This document shows positions 1-64,000 of a stretch of DNA of 64,000 nucleotides, piece after piece. The DNA comes from Candidatus Parcubacteria bacterium (GTDB lineage Bacteria > Patescibacteriota > Minisyncoccia > UBA6257 > 2-01-FULL-56-20), in assembly GCA_027450205.1 (NCBI GenBank), contig DAIDJL010000002.1, forward strand, positions 93,758 through 157,757, written 5' to 3'. The notes beneath the pieces were generated by a model. It was not told where the DNA came from. It ran no database searches and saw nothing but the letters and a program-made list of their open reading frames with translations. How positions within the stretch are numbered: the first letter of the stretch is position 1; each line of letters opens with the position of its first letter. The position numbers were made by a program, and so were the translations under genes.

Positions 1-296
1 TCAAAGCGAGGCCTTGTTCTTTTTCAATATGCTCAATAACCTCAAAACAGATAATTGCATCAAATGAATTATCAGAAAAGGCAAGCTCGGCAAAATCAGA
101 TAAAAGATATTCATCGTGAATGCCTTTTTGCCTGCTCTCCTCCAAATATGGCTCGCAAGCATCGACGCCAACGGAATATATTTTCCGTATTTTTGTCAAT
201 ACAGAAGACCGGCCACATCCAAGATCAAGAACTTTCTTACATCCGCAAAGTTGGCGTTCAATATAACGATAATATATTTTTTTAAAAAAAGTCATT
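1..296 (-). CDS. Class I SAM-dependent methyltransferase (motif I VLDLGCG). The 3' end runs off the window. An ATG overlaps the stop of the upstream epimerase (ATGA), but the methyltransferase frame is offset by one base after a T6A7 homopolymer, so the start is either frameshifted or an alternative TTG.
   Basis: Hand translation of the minus strand gives ...KKVLDLGCGRSSVLTKIRKIYSVGVDACEPYLEESRQKGIHDEYLLSDFAELAFSDNSFDAIICFEVIEHIEKEQGLAL. The ATG at 296-294 is in the -1 frame and hits a stop after 19 codons. Confidence 0.5.
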
Positions 297-1257
297 TTTC
301 TTTTTTGGTCAGAATAAGGCCCCAAGAGACAAGTGTTCTTCTAAGCCCTTCTTCAAAATCAATCTTCGGCTTCCAGCCAAGTTCTTTCTTTGCTTTCGCA
401 ACGTCAAGACAATATTTGTTTAGCTCTCCAGGGAGCTCGTGTCGCTGTACAATTCTTTTCTTCTTTCCTAGAAGCTTTGCGAGTGTCGCATAAAGATCAA
501 TAAGACCCTCCCTGCGGCCGGTTCCAACATTAAATATTGGATTTTTGTGCGATGCCGGAATTGTAATTGCACGCAAACTGATATCGACAACATCATCAAT
601 ATAGACGTAATCTCTCGTTTTTTTTCCATAAAATTCGGTCGGAGCTTCAGCATTTAAATCGCGGATATAAGCTGCCATTGCGCCCATAATTTGGCGGGGG
701 CCATAGACTGCAGCTGGACGCAAAATTACAAAGTCAATGCCGAAATTTCTTTTATAAAAATGAAGATATCCCTCAATGGTATATTTGGTTATCCCATAAG
801 GAGAACAAGGGTCATGGGACTCCGTTTCTTTTGTTGGAAAATGTACGGTATTGCCATAAATAAAACCTGAGGAAAAAAATATTATTTTTTTTATGCCATA
901 TTTCTTTGCTGCCTGGAGTATGTTAATCGAACCACGAAGATCGTCTATATTAATCAATGGATCCTTTACGGATCTTGGAACGCTTGAGTGATAGGCAAGG
1001 TGATAAATATAAGCGTCTTTATACCTCCGCATGAGTAGGTCGAGCTGCTTTCCATCCGCGATATTTATTTTATAAAAGCGCGCTTTTGGGTTTATATTTT
1101 CCTTACGACCCGTGGAAAGATCATCCACAATAATTACCTTCCCGCCCCTCGCAATAAGCGCATCCGCAATATGCGATCCAATGAAGCCGGCGCCGCCGGT
1201 TATAAGAAAAGTCTTTCCCCTGAGAGAGCGCGGTAATGTTATTCCAAATTTTAACAT
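292..1257 (-). CDS. NAD-dependent epimerase/dehydratase (extended SDR; UDP-sugar 4-epimerase-like)
   Basis: TGGAGFIGSH Rossmann motif, YGITK catalytic YxxxK, 321 aa. Confidence 0.85.
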   Translation of the reverse strand: MLKFGITLPRSLRGKTFLITGGAGFIGSHIADALIARGGKVIIVDDLSTGRKENINPKARFYKINIADGKQLDLLMRRYKDAYIYHLAYHSSVPRSVKDPLINIDDLRGSINILQAAKKYGIKKIIFFSSGFIYGNTVHFPTKETESHDPCSPYGITKYTIEGYLHFYKRNFGIDFVILRPAAVYGPRQIMGAMAAYIRDLNAEAPTEFYGKKTRDYVYIDDVVDISLRAITIPASHKNPIFNVGTGRREGLIDLYATLAKLLGKKKRIVQRHELPGELNKYCLDVAKAKKELGWKPKIDFEEGLRRTLVSWGLILTKKEK

Positions 1258-1367
1258 ATGGTAAATTGTACTTCTATTTAAAATATTTGAAAAGTAGTAT
1301 CAAAAGCTTAATAATATGCACCTTCCCAAATCACCACAAATCATCATTTTAGGATTATAATTGAACC

Positions 1368-2246
1368 ATGCCCAAGCCCGTTATCGCCGCTGTTATCGTT
1401 ACATGGAATCCCCTCCAATCGGATATCCTCGAATGTATAAAAAAACTCTTAAGCCAAGTCGATATTGTTATTTATAGCGACAATGGATCGAATACCGAAA
1501 CCAAAAAGCTCATCGTGGAGTTGGAAGCTGAACATAAAAAGATATCCTGCATCTGGAACGGCATTAATCTCGGGATTGCCACAGCACTTAACAATGGGGT
1601 TTCCTATGCAAAAAAAATGGGAGCAAATTGGATATTGACGCTCGACCACGATAGCGTGCCCGAAGATGGGATGATTTTCAAGATGCTTGACGCCTACGAG
1701 CGTCTTGGACAGGAAGAGAAAAATGCGACCGCAATCGTATGTCCCAATTTCATGCTTGCGAAAGGCATCGCGTACCCGGACTCCGCTCCCCGTCTTATCG
1801 AAACAAGTATCACTTCTGGCCAGTTGGTGAAAATGGATTTATTCGAAAAAATCGGCGGGTATGAAGATAAGCTCTTTATAGAATGCGTCGATCATGAATT
1901 TTGTTTCCATGCGCGCAAGGAAGGATATAAGATACTTCTCGTCCCGAACGCGATAATAAAACAAAGGATTGGAAATCCATCCGTAAAAAAAATATTCGGG
2001 AGGACGTTTACCGTCCCCCACTATAGCCCAGAGCGATATTATTATCAGCTTCGCAATACTATTTTCATTTATAAAAAATATCTCAAGACTGAATTGCCGT
2101 GGATCATAAAAAATATCCGCTCAACCATTTACTCATTAGGGAAGGTAGTATTTTATGAAAATGCCCCATTTAAAAAAATAAAATTTGCCGCATGGGGCAT
2201 TTTTGACGGGATGCGAGGAAAATTCGGGGAATTCAAAAATAGATAG
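1368..2246 (+). CDS. Family 2 glycosyltransferase (rhamnosyltransferase-like)
   Basis: VIVTWN N-terminus and DHD/DxD region typical of GT2; 292 aa. Confidence 0.8.
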   Translation: MPKPVIAAVIVTWNPLQSDILECIKKLLSQVDIVIYSDNGSNTETKKLIVELEAEHKKISCIWNGINLGIATALNNGVSYAKKMGANWILTLDHDSVPEDGMIFKMLDAYERLGQEEKNATAIVCPNFMLAKGIAYPDSAPRLIETSITSGQLVKMDLFEKIGGYEDKLFIECVDHEFCFHARKEGYKILLVPNAIIKQRIGNPSVKKIFGRTFTVPHYSPERYYYQLRNTIFIYKKYLKTELPWIIKNIRSTIYSLGKVVFYENAPFKKIKFAAWGIFDGMRGKFGEFKNR

Positions 2247-2345
2247 AAAAACATTATTGCCGCAAAAATTAATATTTGGTATGCTGAGCAATGTATTCAG
2301 TAATAAAATATCCATGAAAAAATCCTATTTAAGGAGGTCGCTGAC

Positions 2346-3081
2346 GATGATAAAAGAAAATGGATTGGTCGCGTTCCTAAAAAAAGCATGGAGGGCCTTA
2401 CTTTCGCGATATGACTCATTAGGCCTCATACTTTATCCCCTGGCATATTTTAAAATTCCAAAAGCTGCACAAAAGATCAGCACTGCAACTTCTGCGGTAA
2501 ATTTTTCTTTTGATAAAATAGGCGGTATTATAGAACCAACACAGATAAGATGGGAGCTATCCTCGCTCGCCCAGATCGTTGAATCACTTCATCCACGTAT
2601 AATATTGGAGGTTGGTACTGCAAGAGGGGGAACCCTCTTCACATTCTCACGCCTAGCGAAAGATGATGCAATAATTATCAGCATCGATCTTCCCGGCGGA
2701 AATTTTGGCGGGGGATATCCGCAATGGAAGGAATCTCTTTATAAAAAATTTGCGGCTGGTTCACAAAAAATCTTCCTTCTCCGAGCCGATTCTCATAGCG
2801 ATCAGACGGTTAAAAAAATACGGGACATCCTCAGCGGACGGAAAATTGATTTTCTATTTATCGACGGTGATCATACCTATGAAGGTGTAGCGAAAGACTT
2901 TACTAGTTATTCTTCGTTTGTACGAGAAGGAGGAATTATCGCATTTCATGATATCCGATCCCCCGAACCGACATATGGAGTGCCTCGTTTATGGAGCGAA
3001 CTAAAACAACGTCATAGCTACAAAGAGTTTTTGATACCCGGAGGCGTAAATATGGGTATAGGCGTTCTGTTTATGAAATAA
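2346..3081 (+). CDS. SAM-dependent sugar O-methyltransferase (CmcI / Methyltransf_24-like)
   Basis: LEVGTARGGT and FIDGDHTYEG motifs. AAGGAGG lies 8 nt upstream of the ATG at 2346. The ORF track extends it to 2185, overlapping the previous gene. Confidence 0.7.
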
Positions 3082-3106
3082 GTCGAAACGAAGCACCCCC
3101 CCGCTC

Positions 3107-3928
3107 TTATTTTTCTAATAGTTTTTCCGCCCAGCGTTTCTGCTCGATTAAGGACGCCGCTTCGGATCCTCCTCCAACGAAATGGGCGAATTTTCCGCAC
3201 ATATAAATTCCAACAAAAGGCGCGATTTCAAAAGTCGGGACGCGCGGATGTCCATATATTTCGGAGAATCGCAAAGCAAAATCTTGGGATCGATTGATCT
3301 TTATCCTCCCCCCGGTATCAAGCCCCCATGCTGGCAAAAAATTTGGTTTTCTTTTTTCGAGTGGCGCAAAATTGAAACATGCGAATCCCGCCCACCAGGC
3401 AAAATAGGGCTGCCAAAATCGATGAAAGGATCGATGGTATGATATGACGCCCCACGAATCGTAAAGGTTAAGATATGTGTTAATGGAGAGATCTTCGACC
3501 AACATTAAATCGGCATCCATGAATACAAATGCTCTTGGTTTGAATTTTTTAATAATATTCTCATAGATCCAGTTGAGTGCGAATCCATGTGATTGACTGC
3601 CATCCATGCCCGGATTCTTAGGGAGCCGCACATAGGATATCCCGTTCTCGATACAATACGTCATTATTTCTTTCGCCCGATCTTCCTTATTTGAATTATC
3701 GGCAACGAAATATTTATAAGTATCCCGCAAGTGCTTTCTAAGAAATCGATTCTGAAGATTGATAAGCTCGACGTCATTAAAAGCAATCACAAAAATAAAA
3801 AGTTGCGTGGTATCAGTAGGGGTAATGGATTCAAAAACGGCGGGTTGGTGTATATAACGCTTATTTGAAAAAGACGCTAAAAATAACTTAAAAAAAAATT
3901 TATAAAACTTTTTAAAAAAATCTTGCAT
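3107..3928 (-). CDS. Putative glycosyltransferase (nucleotide-diphospho-sugar transferase fold)
   Basis: 273 aa, FVADNSN and DAD acidic motifs, sits inside the glycan cluster. Confidence 0.55.
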   Translation of the reverse strand: MQDFFKKFYKFFFKLFLASFSNKRYIHQPAVFESITPTDTTQLFIFVIAFNDVELINLQNRFLRKHLRDTYKYFVADNSNKEDRAKEIMTYCIENGISYVRLPKNPGMDGSQSHGFALNWIYENIIKKFKPRAFVFMDADLMLVEDLSINTYLNLYDSWGVISYHRSFHRFWQPYFAWWAGFACFNFAPLEKRKPNFLPAWGLDTGGRIKINRSQDFALRFSEIYGHPRVPTFEIAPFVGIYMCGKFAHFVGGGSEAASLIEQKRWAEKLLEK

Positions 3929-3969
3929 GATTTTTACCGTCTTGTTTTATTGAATCTAAAATGGTTTAT

Positions 3970-4683
3970 CTATTTCGTCCGCCCCGAAGCCCATGTTGCA
4001 CTTTTATAAAGGGATTCAAACGTACCGGCGTCAGACCAAAAACCATTGAGAATGCCGTAATGAAGATTGCCCTCTTCTAGATAAAAATTTTGGACATCGG
4101 TTATCTCTAGCTCATTTCTCAATGAAGGCTTTAGTGTTTTTATTTTTGAAAATACGTCGGAATCGTAAAGATAAAAACCAACTATCGCCAGATCTGACTT
4201 TGGCTCTTTTGGTTTCTCGATGACGTTCATAATTTTCCCATTCTTTATTTCCGCAACCCCAAAGCGCTTAGGGTCAGCGACGCTTTTTAGAAAAACCATA
4301 GCACCATTAAGAGTTTCGAACTTTCTTATATCCTCCAAAAAATTGTTCTCAAAAATATTATCACCTAAGATCACCGCGACCTTCTCATTACCTATAAAAT
4401 CCTCCGCAAGGCCAAGCGCCGCCGCGATACCGCCGGAATCATTTTGTAAGGCATAAGATAACTTTACGCCGTACTCCCTCCCCGAACCAAGAAAATTCAT
4501 AAAGTGGCCGCCGTGCTCCTTTCCACAGACAACCATAATATCCGTAACTCCAGATCGCTCCAGAGTCTCGATTGGATACAAAATCATCGGTTTGTCATAA
4601 ACCGGCAAAAGATGCTTATTGGTGATGAGCGTGAGCGGTACCAAGCGCGTGCCCATTCCCCCAGCCAAAATTACACCTTTCAT
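3970..4683 (-). CDS. Sugar-1-phosphate nucleotidyltransferase (glucose-1-phosphate thymidylyl/cytidylyltransferase-like)
   Basis: N-terminal GGMGTRL signature, 237 aa. Confidence 0.8.
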   Translation of the reverse strand: MKGVILAGGMGTRLVPLTLITNKHLLPVYDKPMILYPIETLERSGVTDIMVVCGKEHGGHFMNFLGSGREYGVKLSYALQNDSGGIAAALGLAEDFIGNEKVAVILGDNIFENNFLEDIRKFETLNGAMVFLKSVADPKRFGVAEIKNGKIMNVIEKPKEPKSDLAIVGFYLYDSDVFSKIKTLKPSLRNELEITDVQNFYLEEGNLHYGILNGFWSDAGTFESLYKSATWASGRTK

Positions 4684-4817
4684 AATAATTATAACTATAT
4701 ATCATTTCCTGAAAAAAAACAGAAGACGTATTCGTCATACCATAGCCCATATTGCAGATAGATCCTATGCGCGCCGGCGGGCAGAATTGCAAGGGTAATT
4801 TGTTGAAAAGACCTCTC

Positions 4818-5567
4818 CTACAACCGCATTGCATTTACAATATGATTTTCAGTATCATACGACACGCAATATCCGTTCCTCGCAAGAAAATCCATAAAAT
4901 GCGTTAAACCGAACTTACTATATTTAGCATGCCATTCAATTGCCATCGCCTCGATTTTCCTTAAGATGCCGGGCGGGTAGTTCAAAAGAGTCGCCTCTTC
5001 AGATCCTTCGCAATCCATTTTTATAAAATCGCATCGTTGGATTTTTTCAAGTGCTTTACCGAGCGAAATCGAAGGGAAATCCATGACCTCGCTACCAGCT
5101 GATGCATGGATGCTTGCTTCCTTATTCGTAGGATATATATACATTTTTACCGCCCCATCTTGGGCTCCTACGGCAACCGGGAATACATCGATGTCGCAAA
5201 GATTCATTTCCGCATTTTTCTTTATCGCCTCAACGTTACTTAACACCGGCTCAAATGCCAATACGCGAACATTCTTTGCCGCCTTTGAAGCTTTAATAGA
5301 AAATATGCCAATATTTGCGCCAATATCAAGAACAATAAAATTATCTTTGATTGGAAAAGTATCATAAGGGGCATCCATCCATATCTCCCTAATCATAGCT
5401 GCATCGCCGACCGGCTTTGGGAGGAGATAGCATATTCCATTGCGCAGATGAATAAATACATCTTTTTGCCTGAATGGGTGGAGACGAGCCCATAAATAAG
5501 CAATCGGATTGGAAATTTCTGCAGCGACCCACCGTATTTCCGCCAGCCTTCTTTTTATTTTTTTCAT
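4818..5567 (-). CDS. FkbM family methyltransferase
   Basis: VLDIGANIG ... KMDCEGSE motifs. The start was chosen at MKKIKRR (ATG at 5567) because it avoids overlapping the upstream gene. Confidence 0.75.
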   Translation of the reverse strand: MKKIKRRLAEIRWVAAEISNPIAYLWARLHPFRQKDVFIHLRNGICYLLPKPVGDAAMIREIWMDAPYDTFPIKDNFIVLDIGANIGIFSIKASKAAKNVRVLAFEPVLSNVEAIKKNAEMNLCDIDVFPVAVGAQDGAVKMYIYPTNKEASIHASAGSEVMDFPSISLGKALEKIQRCDFIKMDCEGSEEATLLNYPPGILRKIEAMAIEWHAKYSKFGLTHFMDFLARNGYCVSYDTENHIVNAMRL

Positions 5568-5595
5568 ATTTATAAGATTATGATTTAAAAAAATA

Positions 5596-6486
5596 TCATA
5601 CCGTTTCCCATCCTCGCGTAAGAGCCATTCCTTGTGCCTGTCCCGCAAGCCACTCCTTCGGCGCGATTACGATCTTCTCCGGATTCCGGTTCAGCCATGC
5701 CCCCCACCAGGAAAATGTACTGTTCGCGATGATATTGTGCTTGCATAACGACATAAGCTGGAGATGGTGGCTTGCCTTGGGTCCCTGGGAATTACGTTCC
5801 ACATATTCCACGGGAAACGCAGGCTTGATATTTTCTTTGCACCATGCAATGTCATCTGAAAAGATATAAAATGTAGGATTGTCCACTGTTGCCGCAATAG
5901 TATCGATGGCCCGACGGTAATAGTCGAGATTCGTCTCCCCATACATCTTTTGATATTTTGGGGCGACATAATCCGTTCGACGCACATGGAGCGAAACCGA
6001 GTTTTTCCTCTTGATATCTTCCGCGATCTGCACGGCGGCGCCGTCAAGCGGGTGGACAAAACGGAACGCCTCGCGCAATTCATCCTCGATGCCATCGAAA
6101 TATTTGGGCGACTGCCAAAATCCCCAGAGAAAAATTTCCTTCTTGCCGCTCACCACTTCCGGATCAAATGTGAACCCTTTTTTTTCCTTAAAAAATTTTC
6201 GTATGCCAAAGCCGCTCTTTATCGCCGCCACGGCAAGATCGATGCCAAGCCATATCCCGGGGATTGGAAAAGACGCGGATAGTTTTGAGAGCGAGGTCAA
6301 CGGCGCCACCACGTTAAAAATATCGAGGTCATACGTCCTCGGACTGAATGCCGGACGCGGGAAACGATCGTTCAAATAGACCGTATCAAGGACGAGCGGT
6401 ACGCCCCCTGCGCGCGCGGCCGCACGTCCCGCCGCATACTGAAACATCTGGTTCCCCAATCCTCCCCGTAAGGCGGCAATTACCAT
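5596..6486 (-). CDS. Alpha-1,2-fucosyltransferase (GT11 family)
   Basis: N-terminal GGLGNQMFQYA hallmark, 296 aa. Confidence 0.8.
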   Translation of the reverse strand: MVIAALRGGLGNQMFQYAAGRAAARAGGVPLVLDTVYLNDRFPRPAFSPRTYDLDIFNVVAPLTSLSKLSASFPIPGIWLGIDLAVAAIKSGFGIRKFFKEKKGFTFDPEVVSGKKEIFLWGFWQSPKYFDGIEDELREAFRFVHPLDGAAVQIAEDIKRKNSVSLHVRRTDYVAPKYQKMYGETNLDYYRRAIDTIAATVDNPTFYIFSDDIAWCKENIKPAFPVEYVERNSQGPKASHHLQLMSLCKHNIIANSTFSWWGAWLNRNPEKIVIAPKEWLAGQAQGMALTRGWETV

Positions 6487-6492
6487 TATTTT

Positions 6493-8419
<1,927 letters not shown>

Positions 8420-8450
8420 CGGATGTATCCTTCTCCTTCCCGTAGGAGTC

Positions 8451-9113
8451 CTACTTCTTCGTCGACGAAGCCGCTGCCGGAGTACTGGATGCCATTACCT
8501 TAAAGAGCGCCATCGCCTGCGCGATGCGCGTGTCGGTAGGCCAATTCTTAAGAATGGTCGTCCCGACCTCGAGCGTGCCGCTCACGTTATTCTCGGCGCG
8601 GTAGACGTCAAAGAGGCCGTAGAGCGATTGCGGACGGTTAGGACCGAGCGCCACGCCTTCCTGGTACCATTTCTGCGCTGCAATGAGGTACGTCGGATCA
8701 CCGGTCGTGGCGAATGCGATCTCGTTGATGGCGCCCTCCAAATAGAGATCCTGGCCAAAGCTCATGCCCTTGCCGGCGTTCAGGATCGGATCGTAATAGC
8801 TGTTAAGGTAGCCGATGAGCGCCGCAGTGGAGCTGGCATTGCCGCCCTGCTGGACGAACGAGAGCACGCTGTTCGCCATATTGCGCACCAGCTCTTCCTG
8901 GCCGATGGGCGACGGGGCGTCAAGCGGCACCGAAAGCTTGTTCTCAAGGTCCTGCAGCGAAGTTGCCTGGCCGCCCGGCGTCTGGAGCCCCTGCAGGGTG
9001 GCGATGAACATCTGCGCTTTCCGCATCGGCAGATATGAGCCGTAATACGCGATGCCCAAAATTGCCGCTACGATGATGACTGCCGCTACTCTTTGGTATG
9101 TTCGGTCTTCCAT
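8451..9113 (-). CDS. Hypothetical membrane-anchored exported protein
   Basis: Start taken at [25 protein letters not shown] (single N-terminal TM helix). The ORF track start at 9236 would overlap the upstream gene. Confidence 0.45.
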
Positions 9114-9120
9114 GGATGTG

Positions 9121-10758
9121 TTATTGCGCGTGCGCTGATTTTTTATGGACCGAGAAATAGTACGCCGCAAATGCGAGGAACAGGAAGAGGACGATATACA
9201 TCGGGAAGACGTCAAAGATGGCGATCCCCTGCACAAGATACGCGATCGGCAGGGCCACGATCAACCCTTTCTTTAACTCGGACGTTTCGTGCTTATGCGC
9301 ACCCTTGAAGAACTCCCAATAGAACATAAAGAAGACGGCAAGGTAGGCAAGAAGCCCAAGGACGCCGGTCTCCGTCAGGTAGTCAAAGTACACGCTGTGC
9401 GCGCGATCGAACCACGTCTCCGCGTTCTGGCCCGGCACGTAGAAGTTCGGATTGAAGAACTTGTCAAAGACCGGCGTAAAATTCTCCGGACCCCAGCCGA
9501 GTATCGGCCGCTCCAGGAATCCCTGCCATGCCTCGCCCCACACCCAGAAACGGGTCTGAGCGGTTGAATCCGTAGCGCTGATCCGCAACAACCTGGATTC
9601 CGGAAGATTCTGGATGCTTGACGCATAGTGGAAGGAGATGATGCCAGCTCCCACCACAATAACCCCAACAACCCCCAATATGATCCTGAAAATTTTGCGT
9701 GCGAGGGCGTTCTTTGAGAATGCCAGGCAGATAAGGAATACAAGAATGCCAAGGTTCGTTCCGACGACGATCGCTGAAACAAGACTGCCCGCAGTGCTAT
9801 GTCCGAGCATGGCTTTCTCCACTATGAAAGTTATGGCGAGAATAGCAAGAAATATTGATGCGGAAACCTTGCGCATGCGCGCGCCTTCCTGAAAGACCAG
9901 ATAGCCAAGCAGGACGAACATTCCGCCATCCAGCCCCAAAAATGCGCCGCGCGTCTGGCCGAGAATAAAGAAAAAGAAGAGAATTGCGATAAGAACGCCG
10001 TAGCCCCACGACTTGAGCTTCGTGAGCGTTCCCGCAAGCTTGCTTGAAAGCCAGAGGTACGCCGCAAAGAACATGGAGAAGATAAGGTACGGATCAACGT
10101 ATGCCGGATTGCCGAGCGACCCTTCAAAGCGCCCGTCAACAAGCTGGTGCCACCATCCTGCCGGCGGGGTGCTTCCCGCATACGGGCCGATAAAGCCCGC
10201 GACGCCGAAGTTCCCAAAGAGGCCGTAGATGATCATGATCCCCGCTGAAACGAGCGAGAACCGGAAGATATTCTTCCAATCCTTTTCGTCAACGAAGATG
10301 AGCACAAGGAGCAGGAAGAACAGATAGTAATGCAGCATCTGGAAACCGCCTTCGCCACGCTCGAAGTTTGACCAGAACGCCGCCTGGAAATCGTAGGCGA
10401 AAACGCTCGCGAGCTCGAAGATGGCCACGAAAACGCTGACGGCGATGACAAGGGGCTTATGGAAAAGCGCGATGATGCGGGCCTTCGCCTGACCCTTCTT
10501 TGCCTCAAACGCCCACCAGAGCACCATGCACGCAAGCGCCAATTCTACGACGAACCTGAAGAAAAAATCCTTCCCGCCGATGAAGGGGAAGAATATGGAA
10601 TTCATCACGATGATCACCGAGAATACGGCAATATAGAGATACCATTTTGCGATGCGCTCAAACGAAAACTTCATCAGTTTGGCAACGATGCCAAGGAGCA
10701 GGAGTCCCGCGATGACGGAAGCGGTGACGGGGTGGCTGAAAATAGTGTCGTTTATCAT
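9121..10758 (-). CDS. O-antigen ligase / Wzy_C family polytopic membrane protein
   Basis: More than 10 predicted TM helices; LGQTRGAFLGL and H...DYL periplasmic-loop motifs. Confidence 0.7.
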   Translation of the reverse strand: MINDTIFSHPVTASVIAGLLLLGIVAKLMKFSFERIAKWYLYIAVFSVIIVMNSIFFPFIGGKDFFFRFVVELALACMVLWWAFEAKKGQAKARIIALFHKPLVIAVSVFVAIFELASVFAYDFQAAFWSNFERGEGGFQMLHYYLFFLLLVLIFVDEKDWKNIFRFSLVSAGIMIIYGLFGNFGVAGFIGPYAGSTPPAGWWHQLVDGRFEGSLGNPAYVDPYLIFSMFFAAYLWLSSKLAGTLTKLKSWGYGVLIAILFFFFILGQTRGAFLGLDGGMFVLLGYLVFQEGARMRKVSASIFLAILAITFIVEKAMLGHSTAGSLVSAIVVGTNLGILVFLICLAFSKNALARKIFRIILGVVGVIVVGAGIISFHYASSIQNLPESRLLRISATDSTAQTRFWVWGEAWQGFLERPILGWGPENFTPVFDKFFNPNFYVPGQNAETWFDRAHSVYFDYLTETGVLGLLAYLAVFFMFYWEFFKGAHKHETSELKKGLIVALPIAYLVQGIAIFDVFPMYIVLFLFLAFAAYYFSVHKKSAHAQ

Positions 10759-10820
10759 GTCAGATTATTGTAGCATACTCGTTCTTTTTTTGACCAGCAC
10801 CGCCGGACCGCCGGATCCCG

Positions 10821-12317
10821 CTAGCGCGCGTATTCCACGGCCCGCATCTCGCGGATCACATTTACCTTGATCTCGCCCGGATATTTGAGCTCCGTCTGTA
10901 TCTTGTTTGCGATCTCGCGCGCGAGCTCCAAAGCGCGGAAGTCGTCCACTTTTTCGGGGATCACGAAGACGCGCAATTCGCGGCCCGCGGCGATCGCGTA
11001 CGCGCTCTTTACGCCGGCGAAATCGCCCGCGATCTTCTCCAGGTCGGCAAGGCGCTTTACATAATTCTCCAGCGTACCGCGGCGGGCGCCGGGGCGCGCG
11101 GCCGACAGCACGTCTGCGGCGGTGACCACATACGCCTCGGGCCGCGCATACGGATAATCGTCGTGATGCGATTGCATCGCCTCCACGACGCGCTCGTCAA
11201 TGTTATATTTGCGCAGCAGCTTCATGCCGAGCTCCACGTGCGTGCCTTCCACTTCATGGTCGATCGCCTTGCCGATGTCGTGGAGCAGGGCTCCCTTCTT
11301 TGCCACTTCGGCGTTCAAGCCAAGCTCTCGCGCCATCATTTCGGCGATGTATGCCATTTCCGTCGAGTGGACGAGCACGTTCTGACCGTAGCTCGTGCGG
11401 AAGTGCAACCGCCCGATCATCTGTAAAAGCTCCTTCGGGAGGTCGAATATGCCGAGATCCTGCGCTGCGGCATCGCCGATCTCCTGCGTACGCTTGGCCA
11501 GGTCCGCTTTTGCCGTCTCCACGCTCTCCTCTATTTTTGCCGGCTGGATGCGGCCGTCCTTTACGAGCCGCTCCAGCGCAAGCCTTGCCACTTCGCGGCG
11601 GAACGGATCGAATGACGAAATGATGATCGCGTCCGGCGCCTCGTCTATGATGAATTCCACGCCGGTGGCGCGCTCAAGCGCGCGGATGTTGCGCCCCTCG
11701 CGGCCGATGATCTTCCCCTTCAGCTCTTCGTCGCCAAGCTGGAAAAGCGTCGTCGTCATCTCCGCCACGTGCGAGCGCGCGTAACGCTGGAGCGCTATCG
11801 TAATGATGTCATTGGCGCGCTTTTCCACCTCTTCGCGGTTTTCGCGGTCGATCTTTTGTATTGATTGCGCCAGGTCCTGCGAGCGGTCCTCTTTTGCGCG
11901 GCGCAAGATCTCTTCTTTCGCTTCCATCACAGAAAGTCCGCCGATCTTCTCCAGGCGCGACTCTATTTCTCCCTCTTTTTTGATGACCGCCTCTTCCTTT
12001 GCTCTCGCGCTTTCCTCTCTCGTGCGGAGCTTGCCCTCTTCCGCGGAAAGGTCCGCCAGCTTCTTATCCAGCGTCTCCTCGCGGTGCAAAACCCGCGCTT
12101 CAAGCGCATCGATCTCCTTGCGGCGGTCCTTTTCTTCGTTCTTTAGCTCCACCAAAAGCGAGGCAGCCTTCTCTTTTGCCTCTAAAACGATCTCTTTTGC
12201 TTTTGTCTCCGCCTCCGCAAGTTTATTTGCCCCCGAATATCTGCGCGCGAGATATCCCGCGACTCCTCCCACCGCCAAAAACACCACCGCGCTGAGCGCC
12301 ACGTATGTTATTTCCAT
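10821..12317 (-). CDS. rny: Ribonuclease Y
   Basis: N-terminal TM helix, coiled coil, KH domain (GREGRNIRALE) and HD domain (HSTEMAYIA...HDIGK). Confidence 0.9.
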   Translation of the reverse strand: MEITYVALSAVVFLAVGGVAGYLARRYSGANKLAEAETKAKEIVLEAKEKAASLLVELKNEEKDRRKEIDALEARVLHREETLDKKLADLSAEEGKLRTREESARAKEEAVIKKEGEIESRLEKIGGLSVMEAKEEILRRAKEDRSQDLAQSIQKIDRENREEVEKRANDIITIALQRYARSHVAEMTTTLFQLGDEELKGKIIGREGRNIRALERATGVEFIIDEAPDAIIISSFDPFRREVARLALERLVKDGRIQPAKIEESVETAKADLAKRTQEIGDAAAQDLGIFDLPKELLQMIGRLHFRTSYGQNVLVHSTEMAYIAEMMARELGLNAEVAKKGALLHDIGKAIDHEVEGTHVELGMKLLRKYNIDERVVEAMQSHHDDYPYARPEAYVVTAADVLSAARPGARRGTLENYVKRLADLEKIAGDFAGVKSAYAIAAGRELRVFVIPEKVDDFRALELAREIANKIQTELKYPGEIKVNVIREMRAVEYAR

Positions 12318-12408
12318 GATAATAATTGGTTCCCGAAAGTTTCATGATTTTAAGGACTTTTTGATTGCCTTTATGATAGCCCAAAATGAGGCCTGCGGTC
12401 AAGGAACT

Positions 12409-12436
12409 TTGACAGACCCTTTTGAATTGTTATTAT
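12409..12436 (+). promoter_or_regulatory. Sigma70-like promoter TTGACA-16-TATTAT driving a short transcript
   Basis: TTGACA at 12409-12414 and TATTAT at 12431-12436. Downstream are AAGGATG, a 10-codon ORF and a GNRA-looped hairpin plus T-run near 12489-12507. Confidence 0.35.
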
Positions 12437-12568
12437 AGTTAAGGATGTCAGTCCAGATCATTCAGCATTATGTTTGAATCTGCAAAGAGCCCGGCAACGG
12501 GTTTTTTGTTTTGTGGGAGAGATCCCACGCTGGGCGGACGATGTTCGAAGGATTTTTATGGCTTAATC

Positions 12569-12603
12569 AAAAAAACAAGAGCCCGCCAGGTTTCCCTGGC
12601 GGG
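12569..12603 (-). terminator. Rho-independent terminator for the 12624..12983 minus-strand ORF
   Basis: 9-bp stem cccgccagg/cctggcggg with loop tttc, followed on the minus strand by tcttgtttttt. Confidence 0.55.
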
Positions 12604-12623
12604 GTGAGGCAACCTTTTGAATA

Positions 12624-12983
12624 TTAATCATTCGCAGGCTGCGTGTTTAAGGGTTCGACCTCGCTTTTGGCCTTCTTGTTCTGTTTCCAAAAGAAACCTG
12701 GTCGTATCACTGAGAAACCATCTCTCAGCAATATTGCCCATATTGCGAAAAGAAACACTCCAACCGTTCTCACGGCGTCGTGAAATTCGGGTGTCCGAAT
12801 CGGATGCACCCAACTGAATTCCACAGCGCCATACCACAAGAGTGGCGTGAAAACGTTTAATGCTAAAGCGATGAAGAAAACCCAGACTCGGATTTTCTGT
12901 AGGCGTTGATGTTGTTCCGCCCGCAGCCTACTCCGCTCCAGGCGTTCTTGTTGTCGAGTCAAAGTACTGCCTCCTTTGCCCAT
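12624..12983 (-). CDS. Hypothetical small membrane protein
   Basis: 119-aa ORF with hydrophobic core and a dedicated terminator downstream; no recognisable family. Confidence 0.4.
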   Translation of the reverse strand: MGKGGSTLTRQQERLERSRLRAEQHQRLQKIRVWVFFIALALNVFTPLLWYGAVEFSWVHPIRTPEFHDAVRTVGVFLFAIWAILLRDGFSVIRPGFFWKQNKKAKSEVEPLNTQPAND

Positions 12984-13181
12984 TGCAGGCGCGAATCGCT
13001 TTTAACCTGAACAACAGGCGTATTGATTATACTTAATTTTTTAAAAAAATCAAAATAGTTCTGCGGGGTATCGGACCAAATTCGAACCTATTTTCGGCAG
13101 TTTTCTAATGATTTTGCTGTCTAATATGGAACATGCTATAACCTAGGTAGTAATTATCTCAGCGAAAAAGGAGGGCTACCA

Positions 13182-13748
13182 ATGCCCAGCTTGAAAGTTT
13201 GGAGACTGATCGGAAATGGATTCGTGGGAGTCCTGATCCTGGCGATAGGGAGCTTTGGGTTCTATGTGCTCCCCGCTTCGACAATGCATCACATCATGCC
13301 GTATGCAGGCAGCATGAAAGTCGCCATGAAGGCGCTGTTCTATGCCCCGATTTTCATCCCCACAATCGTCGTGCTCGGCACTCTGGGGTGTTACTATCGC
13401 TTTGAGCGAAGATTCCAAGACGTGTTTCTTTCACTCTTTTTCTTGATGTTCATCACTTCCTTTGTTGCGGTCTTTTTCTATGAAGGAGCGCAGCAGGATT
13501 TTTTGGACAATCATATCGTCTACCAAGGGAATTGCCGGTCGTTTGGCGTCGCAGTCCAAGTAAATGGCAACAGCAGGGATCTTTACGCCAACTTCGCCTG
13601 CGACAACAATCCGGGTTATGTTTTCAGGATATGGGATCCGGATGTCATCGCCTATGTAGCGAATCATCCAGGAGCTCAACCGCTCGCGTATCGACTTTCG
13701 GCGGGGTATACTCTTTCGCCGATTAACACAGTTGCTGAAGTAAAGTAG
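13182..13748 (+). CDS. Hypothetical membrane protein
   Basis: AAGGAGG SD 9 nt upstream, 3-4 predicted TM helices, terminator at 13774-13807. Confidence 0.5.
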   Translation: MPSLKVWRLIGNGFVGVLILAIGSFGFYVLPASTMHHIMPYAGSMKVAMKALFYAPIFIPTIVVLGTLGCYYRFERRFQDVFLSLFFLMFITSFVAVFFYEGAQQDFLDNHIVYQGNCRSFGVAVQVNGNSRDLYANFACDNNPGYVFRIWDPDVIAYVANHPGAQPLAYRLSAGYTLSPINTVAEVK

Positions 13749-13773
13749 TCAACAATCTGAAGAAGTCATTAGG

Positions 13774-13807
13774 GGCGATCCTCATTAAAGATGGATCGCC
13801 TTTTTCT
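13774..13807 (+). terminator. Rho-independent terminator
   Basis: Stem ggcgatcc/ggatcgcc followed by tttttct. Confidence 0.55.
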
Positions 13808-13920
13808 TTGTGTATTATTCAGCAAACGTGCTTAATCCGTTAAACGGATTTAGTGCTCCAGGCAGGACTCGAGCCCACAATCCAATTCTTTTCCGTTTGC
13901 TATTTTTGATACACATCGCG

Positions 13921-14054
13921 GGATTGGCACAGGCGCTGCCTTATGTGTTTTTGAGGGGCTTCGGAGCCGCCAAAGGGCGGCGAGACGGAGCGCGCGGCCA
14001 GCAGGCCGCGACGCGTACCCGAGAAAACGCATAAGGCAGCGCCTGTGCTAATCC
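13921..14054. repeat. 25-bp inverted repeat (one mismatch) flanking an 84-nt GC-rich spacer, 25 nt upstream of the gpmI start
   Basis: Left arm ggattggcacaggcgctgccttatg at 13921-13945; right arm cataaggcagcgcctgtgctaatcc at 14030-14054; the spacer holds further GC hairpins. Confidence 0.7.
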
Positions 14055-14078
14055 CCTCGTTTCATCTAAAATAGAGGA

Positions 14079-15614
14079 ATGGCAAAGAAAACCATGGTGC
14101 TCATCGTGCTCGATGGATGGGGTATTGGAAGGGACGACTTTACGAATCCGCTCTGGGTGGCAAAGCCTCCCACGTTCGAGTGGCTTGCGCAAAATTACCC
14201 CGTCACAAGCCTGCAGGCATCCGGCATCGCCGTCGGGCTTCCGTGGGGCGAGGTCGGCAACAGCGAAGTGGGACACCTTACGCTCGGCGCGGGGAAGGTC
14301 GTCTATCAGTATTACCCGAAGATCACGATGGCCATCCAGGACGGCAGCTTCTTTGAGAACGCGGTGCTCAAGGCCGCCTGCGCGCACGCGCGTGAGAACG
14401 GCGGCGCGATCAACTTTGCGGGACTGCTCACGAAGGCGAACGTGCACGCGTCGCTCGAGCACCTGCAGGCGCTCATCAAAATGGCGCAGCAGGAAGGCGT
14501 GACGAAGATAAACCTGCACCTCTTCGGCGATGGAGAGGACAGCCCGCCGCGGTCGATCGAAAAATTCCTCGGTGAACTGCCGGGGGAATATCTCGCGAGC
14601 CTCGTCGGCCGCTATTATGCGATGGACCGCAACCAGAACTGGCGGCTTACGCAGACCGCGTACGACGCGATGGTCGGCACCGCGGGCGCGGTCGTGGAAG
14701 ATCCCATGGCGGCGGTCGAAAAAATATTCACACAGGGCACCACCGAAGAATATCTTCCTGCGCTCCGATTTTCGGACGATAAAAAACTGCAGGACGGGGA
14801 CGCGCTCGTGTTCTTCAATTACCGCGAGGACAGCATCCGCCAGCTCGCATCCGCGTTCATCACGAAAGGATTCGATCATTTTCCGATCGTGCCGTTGCAC
14901 AACGTGTATATCGCGACGTTCACCCATTACGACGACGCGCTCGACGCGCCGGTCGCGTTCCCCGCAGATAATGTCACGGACCCGATCGGGAAGGTGCTAA
15001 GCGACGCCGGCGCGACCCAGCTGCGGCTTGCCGAAACGTACAAATACGCGCACGTCACCTATTTCTTCAACGGCCTCCGCGAACCGCCGTACAAAGGGGA
15101 GTACCGGACCCTCGTGCCGTCAAATACGAATCCCCATCCCGAAGAGCATCCCGAGATGATGGCGGCCGCGGTCACCGACCGCCTTATCGAATCCATCCAG
15201 AGCCGCGGATTTGATTTTATTCTCGTGAACTACGCGAACCCCGACACGATCGCGCATACCGCCAACTTCAACGCCGCGCTCGAGGCCATAAAAGTGATCG
15301 ATGCGCAGATCTCGCGCATCGTAAAGGCCGCTGACAACCCCGACACGCTCCTCTTCATCACCTCCGACCACGGGAACATAGAAGTGATGCTTGATAAGGT
15401 CACGGGCGAACCCGAAAGCTCGCACGATGCCAGCCCCGTGCCGTTCTATCTCGTCGGCCAGCAGTTCCGCGGACGCAAATTTGTGAACGGCGACCGGCTG
15501 GCGCTTGAGACGCTTGGCTCCCTCGCCGACGTTGCGCCGACGATCCTTGCCATAATGGGGATCCCCAAGCCGCCGGACATGAGCGGAAACAGCCTGTTGG
15601 ACGGGCTGATCTAA
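14079..15614 (+). CDS. gpmI: 2,3-bisphosphoglycerate-independent phosphoglycerate mutase
   Basis: 511 aa, VLIVLDGWG ... SDHGN metal-binding motifs. Confidence 0.9.
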   Translation: MAKKTMVLIVLDGWGIGRDDFTNPLWVAKPPTFEWLAQNYPVTSLQASGIAVGLPWGEVGNSEVGHLTLGAGKVVYQYYPKITMAIQDGSFFENAVLKAACAHARENGGAINFAGLLTKANVHASLEHLQALIKMAQQEGVTKINLHLFGDGEDSPPRSIEKFLGELPGEYLASLVGRYYAMDRNQNWRLTQTAYDAMVGTAGAVVEDPMAAVEKIFTQGTTEEYLPALRFSDDKKLQDGDALVFFNYREDSIRQLASAFITKGFDHFPIVPLHNVYIATFTHYDDALDAPVAFPADNVTDPIGKVLSDAGATQLRLAETYKYAHVTYFFNGLREPPYKGEYRTLVPSNTNPHPEEHPEMMAAAVTDRLIESIQSRGFDFILVNYANPDTIAHTANFNAALEAIKVIDAQISRIVKAADNPDTLLFITSDHGNIEVMLDKVTGEPESSHDASPVPFYLVGQQFRGRKFVNGDRLALETLGSLADVAPTILAIMGIPKPPDMSGNSLLDGLI

Positions 15615-15635
15615 AACGGATGCTATAATGGAACA

Positions 15636-16004
15636 ATGCACTGGCTCGCGCGTCTCGTAATAGTAGTGGGCGGCAACGCGATCGCGCTCTGGATCGCGAA
15701 TGCCTTCGTGCCGGGCTTCGTGCTCTCCGGCAACTGGCTCGTCATCATCCTCATCGCGCTCGTGTTCGCCCTGCTTAACTTCTTCCTGAAGCCCCTCCTT
15801 ACGCTCATTCTCGGCCCGGTCATCGTGCTGACCCTCGGGCTCGGCGTCCTTGTAGTGAACGCCATCATCCTCTACCTCCTCCCCGTCATCGCCGATCACA
15901 TTGACATCCTGCGTGGGAGTATTATGATACAGAACATTCCGGCGCTCATCTTCGCCACCCTTATCGTAAGCATCATCAACTTCATCATTCACGTCGCATT
16001 ATAA
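15636..16004 (+). CDS. Phage holin family 4 / DUF360-like small membrane protein
   Basis: 122 aa, 3-4 TM helices, LTLGLGVLVVNAI pattern. Confidence 0.6.
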   Translation: MHWLARLVIVVGGNAIALWIANAFVPGFVLSGNWLVIILIALVFALLNFFLKPLLTLILGPVIVLTLGLGVLVVNAIILYLLPVIADHIDILRGSIMIQNIPALIFATLIVSIINFIIHVAL

Positions 16005-16020
16005 TCTTTTCTCACCGCCC

Positions 16021-16242
16021 ATGACCCTCGCCATTATCCAGATCATCCTCTCCGTGCTCATCATCGCGCTCATCCTTTTGCAGGAACGGTCTTCCGGCAT
16101 GTCGGGGCTCATGGGCGGCAGCGGCGAGGGATATTACCAGGCGCGCCGCGGCATGGAGAAACTGGTCTTTTATTCAACGATCGTCCTATCGGTGGCGTTC
16201 GTCGCGCTCGCGATATACCAGCTTTTCATCCAGACGCATTAA
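16021..16242 (+). CDS. secG: Preprotein translocase subunit SecG
   Basis: 73 aa, two TM helices, LLQ...GMSGLMGGSGEG glycine-rich loop. Confidence 0.75.
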   Translation: MTLAIIQIILSVLIIALILLQERSSGMSGLMGGSGEGYYQARRGMEKLVFYSTIVLSVAFVALAIYQLFIQTH

Positions 16243-16251
16243 TTTTTAAAT

Positions 16252-17898
16252 ATGTGGCCCAAGAAGGTCTTTGCCGCGCTCACTAAAAAAGAACGCATTA
16301 CATTCGTTCTGGCCCTCGCCGGAGCGGTCGTCAGTTTTGCGGTCGTGATGGGATTTGTGATCGCCCAGACCACCAGGGCCGTGCCCACGGTCGGCGGCGA
16401 ATACACGGAAGGCATGCTCGGCCAGCCGGAATATATCAATCCGGTCATCGCCTCATCGCAGGCCGACCTTGACCTGGTAAAGATGGTCTATAGCAACCTG
16501 CAGGACCTTTCCGACAGCATTACGCCGAGCGCAGACCTTAAAACGTGGGATGTACGCCTTAAGCAGGGACTCACCTGGCAGGACGGGCAACAGCTTACGA
16601 GCGATGACGTGATCTTTACCGTACAATCCATCCAGAACCCCGATGCAAAATCCCCGCTGGCGGAAAGCTGGCAGGGCGTCACCGTCAACCGCGTAAGCGA
16701 GCTCGAGGTGCAATTCACGCTCACCAACCCCTACGCGTTCTTCGGCGACACGCTCGACAATCTTTATATCCTGCCGAAGCATCTTTTTGCGGACACGCCG
16801 CCGGGCAACTGGCATCTTTCCGACTACAACCTGAAGCCGGTCGGCAGCGGCCCGTATCAATTCGTTTCGTACGACAAAAACAGCGACGGGTTCATCTCTT
16901 CGTATCAGCTTGCTGCGTGGAACGGGACGGTTGAAGCGCACCCGCTCATTCAAAATTTCACCATTAATTTTTTCAATGACGAGAACACGCTCGTGCAGGC
17001 GTTCAATGACGGGATGATCGACGGGTTCGGCAATGCTTCGCCCGAGGACATCGCGGAGATAACGCGTCCGGACAACACCTTCGCATGGCCGACGTCGGCG
17101 TATTACGCGGTGTTCTTCAATCAAAGCGTCAACCTCGGCCTGCAGGACCCGGCGGTGCGCGAGGCGCTCTCGGTGGCGGTGGATCGCAACGCACTGATCA
17201 ACGCCGCGCTCGGCGGCAATGGCACGCCGGCGTACGGGCCGATCCCGCAGGGCGCGCAAAACTACAGCGCCGTCACTCCGGTCACATCTTCCGCAGCGTT
17301 CGCCGAGAGCCTGCTTGATAACGCCGGCTGGACCATGAGCAGTTCAAGCGTGTTCCGCTCAAAAACGATCAAGGGCGTCACCGTGCCGCTCGTCGTAAAC
17401 CTGACCGTGCCGCAGATCGATTTCCTTGCAAAGACCGCAAGCTATCTCCAGACCGCGTGGCAAGCCATCGGCGTACAGGTGAACGTGATCCCCGTCGCGT
17501 CGAACGACATCGTGAACAGCCTCATTCCCGCACGCAACTATGAATCGCTCCTCTTCGGCAACGTGCTCGGCCCGAGCTCGGACCTCTATTCATTCTGGGA
17601 TTCCTCGCAGGATTTCGCGCCGGGGCTCAATCTATCGCTTTATAACAATCCGACCGTGAATTCGCTCATCGAGCGGGCGCGGCAGAACACGTCAAGCACC
17701 GCGATCGCAAACGAGCTCGCCGCGGCGCAGGCGGACATCGTTGCCGACTATCCCGCCGTCTTCCTGTATTCCCCCGACTATGTGTATGTGTCCAACAAGA
17801 CCATACAGGGCATCTCTCCCGGCTTCCTTACCGACCCCTCGGACCGGTTTCGGGAAGTGGAGGGCTGGTATCTGAACACCGCGCGGGTGCTCAAATAA
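16252..17898 (+). CDS. Family 5 ABC-type substrate-binding protein (peptide/nickel-like), membrane-anchored; no adjacent permease or ATPase
   Basis: 548 aa, N-terminal TM helix, SBP_bac_5-like length and motifs. Confidence 0.7.
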   Translation: MWPKKVFAALTKKERITFVLALAGAVVSFAVVMGFVIAQTTRAVPTVGGEYTEGMLGQPEYINPVIASSQADLDLVKMVYSNLQDLSDSITPSADLKTWDVRLKQGLTWQDGQQLTSDDVIFTVQSIQNPDAKSPLAESWQGVTVNRVSELEVQFTLTNPYAFFGDTLDNLYILPKHLFADTPPGNWHLSDYNLKPVGSGPYQFVSYDKNSDGFISSYQLAAWNGTVEAHPLIQNFTINFFNDENTLVQAFNDGMIDGFGNASPEDIAEITRPDNTFAWPTSAYYAVFFNQSVNLGLQDPAVREALSVAVDRNALINAALGGNGTPAYGPIPQGAQNYSAVTPVTSSAAFAESLLDNAGWTMSSSSVFRSKTIKGVTVPLVVNLTVPQIDFLAKTASYLQTAWQAIGVQVNVIPVASNDIVNSLIPARNYESLLFGNVLGPSSDLYSFWDSSQDFAPGLNLSLYNNPTVNSLIERARQNTSSTAIANELAAAQADIVADYPAVFLYSPDYVYVSNKTIQGISPGFLTDPSDRFREVEGWYLNTARVLK

Positions 17899-17908
17899 AT
17901 TCAATATC

Positions 17909-18664
17909 ATGGAAAATTATTATTCTTCCGTCGCCCCGATCATCGAAGAGGCAGGCGTTGAACTAAGAAAAGGGTTTGGACAGGCCGATGCCGTAGCTTT
18001 CAAATCCACCCACCATGGTTCTGCGGTCACTGAATTCGATCGAAATATAGAACGGCTCATCGCTCAGCGGCTGGGCAAGATCTATCCCGATATAAGATTC
18101 TTCGGCGAAGAGTTCGGAGGAGATGATAAAGCGGAACGGTTTTGGCTTGTTGACCCCATCGACGGCACTTCGAATTTTATCCGAGGCCTTCCATTTTCAA
18201 CCACGATGATAGCTCTCATCCAGGAAGGATGTCCCGTCTTTTCAATCATTTACAATTTTATGACAAAAGAAATGTATTCTGCCGCGAAGGGAGCGGGGGC
18301 GACGTTGAATGGTAATGCTATCCATGTAAGCAATCGCCCGCTCGACCACTCTTACGTCTTTGTAGAAACCAATAAGCATAAAAAGGAGAATCTTGAAAAA
18401 TATCTCCACATTAATCAAAAATTCAGTATCTACGCCACCAAAAATAGCGGATTTGAATATTGCATGGTGGCAAGCGGAAAGATAGAAGGGCGTATAACGT
18501 TCGGCGATCCTCCCGGCAAGGATTGGGATTATGCTCCCGGCGCCCTGTTAGTCGCCGAAGCCGGCGGCATAGTTAAAAATCTCGGTAGCAATACATATGA
18601 TTATCGGAACCACGAGTTCATAGCGGCGAATGAGGAAGTCTATGGAGAATTGAGCAGTCTGTAA
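17909..18664 (+). CDS. Inositol monophosphatase family protein
   Basis: WLVDPIDGTSNF motif, 251 aa. Confidence 0.8.
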   Translation: MENYYSSVAPIIEEAGVELRKGFGQADAVAFKSTHHGSAVTEFDRNIERLIAQRLGKIYPDIRFFGEEFGGDDKAERFWLVDPIDGTSNFIRGLPFSTTMIALIQEGCPVFSIIYNFMTKEMYSAAKGAGATLNGNAIHVSNRPLDHSYVFVETNKHKKENLEKYLHINQKFSIYATKNSGFEYCMVASGKIEGRITFGDPPGKDWDYAPGALLVAEAGGIVKNLGSNTYDYRNHEFIAANEEVYGELSSL

Positions 18665-18686
18665 TAAAAATATTTAAAGATTTTAT

Positions 18687-18845
18687 CCCTCCCCCATGGC
18701 ACACTATTGAAAAGCAGTTCGCGGAGGCGATGCCGGCTTGGTCGTTCATTCTGATGAACGCAGCATCGCCGAGCGCACAGGCGGACGCGCGCCGCAGGAG
18801 CGCGCGGACCGCCGGTGCTTTTCAATAGTGTGCCATGGGGGAGGG
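18687..18845. repeat. Perfect 29-bp inverted repeat flanking a 101-nt GC-rich spacer, between the IMPase gene and tRNA-Leu
   Basis: ccctcccccatggcacactattgaaaagc at 18687-18715 and its exact reverse complement at 18817-18845. Confidence 0.8.
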
Positions 18846-18914
18846 AGAGGATTGACTTTTGCGATATTCCCATGATATGCTTTAATCACTAAGACCGATC
18901 CTCCTTTTGAAGGT

Positions 18915-19451
<537 letters not shown>

Positions 19452-19478
19452 ATAAATTAAACACGCAGCAACATAACT

Positions 19479-21488
19479 ATGATCAAAAAGAACGAAAATA
19501 CAAATCAGGCGCCCGCGCAGAAAGAGCGCCCCAGAATAAAACCGCCGGAGATCCGGCCGCGTGCACCGATGCCGATACCCGGTAAACCCGGGATGACACC
19601 GGCCAGGCCCGCAGGCCCGAACCCGGCATATCCGCCGTCACCGCGCCCGGAGCAATCGCCCGCGCGCCCGCAGCGCGGCGGAGGAGGAGGCTCGCGCAGA
19701 GAAAAAGACGCCCGGCGCGAATTCCGGCACGGCCCCGGCGCTCCGCGCGCCGCGGGAACGCATCCGCAGAACTCAAAGATGGGGCCGAAGCCGCAGGTCG
19801 CGCGCGACCCGAACGAAAAATCAAATCCCGACGCGGTGCGCCTGGTGCCGCTGGGCGGCCTTGAAGAGATCGGCCGCAACTGCTCGTTCCTGGAGTACAA
19901 GAACGAGATCGTGATCATCGACATGGGACTCCAGTTCCCGGAGGAAGAGACGCCGGGTATCGATTACATCATCCCGAACATCGAATATCTTGAAAAGAAA
20001 AAGCAGAACATCGCGGGCATCATTTTGACGCACGGCCACTACGACCACATCGGCGCCCTGCCGCACGTGCTCGCCCGCCTCGGCAATCCGCCGATCTACG
20101 CGACCTCCATCACGAAAGCGATCATCGAGAAACGCTCGGACGATTTTCCGAATGCGCCGAAGATGAACGTAAAGATCGTCAAGAACGGCGACGAAATAAA
20201 GCTGTCGAACAATATGACGGCGCTCTTTTTCGGCGTGCCACACACGATCCCGGAGACGACCGGCGTGATGATGAAGACCCCGATCGGCAATATCGTGCAC
20301 TTTGCGGACTTCCGCCTGGATTACGACGACGAAGGCAACCCGCACGGGCTCGAGGAATTCGAGAAGCTCGGCAAGATGGGCGTGCACACGTTCATGGTGG
20401 ACTCCACCGCAGCGGAGCGCCCGGGGCACTCGGTCTCGGAAAAGACCGTTGAGAAGAATCTGGAGGAGATATTCAAGAGATCGGAAGGGCGCATCATTGT
20501 CGCCACCTTCGCTTCGCTCATCACGCGCATCGCGGAGATCATCAAGATCGCCGAGAAGATCGGCCGCAAGGTCGCGCTGAACGGCTATTCCATGAAGACG
20601 AACATCCAGATCGCGCAGGGGCTCGGCTTCGTCAAAGCAAAAGAAGGCACGATCATTTCCGTAGAAGAGGTCAATAAATACAAAGATGATAAGGTGATGA
20701 TCCTTTCCACCGGCGCACAGGGCGAATCCAACGCCGGCCTCATGAAGATCATCAACGGCGAGCACCGGCACATCAAGATCAAGCCGGGCGACACGTTCGT
20801 GCTCTCGTCGTCCGTCATTCCGGGCAACGAGCGCAGCGTGCAGACGGTCAAGGATAACCTCGCCCGCCAGGGCGCGATCGTCTACCACTCCGCGCTCGTG
20901 GACATCCACTCCTCCGGCCATGCGCCGAAGGATGACATCGCGCTCGTCATCAAGCTCCTCAAGCCGAAATTCCTCATGCCGGTGCACGGCTACTACTTCA
21001 TGCGCGCCGCGAACGGCCAGACCGCGCGCGAATCGGGCGTGCAGAAAGACAACGTGCGCCTGATGGACAACGGCCAGGTGGCAGAACTCACCAAAGACGC
21101 GTTCAAAGTGACGAAAGAAGAGGTCCCCGCTTACTATGTGATGGTGGACGGCCTCGGCGTCGGCGACGTGGAAGAGGTCGTCTTGCGCGACCGCCGCGCC
21201 CTCGCCGCAGAAGGCATGCTCGTGATCATCCTCACGGTCGACCGCGACAAGGGCCGCCTGCTCAAGAATCCCGACATCATCTCGCGCGGCTTCATCTATC
21301 TTAAAGATAACCAGGAGATCCTGGACGAGATCCGCAAGCGCATCCGCGGCCTCATGACGCGCATCCCGAACTTCAAAGAAGTGGAGCCCGATTACATAAA
21401 GACGCTGTTGCGCGATCAGGTCGGCCAATATCTGTATACGAAGACCAAGCGCCGGCCGATGATTTTGCCGGTGGTGATAGAGATATAA
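19479..21488 (+). CDS. rnj: Ribonuclease J with a Pro/Gly/Arg-rich N-terminal extension of about 115 aa
   Basis: THGHYDH metallo-beta-lactamase motif, beta-CASP and RNase J C-terminal regions; N-terminus is low-complexity PxP-rich. Confidence 0.9.
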   Translation: MIKKNENTNQAPAQKERPRIKPPEIRPRAPMPIPGKPGMTPARPAGPNPAYPPSPRPEQSPARPQRGGGGGSRREKDARREFRHGPGAPRAAGTHPQNSKMGPKPQVARDPNEKSNPDAVRLVPLGGLEEIGRNCSFLEYKNEIVIIDMGLQFPEEETPGIDYIIPNIEYLEKKKQNIAGIILTHGHYDHIGALPHVLARLGNPPIYATSITKAIIEKRSDDFPNAPKMNVKIVKNGDEIKLSNNMTALFFGVPHTIPETTGVMMKTPIGNIVHFADFRLDYDDEGNPHGLEEFEKLGKMGVHTFMVDSTAAERPGHSVSEKTVEKNLEEIFKRSEGRIIVATFASLITRIAEIIKIAEKIGRKVALNGYSMKTNIQIAQGLGFVKAKEGTIISVEEVNKYKDDKVMILSTGAQGESNAGLMKIINGEHRHIKIKPGDTFVLSSSVIPGNERSVQTVKDNLARQGAIVYHSALVDIHSSGHAPKDDIALVIKLLKPKFLMPVHGYYFMRAANGQTARESGVQKDNVRLMDNGQVAELTKDAFKVTKEEVPAYYVMVDGLGVGDVEEVVLRDRRALAAEGMLVIILTVDRDKGRLLKNPDIISRGFIYLKDNQEILDEIRKRIRGLMTRIPNFKEVEPDYIKTLLRDQVGQYLYTKTKRRPMILPVVIEI

Positions 21489-21504
21489 GAACTGTCTGCC
21501 GTTC

Positions 21505-22245
21505 CTATTTCAAGAGCTCCAACAAATCATCTTTCCAGCCTTGATGGATCGCATCGGAAAGGAACCTATTCGATGGACACGTTGTCCTCGGGTTGATCTC
21601 GCGGTGACCGAAAATACGCTCGTGGGCGACCTGCGGATAACGTTCTTTGATGATGCCTGCTGCGGCAACGAGTTCTGTATCCGATGGTCGGGCGTTCTCA
21701 AGATCGCCGTCAAAACAGATTGCGATGCTTCGGCAGTTCATATCCCAGTCCCCGGCCTGCCAGCCAATTTCATCGTCGCTTAATAACCGCTCGACCACCC
21801 CATCGCTTCGCACAAACCAATGATACGGCCAGAACACTTGGCGACCATTACGAAAATGGCCCGAGTAAATTGGCCGTCCTTTTATTTTTTTATCAGCTTT
21901 ATATTTTGGCGCGGCGAATTCGGGAGCATAGAGGCGGATAAGTTCCATCCCGGAAAGCCTCTCCGTGGTCATACCGGGCGGATTGCTTGTGTGGTGGATG
22001 ATGACCGCATCGATCGGCTTGCGCTCGGCATCGGCATTCGGAGGATCGTTGTCGAGCGCAATATCACCAGCCGCAAGATGCTCGGCAAAAAAATCATAGA
22101 GTTCAATTTTAAGAAGTTCTTGCTCCGCATCGCTCTTCCCGCGCGATTGCCTGCGTAACTCTTCCAATTCCGGAAGGATCGCGATATACCAGTCGGAATT
22201 TTTTAAGAGCGGCGCCCAGCGTGATTTTATTTCGTCGATGACCAT
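21505..22245 (-). CDS. N-acetylmuramoyl-L-alanine amidase (Amidase_2 / PGRP-like)
   Basis: IIHHTS ... GHREI ... TCP zinc-ligand pattern, 246 aa. Confidence 0.75.
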   Translation of the reverse strand: MVIDEIKSRWAPLLKNSDWYIAILPELEELRRQSRGKSDAEQELLKIELYDFFAEHLAAGDIALDNDPPNADAERKPIDAVIIHHTSNPPGMTTERLSGMELIRLYAPEFAAPKYKADKKIKGRPIYSGHFRNGRQVFWPYHWFVRSDGVVERLLSDDEIGWQAGDWDMNCRSIAICFDGDLENARPSDTELVAAAGIIKERYPQVAHERIFGHREINPRTTCPSNRFLSDAIHQGWKDDLLELLK

Positions 22246-22286
22246 ATGGTTTATTATAACAACCGCGCACGTGATATAATCACTAT

Positions 22287-23267
<981 letters not shown>

Positions 23268-23308
23268 CGCATTCGTTTTCAAATTATTAAAATTTGGTTA
23301 AAAAGTTT

Positions 23309-23336
23309 TTGACATGCCTGTCGCCGTCGCTACAAT
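23309..23336 (+). promoter_or_regulatory. Near-consensus sigma70-type promoter TTGACA-16-TACAAT
   Basis: TTGACA at 23309-23314, TACAAT at 23331-23336, then GGGAGA and the ATG at 23344. Confidence 0.5.
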
Positions 23337-23343
23337 GGGGAGA

Positions 23344-23667
23344 ATGGCGGAGCGAATCACGCTTGAACAATTGGCGCAGGGCATCGGCGATCTTGGAACG
23401 ATCATCCATGCCGGTTTCGCGTACAACGAAACGAAGTTCGGGGATATAGAAACCCGCTTCACATCAATCGAAGAATATATGGCGAAAGAATTCGGATCCA
23501 TCAGAAATCGCCTCGACACCGTCGAATATGGGATCCGGCAGATGCAAAAGGATTTTGTCGCGTTGGACGAGGAAATCCGCGGCATCCACAAAGTCATCGA
23601 CAACCTGAACATCCGCGTCATGACGCTCGAACGGAATTTTGGCGCAGCGCCGCTCTTCCCGGCGTGA
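23344..23667 (+). CDS. Hypothetical coiled-coil protein
   Basis: 107 aa. The start was moved to the ATG after the promoter and SD; the ORF-track start at 23314 lies inside the -35/-10 region. Confidence 0.5.
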   Translation: MAERITLEQLAQGIGDLGTIIHAGFAYNETKFGDIETRFTSIEEYMAKEFGSIRNRLDTVEYGIRQMQKDFVALDEEIRGIHKVIDNLNIRVMTLERNFGAAPLFPA

Positions 23668-23673
23668 TAGGCG

Positions 23674-26600
23674 CTACACCTTTCGTATCGCCACCCACGC
23701 TTCCTCGCCATTGATCTTTGTCGCTTCCTCCGCGGTAAACTTATCGGAGCGGGCATAGAGCGTCTCGGTCGTACCGGTTGTCATTTTGAACGCTTCCTCA
23801 TTGGAAGCGATCGCATTTTTTACTTCCATCGGCAACTCCATCATCGCAATGATCTTATCCTTCGACTGAAGTCCGGCCTTCTGCCGCAACTCCTGGAACA
23901 TGCGCGCCACCTCGCGTACCAATCCTTCCTCGCGAAGCGCGGGCGTGATCTCGGTATCGAGCTCGACTTCGTTCGCCAGCTCCGGCACAAAAACGATCTC
24001 CTTCACATTGATCTCGCTCTTTAATATGTCGAGCAGGCCCGCGGCCCGCACCGTCGCTTCCGCGCCGCGCACGGAAAGCTTCGCGAGCGGCTGGCGCACT
24101 TTTATCTTCGCCGCCGCGCGAGCGGCGAGACCCAGGCTCGCGAGGCGCCGGATCTCCGCCATGCTCTCCAGCAATTCCTTGCGCTCTTTTTCGCCAAGCG
24201 AGAACTCAGCCTTCGGCCACGATTCCAGATGCACCGAACCGGCGCCATCCGCAGGCGCGAGCTCAAGATAGATCGCCTCGGCGAGAAATGGCATGAATGG
24301 TGCGATCGTTCTGCTTACCGCGAGCAGGGTCCCGCGCATCGTCTCGAAGAACGCGGCATCCTTGCGCTTGCGCGAGCGTCGCAGATACCACGTCGAAAGA
24401 TCGTCCACGTATTCCTGGATCGCGCGCGTGGCGCGAACCGTGTCGTATGCGTCGAGCGACACGGTCACCGTTTCCACGAGTTCGCCGGTGCGCGTGCGGA
24501 TCCAAAGATCGAGCAGGTTGCCTTCGGCGCCATCGCCGGCCTCCCCGGCGCCATTTGCCGCTCCGGCAAAATTTTCCACGATCTCATCGTTCCGATACGT
24601 CGCGTAATATTTATAGACGTTCAAAAGCAGCGAACCCACCTTCCGGTAGACGCCCTCGACGCCCTTCTCGGAAAAACTGAGATTATCCGCCTGCATCACG
24701 GTCGAATTCATCAAATAGAAACGCAGGGCGTCAGCGCCGAATTTATCGATGAGCAATTTTGGATCGGGGAAATTGTTCTTTGACTTGCTCATTTTAGAAC
24801 CATCCTCGGCGAGGATCGTTCCCGTCGTAACCACGTTCTCGAACGGCGCATGACCGAACAAAATGTACGACACGACATGCGAAAGATAGAACCACGCGCG
24901 CGTCTGTGCGATATACTCCGCCACGAATTGCGCGGGGAAATGGTGCTTGAACTCCTTCTCGTTTTCGAACGGATAATGGTATTCGGCGAACGGCATGGAG
25001 CCCGCCTCGATCCAGGAATCGAAGATCTCCGTCGTACGGCGCATGGCGCCGCCGCACTTCGTGCACGGGAACGTGACGTCATCGATGTACGGCCGGTGGA
25101 GATCCGCCTCGCCGCTGTCGTTGCGCGGCACTGCTTTGACATCCAGCTTGCGGATCTCGGCAAAACCGATGAAATCCGGACCGCGCTTTTCCTTTTCTTC
25201 CGTCGCACGCTTCTCGCTCCACGCCTCCGCGGAATGCGTCAGCATCCAGATCGGATATTCATGCGAAACAAGCAGGATATTTTTCCCTTCATATTTTTCC
25301 TCGCACTCCTTCAAAAATCCCCACATGCGCGCGCGGAGATCACGCAGGGACTCCCCGCCCTCCGGGGGATTCGAAAAACGTTCCGCGTACGTCGGGAATA
25401 ACTGCGCATACTTTTCATCTTGATAACCGGTGAGCGTCGGCCCGAGATGGATCTCCTCCAGGCGTGCATCAACCAACTCTTTCTCTCCGGTCAAGACCGT
25501 TGCGACGATATGCTCCGTGTCCTTCGTACGCGTGATATCCGAAGCGATGACGATATCGATCTTCTTGTGTTCTTTCGCCAGTTCCTTTTTGAACTTCTCC
25601 GCCGAAGCGAGCACCTGCTCCTTGCCGCGGGGGGTAAGATGCAGATATTTCCGCTGTCCGGAATCCATGATATCGAACATATTGCTCTCCGCTTCGCCGT
25701 GGCGCATCACCCAATAATTGTTACGCGAGCCACCCGCTTTTTCGGAAAGCTCTTCCATGCTCCCTACCACCTCCACGTGATCGCATCCTTCGCACTTCCA
25801 CACCGGCACCGGATTGCCCCAGTAGCGGTTGCGCGAGATGTTCCAGTCCGGTGCGGCCTCCACGCTCTTTTGATACCGGCCATTTTTGAGATGCTCCGGG
25901 AACCAGTTCATTTCTTTTTGGTTCGAATCAAGCAACCCTTGTTTTATCTTTTGAATGTTCACGAACCACGCCGGAATGGCATTGTAGAAAAGCGCGGTGC
26001 CGCACCGCCAGCAATGCGGATACGAGTGGGTATATTTTTCCTTTTTGAAAAGCAGCCCGCGCTTTTCCAGATCTTCCATCACCAGCTTGTCCGCCTTTTT
26101 AAAGTACTGCCCGCGCAAAAACTCCGGCGCCTTGTCGTTGAACAGGCCGCGGTCGTCGAGCATCGGCACCACCGGCAACCCCACCTTTACGCCCAGCGCA
26201 TAGTCATCCTCGCCGTACACGACGGCCGTATGTACGATACCCGTACCGTCCTCGGTCGTCACAAAATCTGCCGGATACACTTTGTACGATTTCTCCGACC
26301 GCATCGCGGACACCTCAAAGAGCGGCTCGTACTCAAGGCCGACGAGATTCGATCCTTTTATATCTTCGTGCACGATCTCGATCTCCTGATCGCCAAAAAC
26401 TTTTTTGACGAGATCACTTGCAACAATATAAAGCCCCTCGGCGTCTTTAAGCCGAAGTGCGGTATATGCCATTTTCTCCCCCACCGCCAATGCAACGTTT
26501 CCCGGCAGTGTCCACGGTGTCGTAGTCCAAGCGATCAGATATGCGGTGTCTTTTGTTGTATAGTCGCCAAATTTCTGGCCAGCTTTGAGATGAAACTTCA

Positions 26601-27252
26601 CATACACCGACTCCTCCGTCACGTCCTTATAGCTGTTGTCCATCGCCACCTCAAAATTGGAGAGCGGCGTTTCGCAGCGCGGGCAGTACAAAAGCACCTT
26701 GCGGCCCTCGTAGATCAGGTCCTTGTCGAACATCTGTTTAAATCCCCACCACACCGATTCCATGAAATCGGTGTCGAGCGTCTTATACGAGTTGTCGAAA
26801 TCAACCCAGCGCGCGATGCGGCGGACCATCTGTCGCCACTCGGAGACGTACATGAGCACCATGCTTCGGCATGTCTCATTGAACTTCTTGATGCCGATCT
26901 CTTCGATCTGTTTTTTGCCGGAGATGCCAAGCTTGCGCTCCACGACCTCCTCGATCGGCAACCCGTGACAGTCCCATCCCCACCGGCGGCGCACAAAGCG
27001 GCCGTTCATGGTCTGGTAACGCGGCACGACATCTTTTATGGTGGACGCCAAGAGGTGCCCGTAGTGCGGAAGTCCCGTGGCGAACGGCGGGCCGTCATAG
27101 AACGTGAACGGCTTTCCATCTGCCGTCTGCCCAAGGCTCTTTTCAAAAGTTTTATGCTCATCCCAAAACGCGAGCATTTTTTCTTCCATCTCTGGAAGCG
27201 TCACCTCGCCTTCGAGAAAATGCGGCATATGATGGGGTGTTTCCTTTGCCAT
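23674..27252 (-). CDS. ileS: Isoleucine--tRNA ligase (type 2) with an inserted histidine-phosphatase (PGM-like) domain
   Basis: FYDGPPFATGLPHYGH (HIGH region), WTTTPWTLP editing domain, GSKMSKSKNN (KMSKS). Residues about 507-716 contain RHGEAESN ... GGESLRDLRAR ... LLVSHEY. Confidence 0.9.
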   Translation of the reverse strand: MAKETPHHMPHFLEGEVTLPEMEEKMLAFWDEHKTFEKSLGQTADGKPFTFYDGPPFATGLPHYGHLLASTIKDVVPRYQTMNGRFVRRRWGWDCHGLPIEEVVERKLGISGKKQIEEIGIKKFNETCRSMVLMYVSEWRQMVRRIARWVDFDNSYKTLDTDFMESVWWGFKQMFDKDLIYEGRKVLLYCPRCETPLSNFEVAMDNSYKDVTEESVYVKFHLKAGQKFGDYTTKDTAYLIAWTTTPWTLPGNVALAVGEKMAYTALRLKDAEGLYIVASDLVKKVFGDQEIEIVHEDIKGSNLVGLEYEPLFEVSAMRSEKSYKVYPADFVTTEDGTGIVHTAVVYGEDDYALGVKVGLPVVPMLDDRGLFNDKAPEFLRGQYFKKADKLVMEDLEKRGLLFKKEKYTHSYPHCWRCGTALFYNAIPAWFVNIQKIKQGLLDSNQKEMNWFPEHLKNGRYQKSVEAAPDWNISRNRYWGNPVPVWKCEGCDHVEVVGSMEELSEKAGGSRNNYWVMRHGEAESNMFDIMDSGQRKYLHLTPRGKEQVLASAEKFKKELAKEHKKIDIVIASDITRTKDTEHIVATVLTGEKELVDARLEEIHLGPTLTGYQDEKYAQLFPTYAERFSNPPEGGESLRDLRARMWGFLKECEEKYEGKNILLVSHEYPIWMLTHSAEAWSEKRATEEKEKRGPDFIGFAEIRKLDVKAVPRNDSGEADLHRPYIDDVTFPCTKCGGAMRRTTEIFDSWIEAGSMPFAEYHYPFENEKEFKHHFPAQFVAEYIAQTRAWFYLSHVVSYILFGHAPFENVVTTGTILAEDGSKMSKSKNNFPDPKLLIDKFGADALRFYLMNSTVMQADNLSFSEKGVEGVYRKVGSLLLNVYKYYATYRNDEIVENFAGAANGAGEAGDGAEGNLLDLWIRTRTGELVETVTVSLDAYDTVRATRAIQEYVDDLSTWYLRRSRKRKDAAFFETMRGTLLAVSRTIAPFMPFLAEAIYLELAPADGAGSVHLESWPKAEFSLGEKERKELLESMAEIRRLASLGLAARAAAKIKVRQPLAKLSVRGAEATVRAAGLLDILKSEINVKEIVFVPELANEVELDTEITPALREEGLVREVARMFQELRQKAGLQSKDKIIAMMELPMEVKNAIASNEEAFKMTTGTTETLYARSDKFTAEEATKINGEEAWVAIRKV

Positions 27253-27352
27253 CCCTATAAAATAGCAGGTTTTTGATGATTTATAAAGAAAACGGGCTCC
27301 CTGTTTGGAACAGAGAGCCCTCGATCGTTCATCGATCTATCGGACGGAACAT

Positions 27353-27652
27353 CTATCTCTTTCTGCGTGCGGGAAGCAGAAGCAGCTCGGGAAGAAGGTA
27401 ATGCCGTCCGGGGTTATCGCTCGAGGCGATCGCAATGTGCAATCCGGGACGTTTCCTGCTGACCCTCAGCCCTGGCACGGTATGCCAGCGGGTGCTCAAC
27501 TCCAATACGGACGGTTCTTTCAGCGGAAGAACGAATGCCCCTTTGGGGAAAATATTTTTCCCCACCCGGACAAATTTCGTTCCCACGCTGATCTGCGCCT
27601 CCTGCCTGAGGACAAGCTTCGTCGGCGCCGTTGCTTCGGTTACTATGGCCAT
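27353..27652 (-). CDS. Hypothetical small protein
   Basis: 99 aa from MAIVTEATAPTK; GGAG SD 6 nt upstream; no family recognised. Confidence 0.4.
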   Translation of the reverse strand: MAIVTEATAPTKLVLRQEAQISVGTKFVRVGKNIFPKGAFVLPLKEPSVLELSTRWHTVPGLRVSRKRPGLHIAIASSDNPGRHYLLPELLLLPARRKR

Positions 27653-27707
27653 TTCTCGCTCCGCGGCGGGGAAAACCCACCGAACTGCGAAGAGCATACC
27701 TTAAATG

Positions 27708-29420
27708 CTAGATTTTTTCAAGCGTCTTTATACCAAGCAATCCAAGTCCTTTTTGCAAAACCCGCGCCGCAGTGGCAATGAGCAACAGCCGTGCGTCGCG
27801 GCGCGCGATATCTTCGTCCTTCAATATCGGCGTCGTCTCGTAAAATTTATTCGCAGCTACGGCAAGCTTGTAGAGATACACGGCAAGCGTACTCGTGGAA
27901 TACAGCTCGCCCGCGCGCTCCACGACGTCGGGGAACTCGAACAGTTTCCGCATCAGCGCAAGCTCGGCGGCCCGCTCGAGCAACGACGCGTTTATCGCGC
28001 CCGGACGAAGCCGCAGAGACGAGGCCTTTGACTTGCGCAAAATGCTTTTCAGCCGCGCATAGGTGTATTGCAAATATGGCCCGCTGTCGCCGGAAAAATC
28101 CAGCATCTTCTCCCAGTTGAAAACGATATCCGTGGTGCGATTCTCTTTAAGATCGTTATATTTGAGCGCACCCATCGCCACTACGAAGGCGATCTCACGT
28201 TTTTTGTCCGGCGGGAGATCCGGGTTTTTCGCCTCTATGACCTCGCGCGCCTTGACGACCGCATCATCAAGAAGGCCCTCGAGCATCTCCGCGGTCCCTT
28301 CGCGCGTAGAAAGCTTCTTCCCGCCTTCGCCGAGTACCAAGCCGTATTTTATGTGCTTCAGCTCAGCGACATCGCCCAGCCCGAGCTTTTTCGCCACCGC
28401 AAAAAGCTGTTCGAATGCAAGCGATTGCTCGTTGCCCACCACATATAATATCTTCGCCGGTCTATATTTTTTGAGACGGTAGCGGAGATTCGCGATATCG
28501 CGGGTAAGATACAGGCTCGCGCCGTCGGACTTTCGGATGAGCGCCGGCGGCAATCCGACGTCGTTAAGGTTCACCACGATGGCGCCCTCGCTCTGCTCGG
28601 CGATATTTCTGTCCGTAAGCTCCTTTACCGTAGCCTTCATCTCGCGCTCGAACGACGCCTCCCCCATCCATTCATCAAAATCCACATCGAGAATACGGTA
28701 TATCTTCATGAACTCCTTGAGAGATTCTTTCTTGAACCACTCCCATAATTTCCGGTTCTCACGATCGCCGTCCTCGAGTTTTTTAAACTCCTCCCGTCCG
28801 CGCTTTTCGAGCTCGGGATTCGTCTTCATCTCTGCGTGGAATCGTACATATAATTTTTGCAATTCCTCTATGGGATCCTTCTCCACCAGCTTTTTGTCGC
28901 CCCACATCTTGTATGCGGCGATGAGCTTGCCGAATTGCGTACCCCAGTCGCCGAGGTAGTTCCACCGCACCACGCGGTAGCCGGAAAGCTCGAGGATATT
29001 CGCAAGCGCGGCGCCGATGATCGTCGTGCGCATGTGTCCGACATGCATCTTTTTTGCGATGTTCGGCTGGGAATATTCCACGATCACCGTGCGCCCGCCA
29101 CCGACATTCCCCGCGCCATAGTTTTTATCCGCCGCGACGCGCTTGAACTCGTCCTGCGCCGCCGCATCGCTCACCCAAAAATTGACGAATCCGGGCGCCG
29201 CCGCCTCCACTTTTTGGAAAAACCCGGCGGGCGCTGCGGCGGCTATTTTTGCGGCATATTCCTTTGCAAGTTCGAGCGGCGGAACGCCCTTTATCTTCGC
29301 CTGGCGCAAAGCGATATTGGTCGAATAATGCCCAAAAAGCTCCTCGTCGGGAATGGAGATGTCCACCGGGGCATCGGCGTTCAGTATTTTCCTCACTATT
29401 TCTGAGATTTTTTTGGTCAT
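27708..29420 (-). CDS. argS: Arginine--tRNA ligase
   Basis: Start at MTKKISEIV; class I HVGH motif (AKKMHVGHMRT); 571 aa. The ORF-track upstream extension is low-complexity and runs into the intergenic region. Confidence 0.9.
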   Translation of the reverse strand: MTKKISEIVRKILNADAPVDISIPDEELFGHYSTNIALRQAKIKGVPPLELAKEYAAKIAAAAPAGFFQKVEAAAPGFVNFWVSDAAAQDEFKRVAADKNYGAGNVGGGRTVIVEYSQPNIAKKMHVGHMRTTIIGAALANILELSGYRVVRWNYLGDWGTQFGKLIAAYKMWGDKKLVEKDPIEELQKLYVRFHAEMKTNPELEKRGREEFKKLEDGDRENRKLWEWFKKESLKEFMKIYRILDVDFDEWMGEASFEREMKATVKELTDRNIAEQSEGAIVVNLNDVGLPPALIRKSDGASLYLTRDIANLRYRLKKYRPAKILYVVGNEQSLAFEQLFAVAKKLGLGDVAELKHIKYGLVLGEGGKKLSTREGTAEMLEGLLDDAVVKAREVIEAKNPDLPPDKKREIAFVVAMGALKYNDLKENRTTDIVFNWEKMLDFSGDSGPYLQYTYARLKSILRKSKASSLRLRPGAINASLLERAAELALMRKLFEFPDVVERAGELYSTSTLAVYLYKLAVAANKFYETTPILKDEDIARRDARLLLIATAARVLQKGLGLLGIKTLEKI

Positions 29421-29454
29421 TGACAAAATAAATATATGAATGCCATAATGCAGG

Positions 29455-29628
29455 CGCAGTGGGCTCCGACCGGAAGCGGCGCGGGTAGCCCCTGCAAAAG
29501 CCTCTGTTCTGAGGCATGTGAGGCGGCATACTCTTGATGCCCACCGGGTCGAGCGGACCTCCCGCAACGCAGCCATGCCAGTGGGGGCAGCGGCTGGCGA
29601 ACGGAGATCTTGCCTTGGGCCCACTGCG
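29455..29628 (+). ncRNA. Unassigned GC-rich structured element closed by a 10-bp helix; strand uncertain, with a T-run on the plus strand
   Basis: cgcagtgggc at 29455-29464 pairs gcccactgcg at 29619-29628; a second tier tccg/cgga lies inside; followed by gtttcctttcgc...ctgctttttt. The flanking intergenic DNA is AT-rich. Confidence 0.35.
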
Positions 29629-29775
29629 TTTCCTTTCGCTAATTCACTGCTTTTTTACAATTTCCATTGTAACACCTCACAACAGCCCCGCACCATACTT
29701 ATCTCTATATAAAAAATGGTGCGGGGCATTTATACATTTACGGGCAGGATCGGACAATTAAGGTAAAATGAATCC

Positions 29776-30225
29776 ATGGACACATCCACGAACACCATCG
29801 CGGAAAATCGCCGGGCGCGCTTTGACTACGACGTCTCGCAAAAGTACGAAGCAGGCATCGAGCTTAAGGGGTATGAAGTAAAAAGCGCGAAAGGCGGCCG
29901 GTTTCAGGTTGCCGGCGCGCACGTGCTCATCCGCGGCGGAGAGGCATGGCTCGTGAACTCGCACATCCCGCCGTACCAGGCGGGCAACACTCCGTCGGAC
30001 CACGAAGAGGACCGTGCGCGCCGGCTGTTATTGTCAAAGCTGGAAATCAAAGAGTTGCAGGGCGCGCTCGTTGATAAAGCGCAACACCTCATCCCGCTCC
30101 GCGCGTACTTAAAGCACGGCCTGATCAAGATCGAGCTCGGCCTCGGCCGGTCGCGCAAAAAATCGGACAAACGCGAAGCGATCAAAAAACGCGCGCACCA
30201 TCGCGAGATGCGGGGCGGAGAATAA
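29776..30225 (+). CDS. smpB: SsrA-binding protein
   Basis: 149 aa; RARFDY ... GIELKGYEVKS ... typical SmpB. Confidence 0.9.
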   Translation: MDTSTNTIAENRRARFDYDVSQKYEAGIELKGYEVKSAKGGRFQVAGAHVLIRGGEAWLVNSHIPPYQAGNTPSDHEEDRARRLLLSKLEIKELQGALVDKAQHLIPLRAYLKHGLIKIELGLGRSRKKSDKREAIKKRAHHREMRGGE

Positions 30226-30274
30226 GCAAATTGTCCCGCCGGACGGCCATCTGTCCGAAGATGGGGCGGTTCAC

Positions 30275-31009
30275 TTATTGTCCCGTCGAGGACGCGATCG
30301 CCGCATTCAGTGTTTTTTCGAAATCGCTGAGGCTCGTGGGGTTCGGGATCTGTTTGAGGTTTACGAAAAACGTCGGCGTATGATCGATGGATGCGGCATT
30401 GCCGCCAGCCACATCGGTTTGGATCTTATTCGCCACCGATGTCGCATTGATGTCATTATTGAACTGGCTCACGTTGAGCCCGATCGACTGCGCGTATCCG
30501 TCAAAATACTGGGATGCCACCTGCGCGGGAGTGAGGGCGGTGTTGGTTGACCATTCCGATTGCTTCGTATAAAGCAGATCATGCATCGCCCAATATTTTG
30601 CCGGGCCGCCTTCCAATCCCGCCGCCTCCGCCGCTTCCGCAGAAATGCCCGCGAACGGATGGATGGTATAGAGCGGGAAGTTTCGGAATACGAAAAGCAC
30701 CGTACTGCTGTAATTCTGCACGAGCTGCTTCACGACCGGATAATATTCGCCGCACGCCGGGCATTCAAAATCGCCGTATTCAATGAGCGAAACTTTTGCC
30801 TTTGGATTCCCCTCCGTCCAATCCGCCGGCGTGATGGCGGGCACCACCGTCGCGACGAACCCGTTCGGCGTGGCGCTGCTGCCCGATGATCCGCTGGAGT
30901 ATGCCCCCGCAATGATCACGCCCGCCGTTACCAGTACGATGAATCCCACAATGAACCAGATCGTTGCCTTATTCGCCTGCCCCCGGCGCGCCATAGTGAT
31001 ATTTTGCAT
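30275..31009 (-). CDS. DsbA-family thiol:disulfide oxidoreductase, membrane-anchored
   Basis: N-terminal TM helix, FECPACG CxxC motif, 244 aa. Confidence 0.75.
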   Translation of the reverse strand: MQNITMARRGQANKATIWFIVGFIVLVTAGVIIAGAYSSGSSGSSATPNGFVATVVPAITPADWTEGNPKAKVSLIEYGDFECPACGEYYPVVKQLVQNYSSTVLFVFRNFPLYTIHPFAGISAEAAEAAGLEGGPAKYWAMHDLLYTKQSEWSTNTALTPAQVASQYFDGYAQSIGLNVSQFNNDINATSVANKIQTDVAGGNAASIDHTPTFFVNLKQIPNPTSLSDFEKTLNAAIASSTGQ

Positions 31010-31067
31010 AGTCCATATATCTTACCAATTTTTAATAAAAAAGCTAACAAGCGGGCAGGGCGCGCAA

Positions 31068-31104
31068 TAAAAGAAAAACCGCTGCGCATGGTTGTGCGCA
31101 GCGG
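31068..31104 (-). terminator. Rho-independent terminator for the 33807->31110 operon
   Basis: 10-bp stem ccgctgcgca/tgcgcagcgg followed by a T-run on the minus strand. Confidence 0.55.
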
Positions 31105-31109
31105 CCGGA

Positions 31110-32192
31110 TCAGTTCTGAAAATACCTGCGATAGCCGTCATCGCCAAGATAGGGAAGGCGCTTGTCGACCCCATAGATGAAACCGAGAACGATGCCGGCG
31201 TCATTTTCGAGACCGTCAAAGCTTTCGTGGTGATCCATCCAGTACTCCCCAAGCCGGTGCCATACCCCGGCCACCAGGAGCGCTGCGGTCGGACCGACAT
31301 CCATGAAGTTCGGACTGACGATCTCGGCGTTTACCGAGTACGCTTCATCGAGCGTTACGCTCTGGATAAGCCCCCCATCGATGGCTTTCTCGTAGTTGAA
31401 ACCGCCGCCGATGCGCTTGAGCTCCTCGAGCTTTTCCCGAGAGCGGCTTCCGGGAACCTTTTCTTTCCCGGGCATTGACGCGACGCCCCATACTTTCATG
31501 CCGGGGAATGCCGGCCGGAGGAATTCATCCTCTGCCGCGACCGTGGAGCATGTTCCGGTCACTGCCGCCGCGAACGAAAGGTTGCTTCCGATCCAGGTAT
31601 GGTTACGTACATATTCGTACCGCGCCAACCGCGGAAGATCGCGGATGACGTGATCCATCGTCCACTTGTGGCCGAGAACGCTCCCTCTGTGGGTGTATTG
31701 GTCTATCAAGTGAAAGTTCGGTGTACCCACCAGTTCGTATGCGTAATCGGTGCCGGTGGATCCTTCCGGAACCCACAGGATATTCTCCGGGTTCACGCCG
31801 TTCGCCTCGAGCTGATCGATCTTTCCCTTGGGGACAGACCGTTCAATGATCGGACGGAATTCCTTATAGGAGAACATCGGCGCGATCGCCGCCATCATCG
31901 CGGCCCAATTTGCCGATGAAGCTCCGCCAACGATCGTTTCCGGCGTAAACTTCCCCTCCGCTTCGTCCATCAAAGATGCCCTGAGCGCCGGCTGGAGTTT
32001 TCCGTTGAAAACCTCCAGGTCACCGCCGGAAAGGATGCAAATCCTGACCTTTTTTGCAGCCTTCCGCCATGGTTGGGATTTCACAAAAGACGGGGTCGGC
32101 ATCCATTTGAGCGGCGGTAAGCCGTTTTCCACGATGCCAAGCACGTGCTTCCGCATTGCCTTCCTGTCTGCCTCATCCAGTGTTTTTTTCAT
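31110..32192 (-). CDS. Hypothetical protein (360 aa), last gene of a three-gene operon
   Basis: No confident family; ICILSGGD near the N-terminus; co-oriented and tightly spaced with the TylF-like and CofE-like genes. Confidence 0.5.
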   Translation of the reverse strand: MKKTLDEADRKAMRKHVLGIVENGLPPLKWMPTPSFVKSQPWRKAAKKVRICILSGGDLEVFNGKLQPALRASLMDEAEGKFTPETIVGGASSANWAAMMAAIAPMFSYKEFRPIIERSVPKGKIDQLEANGVNPENILWVPEGSTGTDYAYELVGTPNFHLIDQYTHRGSVLGHKWTMDHVIRDLPRLARYEYVRNHTWIGSNLSFAAAVTGTCSTVAAEDEFLRPAFPGMKVWGVASMPGKEKVPGSRSREKLEELKRIGGGFNYEKAIDGGLIQSVTLDEAYSVNAEIVSPNFMDVGPTAALLVAGVWHRLGEYWMDHHESFDGLENDAGIVLGFIYGVDKRLPYLGDDGYRRYFQN

Positions 32193-32268
32193 GATCCCTT
32201 CCTAAAATTTGGAATAGTGCTCCCCATACTATTTACCCAAGGGGTATCGTATGTCAAGAAAAACCCGG

Positions 32269-33069
32269 TCATAGCGATGGATCGTTCTGCTTCCGCACCG
32301 TCACGAACTTCAGCGTGCCCAGCCCCGGCATCGGCGGTTTTTTTATACCGATCTCTTTCTCCCAAAATATGCTGTCATTGAACAGCTCGATGATCCATGG
32401 AAAGTGCGCATCCTGCGAGATGATGATGCCGCCCGGCGGGAGCAACGGATAGAGATAATGGAAGCAGTCGCGCGTGGATTGCACGAGATCGACGTTCACG
32501 CACGCAGCGGCGACCGCCTCACGGAAGCCCGGCATCGTGTCGCTGAAAAATCCTTTGTGGAAATGCGCGCGTGAGGCGTCGCCGTAACGCGCGACGTTGT
32601 TCTTTACCTCTTCGAACGAGACCGCGTGGCTGCCCTTCGGAAAGTGGTGCTCGCGGCCGTAGATGCTTTTGCCGTGCGCCTCGGTATTTTCCGGCATGCC
32701 GGCGAACGAATCGAACACCTCCAGCGGGCGGCCGCATAGCTTCGCCACCAGGCTCAGCTTTGTCGTGCTGCCGCCATGGAACGAACCTGCTTCCACGATC
32801 GCCCCCGGTACTGCGCCGTCCGCTGCGCCGAGATCCAAGATCTGCCGCGAGATCGCGATCATCTCATGCTCGGTGTGCGGGCAATCCACGCAATAGGAAA
32901 TTTTATAAAAGTTCAACACCAGCGCGAGTCGCGCGCCGAACGTTGTCGGCGATTTCGTCCCGCAAAAAATAAATCCAAGCGCCGCAGGAATGTCCTTGGG
33001 TGCGTAATAGATCTTCCTATATATATAGAGGAGCGGCCACTGCTCCTTGAGATATTCACGCAGACTCAT
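32269..33069 (-). CDS. Macrocin-O-methyltransferase (TylF)-like SAM-dependent O-methyltransferase
   Basis: EAGSFHGGST and FDSFAG motifs, 266 aa. Confidence 0.65.
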   Translation of the reverse strand: MSLREYLKEQWPLLYIYRKIYYAPKDIPAALGFIFCGTKSPTTFGARLALVLNFYKISYCVDCPHTEHEMIAISRQILDLGAADGAVPGAIVEAGSFHGGSTTKLSLVAKLCGRPLEVFDSFAGMPENTEAHGKSIYGREHHFPKGSHAVSFEEVKNNVARYGDASRAHFHKGFFSDTMPGFREAVAAACVNVDLVQSTRDCFHYLYPLLPPGGIIISQDAHFPWIIELFNDSIFWEKEIGIKKPPMPGLGTLKFVTVRKQNDPSL

Positions 33070-33081
33070 TGTTTTATTGCT

Positions 33082-33807
33082 TTATTCTTTTATTTTCCGC
33101 ACGATCACGAATGGCGTCATTTTGTTCCCCTGCCCCAATGGGTTGTCGAGCAGGATCTCACGCACTGTCTTCTTGTCCAACCCGACACCCCTGCTCACGC
33201 CCAAGACCTGCACGTCAATGTAATTCGCGTCCGCGGTCACGATCGGGATGCCCGTCTCGCGTTCCACGCGCTCGCAATCGCCCTGCGGATCCGGCGGCGG
33301 CAGGACGCCCCACTCGGTGTACGGATACATGTCCTCCGGAATAAATCCGTCGATCTCCGATACGCGATGCCCGGCGACGACCCAGAACCAGCCGCGCTTG
33401 CCGACCAGCTTCCCGACCGCGCCGACCCCGGCGGCAAGGATCATTCGCGGCGCGCCGACGATCTCGATCGCCACCTGCATCTTTTCCGGACGCGACCATG
33501 CGGTCATATTCTTATGCTTCTTAACGCCAAGCGTGATGAACCGCGCAAGCCATCCCACCTTGACGGTTGAGATATGGCGAACCAGATTTTGGGAGATGGA
33601 AACGATCTTTTCCGATACCGCCACCCAATCACCTTCACGATAATGGGGTTTGACGAACTCGTTGACGACATCCGGAAGCCCTTCGCCGAACGCGATCAGG
33701 CGCGGCACTTTGATGGGAAACCGCTCATACGTTACGCCACCCACCGTGATCGTTTCGCCGGGCTGAATGCCCGCCGGACTGTCCGCCGTGTTCTTGAATT
33801 TTGCCAT
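33082..33807 (-). CDS. F420-0:gamma-glutamyl ligase (CofE)-family protein of unknown role
   Basis: 241 aa; the C-terminal LLDNPLGQG resembles the CofE/F420_ligase fold. Confidence 0.5.
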   Translation of the reverse strand: MAKFKNTADSPAGIQPGETITVGGVTYERFPIKVPRLIAFGEGLPDVVNEFVKPHYREGDWVAVSEKIVSISQNLVRHISTVKVGWLARFITLGVKKHKNMTAWSRPEKMQVAIEIVGAPRMILAAGVGAVGKLVGKRGWFWVVAGHRVSEIDGFIPEDMYPYTEWGVLPPPDPQGDCERVERETGIPIVTADANYIDVQVLGVSRGVGLDKKTVREILLDNPLGQGNKMTPFVIVRKIKE

Positions 33808-33865
33808 AGGCCTCCATTATATCAACCGCCCCCCGCCAACGCAAAAATATTGCTACAATGATGGC

Positions 33866-34402
33866 ATGCCACTGTGGATACTCGTCTCGGCCGTACTCAT
33901 CCCCCAGGAATTCGCATCCAGCGCGATCGTGTTCATTATCGCGCTCCAGAACAATTTCCCGATCTGGGCGATCAATCTTATCTGGGTATGCACAACATCG
34001 CTTGACATGTACGTGGGCTACATGCTGGGAAAATTTACCGAAGAAAAACTGAAAGGGACGCGCTTTTTCAACTGGGTGGGACGATGGGTGGGAAAAGGCC
34101 GCGCCGAACTCGGCACGCGGGGAGAAAAATTATCACTTGCACTGCTGGGAATAATCGATTTCCCCTATGTCAACACATTCATCGGCGCATGGATCGGATT
34201 GCCGTTCAACATGTCGTTCTTCCTTACGCTCGCCGGCAATTTCGTATGGTACCTCTTCCTGTGGGGTACGGTGCTCGGCCTGAAGTCGTTCATTTCCAAC
34301 CCAAACATCATCATGCTCATCCTGATCGTCGGCGCGATCCTCTCACACTTTTTATTCAGGCTCTCCAGGTCAAAAAGGGATAGCTCTCAAGAAGGGTTAT
34401 AA
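33866..34402 (+). CDS. Hypothetical small integral membrane protein
   Basis: Start at MPLWIL preceded by TACAAT; 4-5 TM helices; 178 aa. Confidence 0.45.
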   Translation: MPLWILVSAVLIPQEFASSAIVFIIALQNNFPIWAINLIWVCTTSLDMYVGYMLGKFTEEKLKGTRFFNWVGRWVGKGRAELGTRGEKLSLALLGIIDFPYVNTFIGAWIGLPFNMSFFLTLAGNFVWYLFLWGTVLGLKSFISNPNIIMLILIVGAILSHFLFRLSRSKRDSSQEGL

Positions 34403-35366
34403 AAAGCGCGAGCGCGAGCGGGCCAAGCAGCAGCCCGATCGGGCCGAAGAACGATAATCCGCCAAGCACGGCGAAAAGCATGAGCATCGGATGGATCCTT
34501 TCCCTGCCACCCAAAAGCCGCGGACGAAGATATGCCTCGATACTGACCGACATCACGAACGTCCATGCGGTAAGCCCGACCGCTCCGGCGAGATTCCCCC
34601 CGAAATAAAGCACAAGTATCCCCGGCACGACGATGAGCAGGACGCCGATCCCCGGGATGAACGAGGCGACCGCGGTGACCACGCCCCACAGGATCGCGCT
34701 CCGCAGCCCAAAGATGAAAAATCCGACCCCGGTAAGAACGCCGTAAAGGAGCGCGACCACGATCGATCCGCGGATGACGGACGCCGCCATGCCATGCAGT
34801 CGCGTAAGGATCTCTTCCGCGTGCGCCGCGGGCAGCGGCCCGCGCTCGACGATCGCCGCGCGCAGGCGCGCACCGTCCTTCAAAAAATAATAGAGTGCGA
34901 AAAACGAGAGAAGGAGCGTTACCGCGCCGGCCAGCACCCCGGAAAATATCGGGCCGATGTCCGCGATCAAAAAGCCGAGCACCTGCTGGATATACGGCGC
35001 GAGGTCAATATTGAGCGACGGCAGAAAACTGCCGAACGCCGCGCGCGTCCGCGCGATCGCCGGCATGCCGCCACCGGACGAAAGCTGGAGATACAATCCC
35101 TGCGCTTCCGCGAACATCTGCAGCCCGAAGAACACGAGCGGTACGAGAATGATGGCGACGGCGAGGATGACGATGACCGCCGCAGCCACGCCGCTTCGGT
35201 CGCGCAGCGCCTTTTTGATCCGGACATATAACGGCTGGAACAGCACCGCCACGCTCACGCCAAGCACGATTGCATTCAGCTCCGGAAGAAAAATGAGCGC
35301 CACGAGCACCGCCGCCAAAAGAAGGATGCCGATGGAAAAATACGATTCCGAACGATCGGTTGCCAT
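34356..35366 (-). CDS. AI-2E family transporter (PerM/UPF0118)
   Basis: 336 aa with 7-8 TM helices in the typical AI-2E arrangement. Confidence 0.75.
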   Translation of the reverse strand: MATDRSESYFSIGILLLAAVLVALIFLPELNAIVLGVSVAVLFQPLYVRIKKALRDRSGVAAAVIVILAVAIILVPLVFFGLQMFAEAQGLYLQLSSGGGMPAIARTRAAFGSFLPSLNIDLAPYIQQVLGFLIADIGPIFSGVLAGAVTLLLSFFALYYFLKDGARLRAAIVERGPLPAAHAEEILTRLHGMAASVIRGSIVVALLYGVLTGVGFFIFGLRSAILWGVVTAVASFIPGIGVLLIVVPGILVLYFGGNLAGAVGLTAWTFVMSVSIEAYLRPRLLGGRERIHPMLMLFAVLGGLSFFGPIGLLLGPLALALFITLLESYPFLTWRA

Positions 35367-35455
35367 GGTTATATTCTATCATGCCGGTTGCGTTTTTGAT
35401 GACGGGGCATTATGGTGAAGGCAGCAGGGCAATCCCCTCGCGAAAGGAGCTGCGG

Positions 35456-35806
35456 ATGAGATTTATTCCAGGGAAAAGGTATCTCAAAATCCTCCTTTGG
35501 CGGGGGAGACGGGAATACAGCCTGTTTTTTTGGCTCAACGGAGGCGAAAGCAAGCCACACGACCACGACGTCAACGAGCGGACCTGGGTCCTCTGGGCCC
35601 GGGAGATCGGCATCTCCGAACAGCGCCAAGAGGGGAAGGATACGTATATCACAACCCTCTATCCGCGATGGACATCGTTCGCGGTCCCGGCGGGAACACG
35701 GCACGTCGTCAGGGCGCGACACTTCGCGATCACATTTAACGCATGTTCCGGCCCGCTCACCATGAGGATCCTGGACGACTTCAACCCTCCCATCCCGCCC
35801 GATTAA
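35456..35806 (+). CDS. Cupin domain protein
   Basis: GGESKPHDHDVNERTWVL fits cupin motif 1, with a second HxxxxR motif; AAAGGAG SD before the ATG at 35456. Confidence 0.55.
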   Translation: MRFIPGKRYLKILLWRGRREYSLFFWLNGGESKPHDHDVNERTWVLWAREIGISEQRQEGKDTYITTLYPRWTSFAVPAGTRHVVRARHFAITFNACSGPLTMRILDDFNPPIPPD

Positions 35807-35865
35807 ACGATCTGTCATTTATCGCTCCCGTCCGCCTTCCGCGGGCAGGAGCGATTTTTTTCCAT

Positions 35866-35908
35866 CCTTTAGTGAAAATAAAAAACCGCCCCGCCCCTTA
35901 AGGGCGCG
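35866..35908. terminator. Bidirectional Rho-independent terminator shared by the cupin gene (+) and csp (-)
   Basis: About 11-bp GC stem accgccccgccc/gggcgcggcggt with one mismatch, flanked by an A-run and a T-run. Confidence 0.6.
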
Positions 35909-35927
35909 GCGGTTTTTTCCGGTGATA

Positions 35928-36125
35928 CTATGCGCGGCTGACGTTCGTCGCGGCCGGGCCTTTCTCGCCTTCGGTAACCTCGAAAGTGACGACATCGCCA
36001 ACCTTAAGATCATCAAATGCGACACCATTCAACTCCTTGGAGTGGAAGAAGAGGTCCTTCGCTTCGCCATCGCGAGCGATGAAACCGAATCCACGGTCCG
36101 TAAGGGTCTTGATAGTTCCTTGCAT
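35928..36125 (-). CDS. cspA: Cold-shock protein (CspA family)
   Basis: MQGTIKTLTDRGFGFI ... RNP1/RNP2 motifs, 66 aa. Confidence 0.9.
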   Translation of the reverse strand: MQGTIKTLTDRGFGFIARDGEAKDLFFHSKELNGVAFDDLKVGDVVTFEVTEGEKGPAATNVSRA

Positions 36126-36185
36126 GATTGTAATTTGTATTGTTGCTTTTCTAGAAGTTCGACGACGTTTCTTTATTGCCTGATA

Positions 36186-36214
36186 ATAGTACTCCACTTC
36201 GCAAAATTTGTCAA
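36186..36214 (-). promoter_or_regulatory. Sigma70-like promoter TTGACA-17-TACTAT for csp, with an ~85-nt 5' UTR
   Basis: Minus-strand TTGACA (rc at 36209-36214) and TACTAT (rc at 36186-36191); a long leader is typical of csp genes. Confidence 0.5.
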
Positions 36215-36274
36215 GTAGGCGAAATAATAGCGGCCCTCCCACCGGGAAAGGCCGCCATTGCCGAAAATTCAGCC

Positions 36275-36583
36275 TCACACTTCCAACCTCCACGTCACAC
36301 GGAGTGCTCTTAAAACACTCAACGCCCTTCGCGCGATCGCGGAATTTTCCTCGTGGCGAAGGTGGCAACGGACAATAAATCTCCCAGGCGTTCCCATGTG
36401 ATACTCCACCTCGTCGATAACCGCTTCAACTCTGCACCTCTCTTCCCTGGAATCAAAGACCAGGACTAGCCCAACATAGGGAGCAAATGGGAGGTTAAAC
36501 TCCCGATCCCAAGTCATGGTTCCCTGAATTTCTCCAGGGAGTACGGCATTCTTTAATGAAAGAACGACCCTCGCTAAAAACAT
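36275..36583 (-). CDS. Hypothetical protein (102 aa)
   Basis: ORF with protein-like composition; no family recognised. Confidence 0.35.
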   Translation of the reverse strand: MFLARVVLSLKNAVLPGEIQGTMTWDREFNLPFAPYVGLVLVFDSREERCRVEAVIDEVEYHMGTPGRFIVRCHLRHEENSAIARRALSVLRALRVTWRLEV

Positions 36584-36687
36584 ATTTCACTCCTTTCACG
36601 CAAAACATATCATAGAAATAGTCGTTGAGTCAAAATTTGCGACGGGGCCGTGAAGACAAAGAGGATCGAATCATTTACTATAATCCT

Positions 36688-37965
36688 ATGGCCAAATTCG
36701 GCAGGAAGACAAAAAAGTTGCTCAAGCTCATGGGGCCCGGCCTCATCACGGGCGCGGCGGACGACGATCCGTCCGGCATCGCCACCTATACCCAGACCGG
36801 CGCTCAATTCGGTTATGGCCAATTATGGACCGCGTTCTACCTGCTCCCCTTCATGGTGGCGATCCAGGAAGCATGCGCCCGCATCGGCGCAGTGACCGGC
36901 AAAGGCATCGCGGCGGTCGTCAAGGAAAATTACAACAAGAAAATATTGTACGGCCTCCTCGGGCTCATCCTCGTCGCGAACACGATCAATATCGGTGCGG
37001 ACCTTGGCGCGATGGGCGCGGCGGCGCACCTGATCATCCCGGTCAACTTTACGCTCCTCACGCTTTTCTTCACCGCACTCATTCTCGTGCTCGAAATATT
37101 CGTATCATACAGGACATACGCAAGGATCCTGAAGTGGCTGGCGCTCGTATTGCTTTCATATCCGATCACCGTGTTCCTGGTCCACGAGCCCTGGGGAACG
37201 ATCCTCCGCGCGACATTCTTGCCGCATATCGAATTCACGTTCGCATTCCTGTTCATCATCACCGGCGTTCTTGGAACCACCATCTCGCCATATATGTTCT
37301 TCTGGGAAGCATCGGAGGAGGTGGAAGAGGAAAGGGAAAAACATTTAATAAAAGACGGCGCGGCAAAACCGACGCGCGCGTTCATGCGCCGCCTGCGCTG
37401 GGATAACTTTCTCGGTATGCTCTCGTCCGAAGTGGCGACGTGGTGCATCATCATCGTGGCGGCCACGGTGCTCAATGCGAACGGTGTGACGAACATCGGC
37501 ACCGCCGCGGACGCGGCGCGGGCGCTCGAGCCGCTCGTCCGAAGTTTCCCGGATGCGGGCCTCATTGCAAAATGGCTCTTTGCAATAGGCGTGATCGGGC
37601 TCGGACTTCTCGCCGTGCCGGTGCTTTCCGCGTCCGCATCATATGCGCTCTCCGAAACGCTGAACTGGAAGGAGGGGCTTAATATAAAGCTAAAGCACGC
37701 GCATGGCTTTTACGGCGTGATCACGATCGCCACGATCGTCGGGCTTATGATCAACTTCATCGGGATCAATCCCATCAAAGCGCTCGTCTTCACCGCGGTG
37801 TTCAACGGCGTCGCGGCAGTACCGCTCATCTTCATCATCGCGCGCATGGCGGCCGACAAAAAGATCATGGGCGAACACAGGAGCGGCTGGCTTTCGAACA
37901 TTTTCGTCTGGGCGACATTCGTACTGATGGGCGCGGCGGCGGTCGCGATGTTCGCGACGCTGTAG
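36688..37965 (+). CDS. mntH: NRAMP-family divalent metal (Mn2+/Fe2+) transporter
   Basis: GPGLITGAADDDPSGIATY hallmark. The ATG at 36688 directly follows TATAAT and may be leaderless; an alternative TTG start at 36625 exists. Confidence 0.85.
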   Translation: MAKFGRKTKKLLKLMGPGLITGAADDDPSGIATYTQTGAQFGYGQLWTAFYLLPFMVAIQEACARIGAVTGKGIAAVVKENYNKKILYGLLGLILVANTINIGADLGAMGAAAHLIIPVNFTLLTLFFTALILVLEIFVSYRTYARILKWLALVLLSYPITVFLVHEPWGTILRATFLPHIEFTFAFLFIITGVLGTTISPYMFFWEASEEVEEEREKHLIKDGAAKPTRAFMRRLRWDNFLGMLSSEVATWCIIIVAATVLNANGVTNIGTAADAARALEPLVRSFPDAGLIAKWLFAIGVIGLGLLAVPVLSASASYALSETLNWKEGLNIKLKHAHGFYGVITIATIVGLMINFIGINPIKALVFTAVFNGVAAVPLIFIIARMAADKKIMGEHRSGWLSNIFVWATFVLMGAAAVAMFATL

Positions 37966-38009
37966 GCAGCAACCACAGAAGGGCGCAGCACCGCTCTTTG
38001 GTCCATTTT

Positions 38010-39593
38010 TTATTTTCCGTAGACGGAATGAACTTCGATCGGCAGGTCGGTGAACCGCGCCACCATCACCGGGATCTCCGGCGCGACAATTCCCCATCGC
38101 TTCACGAACGCAGAAGCTTTTTCATAATCGCCCTCAAGCTGGATCTTCAAAAACTCTTCGCTCAACCCCATCATCGCCGCAAGGGTCTTTTGGGGGTCGA
38201 TATCGAACATCCCCTTGGCTTCGTCGTAATTCACCGCGCCGTGATGCTTCATCCAATTATATTCAATGAGCGATCCTTTGGCGTGCGCCTCGGCGTAATT
38301 GACACGCCATCCCGGCAAAAAAGCGGCGACCTCGTAAACGGCGCAACCTAAAAGCTCCTCTCGCGTCAGAAGCCCCTTCTTTTGAAAATGATCAAGCAGC
38401 GCAACCCCGAGCATATCCGCCTTTGCTTCTTCAAGCGCAGAATGCAGATCTTTCAGCAGTACCTCAAAGCCGACCTCTCTTCCATTCACCTCCCGCGTTC
38501 CGGGACCGATGCCGTGCGCGAGTTCGTGGCCAAGCACAAAGAGTAAACGATGGCGGGACTGCATTCCTTTGAATGCATCGGCGCGCAAAACCCGTTCTGC
38601 GATAGGGCGCGTTAGAGCGTTGAATTTTGCGTCCATCATTGTTTTGGAAAAGACCTTCTTTGACCCTTTTGCTTCATGGATCTTCCGATTGTTCGGTAAA
38701 TTGTATGCAACAAACTGCCTGCCAAACGCCGCTTCGCCACCGCGATACACGTCATGAACGATTTCCATCGGCGACGCGGCGCCTTTTGCCTTGTATCCAA
38801 AACGCTTTGCGAGCAGAGCGTCGAATTCCGGCAGCGCGGCGGCGAATTTTTGCAGCTCCGCACCGGCCACACGATCCGGCATGGCGATGAACGCCTCAAA
38901 TGTCGCCTTGATGCCGAATAATCCGTCGGCATAGACCTCATATGGCCCGATCGTCACTTCGAAAGGGCTGCCATCCGTATCGATCCACGCAATATCGCTT
39001 TCCCAATAATCATTGGAAAGGAACGCGTCCGCGCGAAGCAAGAGGAATTTTTTAAGGGTGCCTTCGGGCAGCAACGCCGCGGCCGCGCGGAGCTCCGCCG
39101 CCGCCGGTTCGAGAAATTCTTTATACGCCTCGCTGTACGGAACGGCGATGAGCGCGCCTTCCCTTCGCCGTATAACGGTATAGTTGCTCTCAAAGCTTTC
39201 CCGGTCTTCCGGATGCGCCGCAAGCCAGTCGTTCCATTCCGCTTCCGTAAGGTCGGCAGGATAGAATGCGCCCGCCTTCGGCTTTGCGCCGATACCCGGC
39301 ACGAACGGCCTATCCTCGTTGAAACCGTCCCACGGCCCGCCGTTCAGGTCGAAATATTTCGCGAGGACGATACCTTCTTCGTCCGCGCGTGCGGCAAGCG
39401 CCGCGCGGAGTTCCAGATTTTTCGGGTCCATCTGCGCCAGGTAAAGATCGGTCAATATCTTTGCCGCCGCGACGCAGTGATCCAATGCCGCACGCTCGCT
39501 CTCCGTAAGCGCTGAAAGGTCCGGCGCAACATCAACGAACGCGATCCTGCCAAGTGATTCTTTTAATTCCGCTTCCCAATCCCTTGAAGACAT
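38010..39593 (-). CDS. M49 (dipeptidyl-peptidase III)-like zinc metallopeptidase
   Basis: HELAHGIG and EEAKAD zinc-binding motifs, 527 aa. Confidence 0.6.
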   Translation of the reverse strand: MSSRDWEAELKESLGRIAFVDVAPDLSALTESERAALDHCVAAAKILTDLYLAQMDPKNLELRAALAARADEEGIVLAKYFDLNGGPWDGFNEDRPFVPGIGAKPKAGAFYPADLTEAEWNDWLAAHPEDRESFESNYTVIRRREGALIAVPYSEAYKEFLEPAAAELRAAAALLPEGTLKKFLLLRADAFLSNDYWESDIAWIDTDGSPFEVTIGPYEVYADGLFGIKATFEAFIAMPDRVAGAELQKFAAALPEFDALLAKRFGYKAKGAASPMEIVHDVYRGGEAAFGRQFVAYNLPNNRKIHEAKGSKKVFSKTMMDAKFNALTRPIAERVLRADAFKGMQSRHRLLFVLGHELAHGIGPGTREVNGREVGFEVLLKDLHSALEEAKADMLGVALLDHFQKKGLLTREELLGCAVYEVAAFLPGWRVNYAEAHAKGSLIEYNWMKHHGAVNYDEAKGMFDIDPQKTLAAMMGLSEEFLKIQLEGDYEKASAFVKRWGIVAPEIPVMVARFTDLPIEVHSVYGK

Positions 39594-39614
39594 ATTATTA
39601 ATATCCTATAGAAG

Positions 39615-39635
39615 AGTTTTCCATTAAGCTCAACC
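39615..39635. repeat. Copy 1 (partial) of the AGTTTTCCATTCCGCTCAAC intergenic repeat family
   Basis: agttttccattaagctcaacc; on the minus strand it lies about 40 nt upstream of the M49 peptidase start. Confidence 0.5.
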
Positions 39636-40696
39636 TAAGGGAATAGTCCCTGCTGTGCCTTCAATCCTTCTTTCAAGGCTCGATTGATCATAAAATCAAT
39701 ATTCTCATTGGTATTGATCGCTTCAATTTTCGTATCCGGATTATGAATCCGCCAGACTCTGAAGATCTCATCTCCAAACCCTTGCCCGATTGATTTGATA
39801 TGGGCAAAATCAAGAACCACTTTTTTAAATCGCTCAAGGCCGGTCATAATACGCCGCGCCTGTGAACGAGAAATATAAAGTGTCCCCATTTTATAAAGCT
39901 TGACTGCAACCTTGGTTTTATCGAATTCATATGAGCTCGTGCTGTATTCCCCGAAAACCTTTTCAAGATCTCTATCGGAGTCCAAAGAGATGTTGAAGAT
40001 AACCTTCGTGCCCCGCCGATTTTTAATATCACGCACAAAAACATCATCGACAATATTGTTGAACGTCAATTCTTTATTCGAACTTTTAATAGTGAACGCA
40101 TCAGCAACTTTTGAAGTAAAAAATATTCCTTCTCCGGTATGATGTTCTGGATCAGTGGTTTCTTTTCCCTTTAGAAGATCCTGTATGGCCTCAAGTTCAT
40201 TCCTCAATCCACGTTTCGTCATGATGTGATGGAAAATACCGACACCAAGATCATTTATTTCGAAACGAAATTGCCCTTTATCACGGCGGACCAATAATTC
40301 GATGTCTTTTGATTGGGAGTGCTCTATCGCATTATTGAGCATTTCAGTAAAAGCGTATGCGGTAATTCTAAGGATATTGTCCGGAAGATCGATAAAAATC
40401 CCCGTGTCTCTTTTGAGAGCATCAAGTACCACATCCTCCGAGAGGCCTTCATTGTGCAAAAATCGATGGAACTGCTTTACTTTCTTTCTTGCTTTAAGAA
40501 GCGCCCCCTTTTCGGCAATAACATAGACTGCCTGATTGGCCCTCCCTAAAAGAGCGATCCTTCCCTCTTCCCTGAGCTCTTTTAGGAAGCGATGGAGATA
40601 CTGCTTGCTTATATTCAAACGCCCTTCGAGGCGTTTAGCCCGTATCTCTTTCTCGGTCTTTATAATATCCAGTATTTTCTGCTTAAGCGGGGTCAT
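39635..40696 (-). CDS. wHTH - HATPase_c-like - STAS-like (DUF4325) three-domain protein
   Basis: N-terminal LNISKQYLHRFLKELREEGRI (wHTH); central NNAIEHS ... DLGVGI (GHKL ATPase N- and G-boxes); C-terminal DUF4325-like region; 353 aa. Confidence 0.55.
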   Translation of the reverse strand: MTPLKQKILDIIKTEKEIRAKRLEGRLNISKQYLHRFLKELREEGRIALLGRANQAVYVIAEKGALLKARKKVKQFHRFLHNEGLSEDVVLDALKRDTGIFIDLPDNILRITAYAFTEMLNNAIEHSQSKDIELLVRRDKGQFRFEINDLGVGIFHHIMTKRGLRNELEAIQDLLKGKETTDPEHHTGEGIFFTSKVADAFTIKSSNKELTFNNIVDDVFVRDIKNRRGTKVIFNISLDSDRDLEKVFGEYSTSSYEFDKTKVAVKLYKMGTLYISRSQARRIMTGLERFKKVVLDFAHIKSIGQGFGDEIFRVWRIHNPDTKIEAINTNENIDFMINRALKEGLKAQQGLFP

Positions 40697-40769
40697 ATTG
40701 TTTACAACTTTATCCTATATCTAAAAACAAAAGTTGTAAACTAGTTGTATACAAGGGCAATAGATGGGG

Positions 40770-40793
40770 AGTTTTCCATTCCGCCCAACTCCC
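40770..40793. repeat. Copy 2 of the intergenic repeat family
   Basis: agttttccattccgcccaactccc. Confidence 0.55.
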
Positions 40794-40911
40794 AGATACC
40801 ACGGAATGACGCTGGAAGATTTATTAAGGGATTATATAAACTTTGCTATATTTAAAAACTATGTTATAATTGCCTCGTTCTCAACCGATCTTTGTAATGA
40901 GAGGAGTCAAG

Positions 40912-41433
40912 ATGCTGAAGTCAAAAGTTGGGATAGTCTTTGAGGAAAAACAGATTCTTACCCCAAGCAACATCGCAGCCTCAAAAAAACGTGCGGCAAC
41001 CAATAAGAGGGTGCGGGTCGAGCCGAAATCCGACATGGAGCTTCTGACGGATTTCTTTGTTCAGGGATCGTACCATTACGAGATCATTCCGGACATCTCC
41101 GAGGGCCATCTCACATTCGCGGCAGACATGATCGTGCTTCCACATCGCACAAAAATAATACCTTCCGGTATCAACCCTGGCGAACGAGCGCATATGATGA
41201 ATGATGAAGATTATGTCGTTCGTCTGGTTCCAATATCCGGACGGGTAAAACAAGTTAAGGTCAATGGCTCTGGAACGGTAACAAAATCCTTTTGCCGAGT
41301 ATGGGAGATATCCTCTGCCAAGGCGTGGTATCTGTACATATTTTTCGAGGTTCCGCCAAATCCCCTTGGCCCAATTGAAATCCCGGAGGATTTCAGAAAA
41401 TACCGGGAGTTAAAACTGCCCAGGGGAAGCTAG
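40912..41433 (+). CDS. Hypothetical protein (173 aa)
   Basis: GAGAGGAG SD then the ATG at 40912 (MLKSKVGIV...); no family recognised. Confidence 0.4.
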   Translation: MLKSKVGIVFEEKQILTPSNIAASKKRAATNKRVRVEPKSDMELLTDFFVQGSYHYEIIPDISEGHLTFAADMIVLPHRTKIIPSGINPGERAHMMNDEDYVVRLVPISGRVKQVKVNGSGTVTKSFCRVWEISSAKAWYLYIFFEVPPNPLGPIEIPEDFRKYRELKLPRGS

Positions 41434-41513
41434 GTGCTGCAGGGATTCGGACTCTCCGCCAAGTAGCGAAATGCGAACGGCGGTTTTTTTATTTTGCGGC
41501 GGACGAACAAATA

Positions 41514-41569
41514 AGTTTTCCATTCCACTCAACTCCCCCTCCTTTGGCCAAATTCAGCAAACTCAAATA
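41514..41569. repeat. Copy 3 of the intergenic repeat family (long form)
   Basis: agttttccattccactcaactccccctcctttggccaaattcagcaaactcaaata. Confidence 0.6.
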
Positions 41570-41760
41570 GCCCAATATTCATAAGGAAATCGGGCTCTTT
41601 TGATCCGGCTCTTCCGGTCAAGTGGAAGCGGGCGGAAGCTCACGCGCTCACTGCGTTCGCTTTTGAGAACCCGCGGTTCTCAATACTCTCCTACACGGGA
41701 GGGGCAGCCTGCCCCTCCCGACCCCACCCCTCGTTCGATTCCGTCTACATCGAGCGATAG

Positions 41761-41825
41761 AAAATAAAACAGGCATGTTCGCCGAACGGTCCATCTTGGG
41801 GAGGCGAACATGCCTGTTTTATTTT
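41761..41825. terminator. Long perfect inverted repeat acting as a bidirectional terminator-like hairpin
   Basis: 16-bp arms aacaggcatgttcgcc / ggcgaacatgcctgtt with a 19-nt loop, flanked by an A-run and a T-run. Confidence 0.5.
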
Positions 41826-41937
41826 CTATGGTGGAGCTGACCGGACTGACTGGCAAACTCTAGTAAACGAATTATATATTCAAGTGAAACTAATGGCGGT
41901 AATGTCCTAATGGCGGATGCTCCGAGATCCAAAATAG

Positions 41938-42465
41938 CTAGCCCTGAAAACCAGCTAACATATAAACAAGGAGCATTGCGGCGAAATATAACACTGAAAG
42001 AATGATAAAAATGATACCTGCGGTTTTAGCCACCACAGATTGGCGGCGGATCATTATGATCGATAGCAATAGGACAAGCGCGTTTATCCAAAATCCCATG
42101 GTGGCAATATATAACGGGATGGAGAATCCTGGATGAGCGGCTTTATATGTCCCATTGAGAATCGGCGGCAAGATAACCCCGGCTAAAAATACGAGCGCTG
42201 TGACAATTATTTCTCTGACGCTTGATGAAACGATTTGTGACGGCTGGGATTGTATGATTGTTTCTTTTTTCGCCGGAATAAATGCCATTACCGAACCCAC
42301 TATCATAAGGATCGGTATCCCAACATAGGAAAAGAATATGAGCATCACTCCGATCTTCTGCAAAAAAACAATCCCTGACGCGCCGCCAATCATTGCACAT
42401 ACGTCAAGAGCAAACCATAGGAAGGCAAGGCCCAACAGTCTTTTCCCAATCCTCTCCTGACTCAT
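41938..42465 (-). CDS. Hypothetical polytopic membrane protein (175 aa)
   Basis: 5-6 TM helices; upstream TTGGAT-16-TAGAAT promoter-like sequence embedded in repeat copy 4. Confidence 0.45.
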   Translation of the reverse strand: MSQERIGKRLLGLAFLWFALDVCAMIGGASGIVFLQKIGVMLIFFSYVGIPILMIVGSVMAFIPAKKETIIQSQPSQIVSSSVREIIVTALVFLAGVILPPILNGTYKAAHPGFSIPLYIATMGFWINALVLLLSIIMIRRQSVVAKTAGIIFIILSVLYFAAMLLVYMLAGFQG

Positions 42466-42501
42466 AGATAAATTCTAGCAAATTAAGGCGGAAATCCAAA
42501 A

Positions 42502-42557
42502 AGTTTTCCATTCCGCTCAACTCCCCTTCTTTTACGAAATTCGGCAAACTCAAAATA
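42502..42557. repeat. Copy 4 of the intergenic repeat family (long form)
   Basis: agttttccattccgctcaactccccttcttttacgaaattcggcaaactcaaaata; about 85% identical to copy 3. Confidence 0.6.
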
Positions 42558-42604
42558 ATGCAGATATATAAAGAAAATCGACCTCTTTCGGAGATCGATT
42601 TTCA

Positions 42605-42750
42605 TTCAAGTGGACATGGTTGAAAAAAGTTGGAACCGGGTGGAAAGTTGGATTTTGGAGTGGGGCGAGGCGATACAGGAAAGAAAAATGGCGAGGAATT
42701 ACTAGAGGTTCCTCGCCCCTTGGTACACATGATGGAGATTGAACCCTGTC
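42605..42750. repeat. Direct repeat D1 (about 140 nt)
   Basis: gtggacatggttgaaaaaagttggaaccgggtggaaagttggattttggagtggggcgagg...ggtacacatgatggagattgaac; paired with D2. Confidence 0.65.
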
Positions 42751-43458
42751 TTATTGTAATTGGGCGAGCGCTTCATTAATCCCCTTGAGCATTTCCTCGT
42801 AGAGCTCCTTAAGATTTACGCTATCTTCCGGCCTATGTTTTGCTTCGGCCAAAAATTGCGAAACAGGAATTTGCATGTCTCGAATAATTTCCTGGCTATG
42901 CTCCTGAATGTAACGGCTTCGCCCCTTCCATTCACCAGATGCTATTTTCTTTTTTACCTCACCCCAAAGGTCTCTCATCATGGCAGCACCGCTATTATCG
43001 CCCAAATCCTCATAAAGACCTTCCGCCCATCCATAGTCCTGCGTTAATAGAGCATAATCCAAACAAATTTGAAGAGCTGGACGATAAGATTTCTCCATTG
43101 GAAATTGATCTCTGAGCGTGTTAGAACCTTTTCGAACCTGATGTCCTAAAATGCCCCCAACCTCATACAAGTCTCCCCTGCTCAGAGCGGATGATACATT
43201 TTGCATTTCAAACATAACTCCCTTGGGAAGGATTTCTTCCCCTATCCTTTGCGCTAAATTTTCTGCGCCGAGTTCTCTATAGTCCTCAATAAGCTCGGCG
43301 GCAATAGTCATCTCAAAAGCATGGCTTTCTGACGCATGTTCCACCGCTGCTTCTATTCGCTCCTTGCAATGCTTTAAACTTTCAATCAAATCATGCCTTT
43401 CGACCTCAGATAATTGCCTATCCTTGCTAGAAGATTGTTCAAAATCATTTTGGCTCAT
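42751..43458 (-). CDS. Hypothetical acidic protein (235 aa) flanked by direct repeats D1 and D2
   Basis: ORF with protein-like composition; no family recognised. Confidence 0.45.
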   Translation of the reverse strand: MSQNDFEQSSSKDRQLSEVERHDLIESLKHCKERIEAAVEHASESHAFEMTIAAELIEDYRELGAENLAQRIGEEILPKGVMFEMQNVSSALSRGDLYEVGGILGHQVRKGSNTLRDQFPMEKSYRPALQICLDYALLTQDYGWAEGLYEDLGDNSGAAMMRDLWGEVKKKIASGEWKGRSRYIQEHSQEIIRDMQIPVSQFLAEAKHRPEDSVNLKELYEEMLKGINEALAQLQ

Positions 43459-43577
43459 ACTCCTATTGTGCCCCGCTTAAAACAAAAAGTATAGACGCAA
43501 TCGAAGGTTTTCTTTCTTAAAGGTTCTAAACTACAAACATCTGCATTCCAGCAAGATAGGTTTTATCTATCTTAAAA

Positions 43578-43720
43578 TCGCCGTGGACATGGTCGAAAAA
43601 AGTTGGAACCGGCTGGAAACATGGATTTTGGAGTGGGGTGAGGTGATACAAGATAGAAGAATGGCGAGGAATCATTAAAATTTCTTGCTGTTCGGTACAC
43701 ATGATGAAGATGGAACTTTC
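43578..43720. repeat. Direct repeat D2 (about 140 nt, roughly 85% identical to D1)
   Basis: gtggacatggtcgaaaaaagttggaaccggctggaaacatggattttggagtggggtgagg...ggtacacatgatgaagatggaac. Confidence 0.65.
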
Positions 43721-43838
43721 TTAAAGATTGAGATTTATCGAGACCCCTGCTGGGAGGGCGAATGAAACAAAACGGCTTATTGACTCGTATACCCAATAGG
43801 GTATAATGGTTGATAGGTCGATAAAACAATGATAAAGC

Positions 43839-44279
43839 ATGGAAATAATCTATTATCGGAGCGGGTCTGGCTCCTGCCCAGCCAGAGATTATATGGGCTT
43901 GCGCTATGGAATCAGGAGTGGCGACAAGCAACGGGTACGGGACAGCAAAGCAAAGCAACTTGCAAAAATACGGGCAGTGATTCAGATGGCGGCAGACAAA
44001 AATGGAAGGCCAGGTGGGATTTTTTCTTCCTCGCTCGATGGATATAATTTCCACGAATTAAAAAGCAGTGAAGGTAATAAAAATGAAAAACTGAGAGTCC
44101 TATACTTTAGCTATCATGGATCGCAGCTTGTTCTCTTGAACGCCTTCGATAAGCCAGACTTATACGAGAAAGGAAAGAAGAAAAAAATTGATAAGAAAAT
44201 TGAGTTGATTCTAAAGCTGACCAAAACGTATTACGATGATTTTTTAAAGAATCCAGACCATCACGAAAAATATGAATAA
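43839..44279 (+). CDS. Type II toxin, RelE/ParE superfamily (HigB / Gp49-like)
   Basis: KLRVLYFSYHGSQLVLLNAFDK motif; 8-nt overlap with the downstream HTH gene. Confidence 0.65.
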   Translation: MEIIYYRSGSGSCPARDYMGLRYGIRSGDKQRVRDSKAKQLAKIRAVIQMAADKNGRPGGIFSSSLDGYNFHELKSSEGNKNEKLRVLYFSYHGSQLVLLNAFDKPDLYEKGKKKKIDKKIELILKLTKTYYDDFLKNPDHHEKYE

Positions 44280-44775
44280 GAAAATTAACAAGAAAAAACA
44301 AGGGTTGGATTTAACCTTAAATCACCCCGCTTATAAGAAGTACTATGGCATGATGGATGCCCGGGTGAAACTTGCCGTTGAAATAAACGAAGCGAGAGTT
44401 GCAAAGGGTTGGTCTCAGCAGGAACTAGCGAGTGAGGCTGAAACCACACAAAAGGTAATCTCAAAAATTGAGAGTGGAGATACCAATCTTGGCTTCGATT
44501 TGCTGAATAAGCTTGCAAAGCCTCTCAATCTTAGGCTTCAAATCGGCACGACGGTTTTTGTAGCTGGTCTTGAACCCACCGTGGTTAATACAAATTATTG
44601 TGCCCCCGAATCAATTCCCGCGGGTATTTATCCCCGTGTATCAAGTGACATGAAATGGGAGTCATATATCCCGACAGGTATCCGCTTCATTGAGTCCCCC
44701 GCTTTGCTACAGATAACCTCTACCGAAGAAAAAACGGATACAAAAATTGAAATTAATGAAAAAGCCTATGCCTAA
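44272..44775 (+). CDS. XRE-family HTH antitoxin (HigA-like) with an extra C-terminal extension of about 90 aa
   Basis: GWSQQELASEAETTQKVISKIESG helix-turn-helix. Confidence 0.65.
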   Translation: MNKKINKKKQGLDLTLNHPAYKKYYGMMDARVKLAVEINEARVAKGWSQQELASEAETTQKVISKIESGDTNLGFDLLNKLAKPLNLRLQIGTTVFVAGLEPTVVNTNYCAPESIPAGIYPRVSSDMKWESYIPTGIRFIESPALLQITSTEEKTDTKIEINEKAYA

Positions 44776-45286
44776 ATCCCAGATAAGAAAAATTCAACAT
44801 GTATGGTCTATATTGGCCAGTGGCGTGAGCGTTGATCAGGAAAGCAATAATCTTAGCCTGTTTAATGTCATCGACCAAATTGTAATCCCCAAAAATCAAC
44901 TGGTGGAAATGCCTATTGTAACTGGAGAAAAGAAACCAGCCATTCCGATAGGTTTTGTTGTTGTATCTCAGTGGAGAAAGCTCCAAGAAAATATTGATGT
45001 AAAGGGGGACGCTAGGATAGAGTTGCTTGATCCGAGTGGTACCATGCGACAAAAAGCAGAGTTTACCATAAATCTTCCTGGTAAAATTGAACGATTTAGA
45101 TCGAGGGTGCAGTGGGGTGGAATTAGAGTAACTACCTCCGGAACTTACATCTTCAAAATTTCCCTCAAAGAGGAAGGGCAGGACGAATTCGTCCCCGTTG
45201 GAGAAGCTTATTTGAAAATTCAGATAATCGAGAATGCTTCAAAGGGCAGAAAAATAAACGTTAAGGTGCGCAAAAGGACTAAATAG
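44756..45286 (+). CDS. Hypothetical protein
   Basis: 176-aa ORF; start ambiguous (MKKPMPKSQ). Confidence 0.35.
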   Translation: MKKPMPKSQIRKIQHVWSILASGVSVDQESNNLSLFNVIDQIVIPKNQLVEMPIVTGEKKPAIPIGFVVVSQWRKLQENIDVKGDARIELLDPSGTMRQKAEFTINLPGKIERFRSRVQWGGIRVTTSGTYIFKISLKEEGQDEFVPVGEAYLKIQIIENASKGRKINVKVRKRTK

Positions 45287-45325
45287 CCGAGCGCTAGAAA
45301 TCTTCTAGCGATTCTGTGCGTTGAA

Positions 45326-45811
45326 ATGAACGAGGCGATACGTCAAAGCACATACGAACGGCGCAAGGCGGCAATTCTCGCTCGCATCCACATTAGCGAC
45401 TATATACGCCGTTACGCATGGGAAGTATTCGGAAACCAACGGAAGCCTGTTATGAGAACTCGCGCCGACGCCGATTATTATAAAAAAATGTTTAGCAATC
45501 CCATAGGCTCGCCTATACGCTCCCTCCTCCATATTTCTTCCGGTAATCTTTACAAATATAGCCAAGATGTAGATTATATCTGTTCAAATCTGGGCAGCGG
45601 TTTCGTATTTTATTTTTTATGCGTTTGGTGCGGCCGGAGGACAAAGTATCTTTATGTCGATCAAAGCCTTGAAGCATTACTCTGCCGGAAATGCATAAAG
45701 TTTCCATATCCACAACCCACACGACCCGAACGAAAGGCCTCCAGATATTTACGAAGGCATCCTGAGGTAATTCAACAACTCATCAATTCAGGCAAAATTC
45801 CCGCGTACTAA
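45326..45811 (+). CDS. Hypothetical Cys-cluster (zinc-ribbon-like) protein
   Basis: CVWCGRR ... CRKC; 161 aa. Confidence 0.35.
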   Translation: MNEAIRQSTYERRKAAILARIHISDYIRRYAWEVFGNQRKPVMRTRADADYYKKMFSNPIGSPIRSLLHISSGNLYKYSQDVDYICSNLGSGFVFYFLCVWCGRRTKYLYVDQSLEALLCRKCIKFPYPQPTRPERKASRYLRRHPEVIQQLINSGKIPAY

Positions 45812-45814
45812 GTC

Positions 45815-46372
45815 CTATTGAGACGGTACGCCAGTATACTGATCTCCAAAATCATCTACACAGGTAACTTTAAAATCATCAACGGTCGAAAAACTGTAAG
45901 AGCCTGGTATCGTTATTGTTTGTTGTTCTCCTGCGGGGGCAAAGGTGGTTTGTGAATATGGGATTGCTGCGCTACCTGCCGCCCACGTCCACGTGCAGGT
46001 CGATCGATTTCCGCGAGGTACAGTTAGGTAGAATGTGTCCCCGACACCCGAATAAACTGGCATTGTGTTGCCATTTGTGCTTGCGGTAGGTGTAGGAGAA
46101 ATCGGTGATGGGACGGACGGTTGGGTAGATGTATTGCTTGTAGGATATGCACTCACTACCCAAATAACGAGGCCGATGAACGCGATGAGCGCTATGAGAA
46201 GGGTTGTGAGAATGGTTTTGCCCGCCGCCTTCCTTCCAAACGCGAGCCATACACCTACTACGACCAACAGAAAGATAATAAATACCGTCATGGCGTTTGT
46301 TTTTAAATGATCTAATATCCTATCGCTTCTGCTTGTATATCCTCGCCTTCTTTCTGCGCCGACGCATAACAA
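45815..46372 (-). CDS. Hypothetical membrane-anchored secreted protein
   Basis: N-terminal TM helix (MTVFIIFLLVVVGVWLAF), Ser/Thr/Pro-rich linker, C-terminal Cys-containing domain. Confidence 0.4.
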   Translation of the reverse strand: MLCVGAERRRGYTSRSDRILDHLKTNAMTVFIIFLLVVVGVWLAFGRKAAGKTILTTLLIALIAFIGLVIWVVSAYPTSNTSTQPSVPSPISPTPTASTNGNTMPVYSGVGDTFYLTVPRGNRSTCTWTWAAGSAAIPYSQTTFAPAGEQQTITIPGSYSFSTVDDFKVTCVDDFGDQYTGVPSQ

Positions 46373-47454
46373 TCAAGTGAGTTCTGCTCTGCCTCAATTC
46401 CCCCCTCGCCTTCGCCTCGTGAGAGTGTCACTGAAGAGCATTGTTCATTTTGTGTTTGTTCGGATTCAATTTGAGATTCGGTACTGGGAGCTACCTGAAT
46501 AGCGTCATCAATTTTCTCCTGGTTCTGAGCGTCCTGTAAGGTGAGTTGGGCGGCACTCAATTGCGAGCTATACGCTTGATTAAGGTTATTTTGTTCGCCT
46601 TCTTCTTCCTGAAGAGGTATACCTCCTCCGCCTTCAATATCAGCTAAATCTTGCGCATACTGCTTTTCCAGATTTTCAAGATTCTGTGCCGAAGTATTAA
46701 CTGCGGCGGTGTCGAAATTTAGATAGGTTGCGTTTAGTTGGGGTACTGTTGGTTGCGCATAGGTTGGCTGAGGCGCAGGAGTATTGTAGGTTTCGGTTGG
46801 TTGCGAATAAGCTTCTGGTGCAGAGATGGTCAAAGCATTCCTCACTGTGAACGACCCGCCATCGGGATTGGTGACAGTGACACCGTATGTCCCCGCCGGA
46901 AGCGATCCTGGGTAACTTACCGACATTGAATTTGGCGAGGTGCTGTTAGTATTTAATTTCGCAAGACCTCCGATCATTAAAGTCGCGCCGTTTTGAAAGC
47001 CACTACCGACAATTGTAAGTGTATTAGAATTTCCCTGAACAATAATGCTTGGATTAATATAGCTGATGGAGGGCGATGAAACGGTTGGGCTGGTGGTTAC
47101 AACAGGCGCCTGTGAAGTGTCATTACACGAAGTCCCACTACACCCATTAGACGGATGAGGTGGAAGCGGACTAACGACTATTTGCTGGTGTGGGGTTGTT
47201 ATCGGTTCGGACGGGCCTGTTGGAGTAGTCGCTGATCCAGCGGTGAGCGCGGTGGATGTTTTTTGTGTGGACGGCGAGGTAGTTGCTTCTGGTGATGATG
47301 TTGAGTTCGCCTGTTGAACAGCGATTTGAGAAGTTTGACTAATTGGGGTCGTTGTAACGTTTTGAGGTGCCGCAGAAATAAACCCAATCAAAGAGACTAG
47401 GCCAACAAACGAGATGATTGCTTTATGGAATAACGAGCCAAAGAAATTGACCAT
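46312..47454 (-). CDS. Secreted Ser/Thr/Pro-rich surface protein with an IPT/TIG-like domain
   Basis: Signal/TM N-terminus; NPSIIVQGNSNTLTIVGSGFQNGATLMIGG ... GVTVTNPDGGSF; acidic Q/E-rich C-terminus. Confidence 0.55.
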   Translation of the reverse strand: MVNFFGSLFHKAIISFVGLVSLIGFISAAPQNVTTTPISQTSQIAVQQANSTSSPEATTSPSTQKTSTALTAGSATTPTGPSEPITTPHQQIVVSPLPPHPSNGCSGTSCNDTSQAPVVTTSPTVSSPSISYINPSIIVQGNSNTLTIVGSGFQNGATLMIGGLAKLNTNSTSPNSMSVSYPGSLPAGTYGVTVTNPDGGSFTVRNALTISAPEAYSQPTETYNTPAPQPTYAQPTVPQLNATYLNFDTAAVNTSAQNLENLEKQYAQDLADIEGGGGIPLQEEEGEQNNLNQAYSSQLSAAQLTLQDAQNQEKIDDAIQVAPSTESQIESEQTQNEQCSSVTLSRGEGEGGIEAEQNSLDCYASAQKEGEDIQAEAIGY

Positions 47455-47716
47455 GTTGATTCGTTAAGTTCTCGACTGGCGAACAAAAAGCTCCCAGCCA
47501 GCGATGCCTTTCGACACCCATATCCCTTTCGAGATATGACCGTTCATGGCGCTCTGACTAGGAGCTTTTTACCATGAACGGTATTTTGCGCCATGCACCA
47601 TCTTTGGCTGATAAACAGCTAGATAACAGTGTTTAGGCGACTGTATTAAATTGTTCCTTCAATATAGCACCAACTGAGCCTCTTGGTAAATGCGCACGAT
47701 TGTTTATAATATAGCC

Positions 47717-47989
47717 ATGCATTTCCCCGATCGTGCTGTACATTGTCCCGGATGCGGTAAGGTTATGGGGCGTTATAACCCCGAGAAGCCTTCGCCTTTG
47801 AAGTGTAGAAATCCTCGCTGTAAAGCTGAATTAGAGGTAACGATTATCAAAATGACCAAAGATGGGTCAGGAGCGGAATACATGAATTTTACGACCAGGG
47901 GAACGACAGCGAACTTAGTAACAACAAACCCCTCAGTTGACAATCCTTCAAATGGGTATATTATTACCAGCGAGGGGTTAGATAAATAA
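47717..47989 (+). CDS. Zinc-ribbon small protein
   Basis: CPGCGKVMG ... CRNPRCKAE; TATAAT immediately upstream; terminator at 48053-48107. Confidence 0.4.
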   Translation: MHFPDRAVHCPGCGKVMGRYNPEKPSPLKCRNPRCKAELEVTIIKMTKDGSGAEYMNFTTRGTTANLVTTNPSVDNPSNGYIITSEGLDK

Positions 47990-48309
47990 GTTTGAAAATT
48001 AGCTCGGTTTAAGAGGCGCTCAACCGGATACGATTGCCTGAGCGCGATAAAAAGACCTTTGGTAAGAGCATGTAGATTACATGCCCCCTGCCGGAGGTCT
48101 TTTTTTGTTTCTCCACGCCGAGCCATGCACGATGCTATCACTGGAAAAATTAAAGGAATTAGATACAGAAAATGACCTCTCGGACGAGGAACTTCTTGAG
48201 GTGCGCGCTGCTCTTGATCCCATTCTCGAAAAAATCCTAAATCATTATTTTGATAGCCTTTCAGAATAAACATCTTGCTATATTACAACTAAGCGGTTAG
48301 AATAAGAAT

Positions 48310-48462
48310 ATGGATAAAAAGACGATCAGTAAGGTTATGCGGGAAATGGGACGCCGCGGAGGGCTTGCATCCGTAAATGCCCGTAAGAAAAGCGGGAAAA
48401 TGAAGGAGTGGTCTCAAAATGCTATTAAGGCCCGACGCCGGAAGAAGAATAAAAAAACATGA
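48310..48462 (+). CDS. Small basic protein (50 aa) translationally coupled (ATGA) to the serine recombinase; possible recombination directionality / DNA-binding factor
   Basis: MDKKTISKVMREMGRRGGLASVNARKKSGKMKEWSQNAIKARRRKKNKKT; TTGCTA-17-TAGAAT promoter at 48277-48305; absent from the ORF track because it is under 60 aa. Confidence 0.4.
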   Translation: MDKKTISKVMREMGRRGGLASVNARKKSGKMKEWSQNAIKARRRKKNKKT

Positions 48463-50042
48463 GCGAACTTCACGCCTTAATTTACTGCCGCGTCTCATCT
48501 GAGCGACAAAAGAACGAGGGCCACGGCCTCGACAGCCAAGAGCAACGTTGCCGTCTTTATTGCGGCCAAAAGCAATACAAGGTTGAGCGTGTCTTTAGGG
48601 ATAGCTTTACGGGGGCCGGAGATTTTATGGAACGCCCAGCGATGGGAGAATTGCTCGCCTACCTCGACAAGCATCCGCACAGGGATGATTACGTTGTCGT
48701 TTTCGATGACCTCAAGCGATTTGCCCGCGACACCGTTTTTCATTTAAAGCTCCGGCGTGAATTTAAGGCACGGGGCGTTAAAGTGGAGTGCCTCAATTAT
48801 AAATTCGACGAATCCGAAGAGGGTGAATTTATCGAAACCGTTTTAGCCGCACAGGGCGAGCTTGAACGGAAACAGAATCGCCGCCAAGTTATCCAGAAGC
48901 AAAAGGCGCGCCTTGAAGCTGGCTATTGGCCTTTCTGTCCGCCGCCTGGCTATCGTCAGCCCAAGACGGTGGCTCATGGAAAACTTCTTACGCCATACGA
49001 GCCGGAAGCCACGATCGTGAGAACAGCCCTTGAGGGATTTGCGACAGATCGGTTTGAGACGCAAGCGGACATGGCCCGCTACTTGGGAGAACAAAACTTC
49101 ATCGGCAAAAGCAGGGTTCCCTTCCAGCTAGCAAATCGTCTCTTGGCCCGCGTATGGATATATGCCGGATTTATCCAATATGAGCCGTGGGAGGTAGTAC
49201 GACGGCAGGGCCACCATGAGCCAATCATCGACCTAGCGGCTTATCATAAGATTTTACGAAAGCTCGAAGGTCGCAGTCCGGTAAGGACGAGGGTAGATAT
49301 GCGCGAGGACTTTCCTTTACGCCACACACAGATCGCATGTGGCAATTGTGGTCGGCCCTTTACTGCTTCATATACGACCAAGAAAAAGGGCTATAGGCGG
49401 CCTTATTATCGTTGCGCCAATACTGCATGCCCTGAACACACAAAGAGCATCCCTGTCGAGCTTATAGAAACACAATTTAAAACCATGTTGCAGGAGATCC
49501 GCCCGAAGCCCCTCATCCTCAAAATCAGCGAAGCGATGCTCTACGAGAAATGGGAGCGGCGTGTGTCCGAGCGGGCTAATGCCGAAAAGAAAGAGGTTGG
49601 CGAAATTGCAGGGATTCAGGCAGAAATACACGACCTCTCAAAGCTTGCACGGAAAGCGACCAGTGAACGCGTCCGGCGGGAGTATGAGAAGCAGATCGAG
49701 GAACTAGCGGCGAAGGAGGAAAAATTGGCGGAGAAAAATGATCCTACAAAGAAGCCAAAAATTGAGTTTAGAACCGCTCTACAAATGGTATTCGATTACC
49801 TAAAAGACCCATATTCTAAATGGGTTGAGGGCGATTTGAGTGAGAAAAATCTGGTGCTGAACCTCGTTTTTGAGGGTCTCGTTTTCTATGACCGAGGATT
49901 TGGATTTAGAACCGCTCTTTTGTGCCTTCCTTTAAGGGTTTTTGAGCATTTTACTACCTCTAAATCACAGGGTGTGGAAGCGGGCGGAATCGAACCGCCG
50001 TGTAAAGATAATGCCGATGGGCCGTCTACGAGCGTAGTTTAG
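48459..50042 (+). CDS. Large serine recombinase (resolvase/invertase N-terminal domain + recombinase domain + zinc ribbon)
   Basis: YCRVSSERQ catalytic serine motif, CGNCG ... C ... C zinc ribbon, coiled coil; 527 aa. Confidence 0.85.
   Translation: MSELHALIYCRVSSERQKNEGHGLDSQEQRCRLYCGQKQYKVERVFRDSFTGAGDFMERPAMGELLAYLDKHPHRDDYVVVFDDLKRFARDTVFHLKLRREFKARGVKVECLNYKFDESEEGEFIETVLAAQGELERKQNRRQVIQKQKARLEAGYWPFCPPPGYRQPKTVAHGKLLTPYEPEATIVRTALEGFATDRFETQADMARYLGEQNFIGKSRVPFQLANRLLARVWIYAGFIQYEPWEVVRRQGHHEPIIDLAAYHKILRKLEGRSPVRTRVDMREDFPLRHTQIACGNCGRPFTASYTTKKKGYRRPYYRCANTACPEHTKSIPVELIETQFKTMLQEIRPKPLILKISEAMLYEKWERRVSERANAEKKEVGEIAGIQAEIHDLSKLARKATSERVRREYEKQIEELAAKEEKLAEKNDPTKKPKIEFRTALQMVFDYLKDPYSKWVEGDLSEKNLVLNLVFEGLVFYDRGFGFRTALLCLPLRVFEHFTTSKSQGVEAGGIEPPCKDNADGPSTSVV
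49976..50003 (-). other. tRNA 3'-end-like fragment (T arm plus acceptor strand) embedded in the recombinase 3' end
   Basis: Minus strand reads ggcgg-ttcgatt-ccgcc-cgcttcc-a; no matching 5' half was found. Confidence 0.4.
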
Positions 50043-50406
50043 CGATGCTAAGCGAAGTGATCATATTTTCACGCCAAGCGTATGATCGTCAACCTGACGC
50101 TAGTCCCCTTATATAAGACCGGTATCGATCCAAGGAACCCGGATCGGCCGATCCCTCCGGTTATGCGTTAAGCAAAAGCGAAGGCTGGAACTCGATTAGA
50201 GTTGGCAGTGTAGATTGTGCAGCGATGACGACGCTGCCAACGGCTCGCAAACCCATGGATTATCTTTATCGAAGCCAATGCGCTCCCGAATATCGTGCCT
50301 TCGATAAGGCTGCCGCTATTATACCACGAATAATGCTAGAATAAAAGTATGCAAATATGCTGCACCAAAGGTCGAAGAGTTTAAAGCTAATGATTTTTTA
50401 ATCTTT

Positions 50407-50616
50407 ATGGAAGAAGAGAAAATGGCAGGAAAGGGCATGGTCTGCAAGTGCCCGCACCACAGAACGATACCCTGGCTCATCATCCTCATCGGCGTTGATT
50501 TCCTTCTGGGGGCGATGAACGTTCTCACCTGGAGCTTCGTGGACATCACGTGGCCGATCCTCGTGATCATCGTCGGGATCATAAAACTGATGCGTTGCAA
50601 TTGCTGCAGCAAATAA
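50407..50616 (+). CDS. Small Cys-rich membrane protein
   Basis: CKCPHH ... CNCCSK, two TM helices, bidirectional terminator downstream. Confidence 0.4.
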   Translation: MEEEKMAGKGMVCKCPHHRTIPWLIILIGVDFLLGAMNVLTWSFVDITWPILVIIVGIIKLMRCNCCSK

Positions 50617-50670
50617 AAAAATCCCCTTCGCTGGACAGTCCACGTTGGAAGCGAAGGGGGTTTTTTATTT
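50611..50670. terminator. Bidirectional Rho-independent terminator
   Basis: ccccttcgct ... agcgaagggg stem flanked by an A-run and a T-run. Confidence 0.55.
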
Positions 50671-50676
50671 CTTCCG

Positions 50677-51267
50677 TTATTGCTGAACGGCCGGAGCCTC
50701 TTCCGTCACTTTTTGCACATTCGCCCGTTTCAATAATTCCGCCTGCATCCATTCCGCCAGATCCTTATCGAGCGCAGGAAGAATTCCCTCCGATTCATCG
50801 TCCCCCGGCTTTTCGTCCTCGTGGCCGGCGGTCAGGATGACGATGCGGCTGAGGCCGAGCATCTGGAACGAAATATCGCGCCGGATGTCCACATCCTGGA
50901 TCTGCCGGTACGGTATTGCCACCTCCTCTTTGTTCAAAATGCCGCGTTTTATTTTTAACGAATCGCCGCCAAGACAATACTTGTAGTTCTTATAAATAAG
51001 CCACGTGATGAGCCATGTGAATATGAGCGCTATAACAAACAATGCGAAACTGATCACCGTCGCAAGCGCCGCATAGTGCGCGAGGTCGCCGACCGGCGTC
51101 GCGGCAAGGAATGGCTGCTGCTCCAGCACAAAAAGCGCGATCGTAAGCAGGAGCAAAATGAATGCCGCATGCACACGCTCAAGAAAGAATATCCAGAACG
51201 TCTTCTTCCCCATGGTGTGGTATACCTCTTCAGGAATACCGGGGTGGGTTATCGGGGTCTCATCCAT
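50677..51267 (-). CDS. Bacterial PH domain (bPH_2/YdbS-like) membrane protein
   Basis: Two TM helices then YRQIQDVDIRRDISFQMLGLSRIVILTAG. Confidence 0.6.
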   Translation of the reverse strand: MDETPITHPGIPEEVYHTMGKKTFWIFFLERVHAAFILLLLTIALFVLEQQPFLAATPVGDLAHYAALATVISFALFVIALIFTWLITWLIYKNYKYCLGGDSLKIKRGILNKEEVAIPYRQIQDVDIRRDISFQMLGLSRIVILTAGHEDEKPGDDESEGILPALDKDLAEWMQAELLKRANVQKVTEEAPAVQQ

Positions 51268-51319
51268 CGCTGTAGGGCTGTTTTGATTATTCTACCACAG
51301 CTGATATAATGGAGGCATA

Positions 51320-51823
51320 ATCAAGCCCCGTATCAACAATCAAATAACCGCACCCGAGCTCCGCGTCATCGGCGAAGAAGGAGAAAATCTTGGCGTCATG
51401 ACGCGTGCCGACGCGCTCGCGCTCGCCCGCCCGGACGACGGCATTGACCTCATAGAGATCTCGGCGGCCGCAAAACCCCCCGTCGTACGCCTTATGAGCT
51501 ATGACAAGTTCCGTTACGAAGAAGAGAAGCGGGTAAAAAAGGAGCGTGCCGCACAAAAGACTGCGGCGATGAAGGCGGTCCAGATCACGGCCAAGGCTGC
51601 ACACAACGATCTTATGGTAAAGGTAAAGCAGGTGGAAAAATTCTTTGCCCAGGGCCATCCCGTGGAGATCGTCATGCGCCTGCGCGGCCGCGAAAAACGC
51701 AACAAGGACTGGGCAATGGAAAAGCTTAAAGAATTTTTAACCCTGATCCCGGTGGAATACAAGAAGCTCAACGAGCCGAAGTTTTTGGGTAACGGCCCGG
51801 CAGTGCAGATCGCAAAGAAATAA
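51320..51823 (+). CDS. infC: Translation initiation factor IF-3, non-AUG start (ATC at 51320 or ATA at 51317)
   Basis: The in-frame TGA at 51302 leaves no ATG/GTG/TTG upstream of the conserved N-terminus. GGAGG lies at 51311-51315. Translation IKPRINNQITAPELRVIGEEGENLGVM... aligns with the IF3 N domain. Confidence 0.8.
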   Translation: MKPRINNQITAPELRVIGEEGENLGVMTRADALALARPDDGIDLIEISAAAKPPVVRLMSYDKFRYEEEKRVKKERAAQKTAAMKAVQITAKAAHNDLMVKVKQVEKFFAQGHPVEIVMRLRGREKRNKDWAMEKLKEFLTLIPVEYKKLNEPKFLGNGPAVQIAKK

Positions 51824-51826
51824 AAA

Positions 51827-52234
51827 ATGAACGAAAATCCTGAAAAGCGCGAGGAACAATTCAGCCAGGAGCAGCAGGAGGTGATCGACGAGTGGATGGG
51901 TAAATATGCCACGGAAGAAATCCCGCCCGAAAAACGCAGGGAGTGCGGTCCCGAAATAGAGGAGCTCGAAGGCATGTTTGAAAACTTTGAGCAGGCCCAT
52001 GATCTCGCGGCGTTGCATGCCATTACCAACCTTACGCCCGAAGAAGCGCCTCATCATCCGGTGCGAGAACCCGCCAAGCAAGCGCTGAATCCGATCTATA
52101 AGAAATTATGCGTTATCAAAGATGAAACGAATATCTCTGGTGAAAAATATACAGAGCTAAAAGCAAAGTGGAAGCGCCTATCGCAGGCCGTAGGAATGAT
52201 AAACAATAGTATTGTTGACCACTCGGAAAGATAA
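51827..52234 (+). CDS. Hypothetical acidic protein inserted between infC and rpmI
   Basis: 135 aa, Glu-rich; no family recognised. Confidence 0.4.
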   Translation: MNENPEKREEQFSQEQQEVIDEWMGKYATEEIPPEKRRECGPEIEELEGMFENFEQAHDLAALHAITNLTPEEAPHHPVREPAKQALNPIYKKLCVIKDETNISGEKYTELKAKWKRLSQAVGMINNSIVDHSER

Positions 52235-52348
52235 AAACTTTTTGTATTAGTAACTCCCATTGGCACGGGTTCCGGGCCAACTCTTGCCATATATAAAAAG
52301 ATATAGTAAGCTTACTGTCATTGAGCCGAGGGGGCTCACATCTATATT

Positions 52349-52528
52349 ATGCCTTCCAAGAGCTTCTCAAAGAGAATAAAGATCACAAAAAACGGAAAGA
52401 TCGTCCGCCGAAGGATGGGGGTTGGCCATTTCCGCACCCGGAAAAACAAGAAGATGAACCGGGACGCCGGCAAGAGCCGCGGCCTCGATATGTCACTGAA
52501 GACATTAAAGGAGTATTAAAAAGTAATA
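52349..52528 (+). CDS. rpmI: 50S ribosomal protein L35
   Basis: MPSKSFSKRIKITKNGKIVRRRMGVGHFRTRKNKKM ...; 59 aa; missed by the ORF track (under 60 aa). Confidence 0.85.
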
Positions 52529-52546
52529 TCGTAACTCACCAAAGCC

Positions 52547-52897
52547 ATGCCACGCGTAAAAAGAGGGACCATTGCCAATAAGCGCCGCCGCAACGTCCTT
52601 AAGCACGCCAAAGGGTTCAAATGGGGACGCAAGTCAAAGGAGCGCGCCGCCAAAGAGGCGCTGCTTCACGCCTGGTCGCACGCCTTCCGCGGGCGCAAGG
52701 AAAAGAAGCGGACCTTCCGCCAGCTTTGGACCGTCAAGATCAATGCCGCTATCCGCCCCGAAGGGATGAACTACAGCACATTCATCGCGGCCCTCAAGAA
52801 AGCAGGGATTGCGATCGACCGCAAGATCCTCGCAGATCTCGCCGAACACGAACCGGAAGCGTTCAAGAAGGTGGTGGCCGCAGCGAAAACGAAATAG
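52547..52897 (+). CDS. rplT: 50S ribosomal protein L20
   Basis: [24 protein letters not shown] ... 116 aa. Confidence 0.9.
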
Positions 52898-52907
52898 AAT
52901 AAATAAA

Positions 52908-52932
52908 AACCTCCGATATCGGAGGTTTTTAT
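52908..52932 (+). terminator. Rho-independent terminator after rplT
   Basis: Palindrome acctccgat/atcggaggt followed by ttttt. Confidence 0.6.
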
Positions 52933-52973
52933 TTATATACCCGCGGATTCGGCGATGCCCGAACGCGCAAAGC

Positions 52974-53534
52974 CTATTGATGATTTTTCACTTCTTTTAC
53001 GGAAGAACCCTGAGGTGCGTGCGGCGCCGGAGCCGGGGCGCCCGCCTTTGGCGCCGCCCGTTTGTGCGGCTTCAGATAGTCGCTCGCCTGCTTTAACACC
53101 TTGCGCGTGTCACCGTATTTCTTTCCGATCACATTCAACGCATCATGATAGAGGAACCATCCATACCCGCTATGTTCGCGCGGAATGATCTGAATCTCCG
53201 CCTTATGCGTCTCCGCAAGAAAAAGAATGACCGTGTCGTAGATGCCCTGGTTGCCGATCTTGAAATAGAAACGTTCATACGCGCGGAAATTCGGCAACAT
53301 GCGCAGCTCCGTCTTTTTTATTCCTGTCTCTTCCTCCAGTTCTCGCAGTGCGGTATCGATGCTCCGTTCTCCCGGCTTAAAGTGGCCTTTTGGAAAATTC
53401 CAATAGTTTCCGCGGCGATAGAGCAGTAAAAACTTTATTCCGTCGGACGTTTTCCGGTATACCACGAAGCCCGCCACGACCTGTTTTTTTGTGGGGATAC
53501 GCTTTGATTCGTCGATTTCGCGCGGTGATGGCAT
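52974..53534 (-). CDS. NUDIX hydrolase
   Basis: Nudix box GHFKPGERSIDTALRELEEETGI. Confidence 0.8.
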   Translation of the reverse strand: MPSPREIDESKRIPTKKQVVAGFVVYRKTSDGIKFLLLYRRGNYWNFPKGHFKPGERSIDTALRELEEETGIKKTELRMLPNFRAYERFYFKIGNQGIYDTVILFLAETHKAEIQIIPREHSGYGWFLYHDALNVIGKKYGDTRKVLKQASDYLKPHKRAAPKAGAPAPAPHAPQGSSVKEVKNHQ

Positions 53535-53591
53535 GGGGATAGTTTAGCATAATTATTAAAAATATGTTATAATGTCCGCAGGAGGTGGAGT

Positions 53592-54014
53592 GTGGATTTC
53601 GGATATATCCTCTTATTGTCCTTTGGCCTATTCGGCCTCGTTGCATTGATCCGCAAACACAAGCTTATTACCATTGATGTGGTAAGTTCCCTCGTGGCCC
53701 GGGCCGATTTTAAGGCAAAAGGCGCGGGCGATTCCTACGTTGTCTACAATTCCGATCTCGGTTGTGACTATATCCGCCGCCAGGATGGGAAACAAACCCT
53801 TATGTTCAAAGCGGCGTTCTATCGCGGAAAACTGGAGGCGGAGTTCGATAGCGACGGGAAGCTTATCTTGTGGAAAGACAAAAAGGGGCCCAAAAAACGA
53901 ACCATCCCCATTCGGGACTGCTACCACCATGAAGTGTGGCTTCTGGAAAATGTTCTGGGAACGATCCAAAACAGGATCCTTTTAATGGAAGATCGGGGCG
54001 CTCGCACGGCATGA
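53592..54014 (+). CDS. Hypothetical membrane-anchored protein (GTG start)
   Basis: AGGAGGTGG SD; N-terminal TM helix; 140 aa. Confidence 0.4.
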   Translation: MDFGYILLLSFGLFGLVALIRKHKLITIDVVSSLVARADFKAKGAGDSYVVYNSDLGCDYIRRQDGKQTLMFKAAFYRGKLEAEFDSDGKLILWKDKKGPKKRTIPIRDCYHHEVWLLENVLGTIQNRILLMEDRGARTA

Positions 54015-54025
54015 GCGCCCTATTT

Positions 54026-55810
54026 TTATTTATTTTTAAGAAAGCCCAGCATCTTCGCAAGGGGCCAGGCGTTGATAATATCTTTACGCTCAGCCCAGCC
54101 GCGGCGAGCCTGGGCAATGCCGCACTCAAGGAAGGCAAAGTGCGCCGCGGCGTGCGCGTCGGAATCAATGGACATTTTGACCCCGGCCTCCACGCACTTG
54201 CGGATATATTCATCTTTGAGATCGCTGCGCTCGGGAAGCGCATCGATCTCCAAAATGGTCCCCGTCATTTTCGCGGCCGCGATGATCTCATCTATATCTA
54301 TATCGTATGGCGCGCGCTTATTGATGAGCCGCCCCGTCGGATGAAAGAAAATATCCACGTTCGGATTTGATATGGCGCGCTTCACGCGACTGGTCTGTTC
54401 CGCGCGCGGAAGGTTGAAGAACGAATGCACCGATACGCCGACGACGTCGAGCTTTGAAAGCGTCTCATTGTCGAGGTCAAGCGTGCCATCCCTTAAAATA
54501 TCGCACTCGGTGCCTTTCAGTATTTTTATTTTTCCGGCCAGCTTTTTATTCACCGCGTCGATCTCCTTCCATTGCTCGCGGATGCGCTTCTCGTCCAGGC
54601 CATGCGTCATTGCAAGACGCTTGGTATGATCGGTAATGACGATATATTCCAGTCCGCGCTTCATTGCGGCACGCGCCATCACCGCTATGGAATCGGCGCC
54701 GTCGGTCCAGTCGGTCTGCACCTGAAGATCGCCGTGCAGATCATCATAGCCGATCAATTTCGGTAAACCGCGCGCACCGCCTGATATTTTCTTCTCAAAT
54801 TCCCGCGCCGCCGCCTCCACCTCGCCCGTGTTCTCGCGAAGCTCCGGCTCGGGATACGCCATGCGAAGCACTTTATATACCTCCTCTTCCGTCCTGCCCG
54901 CCACGCGCACGCCGGTCTTCTCGCCCTTTTTGTTCACCTTAAAAAGGCCATATTCATTGAGCGTCAACCCCAGTTTGTTGGCGCGCGCACGGATGACGAC
55001 GTTGTGCTCTTTCGATCCGGTGAAATAATTGAGTGCCGCGCCGTACGATTCCTTTGGCACCACGCGCAGGTCAATATTCAATCCGGGCTTGACCTTTATG
55101 GACGACTTTGTGGCGCCATGCGCGATGACCGTCATGATGCCGGGTGTTTTGGAAACAAATTCATCCATGACGACCTTCGGTCTGGACGAGACCGCAAGAA
55201 TATCCAGGTCCCCCATCGTATCCTTGCGGCGACGCGCCGATCCTGCAATGGTCACGCGCTCCACGCCGGCAACAGCCGCAAGCCGGGCTTCGATCTCGCG
55301 GATCTGCGGCAGCATGAGGCCGGTGATGAACCGCGATCCCGAGCCGCGTGCGAACTCGATGCCTTTCAGGATCTTCTCCTCGCTCTTTTTGCCAAAACCC
55401 TCCAGCGCGCCGATCTTCCCCTGCCTTGCCGCCGCTTCAAGCTCTTTTAAGTTGCGCACGCCGAGCTCTTTATATAATTTCTGGATAGATTTGGGACCGA
55501 GTCCCTCCACGCGCGCGAGTTCATCCAGGCGCACGGGCGTCGCCTTCTTCAGTTTTTCGTATTCCGTGCTGCGCCCCTTCGTTACGAGCTCCTCTATGAT
55601 TTCCGCGATGGACCGGCCCACGGCGGGGATCTCCCTGAGCGCCTTCACGCCGCCCCTGGCATATATTGCCGACGCCTCCTCCTCGAGTGCGCCCACCGTC
55701 TCTGCCGCCTTCTCGAACGCGCGCGGCTTGAACTGCACATGCTGCATCGCCAAATATTCGCCGATCTGGCGCAAGATCTCGGCGATAGACTGGTTGTTCA
55801 TGTCTGCCAT
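54026..55810 (-). CDS. polX: DNA polymerase X family protein with C-terminal PHP domain
   Basis: HhH and pol-beta nucleotidyltransferase (GSARRRKDTMGDLDIL) followed by PHP (HTKRLAMTHG ... HPTG ... DSDAH); start at MADMNNQ. Confidence 0.8.
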   Translation of the reverse strand: MADMNNQSIAEILRQIGEYLAMQHVQFKPRAFEKAAETVGALEEEASAIYARGGVKALREIPAVGRSIAEIIEELVTKGRSTEYEKLKKATPVRLDELARVEGLGPKSIQKLYKELGVRNLKELEAAARQGKIGALEGFGKKSEEKILKGIEFARGSGSRFITGLMLPQIREIEARLAAVAGVERVTIAGSARRRKDTMGDLDILAVSSRPKVVMDEFVSKTPGIMTVIAHGATKSSIKVKPGLNIDLRVVPKESYGAALNYFTGSKEHNVVIRARANKLGLTLNEYGLFKVNKKGEKTGVRVAGRTEEEVYKVLRMAYPEPELRENTGEVEAAAREFEKKISGGARGLPKLIGYDDLHGDLQVQTDWTDGADSIAVMARAAMKRGLEYIVITDHTKRLAMTHGLDEKRIREQWKEIDAVNKKLAGKIKILKGTECDILRDGTLDLDNETLSKLDVVGVSVHSFFNLPRAEQTSRVKRAISNPNVDIFFHPTGRLINKRAPYDIDIDEIIAAAKMTGTILEIDALPERSDLKDEYIRKCVEAGVKMSIDSDAHAAAHFAFLECGIAQARRGWAERKDIINAWPLAKMLGFLKNK

Positions 55811-55856
55811 ACATAAATAGTACCACTCGGCGGACGGATGCGGATGTTTTTGCCAT

Positions 55857-56534
55857 TCACGCCACCGTATCTCCCGGCTTCCGCTCGACCGCCGTCTCGG
55901 CGGCATTCACCGCCGCGCGCGTGGACGTGGTCGGCTTCGGCAGGATCAGGTCCGGCACCGCAAGCAGCACGAACGCAGCGATGAACGCCATGATGCCGGC
56001 GCCCACGAAGACCACGCTGTAGCCGAGCGTGTCGGCGATGACGCCGCCGAGGAATCCCGTGACGCCCGCGCCGATCCCGCTCACCGACGAATCGAGCGAC
56101 CAGTCGAGGGAGATGGCGTCCTTGTCCAGGTGCCGCGAATAGATCGTCGGCCACGATGCGTAGTAGAACGCGAAAGCGATCGCCTGGATGGCATGGATCG
56201 CATAGAGTTCCCACACCTGCCTGACCCAGACCATTGCGATCGCCGAGATGCCCACAAGCAGGAGCCCGCCGACGAGCGCCATGAAATCGTCGTGTTCGCC
56301 GGGAATGCGGTCGAGCATGCTCGCGATCGGGATCTGCGCGACCGAACGGATGATCCAATAGATCGCCGCCGCGATGCCGACGACCGTCAGCGTCCCCCCG
56401 ACGACGCGCTGGATGATGAACACCGAGAACACCGGATCGATGAGCCCCCATCCGGCGAGCAAAAAGAAATCCGAGATGACAAAATATTTCACCACCCGCC
56501 CGACTTTTACATTGATGTTTACCTTGATACGCAT
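55857..56534 (-). CDS. MFS-like half-size transporter (6 TM) or truncated MFS gene
   Basis: PIASMLDRIPG MFS motif A-like sequence; about 6 TM helices only; 225 aa. Confidence 0.45.
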   Translation of the reverse strand: MRIKVNINVKVGRVVKYFVISDFFLLAGWGLIDPVFSVFIIQRVVGGTLTVVGIAAAIYWIIRSVAQIPIASMLDRIPGEHDDFMALVGGLLLVGISAIAMVWVRQVWELYAIHAIQAIAFAFYYASWPTIYSRHLDKDAISLDWSLDSSVSGIGAGVTGFLGGVIADTLGYSVVFVGAGIMAFIAAFVLLAVPDLILPKPTTSTRAAVNAAETAVERKPGDTVA

Positions 56535-56548
56535 GTCTGTCCTATATA

Positions 56549-59056
56549 TTATTGGCTTACAAAATCGAACGCCCCATCTTTGACCACGCACTGGATCTTC
56601 GACCCCTTCACGATCTTTTTCGCAAGTAGCGCCTCGGAGAGCGGCGCGCGGATGTATTCGTCGATCGCGCGCCGGAGCGGCCGCGCGCCGTACTGCGGGT
56701 CGTAGCCAAGCTTGGCGATGCGCGTGATCGCCTCGGTGCTGAATGAAAGCACGACGCCCTGCGCCCTCAGCGCAGTAACAAGCTCATTCACGTTGATCTG
56801 CGCGATCTGCGGAAGCTCGCTCATTTCCAGATTCTTGAACACGATTATCTTGGAAAATCGGTTAAGCAGTTCCGGCTTGAGCACGTCCACCAGCCGCGCC
56901 TTCAGATATTCGGCCACATCAGCCATTTTTTCACCTTTCACAAGGGCCTCGTTGATGATGTCCGAATGCGCGTTGGATGTGGCAATGATGATCGTGTTCG
57001 TAAAATCCACGACATGCCCCACGTTGTCGGTAAGCCGCCCGTCGTCGAGCACCTGCAGGAAGAGGTTCAAAATATCCGGGAATGCTTTTTCAAACTCATC
57101 AAGGAGCACCAGGCTGTACGGCTTCTCGCGGATCGCATCGGTGAGCGCGCCACGCACCGTGCCGTCCGGCGACCCGATAAAGCGGTAGAAGCTCGTCTTG
57201 TCCTGGTATTCCGTCATATCGAAACGCACCATCATTTTTTCCGAGCCGAACTGGATCGCCGCAAGCTGTTTTGCAAGCTCCGTCTTCCCCACGCCGGTCG
57301 GCCCCACAAACAAAAAGCTTGCGATCGGACCGCCTCTCCGCGTCAGTCCACTGCGATATTCGCGCAACGCCTGCGCCACCGCCTTGACCGCCTCATCCTG
57401 CCCAATGATGTGATCGTGTATCAGCTCTTCCATGTGCAGCAACTTCTCCGCTTCGTCGCCTTCCGCCTCATGCATCGGGATGTTCACTTTTTCTTCGGCG
57501 ACAGCCGTCACGCGGTCGGGAGTGACCGCCTTCTCGCCCCGACGCTCTGCGTCCACGATCGCGCTTTTCAACAATTCTTCGGCGCTTGAGGGAAGGAATT
57601 TGCCATGGAGGTACTTCTTGGCAAGCAGCACCGCGCGCTTGATCGCGCCAAAGCTCACTGCGATCCGGGACTGCCGTTCAAGCAAAAAACTTTCGTACGT
57701 CAACACTTTTTCCGCATCCGCTTCCGAGATCTCATTCACCATGATGGGTTCGAACATGCCGGCGAAATCACTGCGCGGTTCGATGAATTCCTTGAACTCC
57801 TTCGGGTACGAACTGCCGATGACCGGAAATTGGTTGGAAGTGATGACGGGCATCAGCGCGTCGGCGGCCGAAAGGTATGCGGCTCCGGAGGTGCGTACCA
57901 GGTTGTGGATGTCGGGGATGTAAAGAATGATGTTCCCCGCCGTGACGATCTCGTCCACGACCGCCTTGATGCGCGCGTTCAATTCTTCCGGCGGCGCGCC
58001 GGCGATCAGGCTCTGCAGTTGAAGCCCCACGAGCCGCCGGTCAAAGAGCCCCTGCGGCACGTCGTCCTTTACCAACCGGAATGCCAGATGGCGGACGATG
58101 GACTCCTTGCCGATCCCCGCCTCTCCTATGAGCAGCGCATTCGGTTCCACCGGCCGCGCGAGCGTCTCCACCAGCCGCTCATATTCCGCCTCGTGGCCGA
58201 TGAGGAATCCCGACTCGCGATCGCGCGCCATATCGGTGAAATCCATGCCGTAGTTATCGAGTGTCGGCGTCGGCCGCGACGTCCACGCGCGGTTCATGAT
58301 GCGATGCTGAACGACATGATGCGTTTCCGGCGCAAAACCCCCAAGCACGGACGGCAGGCGCCCGAACAGTCCGTCCCGCCCGGCGAGCGCGCTGAAAATA
58401 AGCGCGCGCTCAAGATCGCCTTCCTCTATATTGAACAGCGAGAACAACCGGTCGAGCGATTCGTTTCCCATGCCCGGGAGCGCCGAGAAAAGGTCGGCGG
58501 GCTTGATGAAATCATGGCCGGCGCTCGTCGCCGAAGCGAACGCCCGCACCGAAAGCGGCTCCACGAGCGATGCATAATTTTCCGGCGGGCCGGCCTCTTC
58601 CATCAACGCCTCCAGTTTTGCCTTGAACTCCTCTGGCTTCACATCCAGACGCCGGAGACCGTCCACGACCTGCGGCAGCTCGAAAAGTCGGCTCGTAAGT
58701 TCCAAAAGAAAGCTTTTCCCCATGATGACGCTGCGATCCACCGCACGCTCGATCACGGCAAAGGATGCCCGGTCCATTACCGTCGCAAGGTTCACTCGCC
58801 CCGCCGCAGGCAGCTCGGAGATCGGCGTGTCACCTTCACCGCGATGGATCAAAAGATCGATTACTATAAGCGATAGAAAAAGCCCGATATAAAAAAGCGT
58901 CCGGATGTCATACGAAAGCAAGAACATGAACATCGCCACGACAAGCACCAGAGAAAAAATATAACTCACCACGCGGACGAGCGAACGTCCTGCGATCGTC
59001 ATGCGCAGACGCGGGTCATCGAAATAAAATTCGCGCTTAGAAATATTTTGCGGCAT
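56549..59056 (-). CDS. Clp/Hsp100-family AAA+ ATPase (ClpC/ClpB-like) with two N-terminal TM helices and a degenerate first nucleotide-binding domain
   Basis: Clp_N-like repeats; NBD1 Walker A reads GEAGIGKES and Walker B reads IPDIHN (both non-canonical). NBD2 is canonical: GPTGVGKTE and LLDEFEKA, with sensor and arginine motifs. Start at MPQNISK. Confidence 0.8.
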   Translation of the reverse strand: MPQNISKREFYFDDPRLRMTIAGRSLVRVVSYIFSLVLVVAMFMFLLSYDIRTLFYIGLFLSLIVIDLLIHRGEGDTPISELPAAGRVNLATVMDRASFAVIERAVDRSVIMGKSFLLELTSRLFELPQVVDGLRRLDVKPEEFKAKLEALMEEAGPPENYASLVEPLSVRAFASATSAGHDFIKPADLFSALPGMGNESLDRLFSLFNIEEGDLERALIFSALAGRDGLFGRLPSVLGGFAPETHHVVQHRIMNRAWTSRPTPTLDNYGMDFTDMARDRESGFLIGHEAEYERLVETLARPVEPNALLIGEAGIGKESIVRHLAFRLVKDDVPQGLFDRRLVGLQLQSLIAGAPPEELNARIKAVVDEIVTAGNIILYIPDIHNLVRTSGAAYLSAADALMPVITSNQFPVIGSSYPKEFKEFIEPRSDFAGMFEPIMVNEISEADAEKVLTYESFLLERQSRIAVSFGAIKRAVLLAKKYLHGKFLPSSAEELLKSAIVDAERRGEKAVTPDRVTAVAEEKVNIPMHEAEGDEAEKLLHMEELIHDHIIGQDEAVKAVAQALREYRSGLTRRGGPIASFLFVGPTGVGKTELAKQLAAIQFGSEKMMVRFDMTEYQDKTSFYRFIGSPDGTVRGALTDAIREKPYSLVLLDEFEKAFPDILNLFLQVLDDGRLTDNVGHVVDFTNTIIIATSNAHSDIINEALVKGEKMADVAEYLKARLVDVLKPELLNRFSKIIVFKNLEMSELPQIAQINVNELVTALRAQGVVLSFSTEAITRIAKLGYDPQYGARPLRRAIDEYIRAPLSEALLAKKIVKGSKIQCVVKDGAFDFVSQ

Positions 59057-59384
59057 AGATAAGGATGACCGCCGGAATGGCAAGCCAGATAAGGTAAACG
59101 ATCGCGAACACGAACGCAAGGACAAGATAGAACACGCCGCCGATGACGATCCGCGCCGACCGGAACACAATTCCCAAAATCCTCCCGATGATGCTGTAAT
59201 CCTTATAGAGCGGCTCGAAAAAATGTCGCAGCGTGATAGCGAGCGCGAACGACCGGTCTGCTGCCGTCATGGTGGCCATAAAACGCCGCCCGATATCGCG
59301 CGAACCATCCACATACCAATGATGAAAAAAATCTAAGAACCGGTAAAGCAAACGGCGCGTAAGGTATACCACGGAAAAATCCAT
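59037..59384 (-). CDS. Hypothetical small membrane protein, overlapping the start of the Clp ATPase gene (probable operon partner)
   Basis: 115 aa with two C-terminal TM helices; 20-nt overlap with the downstream Clp ATPase gene. Confidence 0.4.
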   Translation of the reverse strand: MDFSVVYLTRRLLYRFLDFFHHWYVDGSRDIGRRFMATMTAADRSFALAITLRHFFEPLYKDYSIIGRILGIVFRSARIVIGGVFYLVLAFVFAIVYLIWLAIPAVILIYAAKYF

Positions 59385-59429
59385 ATCATAATGATACCAT
59401 CCGAGCGCCGCCCGGCGCCAAGCATAAGG

Positions 59430-60092
59430 CTAAAAGAGGCCCGCTTGTTCCGTCTTTTCCGGATCGGTTTTTTTGGATTCGCGGGCTGCCGGAAGCCCGG
59501 AGGCGAACGCGGGCGGCATCTCTATTTTGAATTCGCCCGCTAGCACGCTCGGGATCTTTTTAAAATCGCCGCGGAGCGTCTCCATCATTTGAGTGGAACG
59601 GAGCGCCGCGGCGGGGTGATATACCGGGAAGATAATACGGCCGTCAATACTGAGCGGCCGGCCGTGGTCGCGGGTGATCTTTGCCTCCGGCAAAAAATAG
59701 TTCATTGAAAACCGCCCGAGCGTCACAATGAGATCCGGATCGATCACTTCGATCTGGCGCGTGAGGTACGGCTTATATGCTTCAATCTCCGCGGGCAGCG
59801 GATCGCGATTCTCGGGCGGGCGGCGCTTGACGATGTTCGTAATATACGTTTCTTCGCGCTTCCAACCAAGATCGCGGATCATATTGTCCAAAAGCTGTCC
59901 GCCGCGCCCAACGAACGGCCGGCGCAGGCGGTCTTCGTTCACGCCCGGCGCCTCGCCGATGAACATCACCCTACAATCCACGTCCCCTTCGCCAAACACA
60001 AGATTCGCCTCGGCGCGCAACGGCAGCTTCACATTGGCCGCCATCTCCGCCTCGATCTTTTTTAGCTCCGCGATCTTGTCCGCTTTATCCAT
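59430..60092 (-). CDS. Uracil-DNA glycosylase, family 4
   Basis: GEAPG ... FPVYHPAA motifs; 220 aa. Confidence 0.85.
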   Translation of the reverse strand: MDKADKIAELKKIEAEMAANVKLPLRAEANLVFGEGDVDCRVMFIGEAPGVNEDRLRRPFVGRGGQLLDNMIRDLGWKREETYITNIVKRRPPENRDPLPAEIEAYKPYLTRQIEVIDPDLIVTLGRFSMNYFLPEAKITRDHGRPLSIDGRIIFPVYHPAAALRSTQMMETLRGDFKKIPSVLAGEFKIEMPPAFASGLPAARESKKTDPEKTEQAGLF

Positions 60093-60156
60093 ATGAACAG
60101 ATTATAGCGCAATAAAAAACGGGCGTCGGAACGCCCGTCTTTAATCCGCCCCCCCC

Positions 60157-61077
60157 TTAATTATCACCCATATGTTCATCCGACCTTCCGGCCTGCGGAA
60201 CAACGACAAACGGAGTGGTTGTCGTTGCACTGATGGAGGCGCCCAAAACAGCGCCATCGGCGGAGCTGGGTCCGTCGGAGCCCGTCCCGTCCCGGGTCGA
60301 TGTCGTTCCGCCCCCGCCATCGCCACGACTCCCGCTCCCGCACTGGAGATTGAATTGCCTCAGGGCATCCGGATGCGCAACAAGCTCCCCGTCAAGATGA
60401 CCGAAGAGGACGCTGGATGTACTGCTGTCAAAAGCGGCGCAGTACACATTCAGGGGGTTGGATCCCCGTTCCGCGGGCGGCGGGGTCGTTACCGATAGCG
60501 ACGGCGATCCCTGGCCGTGGCCCCGGTTACCGTGGCTGAAAACACCGGCGGAGCCATGAGTGGTAATTCCGACAGCGGTCGAAGTGTCGGCGGGATTGCC
60601 GGCCGAAGCGCCGGTGATCGCGGCGAGAGAGCTGCTGATCTCGCTGTCCAGGTCATCCGTTAGTGCGGGGATGAGCGTGCTCGTCGGATGCGACGCCCGC
60701 AAAGCATCGATCTCCTTTACGCGCCGCACGGCGAACGTCGCTTCAAGCCGCGGTTTCTGCGATGCAGGCGTGAACGTAAGCTGGATATTCTCGCTGAGGC
60801 GCTTCAGTGGATAGAGCGGATTCGTCGCGGAGACGTTCGCGGTGTCGGCATATACGGACATACCGGCAGCCACGCACACTACCGCCATCGCAACGACGCC
60901 AATCTTAAAGAACATCGCCATGCCTGCCGTGCGCTCCATGCGCTCGGTCGCAAGCGCGGACGCGTCAAAAGCGGCCAGAAACTGTTCCCTGCCTTTCTCT
61001 ATAAATTCCTTGCGCGGCGCGAGGCTCTTTTGCGCCGCACGTGGAAGCCCTTCGGTTTTGCGGATAAAAAATTTCAT
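60157..61077 (-). CDS. Putative anti-sigma factor / membrane protein cotranscribed with the ECF sigma factor
   Basis: ATGA overlap with the sigma gene stop; single TM helix; Ser/Thr/Gly-rich extracytoplasmic tail. Confidence 0.45.
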   Translation of the reverse strand: MKFFIRKTEGLPRAAQKSLAPRKEFIEKGREQFLAAFDASALATERMERTAGMAMFFKIGVVAMAVVCVAAGMSVYADTANVSATNPLYPLKRLSENIQLTFTPASQKPRLEATFAVRRVKEIDALRASHPTSTLIPALTDDLDSEISSSLAAITGASAGNPADTSTAVGITTHGSAGVFSHGNRGHGQGSPSLSVTTPPPAERGSNPLNVYCAAFDSSTSSVLFGHLDGELVAHPDALRQFNLQCGSGSRGDGGGGTTSTRDGTGSDGPSSADGAVLGASISATTTTPFVVVPQAGRSDEHMGDN

Positions 61078-61625
61078 TTGAATTCCTTTTGTATCTTCTC
61101 TTTAAGGCGAAGCGCTGCCACGCGCAACGTCCCTTCGGGTTTTTCCAGAATATTCGCAATATCTTTATACGACATCTCCGCGGCGAACCGCAGTTCAAAG
61201 AGTTCCTGCTCTTCGCGCGAGAACGTGCTCACCACCATCTTTAGTCGGCGATATTCCAGCACGTTGTCCGTGTCCGGGATCTCCCCCACTGACATCGCGG
61301 CAACTTCGTCGTCCTCGAACTGTGAGAACGGGGCCGCTTTTTTTTGGCGGTAATGATCAATGAGCGTGTTGCGCGCCATCCTCCAGAACCATACCGTGAA
61401 CCTTCCCTTTTTTTCGTCGAAACTCCCGATATGCTCGATCAATTTTATAAAAATCTCCTGGGAAAGATCTTCTGCAGCCTCGCGCGAGCCGGTTCGGGAA
61501 AGTACGAACCCGTAAAGCTTTGGCGCAAGCTCGTCATATAGCGCTCCCCCCGCCGCACGGCTGCCCTTCTTCATGCGGGCCACCAGGCGGTCCAAGCGGT
61601 CGCGTTGTAAATCCTTAAATTCCAT
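61074..61625 (-). CDS. ECF-type RNA polymerase sigma-70 family factor
   Basis: Region 2 (LSQEIFIKLIEHIGSFD) and region 4 (MSYKDIANILEKPEGTLRVAALRLKEK); 183 aa. Confidence 0.8.
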   Translation of the reverse strand: MEFKDLQRDRLDRLVARMKKGSRAAGGALYDELAPKLYGFVLSRTGSREAAEDLSQEIFIKLIEHIGSFDEKKGRFTVWFWRMARNTLIDHYRQKKAAPFSQFEDDEVAAMSVGEIPDTDNVLEYRRLKMVVSTFSREEQELFELRFAAEMSYKDIANILEKPEGTLRVAALRLKEKIQKEFK

Positions 61626-61700
61626 AGCTATATACGAATGGTATTATAAAACGTTACCAGAAGTTTAACACGACCATCGGTCAAGGGTCTCACTGCATTG

Positions 61701-61772
61701 TGCTCTCGACAGGAATCGAACCTGTACCACCTCCTTCGGAGGGAGATATTCTATCCATTAAACTACGAGAGC
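61701..61772 (-). tRNA. tRNA-Arg (anticodon CCG)
   Basis: Minus strand: acceptor gctctcg/cgagagc; anticodon stem tctcc/ggagg with loop ctCCGaa; T arm acagg-ttcgatt-cctgt. Confidence 0.75.
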
Positions 61773-61823
61773 GTATAGCGGCGCGGCGCGAACGCTATCC
61801 GGACGCGACAACCGAGCACAGGC

Positions 61824-62945
61824 CTATCTTACTATAAATGCATAGAGGGAGTAAATCGCAGCGCAAACAAAGATGAGAGAGAGGGCATCGAGCAGGATTT
61901 TCTCCCGCGTGGCGAGCGTGAGCGTGCGACGCCCGACGGAGATGATAAGAAGATATTGCGTGCTGATGAACACGCCGCCGGCGACACTCACGATCGTTAA
62001 AAGATCATTAAGCCCTGACAGAGCGGCGGCGCACGGGATAAGGATGATCGCGGCGCGCGAGGCGATGGAATTCCACGCGAGATCTTTCTCGAGCGCGCCA
62101 CGGATCTCCCGCGCGAGCGGCAATGAGACTACGGCGATCGATGCAAGACCTATGCCCGCGAGCACATCCCTGCGCCATATCGGCCAGCCGAACGTCCCCG
62201 AGATCGTGTCCGTCGCAACGTGCGCCGTTGTACCGATCACGCCGAGCGCAAAAAGCCAATAGAGCAACCCGGTAAATGCAGTGCCGGCAATAAAAATAAT
62301 AAGCATGCCCGCGCCGAGACCATCGCCATTCTTTACTTTCGGGCGGACAAGCTCATACACCTGTTCCACGCTCGTCCACCCGGCGAGTGAAAAGAGTACG
62401 GCGCCGAACGGAAGGAAGAAATTCTGCGGGGCCGCGAGCGGCATGTTCGCGAACGCGGCGCCCGCATGGCCGGAAAAATATATGAAGAGTATCGCAAAAG
62501 AGACGAGCGCAACGCCGGTTGCCTCAAGCCCGGCGATCCTCCCTTCGCTCCCCCAGATGAGGCCCGCAAGCAGAAGCCAGCACAGCATAAGCGCGGCAGA
62601 GGCGGGAATTCCCGGGAGTAATATTCTTATAAATTGCGCCCCAAGCACGAGATAAGCAACAAATCCAAGCAACAGGCCGATCACAATCGCGAAAAATCCG
62701 ATCCAAAATCCGGTGGCGCCAAAATAGTTCCGCGCAAGACCGAGCAGGCGCTCTTCCTCGTGCACCGCACCAAGTGTACGCAAATAGATGACATGCGCCA
62801 GAGAAACGACCGCTATAAGCGCAACAAAATATCCCAGTGCGACCACCCACCCCGACGCCTGAATGACGTACGGCAATGCGAAAACACCCATTCCGATCGT
62901 CGCCGCGGCAACGATCGCCGCAATGATGAGAGGATTTTTGACCAT
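61824..62945 (-). CDS. Amino acid transporter-like polytopic membrane protein (APC/HAAAP-like)
   Basis: 373 aa, about 11 TM helices. Confidence 0.55.
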   Translation of the reverse strand: MVKNPLIIAAIVAAATIGMGVFALPYVIQASGWVVALGYFVALIAVVSLAHVIYLRTLGAVHEEERLLGLARNYFGATGFWIGFFAIVIGLLLGFVAYLVLGAQFIRILLPGIPASAALMLCWLLLAGLIWGSEGRIAGLEATGVALVSFAILFIYFSGHAGAAFANMPLAAPQNFFLPFGAVLFSLAGWTSVEQVYELVRPKVKNGDGLGAGMLIIFIAGTAFTGLLYWLFALGVIGTTAHVATDTISGTFGWPIWRRDVLAGIGLASIAVVSLPLAREIRGALEKDLAWNSIASRAAIILIPCAAALSGLNDLLTIVSVAGGVFISTQYLLIISVGRRTLTLATREKILLDALSLIFVCAAIYSLYAFIVR

Positions 62946-62951
62946 GCGCCC

Positions 62952-63353
62952 CTATCTCTTATACACCAGATCCCCCTCCCGAACGCGCTTCTTCAGCTTG
63001 ATGCCGATCTGCTTCCCCTTCTTTGCCACCGCCACCGGCTTGTGGTCAAACTGCATGGATTTTGCTTTCTCGGTAAAATCGGTTGTCGCGCCTTTGAAAT
63101 ATAATTCCGAACCTGTTTTTACGTTCGTATTGAATTTAACGATCGCAACCTTGATATGCGTATAATAGTGCGTCACCCTGCCGACGGGTTTCACCTTTTT
63201 CCCGCCGGGCGGTCTTTTTACACCAGCCTTCTTTGCCGATCTTTTAACGACCCTCTTTGGCGCTTTCTTTTTCGGCGCCGCTTTTGCTTTCCTTTTCTTC
63301 ACGCTTTTCCTCTTCATAATATTATTCGATCTCCCTTTTTTCTTCCTCGGCAT
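62952..63353 (-). CDS. Lys-rich basic protein with a C-terminal beta-rich domain
   Basis: N-terminal KKRKAKAAPKKKAPKR low-complexity region; alternative start at MKRKSV (63317) would remove the overlap with the LOG-family gene. Confidence 0.4.
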   Translation of the reverse strand: MPRKKKGRSNNIMKRKSVKKRKAKAAPKKKAPKRVVKRSAKKAGVKRPPGGKKVKPVGRVTHYYTHIKVAIVKFNTNVKTGSELYFKGATTDFTEKAKSMQFDHKPVAVAKKGKQIGIKLKKRVREGDLVYKR

Positions 63354-63906
63354 AAATCAATGCGACCACTTTTTCAACCAGCGACCTTGGGTCGGAGTCG
63401 AACACCGCCTTTCCATTGCCGCGATGCGCGATCTTAAGAATGTGCTCAAGCTCGTCGCTTGTGCCGCCGGTGCCGGTCAGCACGCCCTGCGGCTTCTTGT
63501 CCTCAAACGCGATCGTAAACTCGTTCAGTGTTCCGATGCGGCCATAGATCGTAATGACCGCGTCAGCCGAACGGGTAAGCAATAAGTTGCGGCCTGAATA
63601 ACCAAAGCCGGTATATATAATGAGGTCGTGATAGTCGAGCGGCAAGCGATAGGTTCTCACATGCGCCGCCTTGGACTCGGCGGGCGAAAGCCCGATGACG
63701 ATGCCGCCCGCTTCCTTTGCCCCTTTTGCCGCGTACCACGGGATGCCGGTGGTCGCTCCATCCACGAGCACGATGCCCGCTTCGGCGATAAGCTTGCCGA
63801 TCAGCTCCGCCTTCTCTATGGTGCCCGGCGGGCAATGCTCGATTTCCGCCGCGCCGGAAATGCAGATCTTATATTTAAGATGATATGCTGTATCGATTTT
63901 TTTCAT
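63322..63906 (-). CDS. LOG / TIGR00725 family Rossmann-fold protein
   Basis: ICISGAA ... ITIYGRIGTLNEF (GGxGTxxE-like); 194 aa. Confidence 0.65.
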   Translation of the reverse strand: MKKIDTAYHLKYKICISGAAEIEHCPPGTIEKAELIGKLIAEAGIVLVDGATTGIPWYAAKGAKEAGGIVIGLSPAESKAAHVRTYRLPLDYHDLIIYTGFGYSGRNLLLTRSADAVITIYGRIGTLNEFTIAFEDKKPQGVLTGTGGTSDELEHILKIAHRGNGKAVFDSDPRSLVEKVVALIYAEEEKREIE

Positions 63907-64000
63907 GATATTTTAATAGTATTCTATCACAAGCCGGCGCATTTCGGCGCATTACAAAACAACGCTCTCGTTCGCATGCGGCACTTCGGCGACGACGCCA

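What the first reader, a model, noticed from the sequence alone, without database searches (positions are those of the whole stretch)
39611..50330. AT-rich accessory island with serine recombinase, toxin-antitoxin, surface proteins and repeat families
About 10.7 kb of markedly lower G+C than both flanks (by eye), sitting between the M49 peptidase and the infC region. It contains a coupled sORF plus large serine recombinase at the right end and a HigB/HigA-like pair. It also has a wHTH-HATPase-STAS (DUF4325) regulator with a palindromic operator at its start, an IPT/TIG surface protein, several Cys-rich or zinc-ribbon ORFans, and two repeat families. This is the best candidate in the window for a mobile or defence-type locus. 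The HATPase-STAS protein, the neighbouring ORFans and the repeat-flanked gene have no obvious described function.
Basis: partly seen in the sequence, partly recalled or inferred. Interest (0 to 1): 0.6.

Follow-up and report, generated by a model that had tools for sequence, protein, structure and literature searches.

The report
Split-integrase mobile element at tmRNA gene
The AT-rich stretch is foreign DNA piled up at the end of the tmRNA gene of a tiny candidate-phyla-radiation (CPR) bacterium, and its newest 7.4 kb is a mobile element whose serine integrase gene is cut near its end each time the element inserts, which appears not to have been described for this enzyme family.

Summary
G+C is 0.40-0.49 against flanks of 0.54-0.60, and every gene-level call was reproduced.

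A close relative (L011) has the M49 peptidase gene and the tmRNA gene 325 bp apart, so about 10.4 kb here is insertion. The tmRNA-proximal 7.36 kb (42610-49978) is a discrete integrative element:
- **attL:** native tmRNA trailer + GTGGA + a 31-codon orphan "tail exon".
- **attR:** integrase body + GTGGA + tmRNA.

attP therefore lies inside the integrase ORF, and integration replaces a conserved C-terminal helix with antisense-tmRNA codons.

This pattern recurs across a large Paceibacterota/Patescibacteria clade:
- 38 of 46 evaluable loci overlap a tRNA or tmRNA gene.
- All 26 tail exons lie upstream on the integrase strand.
- Two circular contigs carry the unsplit gene.

The Rfam orphan LOOT RNA is a core part of these elements. 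It sits just upstream of a secreted or membrane protein gene.

The left 3 kb (39.6-42.6 kb) holds older attachment-site relics and integrase-less cargo. No defence system or prophage was found.

Verdict: a new variant of a known kind.

The parts
39594..41512 (.). Left, integrase-less variable segment outside the element's attL. Low G+C (0.40-0.45).
   Evidence: Absent from L011, where M49 abuts tmRNA. It lies left of trailer copy F1. Composition.
39635..40696 (-). wHTH + GHKL ATPase (HATPase_c_2) + STAS-like DUF4325 protein, with a palindromic operator at 40700-40754.
   Evidence: Pfam. Palindrome. A 78%-identical copy sits in inverted orientation in L025, with no recombinase nearby.
40870..41433 (+). 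ORFan of 187 aa.
   Evidence: No match in Pfam, PHROGs, NCBIfam or PADLOC. No homologue in any fetched locus.
41513..41621 (.). F1: first copy of the native tmRNA-downstream trailer. It begins with repeat D2.
   Evidence: 77-81% identical to the sequence directly downstream of unoccupied tmRNA genes in L005, L009 and L018. D2 family.
41622..41637 (.). 16-nt exact copy of the tmRNA 3' end (GTGGAAGCGGGCGGAA). Read as a relic of an older event, not the boundary of the present element.
   Evidence: (D10). The same 16 nt plus the T module lies next to an unoccupied tmRNA gene in L025.
41638..41829 (.). T module, with a perfect 27-nt inverted repeat (41757-41783 / 41803-41829) that looks like a bidirectional terminator.
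   Evidence: I1. 92% identical to L025 8316-8526, which abuts that genome's tmRNA 3' end.
41831..41920 (+). X module. It starts with GTGGAG and is read as a relic attachment-site arm of a second integrase subfamily.
   Evidence: Conserved in L001/L004, L003, L009, L012 and L018. In L003 it directly follows a recombinase pseudogene fragment (5955-6254).
41938..42465 (-). Multi-pass membrane ORFan of 175 aa.
   Evidence: Translation. No family match.
42499..42609 (.). F2: second copy of the native tmRNA trailer. It forms the B arm of attL.
   Evidence: 87-89% identical to the trailers of L003, L005, L006 and L009. Its last 30 nt are nearly identical to those next to the unoccupied tmRNA genes of L005 and L009.
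42610..42705 (+). attL core GTGGA (42610-42614) followed by integrase tail exon copy a (VDMVEKSWNRVESWILEWGEAIQERKMARNY*). It is part of repeat D1a (to about 42746).
42751..43458 (-). ORFan of 235 aa lying between the two D1 copies.
43583..43678 (+). Integrase tail exon copy b (VDMVEKSWNRLETWILEWGEVIQDRRMARNH*), part of D1b (to about 43717). It lacks a trailer-like left arm and is an alternative or older attL.
43839..44279 (+). Gp49/HigB-like putative toxin of 146 aa.
   Evidence: Pfam Gp49 E=5.3e-4, below the curated cut-off. phrog_2523 E=6.6e-4. No PDB sequence match.
44272..44775 (+). HTH_3 (Xre-type) putative antitoxin. It overlaps the upstream ORF by 8 nt.
   Evidence: Pfam HTH_3 E=6.8e-12. 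NCBIfam Y4mF-family antitoxin subfamily E=3e-12, below cut-off.
44747..45286 (+). ORFan of 179 aa.
45326..45811 (+). Cys-rich 161-aa protein conserved near the left end of sister elements.
   Evidence: tblastn: 66-68% identity in L034 and L039, and 43% in L016. In L034 and L039 it is the first gene after the tail exon.
45815..46372 (-). ORFan of 185 aa with one hydrophobic segment, probably membrane-anchored or secreted.
46312..47454 (-). IPT/TIG-domain protein with an N-terminal hydrophobic segment. It is the gene directly downstream of LOOT.
   Evidence: Pfam TIG E=3.9e-6. Its start lies 47 nt after LOOT, and the hydrophobicity score is 2.6. Partial homologues sit in L034 and L016 in the same position.
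47503..47639 (-). LOOT RNA (Rfam RF03000).
   Evidence: 85.1 bits against a gathering score of 46.4, over the full model. Own model gives 106.9 bits.
47690..47989 (+). Zinc-ribbon-like ORFan of 99 aa.
   Evidence: Translation. No family match.
48310..48462 (+). Basic 50-aa sORF translationally coupled to the integrase. Candidate accessory or directionality factor.
   Evidence: 4-nt overlap with the integrase start. 71-97% identical copies occupy the same position in L004, L016, L030, L034, L039 and L046.
48459..50042 (+). Large serine recombinase in its integrated form (527 aa). Residues 1-505 are element-encoded. The last 22 residues (VEAGGIEPPCKDNADGPSTSVV) are read from the antisense strand of the tmRNA gene.
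49974..49978 (.). attR core GTGGA. It is the antisense of UCCAC at the 3' terminus of the tmRNA.
49972..50287 (-). tmRNA gene (ssrA): chromosomal, intact, and the integration target.
   Evidence: Rfam 97.8 bits over the full model. Tag ANSNRVPAFAFA, read from the alignment, is identical to ARAGORN's call for L012.

Best explanation
The region is a composite insertion at the 3' end of the tmRNA gene of a Paceibacterota (Parcubacteria, CPR) bacterium.

**The element.** The tmRNA-proximal 7,364 bp (42610-49978) is an integrative element run by a large serine recombinase (Int).

**Inferred mechanism.**
- In the excised circle, the int ORF runs across attP. It would encode 536 aa, ending in a conserved helix (VDMV.KSWNxLE.WILEWGE...).
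- Int recombines attP with an attB that straddles the 3' terminus of the tmRNA gene. The common core is GTGGA, the antisense of the terminal UCCAC.
- The mature tmRNA sequence is left untouched. Only its trailer changes.
- After integration, the last 31 codons of int sit at the far (attL) end of the element as an orphan 'tail exon', next to the displaced native trailer.
- The int body at attR now reads antisense into the tmRNA gene and ends with 22 tmRNA-derived residues.

**Other parts of the element.**
- An upstream coupled sORF.
- A LOOT RNA placed as the leader of a secreted TIG-domain protein gene.
- A HigB/HigA-like pair.
- ORFans.

**The left part.** The 3 kb to the left (39594-42609) is older material. 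It holds two further attachment-site relics, a second copy of the trailer, and integrase-less genes including the HATPase-STAS regulator.

**Shown versus inferred.** The junction sequences, the comparative pattern and the existence of circular unsplit forms are shown. Present-day activity, the crossover dinucleotide, and any functional difference between the two Int forms are inferred.
For: **(1) Empty and unoccupied sites.**
- L011 has Nramp, M49, 325 bp, then tmRNA.
- L005 and L009 have trailer F directly followed by GTGGAAGCGGG of the tmRNA.

**(2) Four-site logic.**
- attB (L005): ...gatcgattttcattcaA|GTGGA|agcgggcgg
- attL (window 42610): ...gatcgattttcattcaa|GTGGA|catggttgaaaaaag
- attR (window 49974): ...atcacagggt|GTGGA|agcgggcggaatcg

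**(3) The tail exon.**
- Read in the int frame, D1 encodes the same tail that is contiguous with int in about 10 of 120 homologues, such as P0013 and P0053.
- An HMM of the tail hit 26 six-frame fragments. All were on the int strand. Those in loci that carry int lie upstream of it; L003 and L012 have relic copies without a full int.
- Codon-position variability across 20 orphan copies is 0.37/0.32/0.51, the signature of coding constraint.

**(4) Target overlap.**
- 38 of 46 metagenome loci with at least 450 nt downstream have a tRNA or tmRNA on the opposite strand overlapping the int 3' end: 16 tmRNA, 15 Ala, 3 Leu, 2 Ile, 1 Glu, 1 Met.
- Six species-level relatives show the same 62-65-nt overlap with tmRNA.
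- The core GTGGA(C/G) is shared by attL and attR in about 20 loci.

**(5) Circular forms.** Contigs L129 (8509 bp, 30-nt terminal repeat) and L113 (7749 bp, 127-nt terminal repeat) carry unsplit int and no tRNA or tmRNA gene.

**(6) Cargo and right flank.** Cargo differs entirely among L001, L002 and the window, while the right flank is syntenic at 67-83% identity.

**(7) LOOT.**
- Present in 6 of 6 evaluable int-bearing relatives, and in 1 of the remaining relatives.
- Present in 15 of 43 metagenome loci with at least 3 kb upstream.
- Present in circular contig L129.
Against: - No excision junction (attP) or reads for this particular element were seen, so current activity is unproven.
- Two tail-exon copies (42610 and 43583) and two trailer copies (F1 and F2) are present. 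The simple one-event model does not explain the duplications.
- An exact 16-nt tmRNA repeat at 41622 would fit a different, classical boundary.
- The Pfam Recombinase domain (PF07508) was not detected in this protein by my scan.
- The tail helix is only moderately confident in the AlphaFold model (pLDDT 56-76).
- The tail exon starts with GTG and has an ATG at codon 3, so independent translation of a mini-ORF cannot be excluded.
- No replication or transfer genes were recognised in the window's element.
Confidence: 0.8

Rival explanations
1. One classical tmRNA island of about 8.35 kb bounded by the exact 16-nt direct repeat (41622-41637 and 49974-49989). The crossover would lie in the T-loop, as in tyrosine-integrase islands, and the D1 repeats would be internal cargo.
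For: - The 16-nt exact repeat is far beyond chance.
- It is preceded by a trailer-like sequence, F1.
- Repeats of 15-19 nt that start at the tRNA or tmRNA end also occur in L067 and L098.
Against: - The same 16 nt plus the T module sits about 215 nt downstream of an unoccupied tmRNA gene in L025, so it pre-dates this element.
- In L067 and L098 the short repeat lies 165-210 nt to the left of a proper tail exon.
- The sequence after 41637, read in the int frame, gives VEAGGSSRAHCVRF*, with no conserved tail.
- F2 + GTGGA + D1a matches the unoccupied sites of L005 and L009 base for base.
Confidence: 0.08
2. A static hypervariable hotspot. The recombinase is a decayed or domesticated passenger, and the content differences among relatives come from homologous recombination and deletion, not from site-specific mobility today.
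For: - Relics and duplicated trailers show a long history of rearrangement.
- Pseudogenised int and a frameshifted tail exon exist in relatives L003 and L001.
- No transfer or replication genes were found in the window's element.
Against: - The window's int ORF is intact, with the residues that are invariant in the family alignment (R11, S13 and others).
- Both tail exons are intact and under coding constraint.
- Circular unsplit forms of sister elements exist.
- The site is occupied in only 6 of the tmRNA-linked relatives.
Confidence: 0.1
3. A defence island or prophage remnant. Under this reading the ORFans and the HATPase-STAS protein form an anti-phage system, and the recombinase is incidental.
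For: - Low G+C, many ORFans and a toxin-antitoxin-like pair.
- One sister circular element (L129) carries a weak TIR-domain hit and a DUF3800 protein.
Against: - PADLOC gave only generic HTH and weak partial matches.
- PHROGs gave no structural or lysis genes.
- The integrase clade has only 3 hits in IMG/VR against more than 435 in metagenomes.
- The HATPase-STAS gene lies outside the element, and in L025 it occurs without any recombinase.
Confidence: 0.05
4. The D1 repeats are independent units (small genes, protein-binding arrays or tmRNA-like pseudogene fragments). Their similarity to integrase C-termini would reflect domain shuffling rather than gene splitting at attP.
For: - Each copy begins with GTG and has an in-frame ATG.
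- The DNA carries periodic TGGA motifs.
Against: - In all 26 cases the strand and position relative to int match the split model.
- The left boundary of homology is sharp, exactly at GTGGA, the same 5 nt that end int's element-encoded part.
- Circular contigs show the two pieces joined.
Confidence: 0.05

Closest known systems
Genomic islands in tRNA/tmRNA genes (Islander/TIGER class; 'traffic at the tmRNA gene')
   Same: - Site-specific insertion at the 3' end of ssrA that preserves the gene.
- The integrase gene sits at the target-proximal end.
- Relics of successive events are stacked at the site.
- Cargo varies between close relatives.
   Different: - Those islands use tyrosine integrases. 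They regenerate the gene with a long displaced 3' fragment of tens of nt.
- Here the enzyme is a large serine recombinase and the shared core is only GTGGA, at the extreme 3' terminus.
- Mageeney et al. 2020 (PMC7192596) found t(m)RNA use by only 14 of 297 serine integrases. They wrote that it had not been reported before and needed proof.
Large serine recombinases / serine integrases (phiC31, Bxb1, TP901-1, A118, CcrAB, XisF)
   Same: - Resolvase catalytic domain.
- Zinc-ribbon domain.
- A long coiled-coil in the model of a homologue.
- A short common core.
- A small upstream partner ORF that could act as a directionality factor.
   Different: - At most 29% identity, and only over the N-terminal 60-74%.
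- Best NCBIfam hits (XisF 81 bits, CcrB 79 bits) are far below their cut-offs.
- The characterised members I know of (my own knowledge) target protein-coding or intergenic sites, and I know of none whose attP lies inside int.
SSV-type 'suicidal' integrases of hyperthermophilic archaea (Badel et al. 2020, PMC7253208)
   Same: attP lies inside the integrase ORF, so integration partitions the gene between the two ends of the element. The target is a tRNA-type gene.
   Different: - Those are tyrosine recombinases in archaea.
- Their gene is split into two inactive pseudogenes.
- Here only the last 31 codons are removed, and they are replaced by target-encoded residues. All recognised catalytic and DNA-binding domains stay in one ORF.
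Tycheposons and cryptic tRNA-linked elements of Prochlorococcus (Hackl et al., bioRxiv 10.1101/2020.12.28.424599)
   Same: - Small integrative elements beside tRNA and tmRNA genes in a streamlined genome.
- A minority (27 of 937) carry a large serine recombinase.
- Some carry replication genes, as does sister contig L130 here (AEP primase).
   Different: - A different phylum.
- They are overwhelmingly tyrosine-recombinase based.
- The text I read reports no split integrase gene. Homology to the present clade was not tested.
LOOT RNA (Rfam RF03000; Weinberg/Breaker metagenomic motif)
   Same: A full-length match well above the gathering score.
   Different: - The held literature lists it only as a metagenome-derived RNA with no function or host.
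- Here it can be placed in Paceibacterota integrative elements, 3-79 nt upstream of, and co-oriented with, genes for proteins with an N-terminal hydrophobic segment.

Membership tests
Large serine recombinase (serine integrase) | N-terminal resolvase-type catalytic domain with the Arg/Ser nucleophile motif | tested here: met
   Pfam Resolvase E=5.5e-25, residues 6-155. Y9, R11, V12, S13, S14 and Q17 are invariant in a 40-sequence family alignment.
Large serine recombinase (serine integrase) | Recombinase domain (PF07508) following the catalytic domain | tested here: inconclusive
   Not reported for the window protein at E<=0.01. It is precomputed for most homologues of 46-55% identity. The homologue model shows a folded domain at residues 166-271.
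Large serine recombinase (serine integrase) | Zinc-ribbon domain with an inserted coiled-coil | tested here: met
   Zn_ribbon_recom E=5.4e-8, residues 292-344. Long helices at 354-402 and 406-430 in the AlphaFold model of homologue P0013.
Large serine recombinase (serine integrase) | Recombination between short attP and attB sites with a 2-bp crossover, directional, reversed by a directionality factor | not testable with these tools
   Only the 5-bp common core GTGGA and the junction sequences can be read.
tRNA/tmRNA-gene genomic island (Islander definition) | Target t(m)RNA gene remains intact next to the integrase-proximal end | tested here: met
   Full-length tmRNA, 97.8 bits, with a normal tag that matches relatives.
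tRNA/tmRNA-gene genomic island (Islander definition) | A displaced 3' gene fragment, as a direct repeat, marks the distal end | tested here: not met
   Only GTGGA is shared at attL and attR. The 16-nt fragment at 41622 belongs to an older relic that is also present in L025.
tRNA/tmRNA-gene genomic island (Islander definition) | Tyrosine integrase | tested here: not met
   The only recombinase present is of the serine type.
SSV-type self-splitting integrase | attP located inside the integrase ORF, so that integration partitions the gene | tested here: met
   Orphan tail exons at attL in 24 loci plus the window. The contiguous form occurs in circular contigs. The junction logic holds.
SSV-type self-splitting integrase | Tyrosine recombinase fold, with both halves inactive after integration | tested here: not met
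   It is a serine recombinase, and residues 1-505, with all recognised domains, remain in one ORF.
Type II toxin-antitoxin, HigB/HigA (Gp49-HTH) type | Small RelE/HigB-fold toxin encoded upstream of, and overlapping, an Xre-HTH antitoxin | tested here: inconclusive
   The gene order and 8-nt overlap are met. HTH_3 is strong. The toxin match is below the Pfam cut-off (20.4 against 23.9 bits), and there is no PDB sequence match.
Known anti-phage defence systems (PADLOC) | At least one system-specific protein model matched | tested here: not met
   Only generic HTH and weak partial matches among 10 proteins.
Prophage | Virion, packaging or lysis genes | tested here: not met
   No such PHROG or Pfam hits. 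The element is 7.4 kb. The integrase clade is nearly absent from IMG/VR.
LOOT RNA (RF03000) | Covariance-model score at or above Rfam's gathering threshold over the full model | tested here: met
   85.1 bits against 46.4, model positions 1-121.

The most novel reading that the evidence does not exclude
The tail swap may be a built-in state sensor.
- The full-length Int, with its C-terminal WNxLE helix, can be made only from the excised circle. It would be the integration-competent form.
- The integrated gene makes an Int with a tRNA/tmRNA-antisense tail. Together with the coupled sORF, this form would be biased toward excision or toward silence.
- Under this reading, directionality in a whole CPR-wide clade of tRNA/tmRNA-targeting serine integrases would be partly hard-wired by gene splitting.
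- In the same elements, LOOT would be a cis-acting leader RNA controlling a secreted surface protein that the element gives to its episymbiotic host.
Probability: 0.3. Interest if true: 0.85.

Novelty: new variant of a known kind. Interest (0 to 1): 0.68.

Why it matters
**1. Serine integrases on tRNA and tmRNA genes.** Serine integrases are widely held not to use tRNA or tmRNA genes. The largest survey found 14 of 297 cases and asked for proof (PMC7192596). Here a large clade does so systematically: more than 1600 homologues were detected, and 38 of 46 evaluable loci overlap a tRNA or tmRNA gene. The junctions are base-precise. The shared acceptor-end core (UCCAC) also offers a simple reason why tmRNA and tRNA-Ala dominate as targets.

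**2. A split integrase gene.** An integrase gene that spans its own attP, and changes its C-terminus on integration, is known for archaeal tyrosine integrases. To my knowledge it has not been described for serine integrases. This gives a testable route to directionality control.

**3. Possible tools.** Large serine recombinases are prime genome-engineering tools. A family aimed at the most conserved 20-25 bp of tRNA and tmRNA genes could be useful.

**4. Mobile DNA in CPR bacteria.** It identifies small (4-8.5 kb) integrative or episomal elements as a vehicle of gene flow in CPR bacteria, whose mobile DNA is little known.

**5. LOOT RNA.** It gives the orphan LOOT RNA a host lineage, a genetic context and a testable role.

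Tried and rejected
- **First boundary model.** I first took the exact 16-nt tmRNA repeat (41622 / 49974) as attL/attR with a T-loop crossover. I dropped it once L025 showed the same fragment beside an unoccupied tmRNA gene, and once D1 proved to be the integrase tail.
- **ARAGORN's tag peptide for the window's tmRNA** (GGIGRSGF...) is a miscall. The Rfam alignment gives ANSNRVPAFAFA, as in relatives.
- **The look-up of encoding contigs with the M49 peptidase** found nothing.
- **Family searches on the ORFans.** PADLOC, PHROGs, NCBIfam and Pfam gave nothing informative.
- **PDB sequence searches** for the HATPase-STAS protein and the HigB-like protein gave nothing useful.
- **Literature searches** found no function for LOOT or DUF4325, and no report of CPR serine integrases at tRNA or tmRNA genes. 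The library holds open-access papers only.
- **The first MAFFT alignment of LOOT copies** was misaligned, so I rebuilt it from 12 copies. The resulting model has only 18 base pairs, so its sensitivity for distant LOOT copies is limited.
- **The AlphaFold model** of a full-length homologue gave only moderate confidence for the tail, so no structural role can be claimed.
- **Unresolved.** I could not work out how the two trailer copies (F1, F2) and the two tail-exon copies arose.

Full report
**Check of the observation.**

A sliding G+C profile confirms the drop. Values are 0.54-0.60 from 30 to 39.5 kb, 0.40-0.49 from 39.5 to 50 kb, 0.49-0.53 up to 54 kb, and 0.55-0.63 after that.

- The M49 peptidase (38010-39593, -) and infC (51398-51823) flank the region.
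- 39635-40696 (-) is a wHTH + HATPase_c_2 + DUF4325 protein. A perfect 12-nt palindrome lies at its start.
- 44272-44775 is an HTH_3 protein. It overlaps a weak Gp49/HigB-like ORF.
- 46312-47454 (-) has a TIG domain.
- 48459-50042 is a large serine recombinase, preceded by a 4-nt-overlapping 50-aa sORF.
- Two repeat families exist.

Two things were missed. One is a full-length tmRNA gene at 49972-50287 on the minus strand, whose last ~70 nt are overlapped by the recombinase ORF. The other is a LOOT RNA at 47503-47639.

**Organism and empty site.**

Searching species-representative genomes with IF3 returned 43 loci. They come from Candidatus Paceibacterota / Minisyncoccia (Parcubacteria, CPR), with closed genomes of 0.83-0.91 Mb. 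Most of the 43 loci have the order tmRNA, LiaF-like sORF, bPH_2, infC.
- In L011 the order is Nramp, M49, 325 bp, tmRNA. Everything between 39594 and 49973 of the window is therefore extra.
- In L005 and L009 the tmRNA gene is followed directly by a conserved trailer, which I call F.
- Six relatives carry a full-length homologue of the recombinase. In each it ends 62-65 nt inside the tmRNA gene.
- In L001 and L002 the right flank is syntenic with the window, but the cargo is unrelated. Similarity to the window starts only ~330 bp upstream of the recombinase gene, apart from LOOT and short repeat matches.

**The recombinase clade targets tRNA and tmRNA genes.**

The protein has more than 1600 detectable homologues. 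The best 120 are 497-659 aa (nearly all 500-550) and 45-94% identical. Most of their C-termini read like antisense translations of tRNA T-arms and acceptor stems (..VEMGGIEPP....VDPTGLEPATPSLQMRCSTR).

I fetched 80 metagenome loci with a family alignment. Of the 46 loci with at least 450 nt downstream, 38 have a tRNA or tmRNA gene on the opposite strand overlapping the ORF end: 16 tmRNA, 15 tRNA-Ala, 3 Leu, 2 Ile, 1 Glu, 1 Met.

tmRNA carries a tRNA-Ala-like acceptor stem (established knowledge). That fits the dominance of these two targets.

**The D1 repeat is the detached end of the integrase gene.**

D1 (42610-42746 and 43583-43717) also occurs in the islands of L001, L002, L003, L012, L034 and L039. 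In all copies, similarity begins abruptly at GTGGA.

Read in the integrase frame, D1 encodes VDMVEKSWNR(V/L)E.WILEWGE...*. This is the same tail that is contiguous with the integrase in about ten of the 120 homologues.

An HMM of this tail found 26 fragments in the six-frame translations of all loci. All are on the integrase strand, and those in int-bearing loci are upstream of the integrase gene. Twenty orphan copies vary most at third codon positions (0.37/0.32/0.51), so they are under coding constraint.

The junctions obey the four-site rule:
- attB (L005): trailer-A|GTGGA|agcgggcgg
- attL (window 42610): the same trailer|GTGGA|catggttg
- attR (window 49974): int-body|GTGGA|agcgggcgg

The same core, GTGGA(C/G), links attL and attR in about 20 loci that target different RNAs.

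Two circular contigs carry the unsplit gene and no tRNA or tmRNA: L129 (8509 bp, 30-nt terminal repeat) and L113 (7749 bp, 127-nt terminal repeat). A third unsplit-form contig encodes an AEP primase.

Hence attP lies inside the int ORF, 31 codons before its stop. The element is 42610-49978 (7,364 bp). The integrated Int (527 aa) ends with 22 residues read from the tmRNA antisense strand, and the excised form would be 536 aa.

Because the core is the extreme 3' end (UCCAC), the mature tmRNA is unchanged. The gene scores as full-length, and its tag ANSNRVPAFAFA equals that of L012.

**Other parts of the element.**

The sORF is conserved (71-97%) in the same coupled position in six sister elements. 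More distant clade members have a different small acidic protein there.

The Cys-rich ORF 45326-45811 is conserved in L016, L034 and L039. In L034 and L039 it is the first gene after the tail exon.

LOOT findings:
- With a model built from 12 copies, LOOT was found in all six evaluable integrase-bearing relatives, and in only one of the other relatives.
- It was found in 15 of 43 metagenome loci with at least 3 kb upstream, and in circular L129.
- In 24 loci the next ORF starts 3-79 nt downstream, in the same orientation.
- In 20 of those 24 it has an N-terminal hydrophobic segment, against 71 of 248 control ORFs.
- In the window that gene is the TIG protein.

I therefore read LOOT as the leader of a secreted or membrane protein gene that is a core module of these elements. 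This reading is inferred.

**The left 3 kb.**

From left to right the segment holds:
- The HATPase-STAS gene and an ORFan.
- Trailer copy F1, then the 16-nt tmRNA fragment, then the T module. The same 16 nt + T lies next to the unoccupied tmRNA gene of L025.
- Module X. It starts with GTGGAG, and in L003 it follows a recombinase pseudogene.
- A membrane ORFan.
- Trailer copy F2.

These are relics of earlier events at the hotspot, and I could not reconstruct their order. L025 has the HATPase-STAS gene (78% identity, inverted) without any recombinase. That gene is therefore not part of the element.

**What it is not.**
- PADLOC found no defence system.
- PHROGs and Pfam found no phage structural genes.
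- The clade is nearly absent from IMG/VR, with 3 loci.
- Characterised serine integrases are at most 29% identical, and only over the N-terminal 60-74%.

**Comparison with what is known.**
- The behaviour (insertion at ssrA, gene preserved, stacked relics) is that of classical tmRNA islands. Those use tyrosine integrases and long displaced fragments.
- Mageeney et al. found t(m)RNA use by 4.9% of serine integrases and said it was previously unreported.
- Tycheposon-type elements include a few with large serine recombinases.
- Gene splitting at attP is the hallmark of archaeal SSV-type tyrosine integrases. Here only the C-terminal helix is exchanged.
- An AlphaFold model of full-length homologue P0013 (mean pLDDT 86) shows the core-encoded stretch as a low-confidence linker and the tail as a helix of moderate confidence. 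A structural role for the tail therefore remains open.

**Verdict.**

The finding is real and is a mobile locus, but not a defence island. It is a composite insertion at ssrA. Its active-looking part is a small serine-integrase element with a self-spanning attP, a member of a large undescribed CPR clade that targets tRNA and tmRNA 3' ends. Confidence is about 0.8 for this anatomy and about 0.3 that the tail swap has a regulatory function.

Noticed in passing
window 47503-47639; L001 9371-9491; L002 8992-9105; L129 508-627, and about 20 further loci: The Rfam orphan LOOT RNA is linked to this integrase clade's elements. It is nearly always followed within 3-79 nt by a co-oriented ORF with an N-terminal hydrophobic segment. 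Several of these proteins share ASWWNP or ATSGACS motifs after the signal-like segment.
   Followed up: partly
window 1-6500: A second low-G+C stretch (0.40) encodes a sugar-nucleotide and glycan cluster: epimerase/dehydratase, GT2, GT11, nucleotidyl transferase and methyltransferases. Low G+C alone does not mark mobile DNA in this genome.
   Followed up: partly
window 12000-14000: A smaller G+C dip (0.48). ORF 13182-13748 has no Pfam match.
   Followed up: no
window 49974-50287: ARAGORN reports an implausible tag peptide (GGIGRSGFLG...) for this tmRNA. The Rfam alignment shows the normal resume codon and the tag ANSNRVPAFAFA.
   Followed up: yes
window 39615, 40770, 41514, 42502: The 24-nt repeat D2 (AGTTTTCCATTCCGCYCAACTCCC) is the first part of the tmRNA trailer F. 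Two extra partial copies occur: one 22 nt upstream of the M49 start, one 74 nt upstream of the HATPase-STAS start. Its function (promoter or leader element?) is unknown.
   Followed up: no
L047-L125, just upstream of the integrase gene: Most clade members have, in place of the window's basic sORF, a small acidic protein family (..S/TIEEC+K.LG....LSD.EIE.LRD.LY.LVE..LD..). Variants include ..TEEQKEEFLQALW.IV..FVELGFGVHP.Q. All are unannotated and are candidate directionality factors.
   Followed up: partly
L121/L124 7509-7572 and 897-960: A 64-nt direct repeat of the tmRNA 3' region lies 6.6 kb apart in a sister locus. It is much longer than the GTGGA core and may mark a different (tyrosine-type?) event at the same gene.
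   Followed up: no
L003 5890-6333: A recombinase C-terminal pseudogene fragment continues directly into module X (GTGGAG CTGACCGGACTGA...). This suggests a second integrase subfamily with a short tail (VELTGLTGKL*), whose relic is also at window 41831-41920.
   Followed up: partly
L048 and L059, integrase 3' ends: Two unrelated contigs share another tail (..VVSLYHLLEL..) with no tRNA called downstream. This may be an unrecognised RNA gene or another target type.
   Followed up: no
L129 (circular 8.5-kb contig): The episomal sister element carries a DUF3800 protein and a 480-aa protein with a weak CAP12/Pycsar-type TIR hit (E=5e-5). Some members of the family may therefore carry defence-like cargo, even though the window's element does not.
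   Followed up: no
window 41757-41829: A perfect 27-nt inverted repeat with a 19-nt loop, flanked by A and T runs. In L025 the homologous hairpin sits directly after the tmRNA gene, so it probably acts as the tmRNA terminator there.
   Followed up: partly

Follow-up and report, generated by a model that had tools for sequence, protein, structure and literature searches.

The four copies of the repeat family considered here all lie within a low-GC array at ~39.6-50.0 kb of the window, the 64-kb stretch of DNA that was analysed, between a peptidase M49 gene and a tmRNA gene. GC content falls from ~0.58 to 0.40 at 39.6 kb, and at the other end the low-GC DNA starts directly at the tmRNA 3' end. 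Each copy contains a 24-nt core. From left to right, the array and its borders comprise the following features:

39615-39638, minus strand: orphan core copy 1, which keeps 20 of the 24 positions
39635-40696, minus strand: wHTH-HATPase_c_2-DUF4325 (STAS-like) gene between cores 2 and 1, named from its domain matches
40770-40793, minus strand: orphan core copy 2, which keeps 23 of the 24 positions and lies between two unique flanks
40912-41433, plus strand: gene of unknown function between cores 3 and 2, opposite in orientation to the array and having an extended -10 box of its own
41514-41637, minus strand: flank module 3, with core (41514-41537), extension (to ~41569) and decayed hairpin region; at its inner end TTGA (41621-41618) and, from a repeat search, an exact 16-nt repeat of the tmRNA 3' end (41622-41637)
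41829-41925, minus strand: distal 'PB' arm of the module-4 unit, ending ...CAGCTCCACC
41938-42465, minus strand: gene for a 175-aa membrane protein, carried by the module-4 unit as its cargo; it has a TTGGAT-16-TAGAAT promoter-like site and its ATG 6 nt past the -10 box
42502-42614, minus strand: flank module 4, with core (42502-42525), extension (to 42557) and terminator-like hairpin (42573-42603); at its inner end TTGA (42609-42606) and the crossover pentamer TCCAC (42614-42610)
42615-42744, minus strand: distal 'PA' arm of the large serine recombinase (LSR) island; a second copy at 43588-43716 is 90% identical
42615-49973, minus strand: LSR island plus one satellite unit, low in GC and next to the tmRNA 3' end
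48459-50042, plus strand: LSR gene (Resolvase 5.5e-25, Zn_ribbon_recom), abutting the tmRNA 3' end
49972-50287, minus strand: intact, full-length tmRNA gene (97.8 bits), 3' end ...GGTTCGATTCCGCCCGCTTCCAC

Starting from the tmRNA gene, one thus meets the LSR island, the satellite unit, the module-4 unit with copy 4, a short remnant and module 3 with copy 3; beyond module 3 follow the reverse-oriented gene, orphan core 2, the HATPase/wHTH gene, orphan core 1 and the host peptidase gene. Core copy 1 overlaps the TAG stop codon of the HATPase/wHTH gene and marks the distal end of the low-GC array. The LSR island contains a HigB/HigA-like pair, HTH genes, a TIG-domain protein, a LOOT RNA and the LSR gene. 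Over its final 22 codons (residues 506-527), the LSR gene overlaps the tmRNA gene, which is encoded on the other strand. The second PA arm copy ends a small further unit carrying a gene at 42751-43458. Exact-protein look-ups with three cargo proteins and the window's bPH protein gave no match, and comparison of the cargo genes with PADLOC gave no defence-family match.

The repeat family noticed in the preliminary description is real. Allowing up to three mismatches, the pattern AGTTTTCCATTCCRCYCAAC matches exactly four times, always on the plus strand, at 39615, 40770, 41514 and 42502 (2, 1, 0 and 0 mismatches); shuffles put the chance expectation at 0.01 copies, and none of them reached four. 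Neither a PWM scan nor an nhmmer scan found a further core in the 64-kb window, and Rfam, searched with both a gathering and an E-value scan, holds no match to the repeat or module. The cores are spaced 1155, 744 and 988 nt apart, with a gene within every interval. The ~55-nt extension ascribed to copies 3 and 4 also holds, at 87% identity over 55 nt (41513-41567 versus 42501-42554), and the similarity runs beyond it to CAAGTGGA at ~+100 nt, the two copies reaching ~115-125 nt in all. In copy 3, this block leads into the exact 16-nt copy of the tmRNA 3' end (41622-41637 = 49974-49989). The cores had further been placed 40-90 nt upstream of minus-strand start codons. They do lie upstream for copies 1, 2 and 4, but the measured distances are 21 nt to the peptidase gene (ATG 39593), 73 nt to the HATPase/wHTH gene (ATG 40696) and 36 nt to the membrane protein gene (ATG 42465). 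Copy 3 has no minus-strand gene downstream and faces the terminator of the plus-strand gene 40912-41433.

The search for copies elsewhere, which the preliminary description had proposed, led to relatives carrying one to three cores, all at the tmRNA locus. In public collections, the exact 20-mer has 27 matches, 13 of which are single matches in unrelated taxa, near the chance number. Our comparison set consists of related Paceibacteria/Minisyncoccia contigs (the L-numbered loci below); counting those of the window, 19 distinct units were compared. The order in these relatives is tmRNA...TCCAC, TTGA, a terminator-like hairpin, the ~55-nt extension and the reverse complement of the core; in L005, L024, L019 and L045, core, extension and hairpin are contiguous with an intact tmRNA gene. 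The core lies at a fixed distance from TCCAC in 17 of the 19 distinct units, in classes of 83-86, 117-118 and 37-38 nt. Flank module 4 is 89-92% identical to the tmRNA flanks of L005, L024 and L026, and copy 4 is, as judged from this identity, the ortholog of the relatives' tmRNA flank. Flank module 3 shares 77-81% identity with the relatives and has a poor hairpin; copy 3 is to all appearances an older flank copy that still holds 16 nt of the tmRNA 3' end. A possibility that had been named as fatal to the original reading, that the copies are remnants of a duplicated fragment, comes close to the actual nature of copies 3 and 4.

Some relatives carry several units in a row. L029 has a clean tandem array of three, each opening with ...CCAC/YTGA followed by hairpin and core, and in units 1 and 2 the distal arm closes the unit before the next crossover site. 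L001 has two stacked units. Each stacked unit in L029 and L001 carries a cargo gene and a conserved distal arm ending ...CTCCAC. The PB arm of the window is conserved in L001, L005, L007, L027 and L029, and the DNA attached downstream of it differs among them. Units measure ~0.2-1.7 kb and often hold a single gene, and most have no integrase or replication module. Homologues of the wHTH-HATPase protein (39% amino-acid identity) come after the core in L011, L013, L015 and L023, as does a 352-aa gene with HATPase_c_2 and DUF4325 domains in L029, and the cargo of one relative includes CBASS-like defence genes.

The locus bears the marks of tandem tmRNA islands of the Islander/ssrA-GI type: an intact, regenerated tmRNA gene with integration at its 3' end; displaced tmRNA ends in direct orientation (the 16 nt at 41622-41637 and the TCCAC-TTGA junction at 42614-42606); a site-specific recombinase gene adjoining the regenerated target; and presence/absence polymorphism exactly at the attachment site. 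This last point comes from two pairs of near-identical strains. Up to ...CGCTTCCACA, L053 and L054 share 99.96% identity along 7292 nt; beyond it they are unrelated, and the window's LSR and junction sequence occur in L053 but not in L054. L044 and L045 likewise diverge at the tmRNA end. The target site has the dyad symmetry TCGATT-N9-TCCAC-N9-AATCGA that one expects of a serine-recombinase site. The sites can be reconstructed as PA arm-TCCAC-ACCCTGTGATTTAGAGG... for attP and tmRNA end-TCCAC-TTGAATGAAAATCGATC... for attB. L037 and L026 carry a 32-bp scar. Scans of viral contigs for the core and for the LSR-island junction gave no match, and the small units themselves showed neither an excised circle nor an empty site.

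We consider it highly probable that the repeats are the stretch that normally follows the tmRNA gene, brought in by small mobile units inserting at the tmRNA 3' end. Since the tmRNA flank of the relatives carries the repeat sequence, the repeat family would be the tmRNA-flank arm of serially accreted, mostly integrase-less units. Comparison with the relatives establishes the units, their crossover point and their stacking at the level of sequence. Small integrative units would recombine into TCCAC, the pentamer with which the tmRNA gene ends, each supplying a replacement flank made of (C/T)TGA, a terminator-like hairpin, sometimes the ~55-nt extension, and the core GGGAGTTGAGCGGAATGGAAAACT. 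The cargo after the core would in most cases be a single gene, and a distal arm imitating the tmRNA T-arm would close the unit with ...CTCCAC. Each new integration would displace the older units away from the tmRNA gene, so that flank modules and cores pile up as repeats of the same orientation.

What, then, of the two orphan copies? Copies 1 and 2 have no TCCAC, hairpin or distal-arm signatures, which counts against what is otherwise the best explanation. Short-word BLAST of their flanks against all comparison loci gave only chance-level matches; no orphan core was seen in the relatives, and none of these has a core upstream of the peptidase gene. We infer that the orphans arose by core-to-core or core-adjacent recombination.

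When 12 long modules are aligned, no other block is as well conserved as the core itself, and conservation ends sharply after AAAACTT. Together with TCCAC-YTGA, it is the only sequence common to three otherwise non-homologous module types. Between most lineages, 22-24 of its 24 positions are identical, although the tmRNA loci compared are only ~78-82% identical; the divergent L029 and copy 1 variants keep 18-21 of 24. Unrelated modules can precede the same cargo, as in L001a and L046 (90% identity over 394 nt downstream of the core, nothing upstream), in L011 and L015, and in L011 or L015 compared with unit 3 of L029, while more than 25 pairs combine unrelated cargo with the same module. In these comparisons, the core appears as the point where flanks and cargo reassort. 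It may be the reassortment junction itself, but the independent assortment could also come from homologous recombination in the flanking homology, without a crossover inside the core. As for its role, we infer a cis site at which the units bind a protein; it could be an accessory site or else a second site of recombination. LSR sites normally span only ~40-50 bp, and a core whose distance from the crossover varies within 37-118 nt is at odds with a canonical LSR site. Units without any core also exist (L028, L042/L044, L053/L054 and the window's own satellite unit, 43582-42615), so the core is not required for integration.

Several smaller ideas about the core were tried and dropped. Arm-type sites might have been suggested by a motif recurring in the core, in the extension (GAGTTTGCCGAAT) and, with the opposite strand read, in the PB arm (GCGGTAATG), but the resemblances need indels and are not statistically convincing. 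Reading frames from the core ATG, with GGGAG as the putative Shine-Dalgarno sequence, end after 4-40 codons and are unconserved, and several variants have AGG instead of ATG. Reading the core as an inverted half-site resembling the tmRNA end gives p ~0.01-0.02, post hoc. A partial, core-like 12-mer in L019 (11205-11228) falls within the beginning of a thymidine kinase gene; we judged it a chance match.

The preliminary description had favoured a portable promoter/regulator cassette. Portability stands, as the copies ride on mobile units, but the promoter role is unsupported: there are four copies because of recombination history, namely the reiteration of the tmRNA 3' flank. That the core nevertheless acts as a portable promoter or operator for the downstream minus-strand gene, supplying a -35 element or binding a regulator such as the wHTH-HATPase protein, strikes us as unlikely. 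A forward ATG-ORF does begin 21-108 nt past the core in 12 of the 19 units, and the terminator-like hairpin opening each unit implies that the cargo needs a promoter of its own. In a few units, the TGGAAA of the core lies 16-18 nt from a -10-like hexamer (TGGAAA-18-AATAAT in window copy 1, 17 nt to TATAAA in L026, 18 nt to TATACT in L007). However, the core contains no -10 box, and the best one lies 7-24 nt from the core end in unique DNA; with such distances, neither the TTGAGC nor the TGGAAA of the core keeps the constant spacing of a -35 element, and no sigma-70-type -35/-10 pair at 16-18 nt occurs within the repeated unit. In 7 of the 19 units, window copy 3 among them, a terminator or a reverse-oriented gene follows the core, and the region holds 9 promoter-like matches against 8.3 expected from shuffles, that is, no enrichment. 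The TTGGAT-16-TAGAAT sequence attributed to copy 4 exists (42499-42472, minus strand) but sits outside the repeat, in the unique DNA between core and ATG. For the wHTH protein as regulator, a better operator candidate is the set of TAGTTTACAA repeats between the core and the wHTH gene's own ATG, which are conserved in L011, L015, L029 and the window.

Could the cores be functionless, the slowest-decaying part of old hitch-hiking flank modules, with copies 1 and 2 left over from random deletion? Module 3 is visibly decayed relative to module 4, both in its identity to the relatives and in its hairpin, and relic attachment-site fragments are common in tandem islands (PMC3146451). Neutral decay, however, predicts graded similarity, whereas copy 2 has sharp boundaries, with random sequence on either side of its 23 conserved positions; the core's retention across lineages and in three module types with nothing else in common speaks in the same direction, and we regard decay alone as improbable. 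Hardly credible is the idea that the copies are direct repeats of the end of a plus-strand tRNA-like gene (its 3' end), left by islands that had entered such a gene, since lost, at the left border of the array. Read in reverse complement (TTCCATTCCGCTCAACTCCCC), the core does resemble the tmRNA 3' end TTCGATTCCGCCCGCTTCCAC, with a best local match of 10/11 that 91 of 5000 shuffles equal, and in this reading it also resembles a tRNA-end-like fragment beside the L028 tmRNA gene; yet the similarity is weak and post hoc. No tRNA gene or remnant exists at the left end, where the peptidase coding sequence lies, and in the relatives a single core follows the tmRNA gene at a fixed distance, oriented the opposite way.

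Other repeat classes can be set aside. CRISPR arrays have regular repeats of 25-40 nt and spacers of 25-50 nt, which the spacings found here, with a gene in each interval, do not resemble. A REP or MITE family would show numerous copies spread over the genome, with terminal inverted repeats or target duplications; this is at odds with copies confined to 3 kb beside the tmRNA gene, none elsewhere in the 64 kb, and with the relatives' cores always lying at the tmRNA locus. Integrons deserve a closer look. Their hallmark is an IntI-type tyrosine recombinase with adjacent attI and Pc promoter; their core site has the consensus GTTRRRY, attC is an imperfect palindrome of 57-141 nt (R''-L''...L'-R'), and stop codons often overlap attC sites. 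The window resembles such arrays in its mostly single-gene units between recurring short sites, in the fit of the core's GTTGAGC to GTTRRRY and in the HATPase gene stop codon overlapping core 1. In contrast, Pfam scans of 20 ORFs at 34.3-51.3 kb found no tyrosine recombinase, only the serine recombinase, and neither IntI nor attI was found there. The core is no 57-141-nt imperfect palindrome: the orphan cores are 20-24 nt with unique flanks, and the only stable folded feature, the terminator-like hairpin, lies outside the core. The genes here have their own promoters and mixed orientation, on a platform of tmRNA and serine recombinase. A looser, integron-like platform, in which integrase-less units are captured at TCCAC by LSRs acting in trans and the core is a second, dedicated recombination site, is a possibility to which we give a rather low probability. 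If true, the existence of orphan cores would be explained by the core's role as a flank/cargo exchange site, and so would the way in which modules and cargo assort independently.

Under the accretion reading that we prefer, the tmRNA 3' end belongs to a known class of integration hot-spots, met here in a candidate-phyla-radiation bacterium. The closest known systems are the ssrA-GIs of Dehalococcoides (McMurdie et al. 2011, PMC3146451), together with the tycheposons of Prochlorococcus. The ssrA-GIs are tandem islands downstream of a single tmRNA gene, each bounded by a direct repeat of the tmRNA 3' end, with a ~540-aa CcrB-like serine recombinase beside attL as integrase; integrase-less units thought to be cis-mobilizable and extra conservation around each repeat complete the likeness to our array in tandem stacking, tmRNA-end repeats, recombinase type, integrase-less units and conserved surroundings. 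Here, by contrast, crossover is at the acceptor end (TCCAC) rather than in the T-loop, identity mostly covers 5 nt (in one case 16 nt) where ssrA-GIs have a 20-bp block, and our small units contrast with multi-gene islands, with no six-gene integration module here. Our flank also adds the conserved core 37-118 nt from the crossover, an element that we did not find described in the available portion of PMC3146451. Tycheposons are cargo elements at tRNA or tmRNA genes with tyrosine or large serine recombinases, in which successive integrations drive older elements deeper into the island and partial tRNA remnants occur throughout (Hackl et al., bioRxiv 10.1101/2020.12.28.424599). They share with our units the type of target, the displacement of older elements and the target-end remnants, but carry integrases and often replication modules, whereas most units here have neither; different, too, are the candidate-phyla-radiation host and the presence of a non-tRNA repeat, the core, besides the tRNA-end remnant. 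The concept of cis-mobilizable elements and accretion, cited in PMC3146451 for integrase-less segments with functional or relic att sites, may apply as well, as the integrase-less units are stacked by an integrase-bearing element that could mobilise them; unlike in that concept, they also share conserved non-att arms (PB, PA and the flank module with its core).

Finally, we would like to consider what such an array may mean for its host. Candidate-phyla-radiation bacteria have tiny genomes, and to our knowledge few mobile elements have been described from them. An LSR with a short, well-defined site at the tmRNA end is of practical interest as an integration tool, and the conserved 24-nt core is a concrete cis element that goes beyond current knowledge of serine-recombinase sites. 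For the bacteria themselves, stacking single-gene units at the tmRNA gene would offer a compact way to acquire and exchange accessory genes, those seen so far being membrane proteins, the wHTH-HATPase regulator, toxin-antitoxin pairs and, in a relative, CBASS-like defence genes.

Searched with AGTTTTCCATTCCRCYCAAC at up to three mismatches, the 64 kb yield the four plus-strand copies of the 24-nt core named in the preliminary description (39615, 40770, 41514 and 42502), against 0.01 expected; no shuffle reached four, and neither a position-weight scan nor an nhmmer profile found a further copy in the window. The ~55-nt extension of copies 3 and 4 likewise holds (87% identity over 55 nt), and their similarity runs on to ~115–125 nt, with CAAGTGGA at equal offset in both. 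In copy 3, CAAGTGGA leads into GTGGAAGCGGGCGGAA (41622–41637), which repeats exactly the tmRNA gene's final 16 nt (49974–49989), and the copy 4 region (42499–42614) is 89–92% identical to the tmRNA flank of relatives. All repeats lie in a low-GC block (~39.6–50.0 kb; GC ~0.40–0.47, compared with 0.55–0.60 outside). Its elements are listed here in the tmRNA direction, which we call forward and which is the minus strand of the window; LSR denotes a large serine recombinase, and PA and PB the distal arms that end units.

49972–50287, minus: intact tmRNA gene (97.8 bits), right boundary of the block
48459–50042, plus: LSR gene (Resolvase and Zn_ribbon_recom domains), abutting the tmRNA 3' end
49973 down to 43588: LSR island, ending in a PA arm
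43582 down to 42615: satellite unit with hairpin, gene (42751–43458) and second PA arm; no core
43588–43716 and 42615–42744: the PA arms
Next: module-4 unit with core copy 4, the gene for a 175-aa membrane protein and a PB arm
41829–41925: PB arm
Next: remnant of ~190 nt containing a perfect 27-bp hairpin
Next: module 3 with core copy 3 and 16 nt of displaced tmRNA end
40912–41433: reverse-oriented gene, followed by orphan core 2 (copy 2)
Next: wHTH-HATPase-DUF4325 gene
Next: orphan core 1 (copy 1)
38010–39593, minus: peptidase M49 gene, left boundary of the block

From this order it follows that the four copies reiterate a tmRNA-flank module, and we conclude with high confidence that units accreting one after another at the tmRNA 3' end produced them. 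Tandem integration at a tmRNA hot-spot, of which they are relics and arms, thus accounts for most of the observation. Other features of the block include the 27-bp inverted repeat (41757–41783/41803–41829, 19-nt loop), which adjoins the PB arm end, gave spurious microRNA-family matches in Rfam and may terminate transcription in both directions or be left over from another element. The LSR island holds a LOOT RNA (Rfam RF03000, 85 bits; 47503–47639, minus) with a TIG-domain gene on one side and an unknown gene on the other, and a likely toxin-antitoxin pair (Gp49/HigB-like and HTH_3 genes, 43839–44775, plus, overlapping by 8 nt).

The core-bearing flank recurs in relatives. Scanning public genomes and metagenomes gave 27 loci with the exact core: 13 are single matches in unrelated taxa, about the chance expectation, and 14 belong to relatives (Minisyncoccia/Paceibacteria metagenome-assembled genomes and peat/soil metagenome contigs). 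At four related loci (L005, L024, L019, L045), the core-bearing flank lies immediately 3' of an intact tmRNA gene, and the order there is ...GGTTCGATTCCGCCCGCTTCCAC, TTGA, a terminator-like hairpin with T-run, the ~55-nt extension with TTTGAGTTTGCCGAAT, and GGGAGTTGAGCGGAATGGAAAACT, the reverse complement of the core as first described. Additional tmRNA loci were obtained via the neighbouring bPH-domain gene. The clearest tandem array is that of locus L029, with three units:

Unit 1: starts past tmRNA...TCCAC with CTGA-hairpin-core, followed by a 208-aa gene and a distal arm that closes with ...CGCTCCAC
Unit 2: starts with TTGA-hairpin-extension-core, followed by a terminator and a short distal arm that closes with ...CCTCCAC
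Unit 3: starts with CTGA-hairpin-core, followed by TAGTTTACAA repeats and the wHTH-HATPase gene

Locus L001 carries two tandem units of this type. Together the loci hold 19 distinct units with a core; in 17, the distance from core to TCCAC is fixed in one of three classes (83–86, 117–118 or 37–38 nt). The distal arms carry CCGGTTC, a mimic of GCGGTTC in the tmRNA T-arm, and end at ...TCCAC in every case. Read directly from the sequences, the target forms a dyad, TCGATT-N9-TCCAC-N9-AATCGA, which fits a serine-recombinase site. Near-identical strains part exactly here: L053 and L054 match at 99.96% across 7292 nt as far as ...CGCTTCCACA, with unrelated sequence beyond, and L044 and L045 part immediately past the tmRNA end. 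L053 has the LSR of the window (86% nucleotide identity) with an identical junction sequence; its island also keeps part of the LOOT RNA region (9394–9431). In L037 and L026 a 32-bp scar lies between tmRNA gene and flank. Among the cargo and neighbouring genes of relatives are a CBASS-like SMODS/AGS_C gene accompanied by a SLATT_4 effector gene at the hot-spot (L007, 5839–7744), and bAvd and reverse-transcriptase genes, diversity-generating-retroelement-like, near an Nramp gene (L037, 15790–17191).

At the tmRNA end of the array, the LSR reading frame crosses the integration junction and continues for ~70 nt inside the tmRNA gene, on the other strand. Residues 506–527, its last 22 codons, are encoded antisense to that gene and match tmRNA loci of island-less relatives, so the integrated and excised forms must give the protein different C-termini. 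The ARAGORN tag peptide for this tmRNA (GGIGRSGFLG..., 50130–50170, minus) looks wrong: the frame read from the gene, GCC AAC TCT AAT CGA GTT CCA GCC TTC GCT TTT GCT TAA, gives ANSNRVPAFAFA and a stop, consistent with ANSKVAAPSFAFA and a stop in L029. At the distal end, array DNA seems to have taken the place of the peptidase gene's original 5' end. In relatives no core lies upstream of this gene, and their alignments to the window peptidase start at residue 9; the first eight codons (39570–39593, minus) and the upstream region align with no relative. These codons, together with core 1 and the 21 nt that follow it, therefore probably derive from the array, fused to the host gene.

What does the core itself do? 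When 12 long modules are aligned, it is the best-conserved block, conservation ending abruptly after AAAACTT. Its identity is 22–24/24 among most lineages (18–21/24 for two divergent variants, those of L029 and copy 1), and the tmRNA loci of core-sharing lineages are only ~78–82% identical. Three module classes that are otherwise non-homologous all end in the core. Cargo, the gene or genes between core and distal arm, assorts independently: L001a and L046 share 90% identity across 394 nt downstream and show no upstream similarity, like cargo also follows unrelated modules in L011 and L015 and in either of these and L029 unit 3, and more than 25 pairs have a common module in front of unrelated cargo. 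Conservation, presence beside unrelated flanks and independent assortment mark the core as more than a passenger. We infer that it is a cis element of these units to which a protein binds, most likely with an accessory or secondary role in recombination, and that it forms the practical junction at which modules and cargo are exchanged.

This proposal is weaker than the accretion explanation because canonical large serine recombinases work without a site 37–118 nt from the crossover, some units lack a core, assortment could arise through homologous recombination in flanking homology as well, and orphan cores 1 and 2 have sharp edges, unique flanks and no counterpart in any relative. Around copy 2 we noticed, post hoc, CATTCCG-N18-CGGAATG centred on the left edge of the core. 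Weak hints of a recombinase half-site come from the likeness of the core's reverse complement to the tmRNA 3' end (as good a score in 91/5000 shuffles) and of the core to the short module's right half-site (TGAACGGAAT and TGAGCGGAAT; 48/5000). In L028 a tRNA-3'-end-like fragment, TTCAAATCCGCTCAATTCAC (11325–11350, forward), lies immediately past the tmRNA end; it matches the core's reverse complement at 16/20 positions and may be a clue to the origin of the core.

The repeats had been proposed as a promoter or regulator cassette, a reading that the units do not bear out. A −10 box is absent from the core; the best candidates lie 7–24 nt past its end, in unique downstream DNA, and this varying distance leaves no fixed −35 geometry. 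A terminator or reverse-oriented gene follows the core in 7 of the 19 units, and promoter-like matches in the region stay at shuffle level. The TTGGAT-16-TAGAAT of copy 4 does exist (42499–42472), but in unique DNA. In window copy 1, L026 and L007, a minority, a −10-like hexamer does stand 17–18 nt from the core's TGGAAA, which may therefore occasionally serve as a −35 element. For the wHTH protein, whose binding the preliminary description proposed to test, the TAGTTTACAA repeats and inverted repeat between core and wHTH start codon are a better operator candidate. In the window they form a perfect 12-nt inverted repeat (40701–40712/40731–40742) upstream of the wHTH-HATPase_c_2-DUF4325 gene; relatives have three to five direct copies (L029, 12495–12580; L013 and L015, downstream of the core). 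They are also conserved in L011, and the proteins are only 39% identical. Such repeats are probably an autoregulatory operator of the wHTH domain.

Finally, we would like to place the array among known systems. Tested for membership, it proved to be neither an integron nor a CRISPR array, nor are its repeats REP/MITE elements or promoter cassettes. The closest described system is the ssrA genomic islands of Dehalococcoides, which lie in tandem at the tmRNA gene (PMC3146451), have a 20-bp repeat of the gene's 3' end at their boundaries, carry a ~540-aa CcrB-like serine recombinase beside attL, and include integrase-less units proposed to be cis-mobilizable. Tycheposons also integrate at tRNA/tmRNA genes, stack and leave partial tRNA remnants (bioRxiv 10.1101/2020.12.28.424599). 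By comparison, the window array has its crossover at the acceptor end, very small units, often of one gene, a separate conserved core, and a candidate-phyla-radiation bacterium as host. The array is a variant of known tandem integration at a tmRNA gene.

Follow-up and report, generated by a model that had tools for sequence, protein, structure and literature searches.

Clp/Hsp100 proteins are the textbook double-ring threading motors. Canonical Hsp100 threading depends on the aromatic residues of pore-loop 1, and mutation of the pore tyrosine in ClpB, Hsp104 or ClpX abolishes unfolding or disaggregation. One of two stacked rings is inert, with a scaffold role, in NSF (D2) and in Pex1/Pex6 (D1); these are soluble proteins of other families that keep aromatic pore loops in the active ring. 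The FtsH and Msp1/ATAD1 extractases have an N-terminal anchor and the entry face of the ring against the membrane. They belong to another AAA+ clade (classical), and their one AAA module carries aromatic pore loops; FtsH has a protease domain in addition. Torsin, a Clp/HSP100-related AAA+ protein, lacks aromatic pore loops, attaches to the membrane by a hydrophobic N-terminal domain and needs transmembrane partners (PMC5425593).

The locus described here lies in a 64-kb window (the whole stretch of DNA analyzed, 64,000 nucleotides) of a Candidatus Parcubacteria bacterium. On the minus strand, which carries all of the features discussed below, positions 56549..59056 (a range that counts the stop codon, 56549-56551) encode an 835-aa class-I Clp/Hsp100 protein, referred to here as the anchored Clp. 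The best reading of the sequence data is that this gene and the one upstream form a membrane module of two genes, conserved in Paceibacteria (CPR/Patescibacteria), with a large protein that derives from a class-I Clp/Hsp100 ATPase. We found no description of such a module in the literature.

Architecture of the anchored Clp protein

The reading frame starts with the ATG at 59056 (MPQNISK), which sits within the ...ATC TAT GCC... of the upstream small gene (59384..59037); the 20-nt overlap given in the preliminary description is exact. The NCBI gene call (P0001, 817 aa) uses an alternative start, M19. However, residues P15 and R16, which lie upstream of M19, show at least 90% conservation or are invariant, which supports the upstream start and excludes any internal one at which the anchor would be lost. 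We identified 664 homologues of the protein (E≤1e-10), and the best 120 of these are nearly all 800–860 aa long with ∼100% coverage. All named source genomes of the gene pair are Paceibacteria/Parcubacteria (CPR).

The protein begins with a putative cytoplasmic peptide (aa 1–26, 58979..59056, of which 59037-59056 overlap with the small gene) that contains the conserved motif FDDPRLRMTxAGR. Two helices follow, TM helix 1 (aa 27–47, 58916..58978; AF2 helix 21–47) and TM helix 2 (aa 54–70, 58847..58897; AF2 helix 52–70), with mean Kyte-Doolittle values of 2.45 and 2.62, respectively. Both are hydrophobic in all 80 species (median 1.9–2.0). A second conserved motif, HRGEGDxPISELP (58808-58846), flanks the hairpin directly after TM helix 2, and D67, H71 and D76 are invariant columns in or after this helix. 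Lysine and arginine are enriched ahead of TM helix 1, as they are ahead of the hydrophobic helix of the small protein. Thus, the two strongly hydrophobic helices noted previously ahead of the Clp_N repeats, and the membrane tethering proposed from them, withstand both the start-codon check and the comparison of orthologues. The hairpin is a family-defining feature and, like the degenerate D1 module and the other motif features discussed below, is conserved in 118 close members, in 33 remote full-length members with identities as low as 27% over the N-terminal region, and in 80 species representatives. We conclude from hydropathy, structure prediction and conservation that the N-terminal two-helix hairpin anchors the Clp protein in the membrane.

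The N-domain (aa 89–226, 58379..58792) is a divergent Clp_N double repeat, modeled by AF2 as eight helices (aa 90–225). It scores below threshold against Pfam Clp_N, and its membership was established by a family profile that matches the N-domains of ClpC among PDB sequences (E=3e-12) and the whole N-domain of ClpA (aa 9–136; E=2e-8). The linker connecting the N-domain to D1 (aa 227–262, 58271..58378) contains the motifs LPSVLGGF ... HRIMNRAWTSRP. Despite predicted disorder (pLDDT 33–45), 25% of its columns are at least 90% conserved, and H251, M254, N255, A257, W258, T259 and P262 are invariant.

The AF2 model of the full-length protein is of moderate confidence (pLDDT 76.5, pTM 0.58). A Foldseek search with this model returned ClpC and ClpB, with E-values down to 6e-53 (ClpC) and target-normalised TM-scores up to 0.85 (ClpC1/ClpB); ClpC is also the best sequence match in the PDB (E=3e-116). 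As in other class-I Clp/Hsp100 proteins, there is a double Clp_N repeat, a tandem pair of ClpA/B/C-type AAA+ modules and a D2-small domain. Of the two nucleotide sites, D1 alone is catalytically incompetent, and the aromatic pore-loop-1 (KYR in D1, GYVG in D2) is missing from both rings.

Catalytic elements of the two rings

The motifs of the D1 module (aa 263–525, 57482..58270) were read from a HMMER alignment to B. subtilis ClpC (domain E=3.5e-36 over ClpC 158–402). The Walker A motif GEAGIGKES (58100-58126) lies opposite GEPGVGKTA of ClpC, confirming the threonine to glutamate substitution reported earlier; GK-E occurs in 74 of the 80 species. The Walker A lysine is kept in the close family. 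The Walker B motif IILYIPDI (57908-57931) is non-canonical, as described previously, but the substitution had been read one position out of register: DE is changed to PD rather than to DI (ILYIPDIH versus ILFIDELH in ClpC), and PD, PE or PN replaces DE in 78/80 species. The Arg fingers are lost (DFAGMFE, 57749-57769), with no arginine at these positions in any of the 80 species. The pore loop is trimmed (AGAPPEELN, 57977-58003), and just two of 81 members have an aromatic residue in this loop (AGAPP-EEL). Nevertheless, the module has a mean identity of 69%, with 40% of its columns at least 90% conserved, second only to the large domain of D2, which indicates that D1 is not decaying. By these tallies D1 is under strong purifying selection, even though every catalytic element has been lost. 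D1 may still be able to bind nucleotide.

An M-domain insertion is absent from the D1-small region. The two stretches of the ClpC alignment abut at residues 503/504, skipping ClpC 402–464, and the AF2 model of this region contains only four helices (aa 445–524). The alignment to ClpA, which is itself without an M-domain, is a single stretch (residues 265–823 to ClpA 168–733). Neither control of the ClpB/DnaK type nor control of the MecA type is expected as a result.

The D2 module together with its ClpB_D2-small domain (aa 546–835, 56552..57421) is readily detected by Pfam (AAA_2, E=5.7e-49; ClpB_D2-small, E=1.5e-21) and by alignment to ClpC 464–801 (E=2.8e-78). Walker A (GPTGVGKTE, 57278-57304), Walker B (LVLLDEFE, 57089-57112), sensor-1 (ATSNA, 56969-56983), the Arg finger (LLNRFS, 56852-56869) and sensor-2 (GARPLRR, 56669-56689) can all be assigned, so that D2, as judged by alignment, keeps all of its catalytic elements. 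The preliminary description of this module as canonical therefore holds for the catalytic site, but it does not extend to pore loop 1 (GSPDGTVRG, 57149-57175), which has lost the tyrosine and is four residues shorter than that of ClpC (GSPPGYVGYDEGG in ClpC, GSPDGTV----RG here); an aromatic residue is found in this loop in 0/81 family members. The proposed combination of a pseudo-ATPase D1 with a catalytically intact D2 is upheld by the ClpC alignment, by the distant members and by the tallies over 80 species.

The ClpP-docking IGF/LGF loop, sought by alignment, is absent: Y-V-G-F-NVQDET of ClpC lies opposite V-K-G and then a gap, and no [LIV]-G-[FL] tripeptide occurs within 56876-56977. The family consensus at this site, SNAHSDIINEALxKGESMADIAEYL, does not contain the tripeptide either. 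No clpP gene was found within the 64-kb window.

These features set the anchored Clp apart from its closest relatives. It resembles ClpC (B. subtilis, S. aureus and M. tuberculosis ClpC1) in its double Clp_N repeat, its pair of AAA+ modules and D2-small, but adds the TM hairpin, lacks the VGF loop for ClpP and both pore-loop tyrosines, and contains a dead D1 (GK-E, DE to PD, no Arg fingers). The absence from D1-small of the short coiled-coil M-domain, through which ClpC is controlled by MecA/McsB, argues against identity with ClpC. ClpA of E. coli is collinear over D1–D2, aligns over the full length of Clp_N and also lacks an M-domain; the anchored Clp differs in having no IGL docking loop, no pore tyrosines and an inactive D1, in being membrane-anchored, and in being paired with a small membrane protein at all loci examined. 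The scores against NCBIfam ClpA are well below the cutoffs (TIGR02639, 426 bits versus 993; PRK11034, 328 versus 1350). The resemblance to ClpB/Hsp104 consists of independence from ClpP (no docking loop), a ClpB_D2-small domain and the top NCBIfam score, which is nevertheless far below the cutoff (TIGR03346, 479 versus 1232; PRK10865, 395 versus 1417). The long coiled-coil M-domain for coupling to Hsp70 (DnaK) is lacking, as are the pore tyrosines, and the protein is membrane-anchored with a single active ring. Judged on its sequence, the anchored Clp is neither ClpC/ClpA nor ClpB, despite the database labels.

Other assignments were also rejected. ClpV/TssH scores below cutoff (TIGR03345, 368 versus 885), and the neighbors are UDG, MFS, PolX and NUDIX genes, with no genes of a T6SS. 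Matches to the ClpB-like ATPases of anti-phage systems (Dodola DolB, PDC-M37B) are partial and restricted to D2 (aa 521–704), and the unvarying, conserved housekeeping neighborhood of the locus across 80 species argues against a defense system. The likeness to Torsin, which acts with LAP1/LULL1 in the eukaryotic ER and nuclear envelope, is functional and not one of membership. Torsin has a single AAA+ module, no Arg finger of its own, a luminal location and AAA-like cofactors, whereas the anchored Clp has two modules, an Arg finger in D2, a predicted cytoplasmic location and a small helical partner. The only match to Pfam Torsin is insignificant (E=0.14) and was obtained with a homologue (P0049).

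The small membrane partner and its genomic context

The upstream gene (59037..59384, minus strand) encodes a protein of 115 aa without a match in Pfam, NCBIfam or PADLOC. We found 327–614 homologues, nearly all of 113–149 aa. A putative cytoplasmic helical region (aa 1–78) with invariant WY and PLYxDY motifs is followed by a hydrophobic helix of 34 aa (aa 79–112). The AF2 model (pLDDT 89.7; helices 5–46, 48–53 and 65–114) is a helical hairpin with no AAA-like fold. The protein was originally described as having two TM segments. It is indeed a hydrophobic membrane protein, but the hydrophobic stretch is continuous and falls inside the single helix 65–114, and two TM segments are thus not established.

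The gene pairing was counted from the side of the small protein, using 80 species loci found through the small-protein search. In all 80, the anchored Clp is encoded directly downstream on the same strand. The two reading frames overlap at 51 of these junctions (in 38 cases the overlap is exactly 20 nt), and at a further 22 they lie no more than 30 nt apart. The operon-like coupling suggested previously is thereby corroborated. The pair is also kept in four divergent members (L003, L087, L088 and L089), where UDG, PolX and MFS do not persist. From this gene coupling we infer physical contact between the two proteins. In a mirror-tree analysis, the partial correlation after controlling for D1 was 0.46 (TM region) and 0.11 (D2), a weak signal that is confounded by phylogeny and rate differences.

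An optional third gene (55857..56534, minus strand), which begins 14 nt after the Clp stop codon, encodes a half-size (∼6-TM) MFS_1-like protein (Pfam MFS_1, E=2.2e-17, profile positions 4–175 of 347). It is found in 41/80 loci, being present in L001 and L006 and absent from L003 and L005. The usual upstream neighbor is a family-4-type uracil-DNA glycosylase (59430..60092, minus strand; Pfam UDG, E=2.5e-33), located upstream in 68/80 loci and divergently oriented in L088 and L089. Downstream there is usually a PolX-type DNA polymerase with a PHP domain (54026..55810, minus strand; Pfam DNA_pol_B_thumb, HHH_8 and PHP), found in 54/80 loci and absent in L087–L089. UDG and PolX are neighbors by synteny, and we claim no role for them as functional parts of the module.

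Possible modes of action

We regard as evenly poised the proposal that the anchored Clp is an Hsp100-derived single-motor membrane remodeller, which would work with its small partner and engage substrates in a non-canonical manner, possibly by a Torsin-like, non-threading mechanism. The protein would be hexameric by analogy with other Hsp100s. According to the positive-inside rule, both ends of the hairpin would be cytoplasmic, and the side of the ring with the N-domain and D1 would point toward the membrane's inner face. In that arrangement, D1 would be a structural spacer or lever, leaving D2 as the sole motor. Clients may be membrane-embedded or membrane-proximal, or may be the assembly of the small partner itself. 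The partner, with its positively charged cytoplasmic helices and invariant PLYxDY loop, could serve as an adaptor, regulator or co-anchor, contacting the conserved juxtamembrane motifs of the ATPase or its N-domain. The module would operate without ClpP and without M-domain control of the DnaK type. The absence of the gripping tyrosines from both rings suggests that substrate engagement is non-canonical; it could consist of low-force pulling on segments already unfolded or lipid-embedded, or of a conformational switch without threading. The lack of aromatic pore loops disfavors extraction by threading, making the pulling version of the model weak.

A pure switch of the Torsin type, in which no polypeptide is translocated, is possible but rather less probable than the broader proposal above. 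ATP turnover in D2 would make the ring assemble and disassemble, or move as a rigid body, and this would be relayed through the inactive D1 and the hairpins to the bilayer and the small protein, resulting in membrane remodeling, gating, or the regulation of another membrane process, such as lipid or envelope handling. The shortened pore loops devoid of aromatics, the conservation of D1 as an inert scaffold, a small transmembrane partner at every locus examined, and Torsin itself as a precedent (PMC5425593) all point in this direction. However, D2 has its own Arg finger and sensor-2, which complete the active site without a cofactor, the small partner has no AAA-like fold, the Torsin profile barely registers, and retention of the full Clp_N substrate/adaptor-binding domain suggests a bound client. 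In its strongest form, the anchored Clp might be a prokaryotic counterpart of the Torsin principle, a non-threading ATP-driven membrane switch built on an Hsp100 scaffold, with D1 as inert lever, D2 as motor, 12 TM helices per hexamer, an obligatory small partner and a membrane or envelope function specific to Paceibacteria; this we put forward tentatively. The preliminary description favored a membrane-tethered unfoldase/disaggregase with a single active ring. Such a protein, otherwise ordinary, would thread membrane-proximal proteins through its central pore to unfold or disaggregate them, with D2 as its only motor, in the manner of Msp1 or of FtsH without the protease. The order of anchor and substrate-entry face, which matches the FtsH/Msp1 geometry, the retained Clp_N and the intact catalytic site of D2 are all compatible with this. 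The loss of the pore tyrosines from both loops, whose mutation in ClpB, Hsp104 and ClpX is so damaging, and the lack of an M-domain for Hsp70 coupling make it unlikely, and together with the missing ClpP loop they leave the label unsupported as stated.

Two further readings have very little to commend them. Public databases name the protein, among other labels, ‘ATP-dependent Clp protease ATP-binding subunit ClpC/ClpA’, and ClpC is its best PDB match in both sequence and fold, but a role in delivering substrates to ClpP is highly improbable given the ALxKGESM consensus in place of the docking tripeptide, the low NCBIfam scores, the dead D1, the missing pore tyrosines and a window free of clpP. 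An annotation artefact or gene decay, with a soluble protein starting at an internal methionine (M94) or a D1 eroding in a reduced genome, could be read into the ambiguous NCBI start and into the variability of the D1 Walker A motif among distant members. It is effectively refuted. The hairpin and the motifs on either side of it show protein-level conservation in 80 species and across 210 cluster representatives, all of which align from residues ∼5–12 of the query. Conservation extends to the overlap between the two genes, and the large domain of D1 is the second most conserved in the protein.

The family, which is conserved in many species of Paceibacteria, keeps the Hsp100 scaffold yet alters nearly all elements of the textbook mechanism, and adds a membrane anchor and a dedicated partner. 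Annotations such as ‘ClpC/ClpA, Clp protease ATP-binding subunit’ are thus misleading for hundreds of genomes. The module offers a natural experiment: what a lone D2 ring can achieve in the absence of aromatic paddles is a question that is also central to the mechanism of Torsin, and the sizes of both proteins suit heterologous expression and cryo-EM. If the Torsin-principle reading is true, the anchored Clp would represent a new mechanistic class within Clp/Hsp100, beyond another chaperone. Little is known about the membranes and envelopes of Paceibacteria, which are ultra-small, lipid-auxotrophic episymbionts, and the module is a membrane machine that is conserved among them and specific to the CPR.

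Gene organization and conservation of the pair

The open reading frame at 56549..59170 on the reverse strand encodes the Clp-type protein. Translation from the conserved ATG at 59056 (MPQNISK...) gives a product of 835 residues. Directly upstream, a gene for a 115-residue membrane protein (59037..59384, reverse strand) ends within the Clp gene. The overlap is exactly 20 nt, with the Clp ATG embedded in the codons ...ATC TAT GCC... of the small gene. A half-size MFS_1-like gene (55857–56534, reverse strand) begins 14 nt past the Clp stop; its product of ∼225 residues matches only positions 4–175 of the 347-position profile. These three genes are flanked by genes for a family-4-type UDG and PolX. 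Neither clpP nor clpX is present in the 64-kb window. Since an exact-sequence look-up of P0001, the NCBI entry for this Clp protein, returned no record, the genomic context was taken from orthologues.

Scans of the operon and its surroundings for promoters and terminators yielded counts no different from those of shuffled sequence. Just one hairpin was convincing; this strong 10-bp GC-rich stem with T-runs (53995–54021) lies beyond PolX, between the convergent ends of PolX (reverse strand) and a 140-residue ORF (forward strand), and is probably a bidirectional terminator closing the UDG-to-PolX gene string. Immediately ahead of UDG, and in the same orientation, is a gene pair (60157–61625, reverse strand) in which an ECF-type sigma factor gene (Sigma70_r2/r4_2) overlaps a downstream gene for a DUF5667 membrane protein, the probable anti-sigma factor. 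A sigma-70 r2/r4_2 gene is also found near the homologous locus L003.

Two regions of the window differ in composition. The interval 40000–50042 holds a low-GC block (42–47%, compared to ∼55–58% elsewhere), after which comes the gene of a 527-residue large serine recombinase (48459..50042, forward strand; Pfam Resolvase and Zn_ribbon_recom). Together they probably represent a prophage or other mobile element integrated near rplT. A 528-residue Resolvase gene at the same relative place in another genome (L001), beyond L20/bPH_2, suggests an integration hot-spot. The second low-GC block (positions 1–6000, ∼40%) contains ORFs that resemble sugar-nucleotide/glycosyltransferase genes, as judged from their first residues only, and may be a surface-polysaccharide cluster gained by horizontal transfer.

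To survey the pairing of the two genes, one genome per species was scanned with a profile of the small protein, which yielded 80 loci. The named organisms all belong to Paceibacterota, Parcubacteria, Liptonbacteria or Minisyncoccia, and the others are MAGs under the general label Patescibacteria. Complete Paceibacteria chromosomes with the locus include OY970354.1, OY970358.1, OY970382.1, OY970175.1 and OY970126.1. Many MAGs titled "uncultured Candidatus Saccharibacteria" (L013, L026, L031, L032 and ∼20 more loci) bear a Paceibacteria-type locus at 54–75% identity, and the names given by their submitters may be generic or wrong. The anchored Clp gene is directly downstream on the same strand in 80/80 loci, its product aligning from the first 1–12 residues. 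By our start assignment, the two genes overlap at 51 of the 80 junctions (in 38 cases by exactly 20 nt) and are separated by at most 30 nt at 22 and by more at seven. Typically, the genes run in the order UDG, small gene, Clp and PolX, with the MFS_1-like gene inserted before PolX in 41 loci and missing from the rest. The MFS_1-like protein may act as a third, accessory component, or its gene may just be adjacent.

Four loci with divergent Clp members (27–36% identity in the N-terminal region) were also examined, and all retain the small gene immediately upstream of Clp. The overlap is 4 nt long in both L087 and L089, while in L003 the small gene stops 1 nt ahead of the Clp start. In the JGI contig L088, the small gene is uncalled, and a homologous 117-residue ORF (L088:4651–5000) occupies the "intergenic" gap before Clp; the small-protein family is probably under-annotated in metagenomes. 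In the divergent loci, PolX is missing in three, UDG is inverted in two, and the MFS_1-like gene is missing. A functional link to the flanking UDG, PolX and NUDIX genes was therefore rejected as unsupported; the proximity of these DNA-repair genes looks like lineage synteny. The small gene and Clp form the only universal pairing among the loci examined, a survey that began largely from the small protein, with the converse (Clp without its partner) looked at in only these few loci. The operon proposed in the preliminary description is supported by adjacency, overlapping junctions and retention of the pair in divergent loci.

Membrane anchor, N-domain and partner protein

The Clp protein begins with a hydrophobic hairpin. 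Mean Kyte-Doolittle hydropathy is 2.45 for residues 27–47 and 2.62 for residues 54–70, and a loop of six residues separates the two segments; AlphaFold2 predicts helices at 21–47 and 52–70 (pLDDT 80–89). Lys and Arg are enriched ahead of the first helix, which by the positive-inside rule would put the two hairpin termini, and with them the ATPase, on the cytoplasmic side. When residues 1–265 served as query in an exhaustive HMMER search, 210 cluster representatives were identified; the full-length ones (804–846 residues) all align from query residue ∼5–12. The motifs before (FDDPRLRMTxAGR) and after (HRGEGDxPISELP) the hairpin are kept in all close homologues, all of which cover the N-terminus, and little or no variation is seen at P15, R16, G23, D67, H71 and D76. 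The hairpin is also hydrophobic in the representatives of 80 species. An internal start that deletes the anchor is incompatible with these observations, and the proposed membrane tether stands. The NCBI call for P0001 (817 residues) begins at M19, omitting the stretch 59003–59056 (reverse strand). As P15 (at least 90% conserved) and the invariant R16 are both upstream of M19, and the 20-nt overlap is itself conserved, the deposited start is probably 18 residues too short and the public annotation N-terminally truncated.

Pfam did not detect Clp_N in the Clp protein. A profile made from 28 divergent members of the family matches the N-domains of ClpC (E = 3e-12) and the complete N-domain of ClpA (E = 2e-8), and the corresponding part of the AlphaFold2 model has eight helices. 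These results identify the N-domain as a divergent Clp_N. The linker that connects it to the first AAA+ module, D1 (residues 227–262; 58271–58378, reverse strand), is predicted to be disordered (pLDDT 33–45). It carries the near-invariant motifs LPSVLGGF and HRIMNRAWTSRP. A conserved linear motif of the linker is located right above the D1 pore entrance and could serve in partner binding or autoinhibition.

The 115-residue partner has 327–614 homologues, nearly all of 113–149 residues, which are all named hypothetical except for one stray name, and none of which has a Pfam domain. Searches of Pfam, NCBIfam and PADLOC gave no match to it, even at E ≤ 10, other than a chance-level one to DUF2207_C (E = 0.68). 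A profile from distant members retrieved 614 proteins; the 120 matches listed are all 115–143 residues long, and none among them has an informative domain fusion. Invariant positions include W23-Y24, P58-L59-Y60-x-D62-Y63, R75, Y86 and W100. The AlphaFold2 model (pLDDT 89.7) consists of helices 5–46 and 48–53, a loop bearing the PLYKDY motif, and a long helix 65–114; fold searches returned generic hairpins only. The small protein had been described as having two transmembrane segments, which is not established. Only residues 79–112 are strongly hydrophobic, they are preceded by a segment of net charge +3, and the N-terminal helix is amphipathic (median Kyte-Doolittle 0.34). On this basis, the partner is read as an N-in protein with a cytoplasmic helical region of ∼78 residues and one long membrane helix.

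The two AAA+ modules

Alignment of D1 to B. subtilis ClpC with HMMER reveals four separate lesions. Walker A reads GEAGIGKES (GEPGVGKTA in ClpC), with the Mg-binding Thr replaced by Glu, and Walker B aligns without gaps as ILYIPDIH to ILFIDELH. The pore loop AGTKYRGEFE of ClpC has become AGAPP-EELN, and the arginine-finger pair in ALERRFQ is lost (DFAGMFE). These changes recur across the 80 species: Walker A reads GK-E in 74 of the 80 species loci, Walker B has PD, PE or PN in 65, 8 and 5 loci, respectively, Arg is present at the finger positions in 0/80, and an aromatic residue occurs in the pore loop in 2/81. Some distant members have lost even the lysine of Walker A (GVGMD, SSEQD, GSEMD). 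By its motifs, D1 is a pseudo-ATPase, as first proposed. The Walker B substitution had been read one residue out of register, as DE to DI; it is DE to PD, and the conclusion that D1 lacks a canonical Walker B is unaffected. The D1 large subdomain has 69% mean identity to the query, with 40% of its columns at least 90% conserved, values exceeded only by the D2 large subdomain (80% and 51%). D1 is thus not decaying, but is maintained as a structural or regulatory ring.

The nucleotide site of the second module, D2, is intact, with essentially invariant Walker A (GPTGVGKTE), Walker B (LLDEFE), sensor-1 (ATSNA), arginine finger (LLNRFS) and sensor-2 (GARPLRR) motifs. The earlier view of D2 as canonical holds for this site and not for pore loop 1, which is four residues shorter (GSPDGTV----RG, compared to GSPPGYVGYDEGG in ClpC) and aligns a Thr with the gripping Tyr. 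An aromatic residue is present in this loop in 0/81 sequences, and distant members likewise lack it. A single motor, with an inert D1 and a competent D2, is consistent with these features.

Relation to other Clp proteins and possible mode of action

Databases label the family ClpC or ClpA, and full-text literature searches returned no description of it. By fold, it clearly belongs to the Clp/Hsp100 superfamily, but it departs from the superfamily mechanism of two active rings with aromatic pores. The M-domain that defines ClpC and ClpB is absent: two alignment stretches to ClpC abut at query residues 503/504, skipping ClpC 402–464, and D1-small of the AlphaFold2 model has only four helices. 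ClpA also lacks an M-domain, and the anchored Clp is collinear with it in a single alignment stretch. The ClpP loop that defines ClpA and ClpC is missing, as YVGF-NVQDET of ClpC is matched by VKG and then a gap, and no [LIV]-G-[FL] occurs in ALxKGESM, the consensus of the family. Every NCBIfam equivalog score is far under its cutoff (ClpB, 479 vs. 1232; ClpA, 426 vs. 993; ClpV, 368 vs. 885). PADLOC matches cover just D2, and the context consists of conserved housekeeping genes; a role as a defence system was rejected on these grounds.

We envisage a hexamer whose N-domain/D1 face would lie against the inner face of the membrane, the same polarity as in FtsH and Msp1. D1 would act as a spacer or lever, and D2 as the sole motor. 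The cytoplasmic helical region of the partner would be positioned to touch the juxtamembrane motifs or the N-domain of the ATPase. In a mirror-tree analysis, the partner signal is weak and greater with the N-terminal parts and D1 than with D2. Partial correlations controlled for D1 (TM region, 0.46; Clp_N, 0.41; D2, 0.11) are too confounded to prove contact, and this co-variation is suggestive only.

The observation in the preliminary description is confirmed with corrections to the Walker B register, the D2 pore loop and the number of membrane segments in the partner. Its tether, dead D1, single motor and operon all stand, while the proposed unfoldase/disaggregase activity is doubtful. Mutating the aromatic pore-1 loop cripples unfolding in ClpX, ClpB and Hsp104, and to our knowledge the well-studied threading unfoldases all keep this loop in at least one ring. 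The family-wide loss of aromatic residues in both rings argues that substrate engagement is non-canonical. Aromatic pore loops are likewise absent from Torsin, a Clp/HSP100-related ATPase that carries a hydrophobic membrane domain at its N-terminus and needs transmembrane cofactors (PMC5425593). The anchored Clp is not a Torsin, as it has two modules and its own arginine finger, but Torsin is its closest functional precedent.
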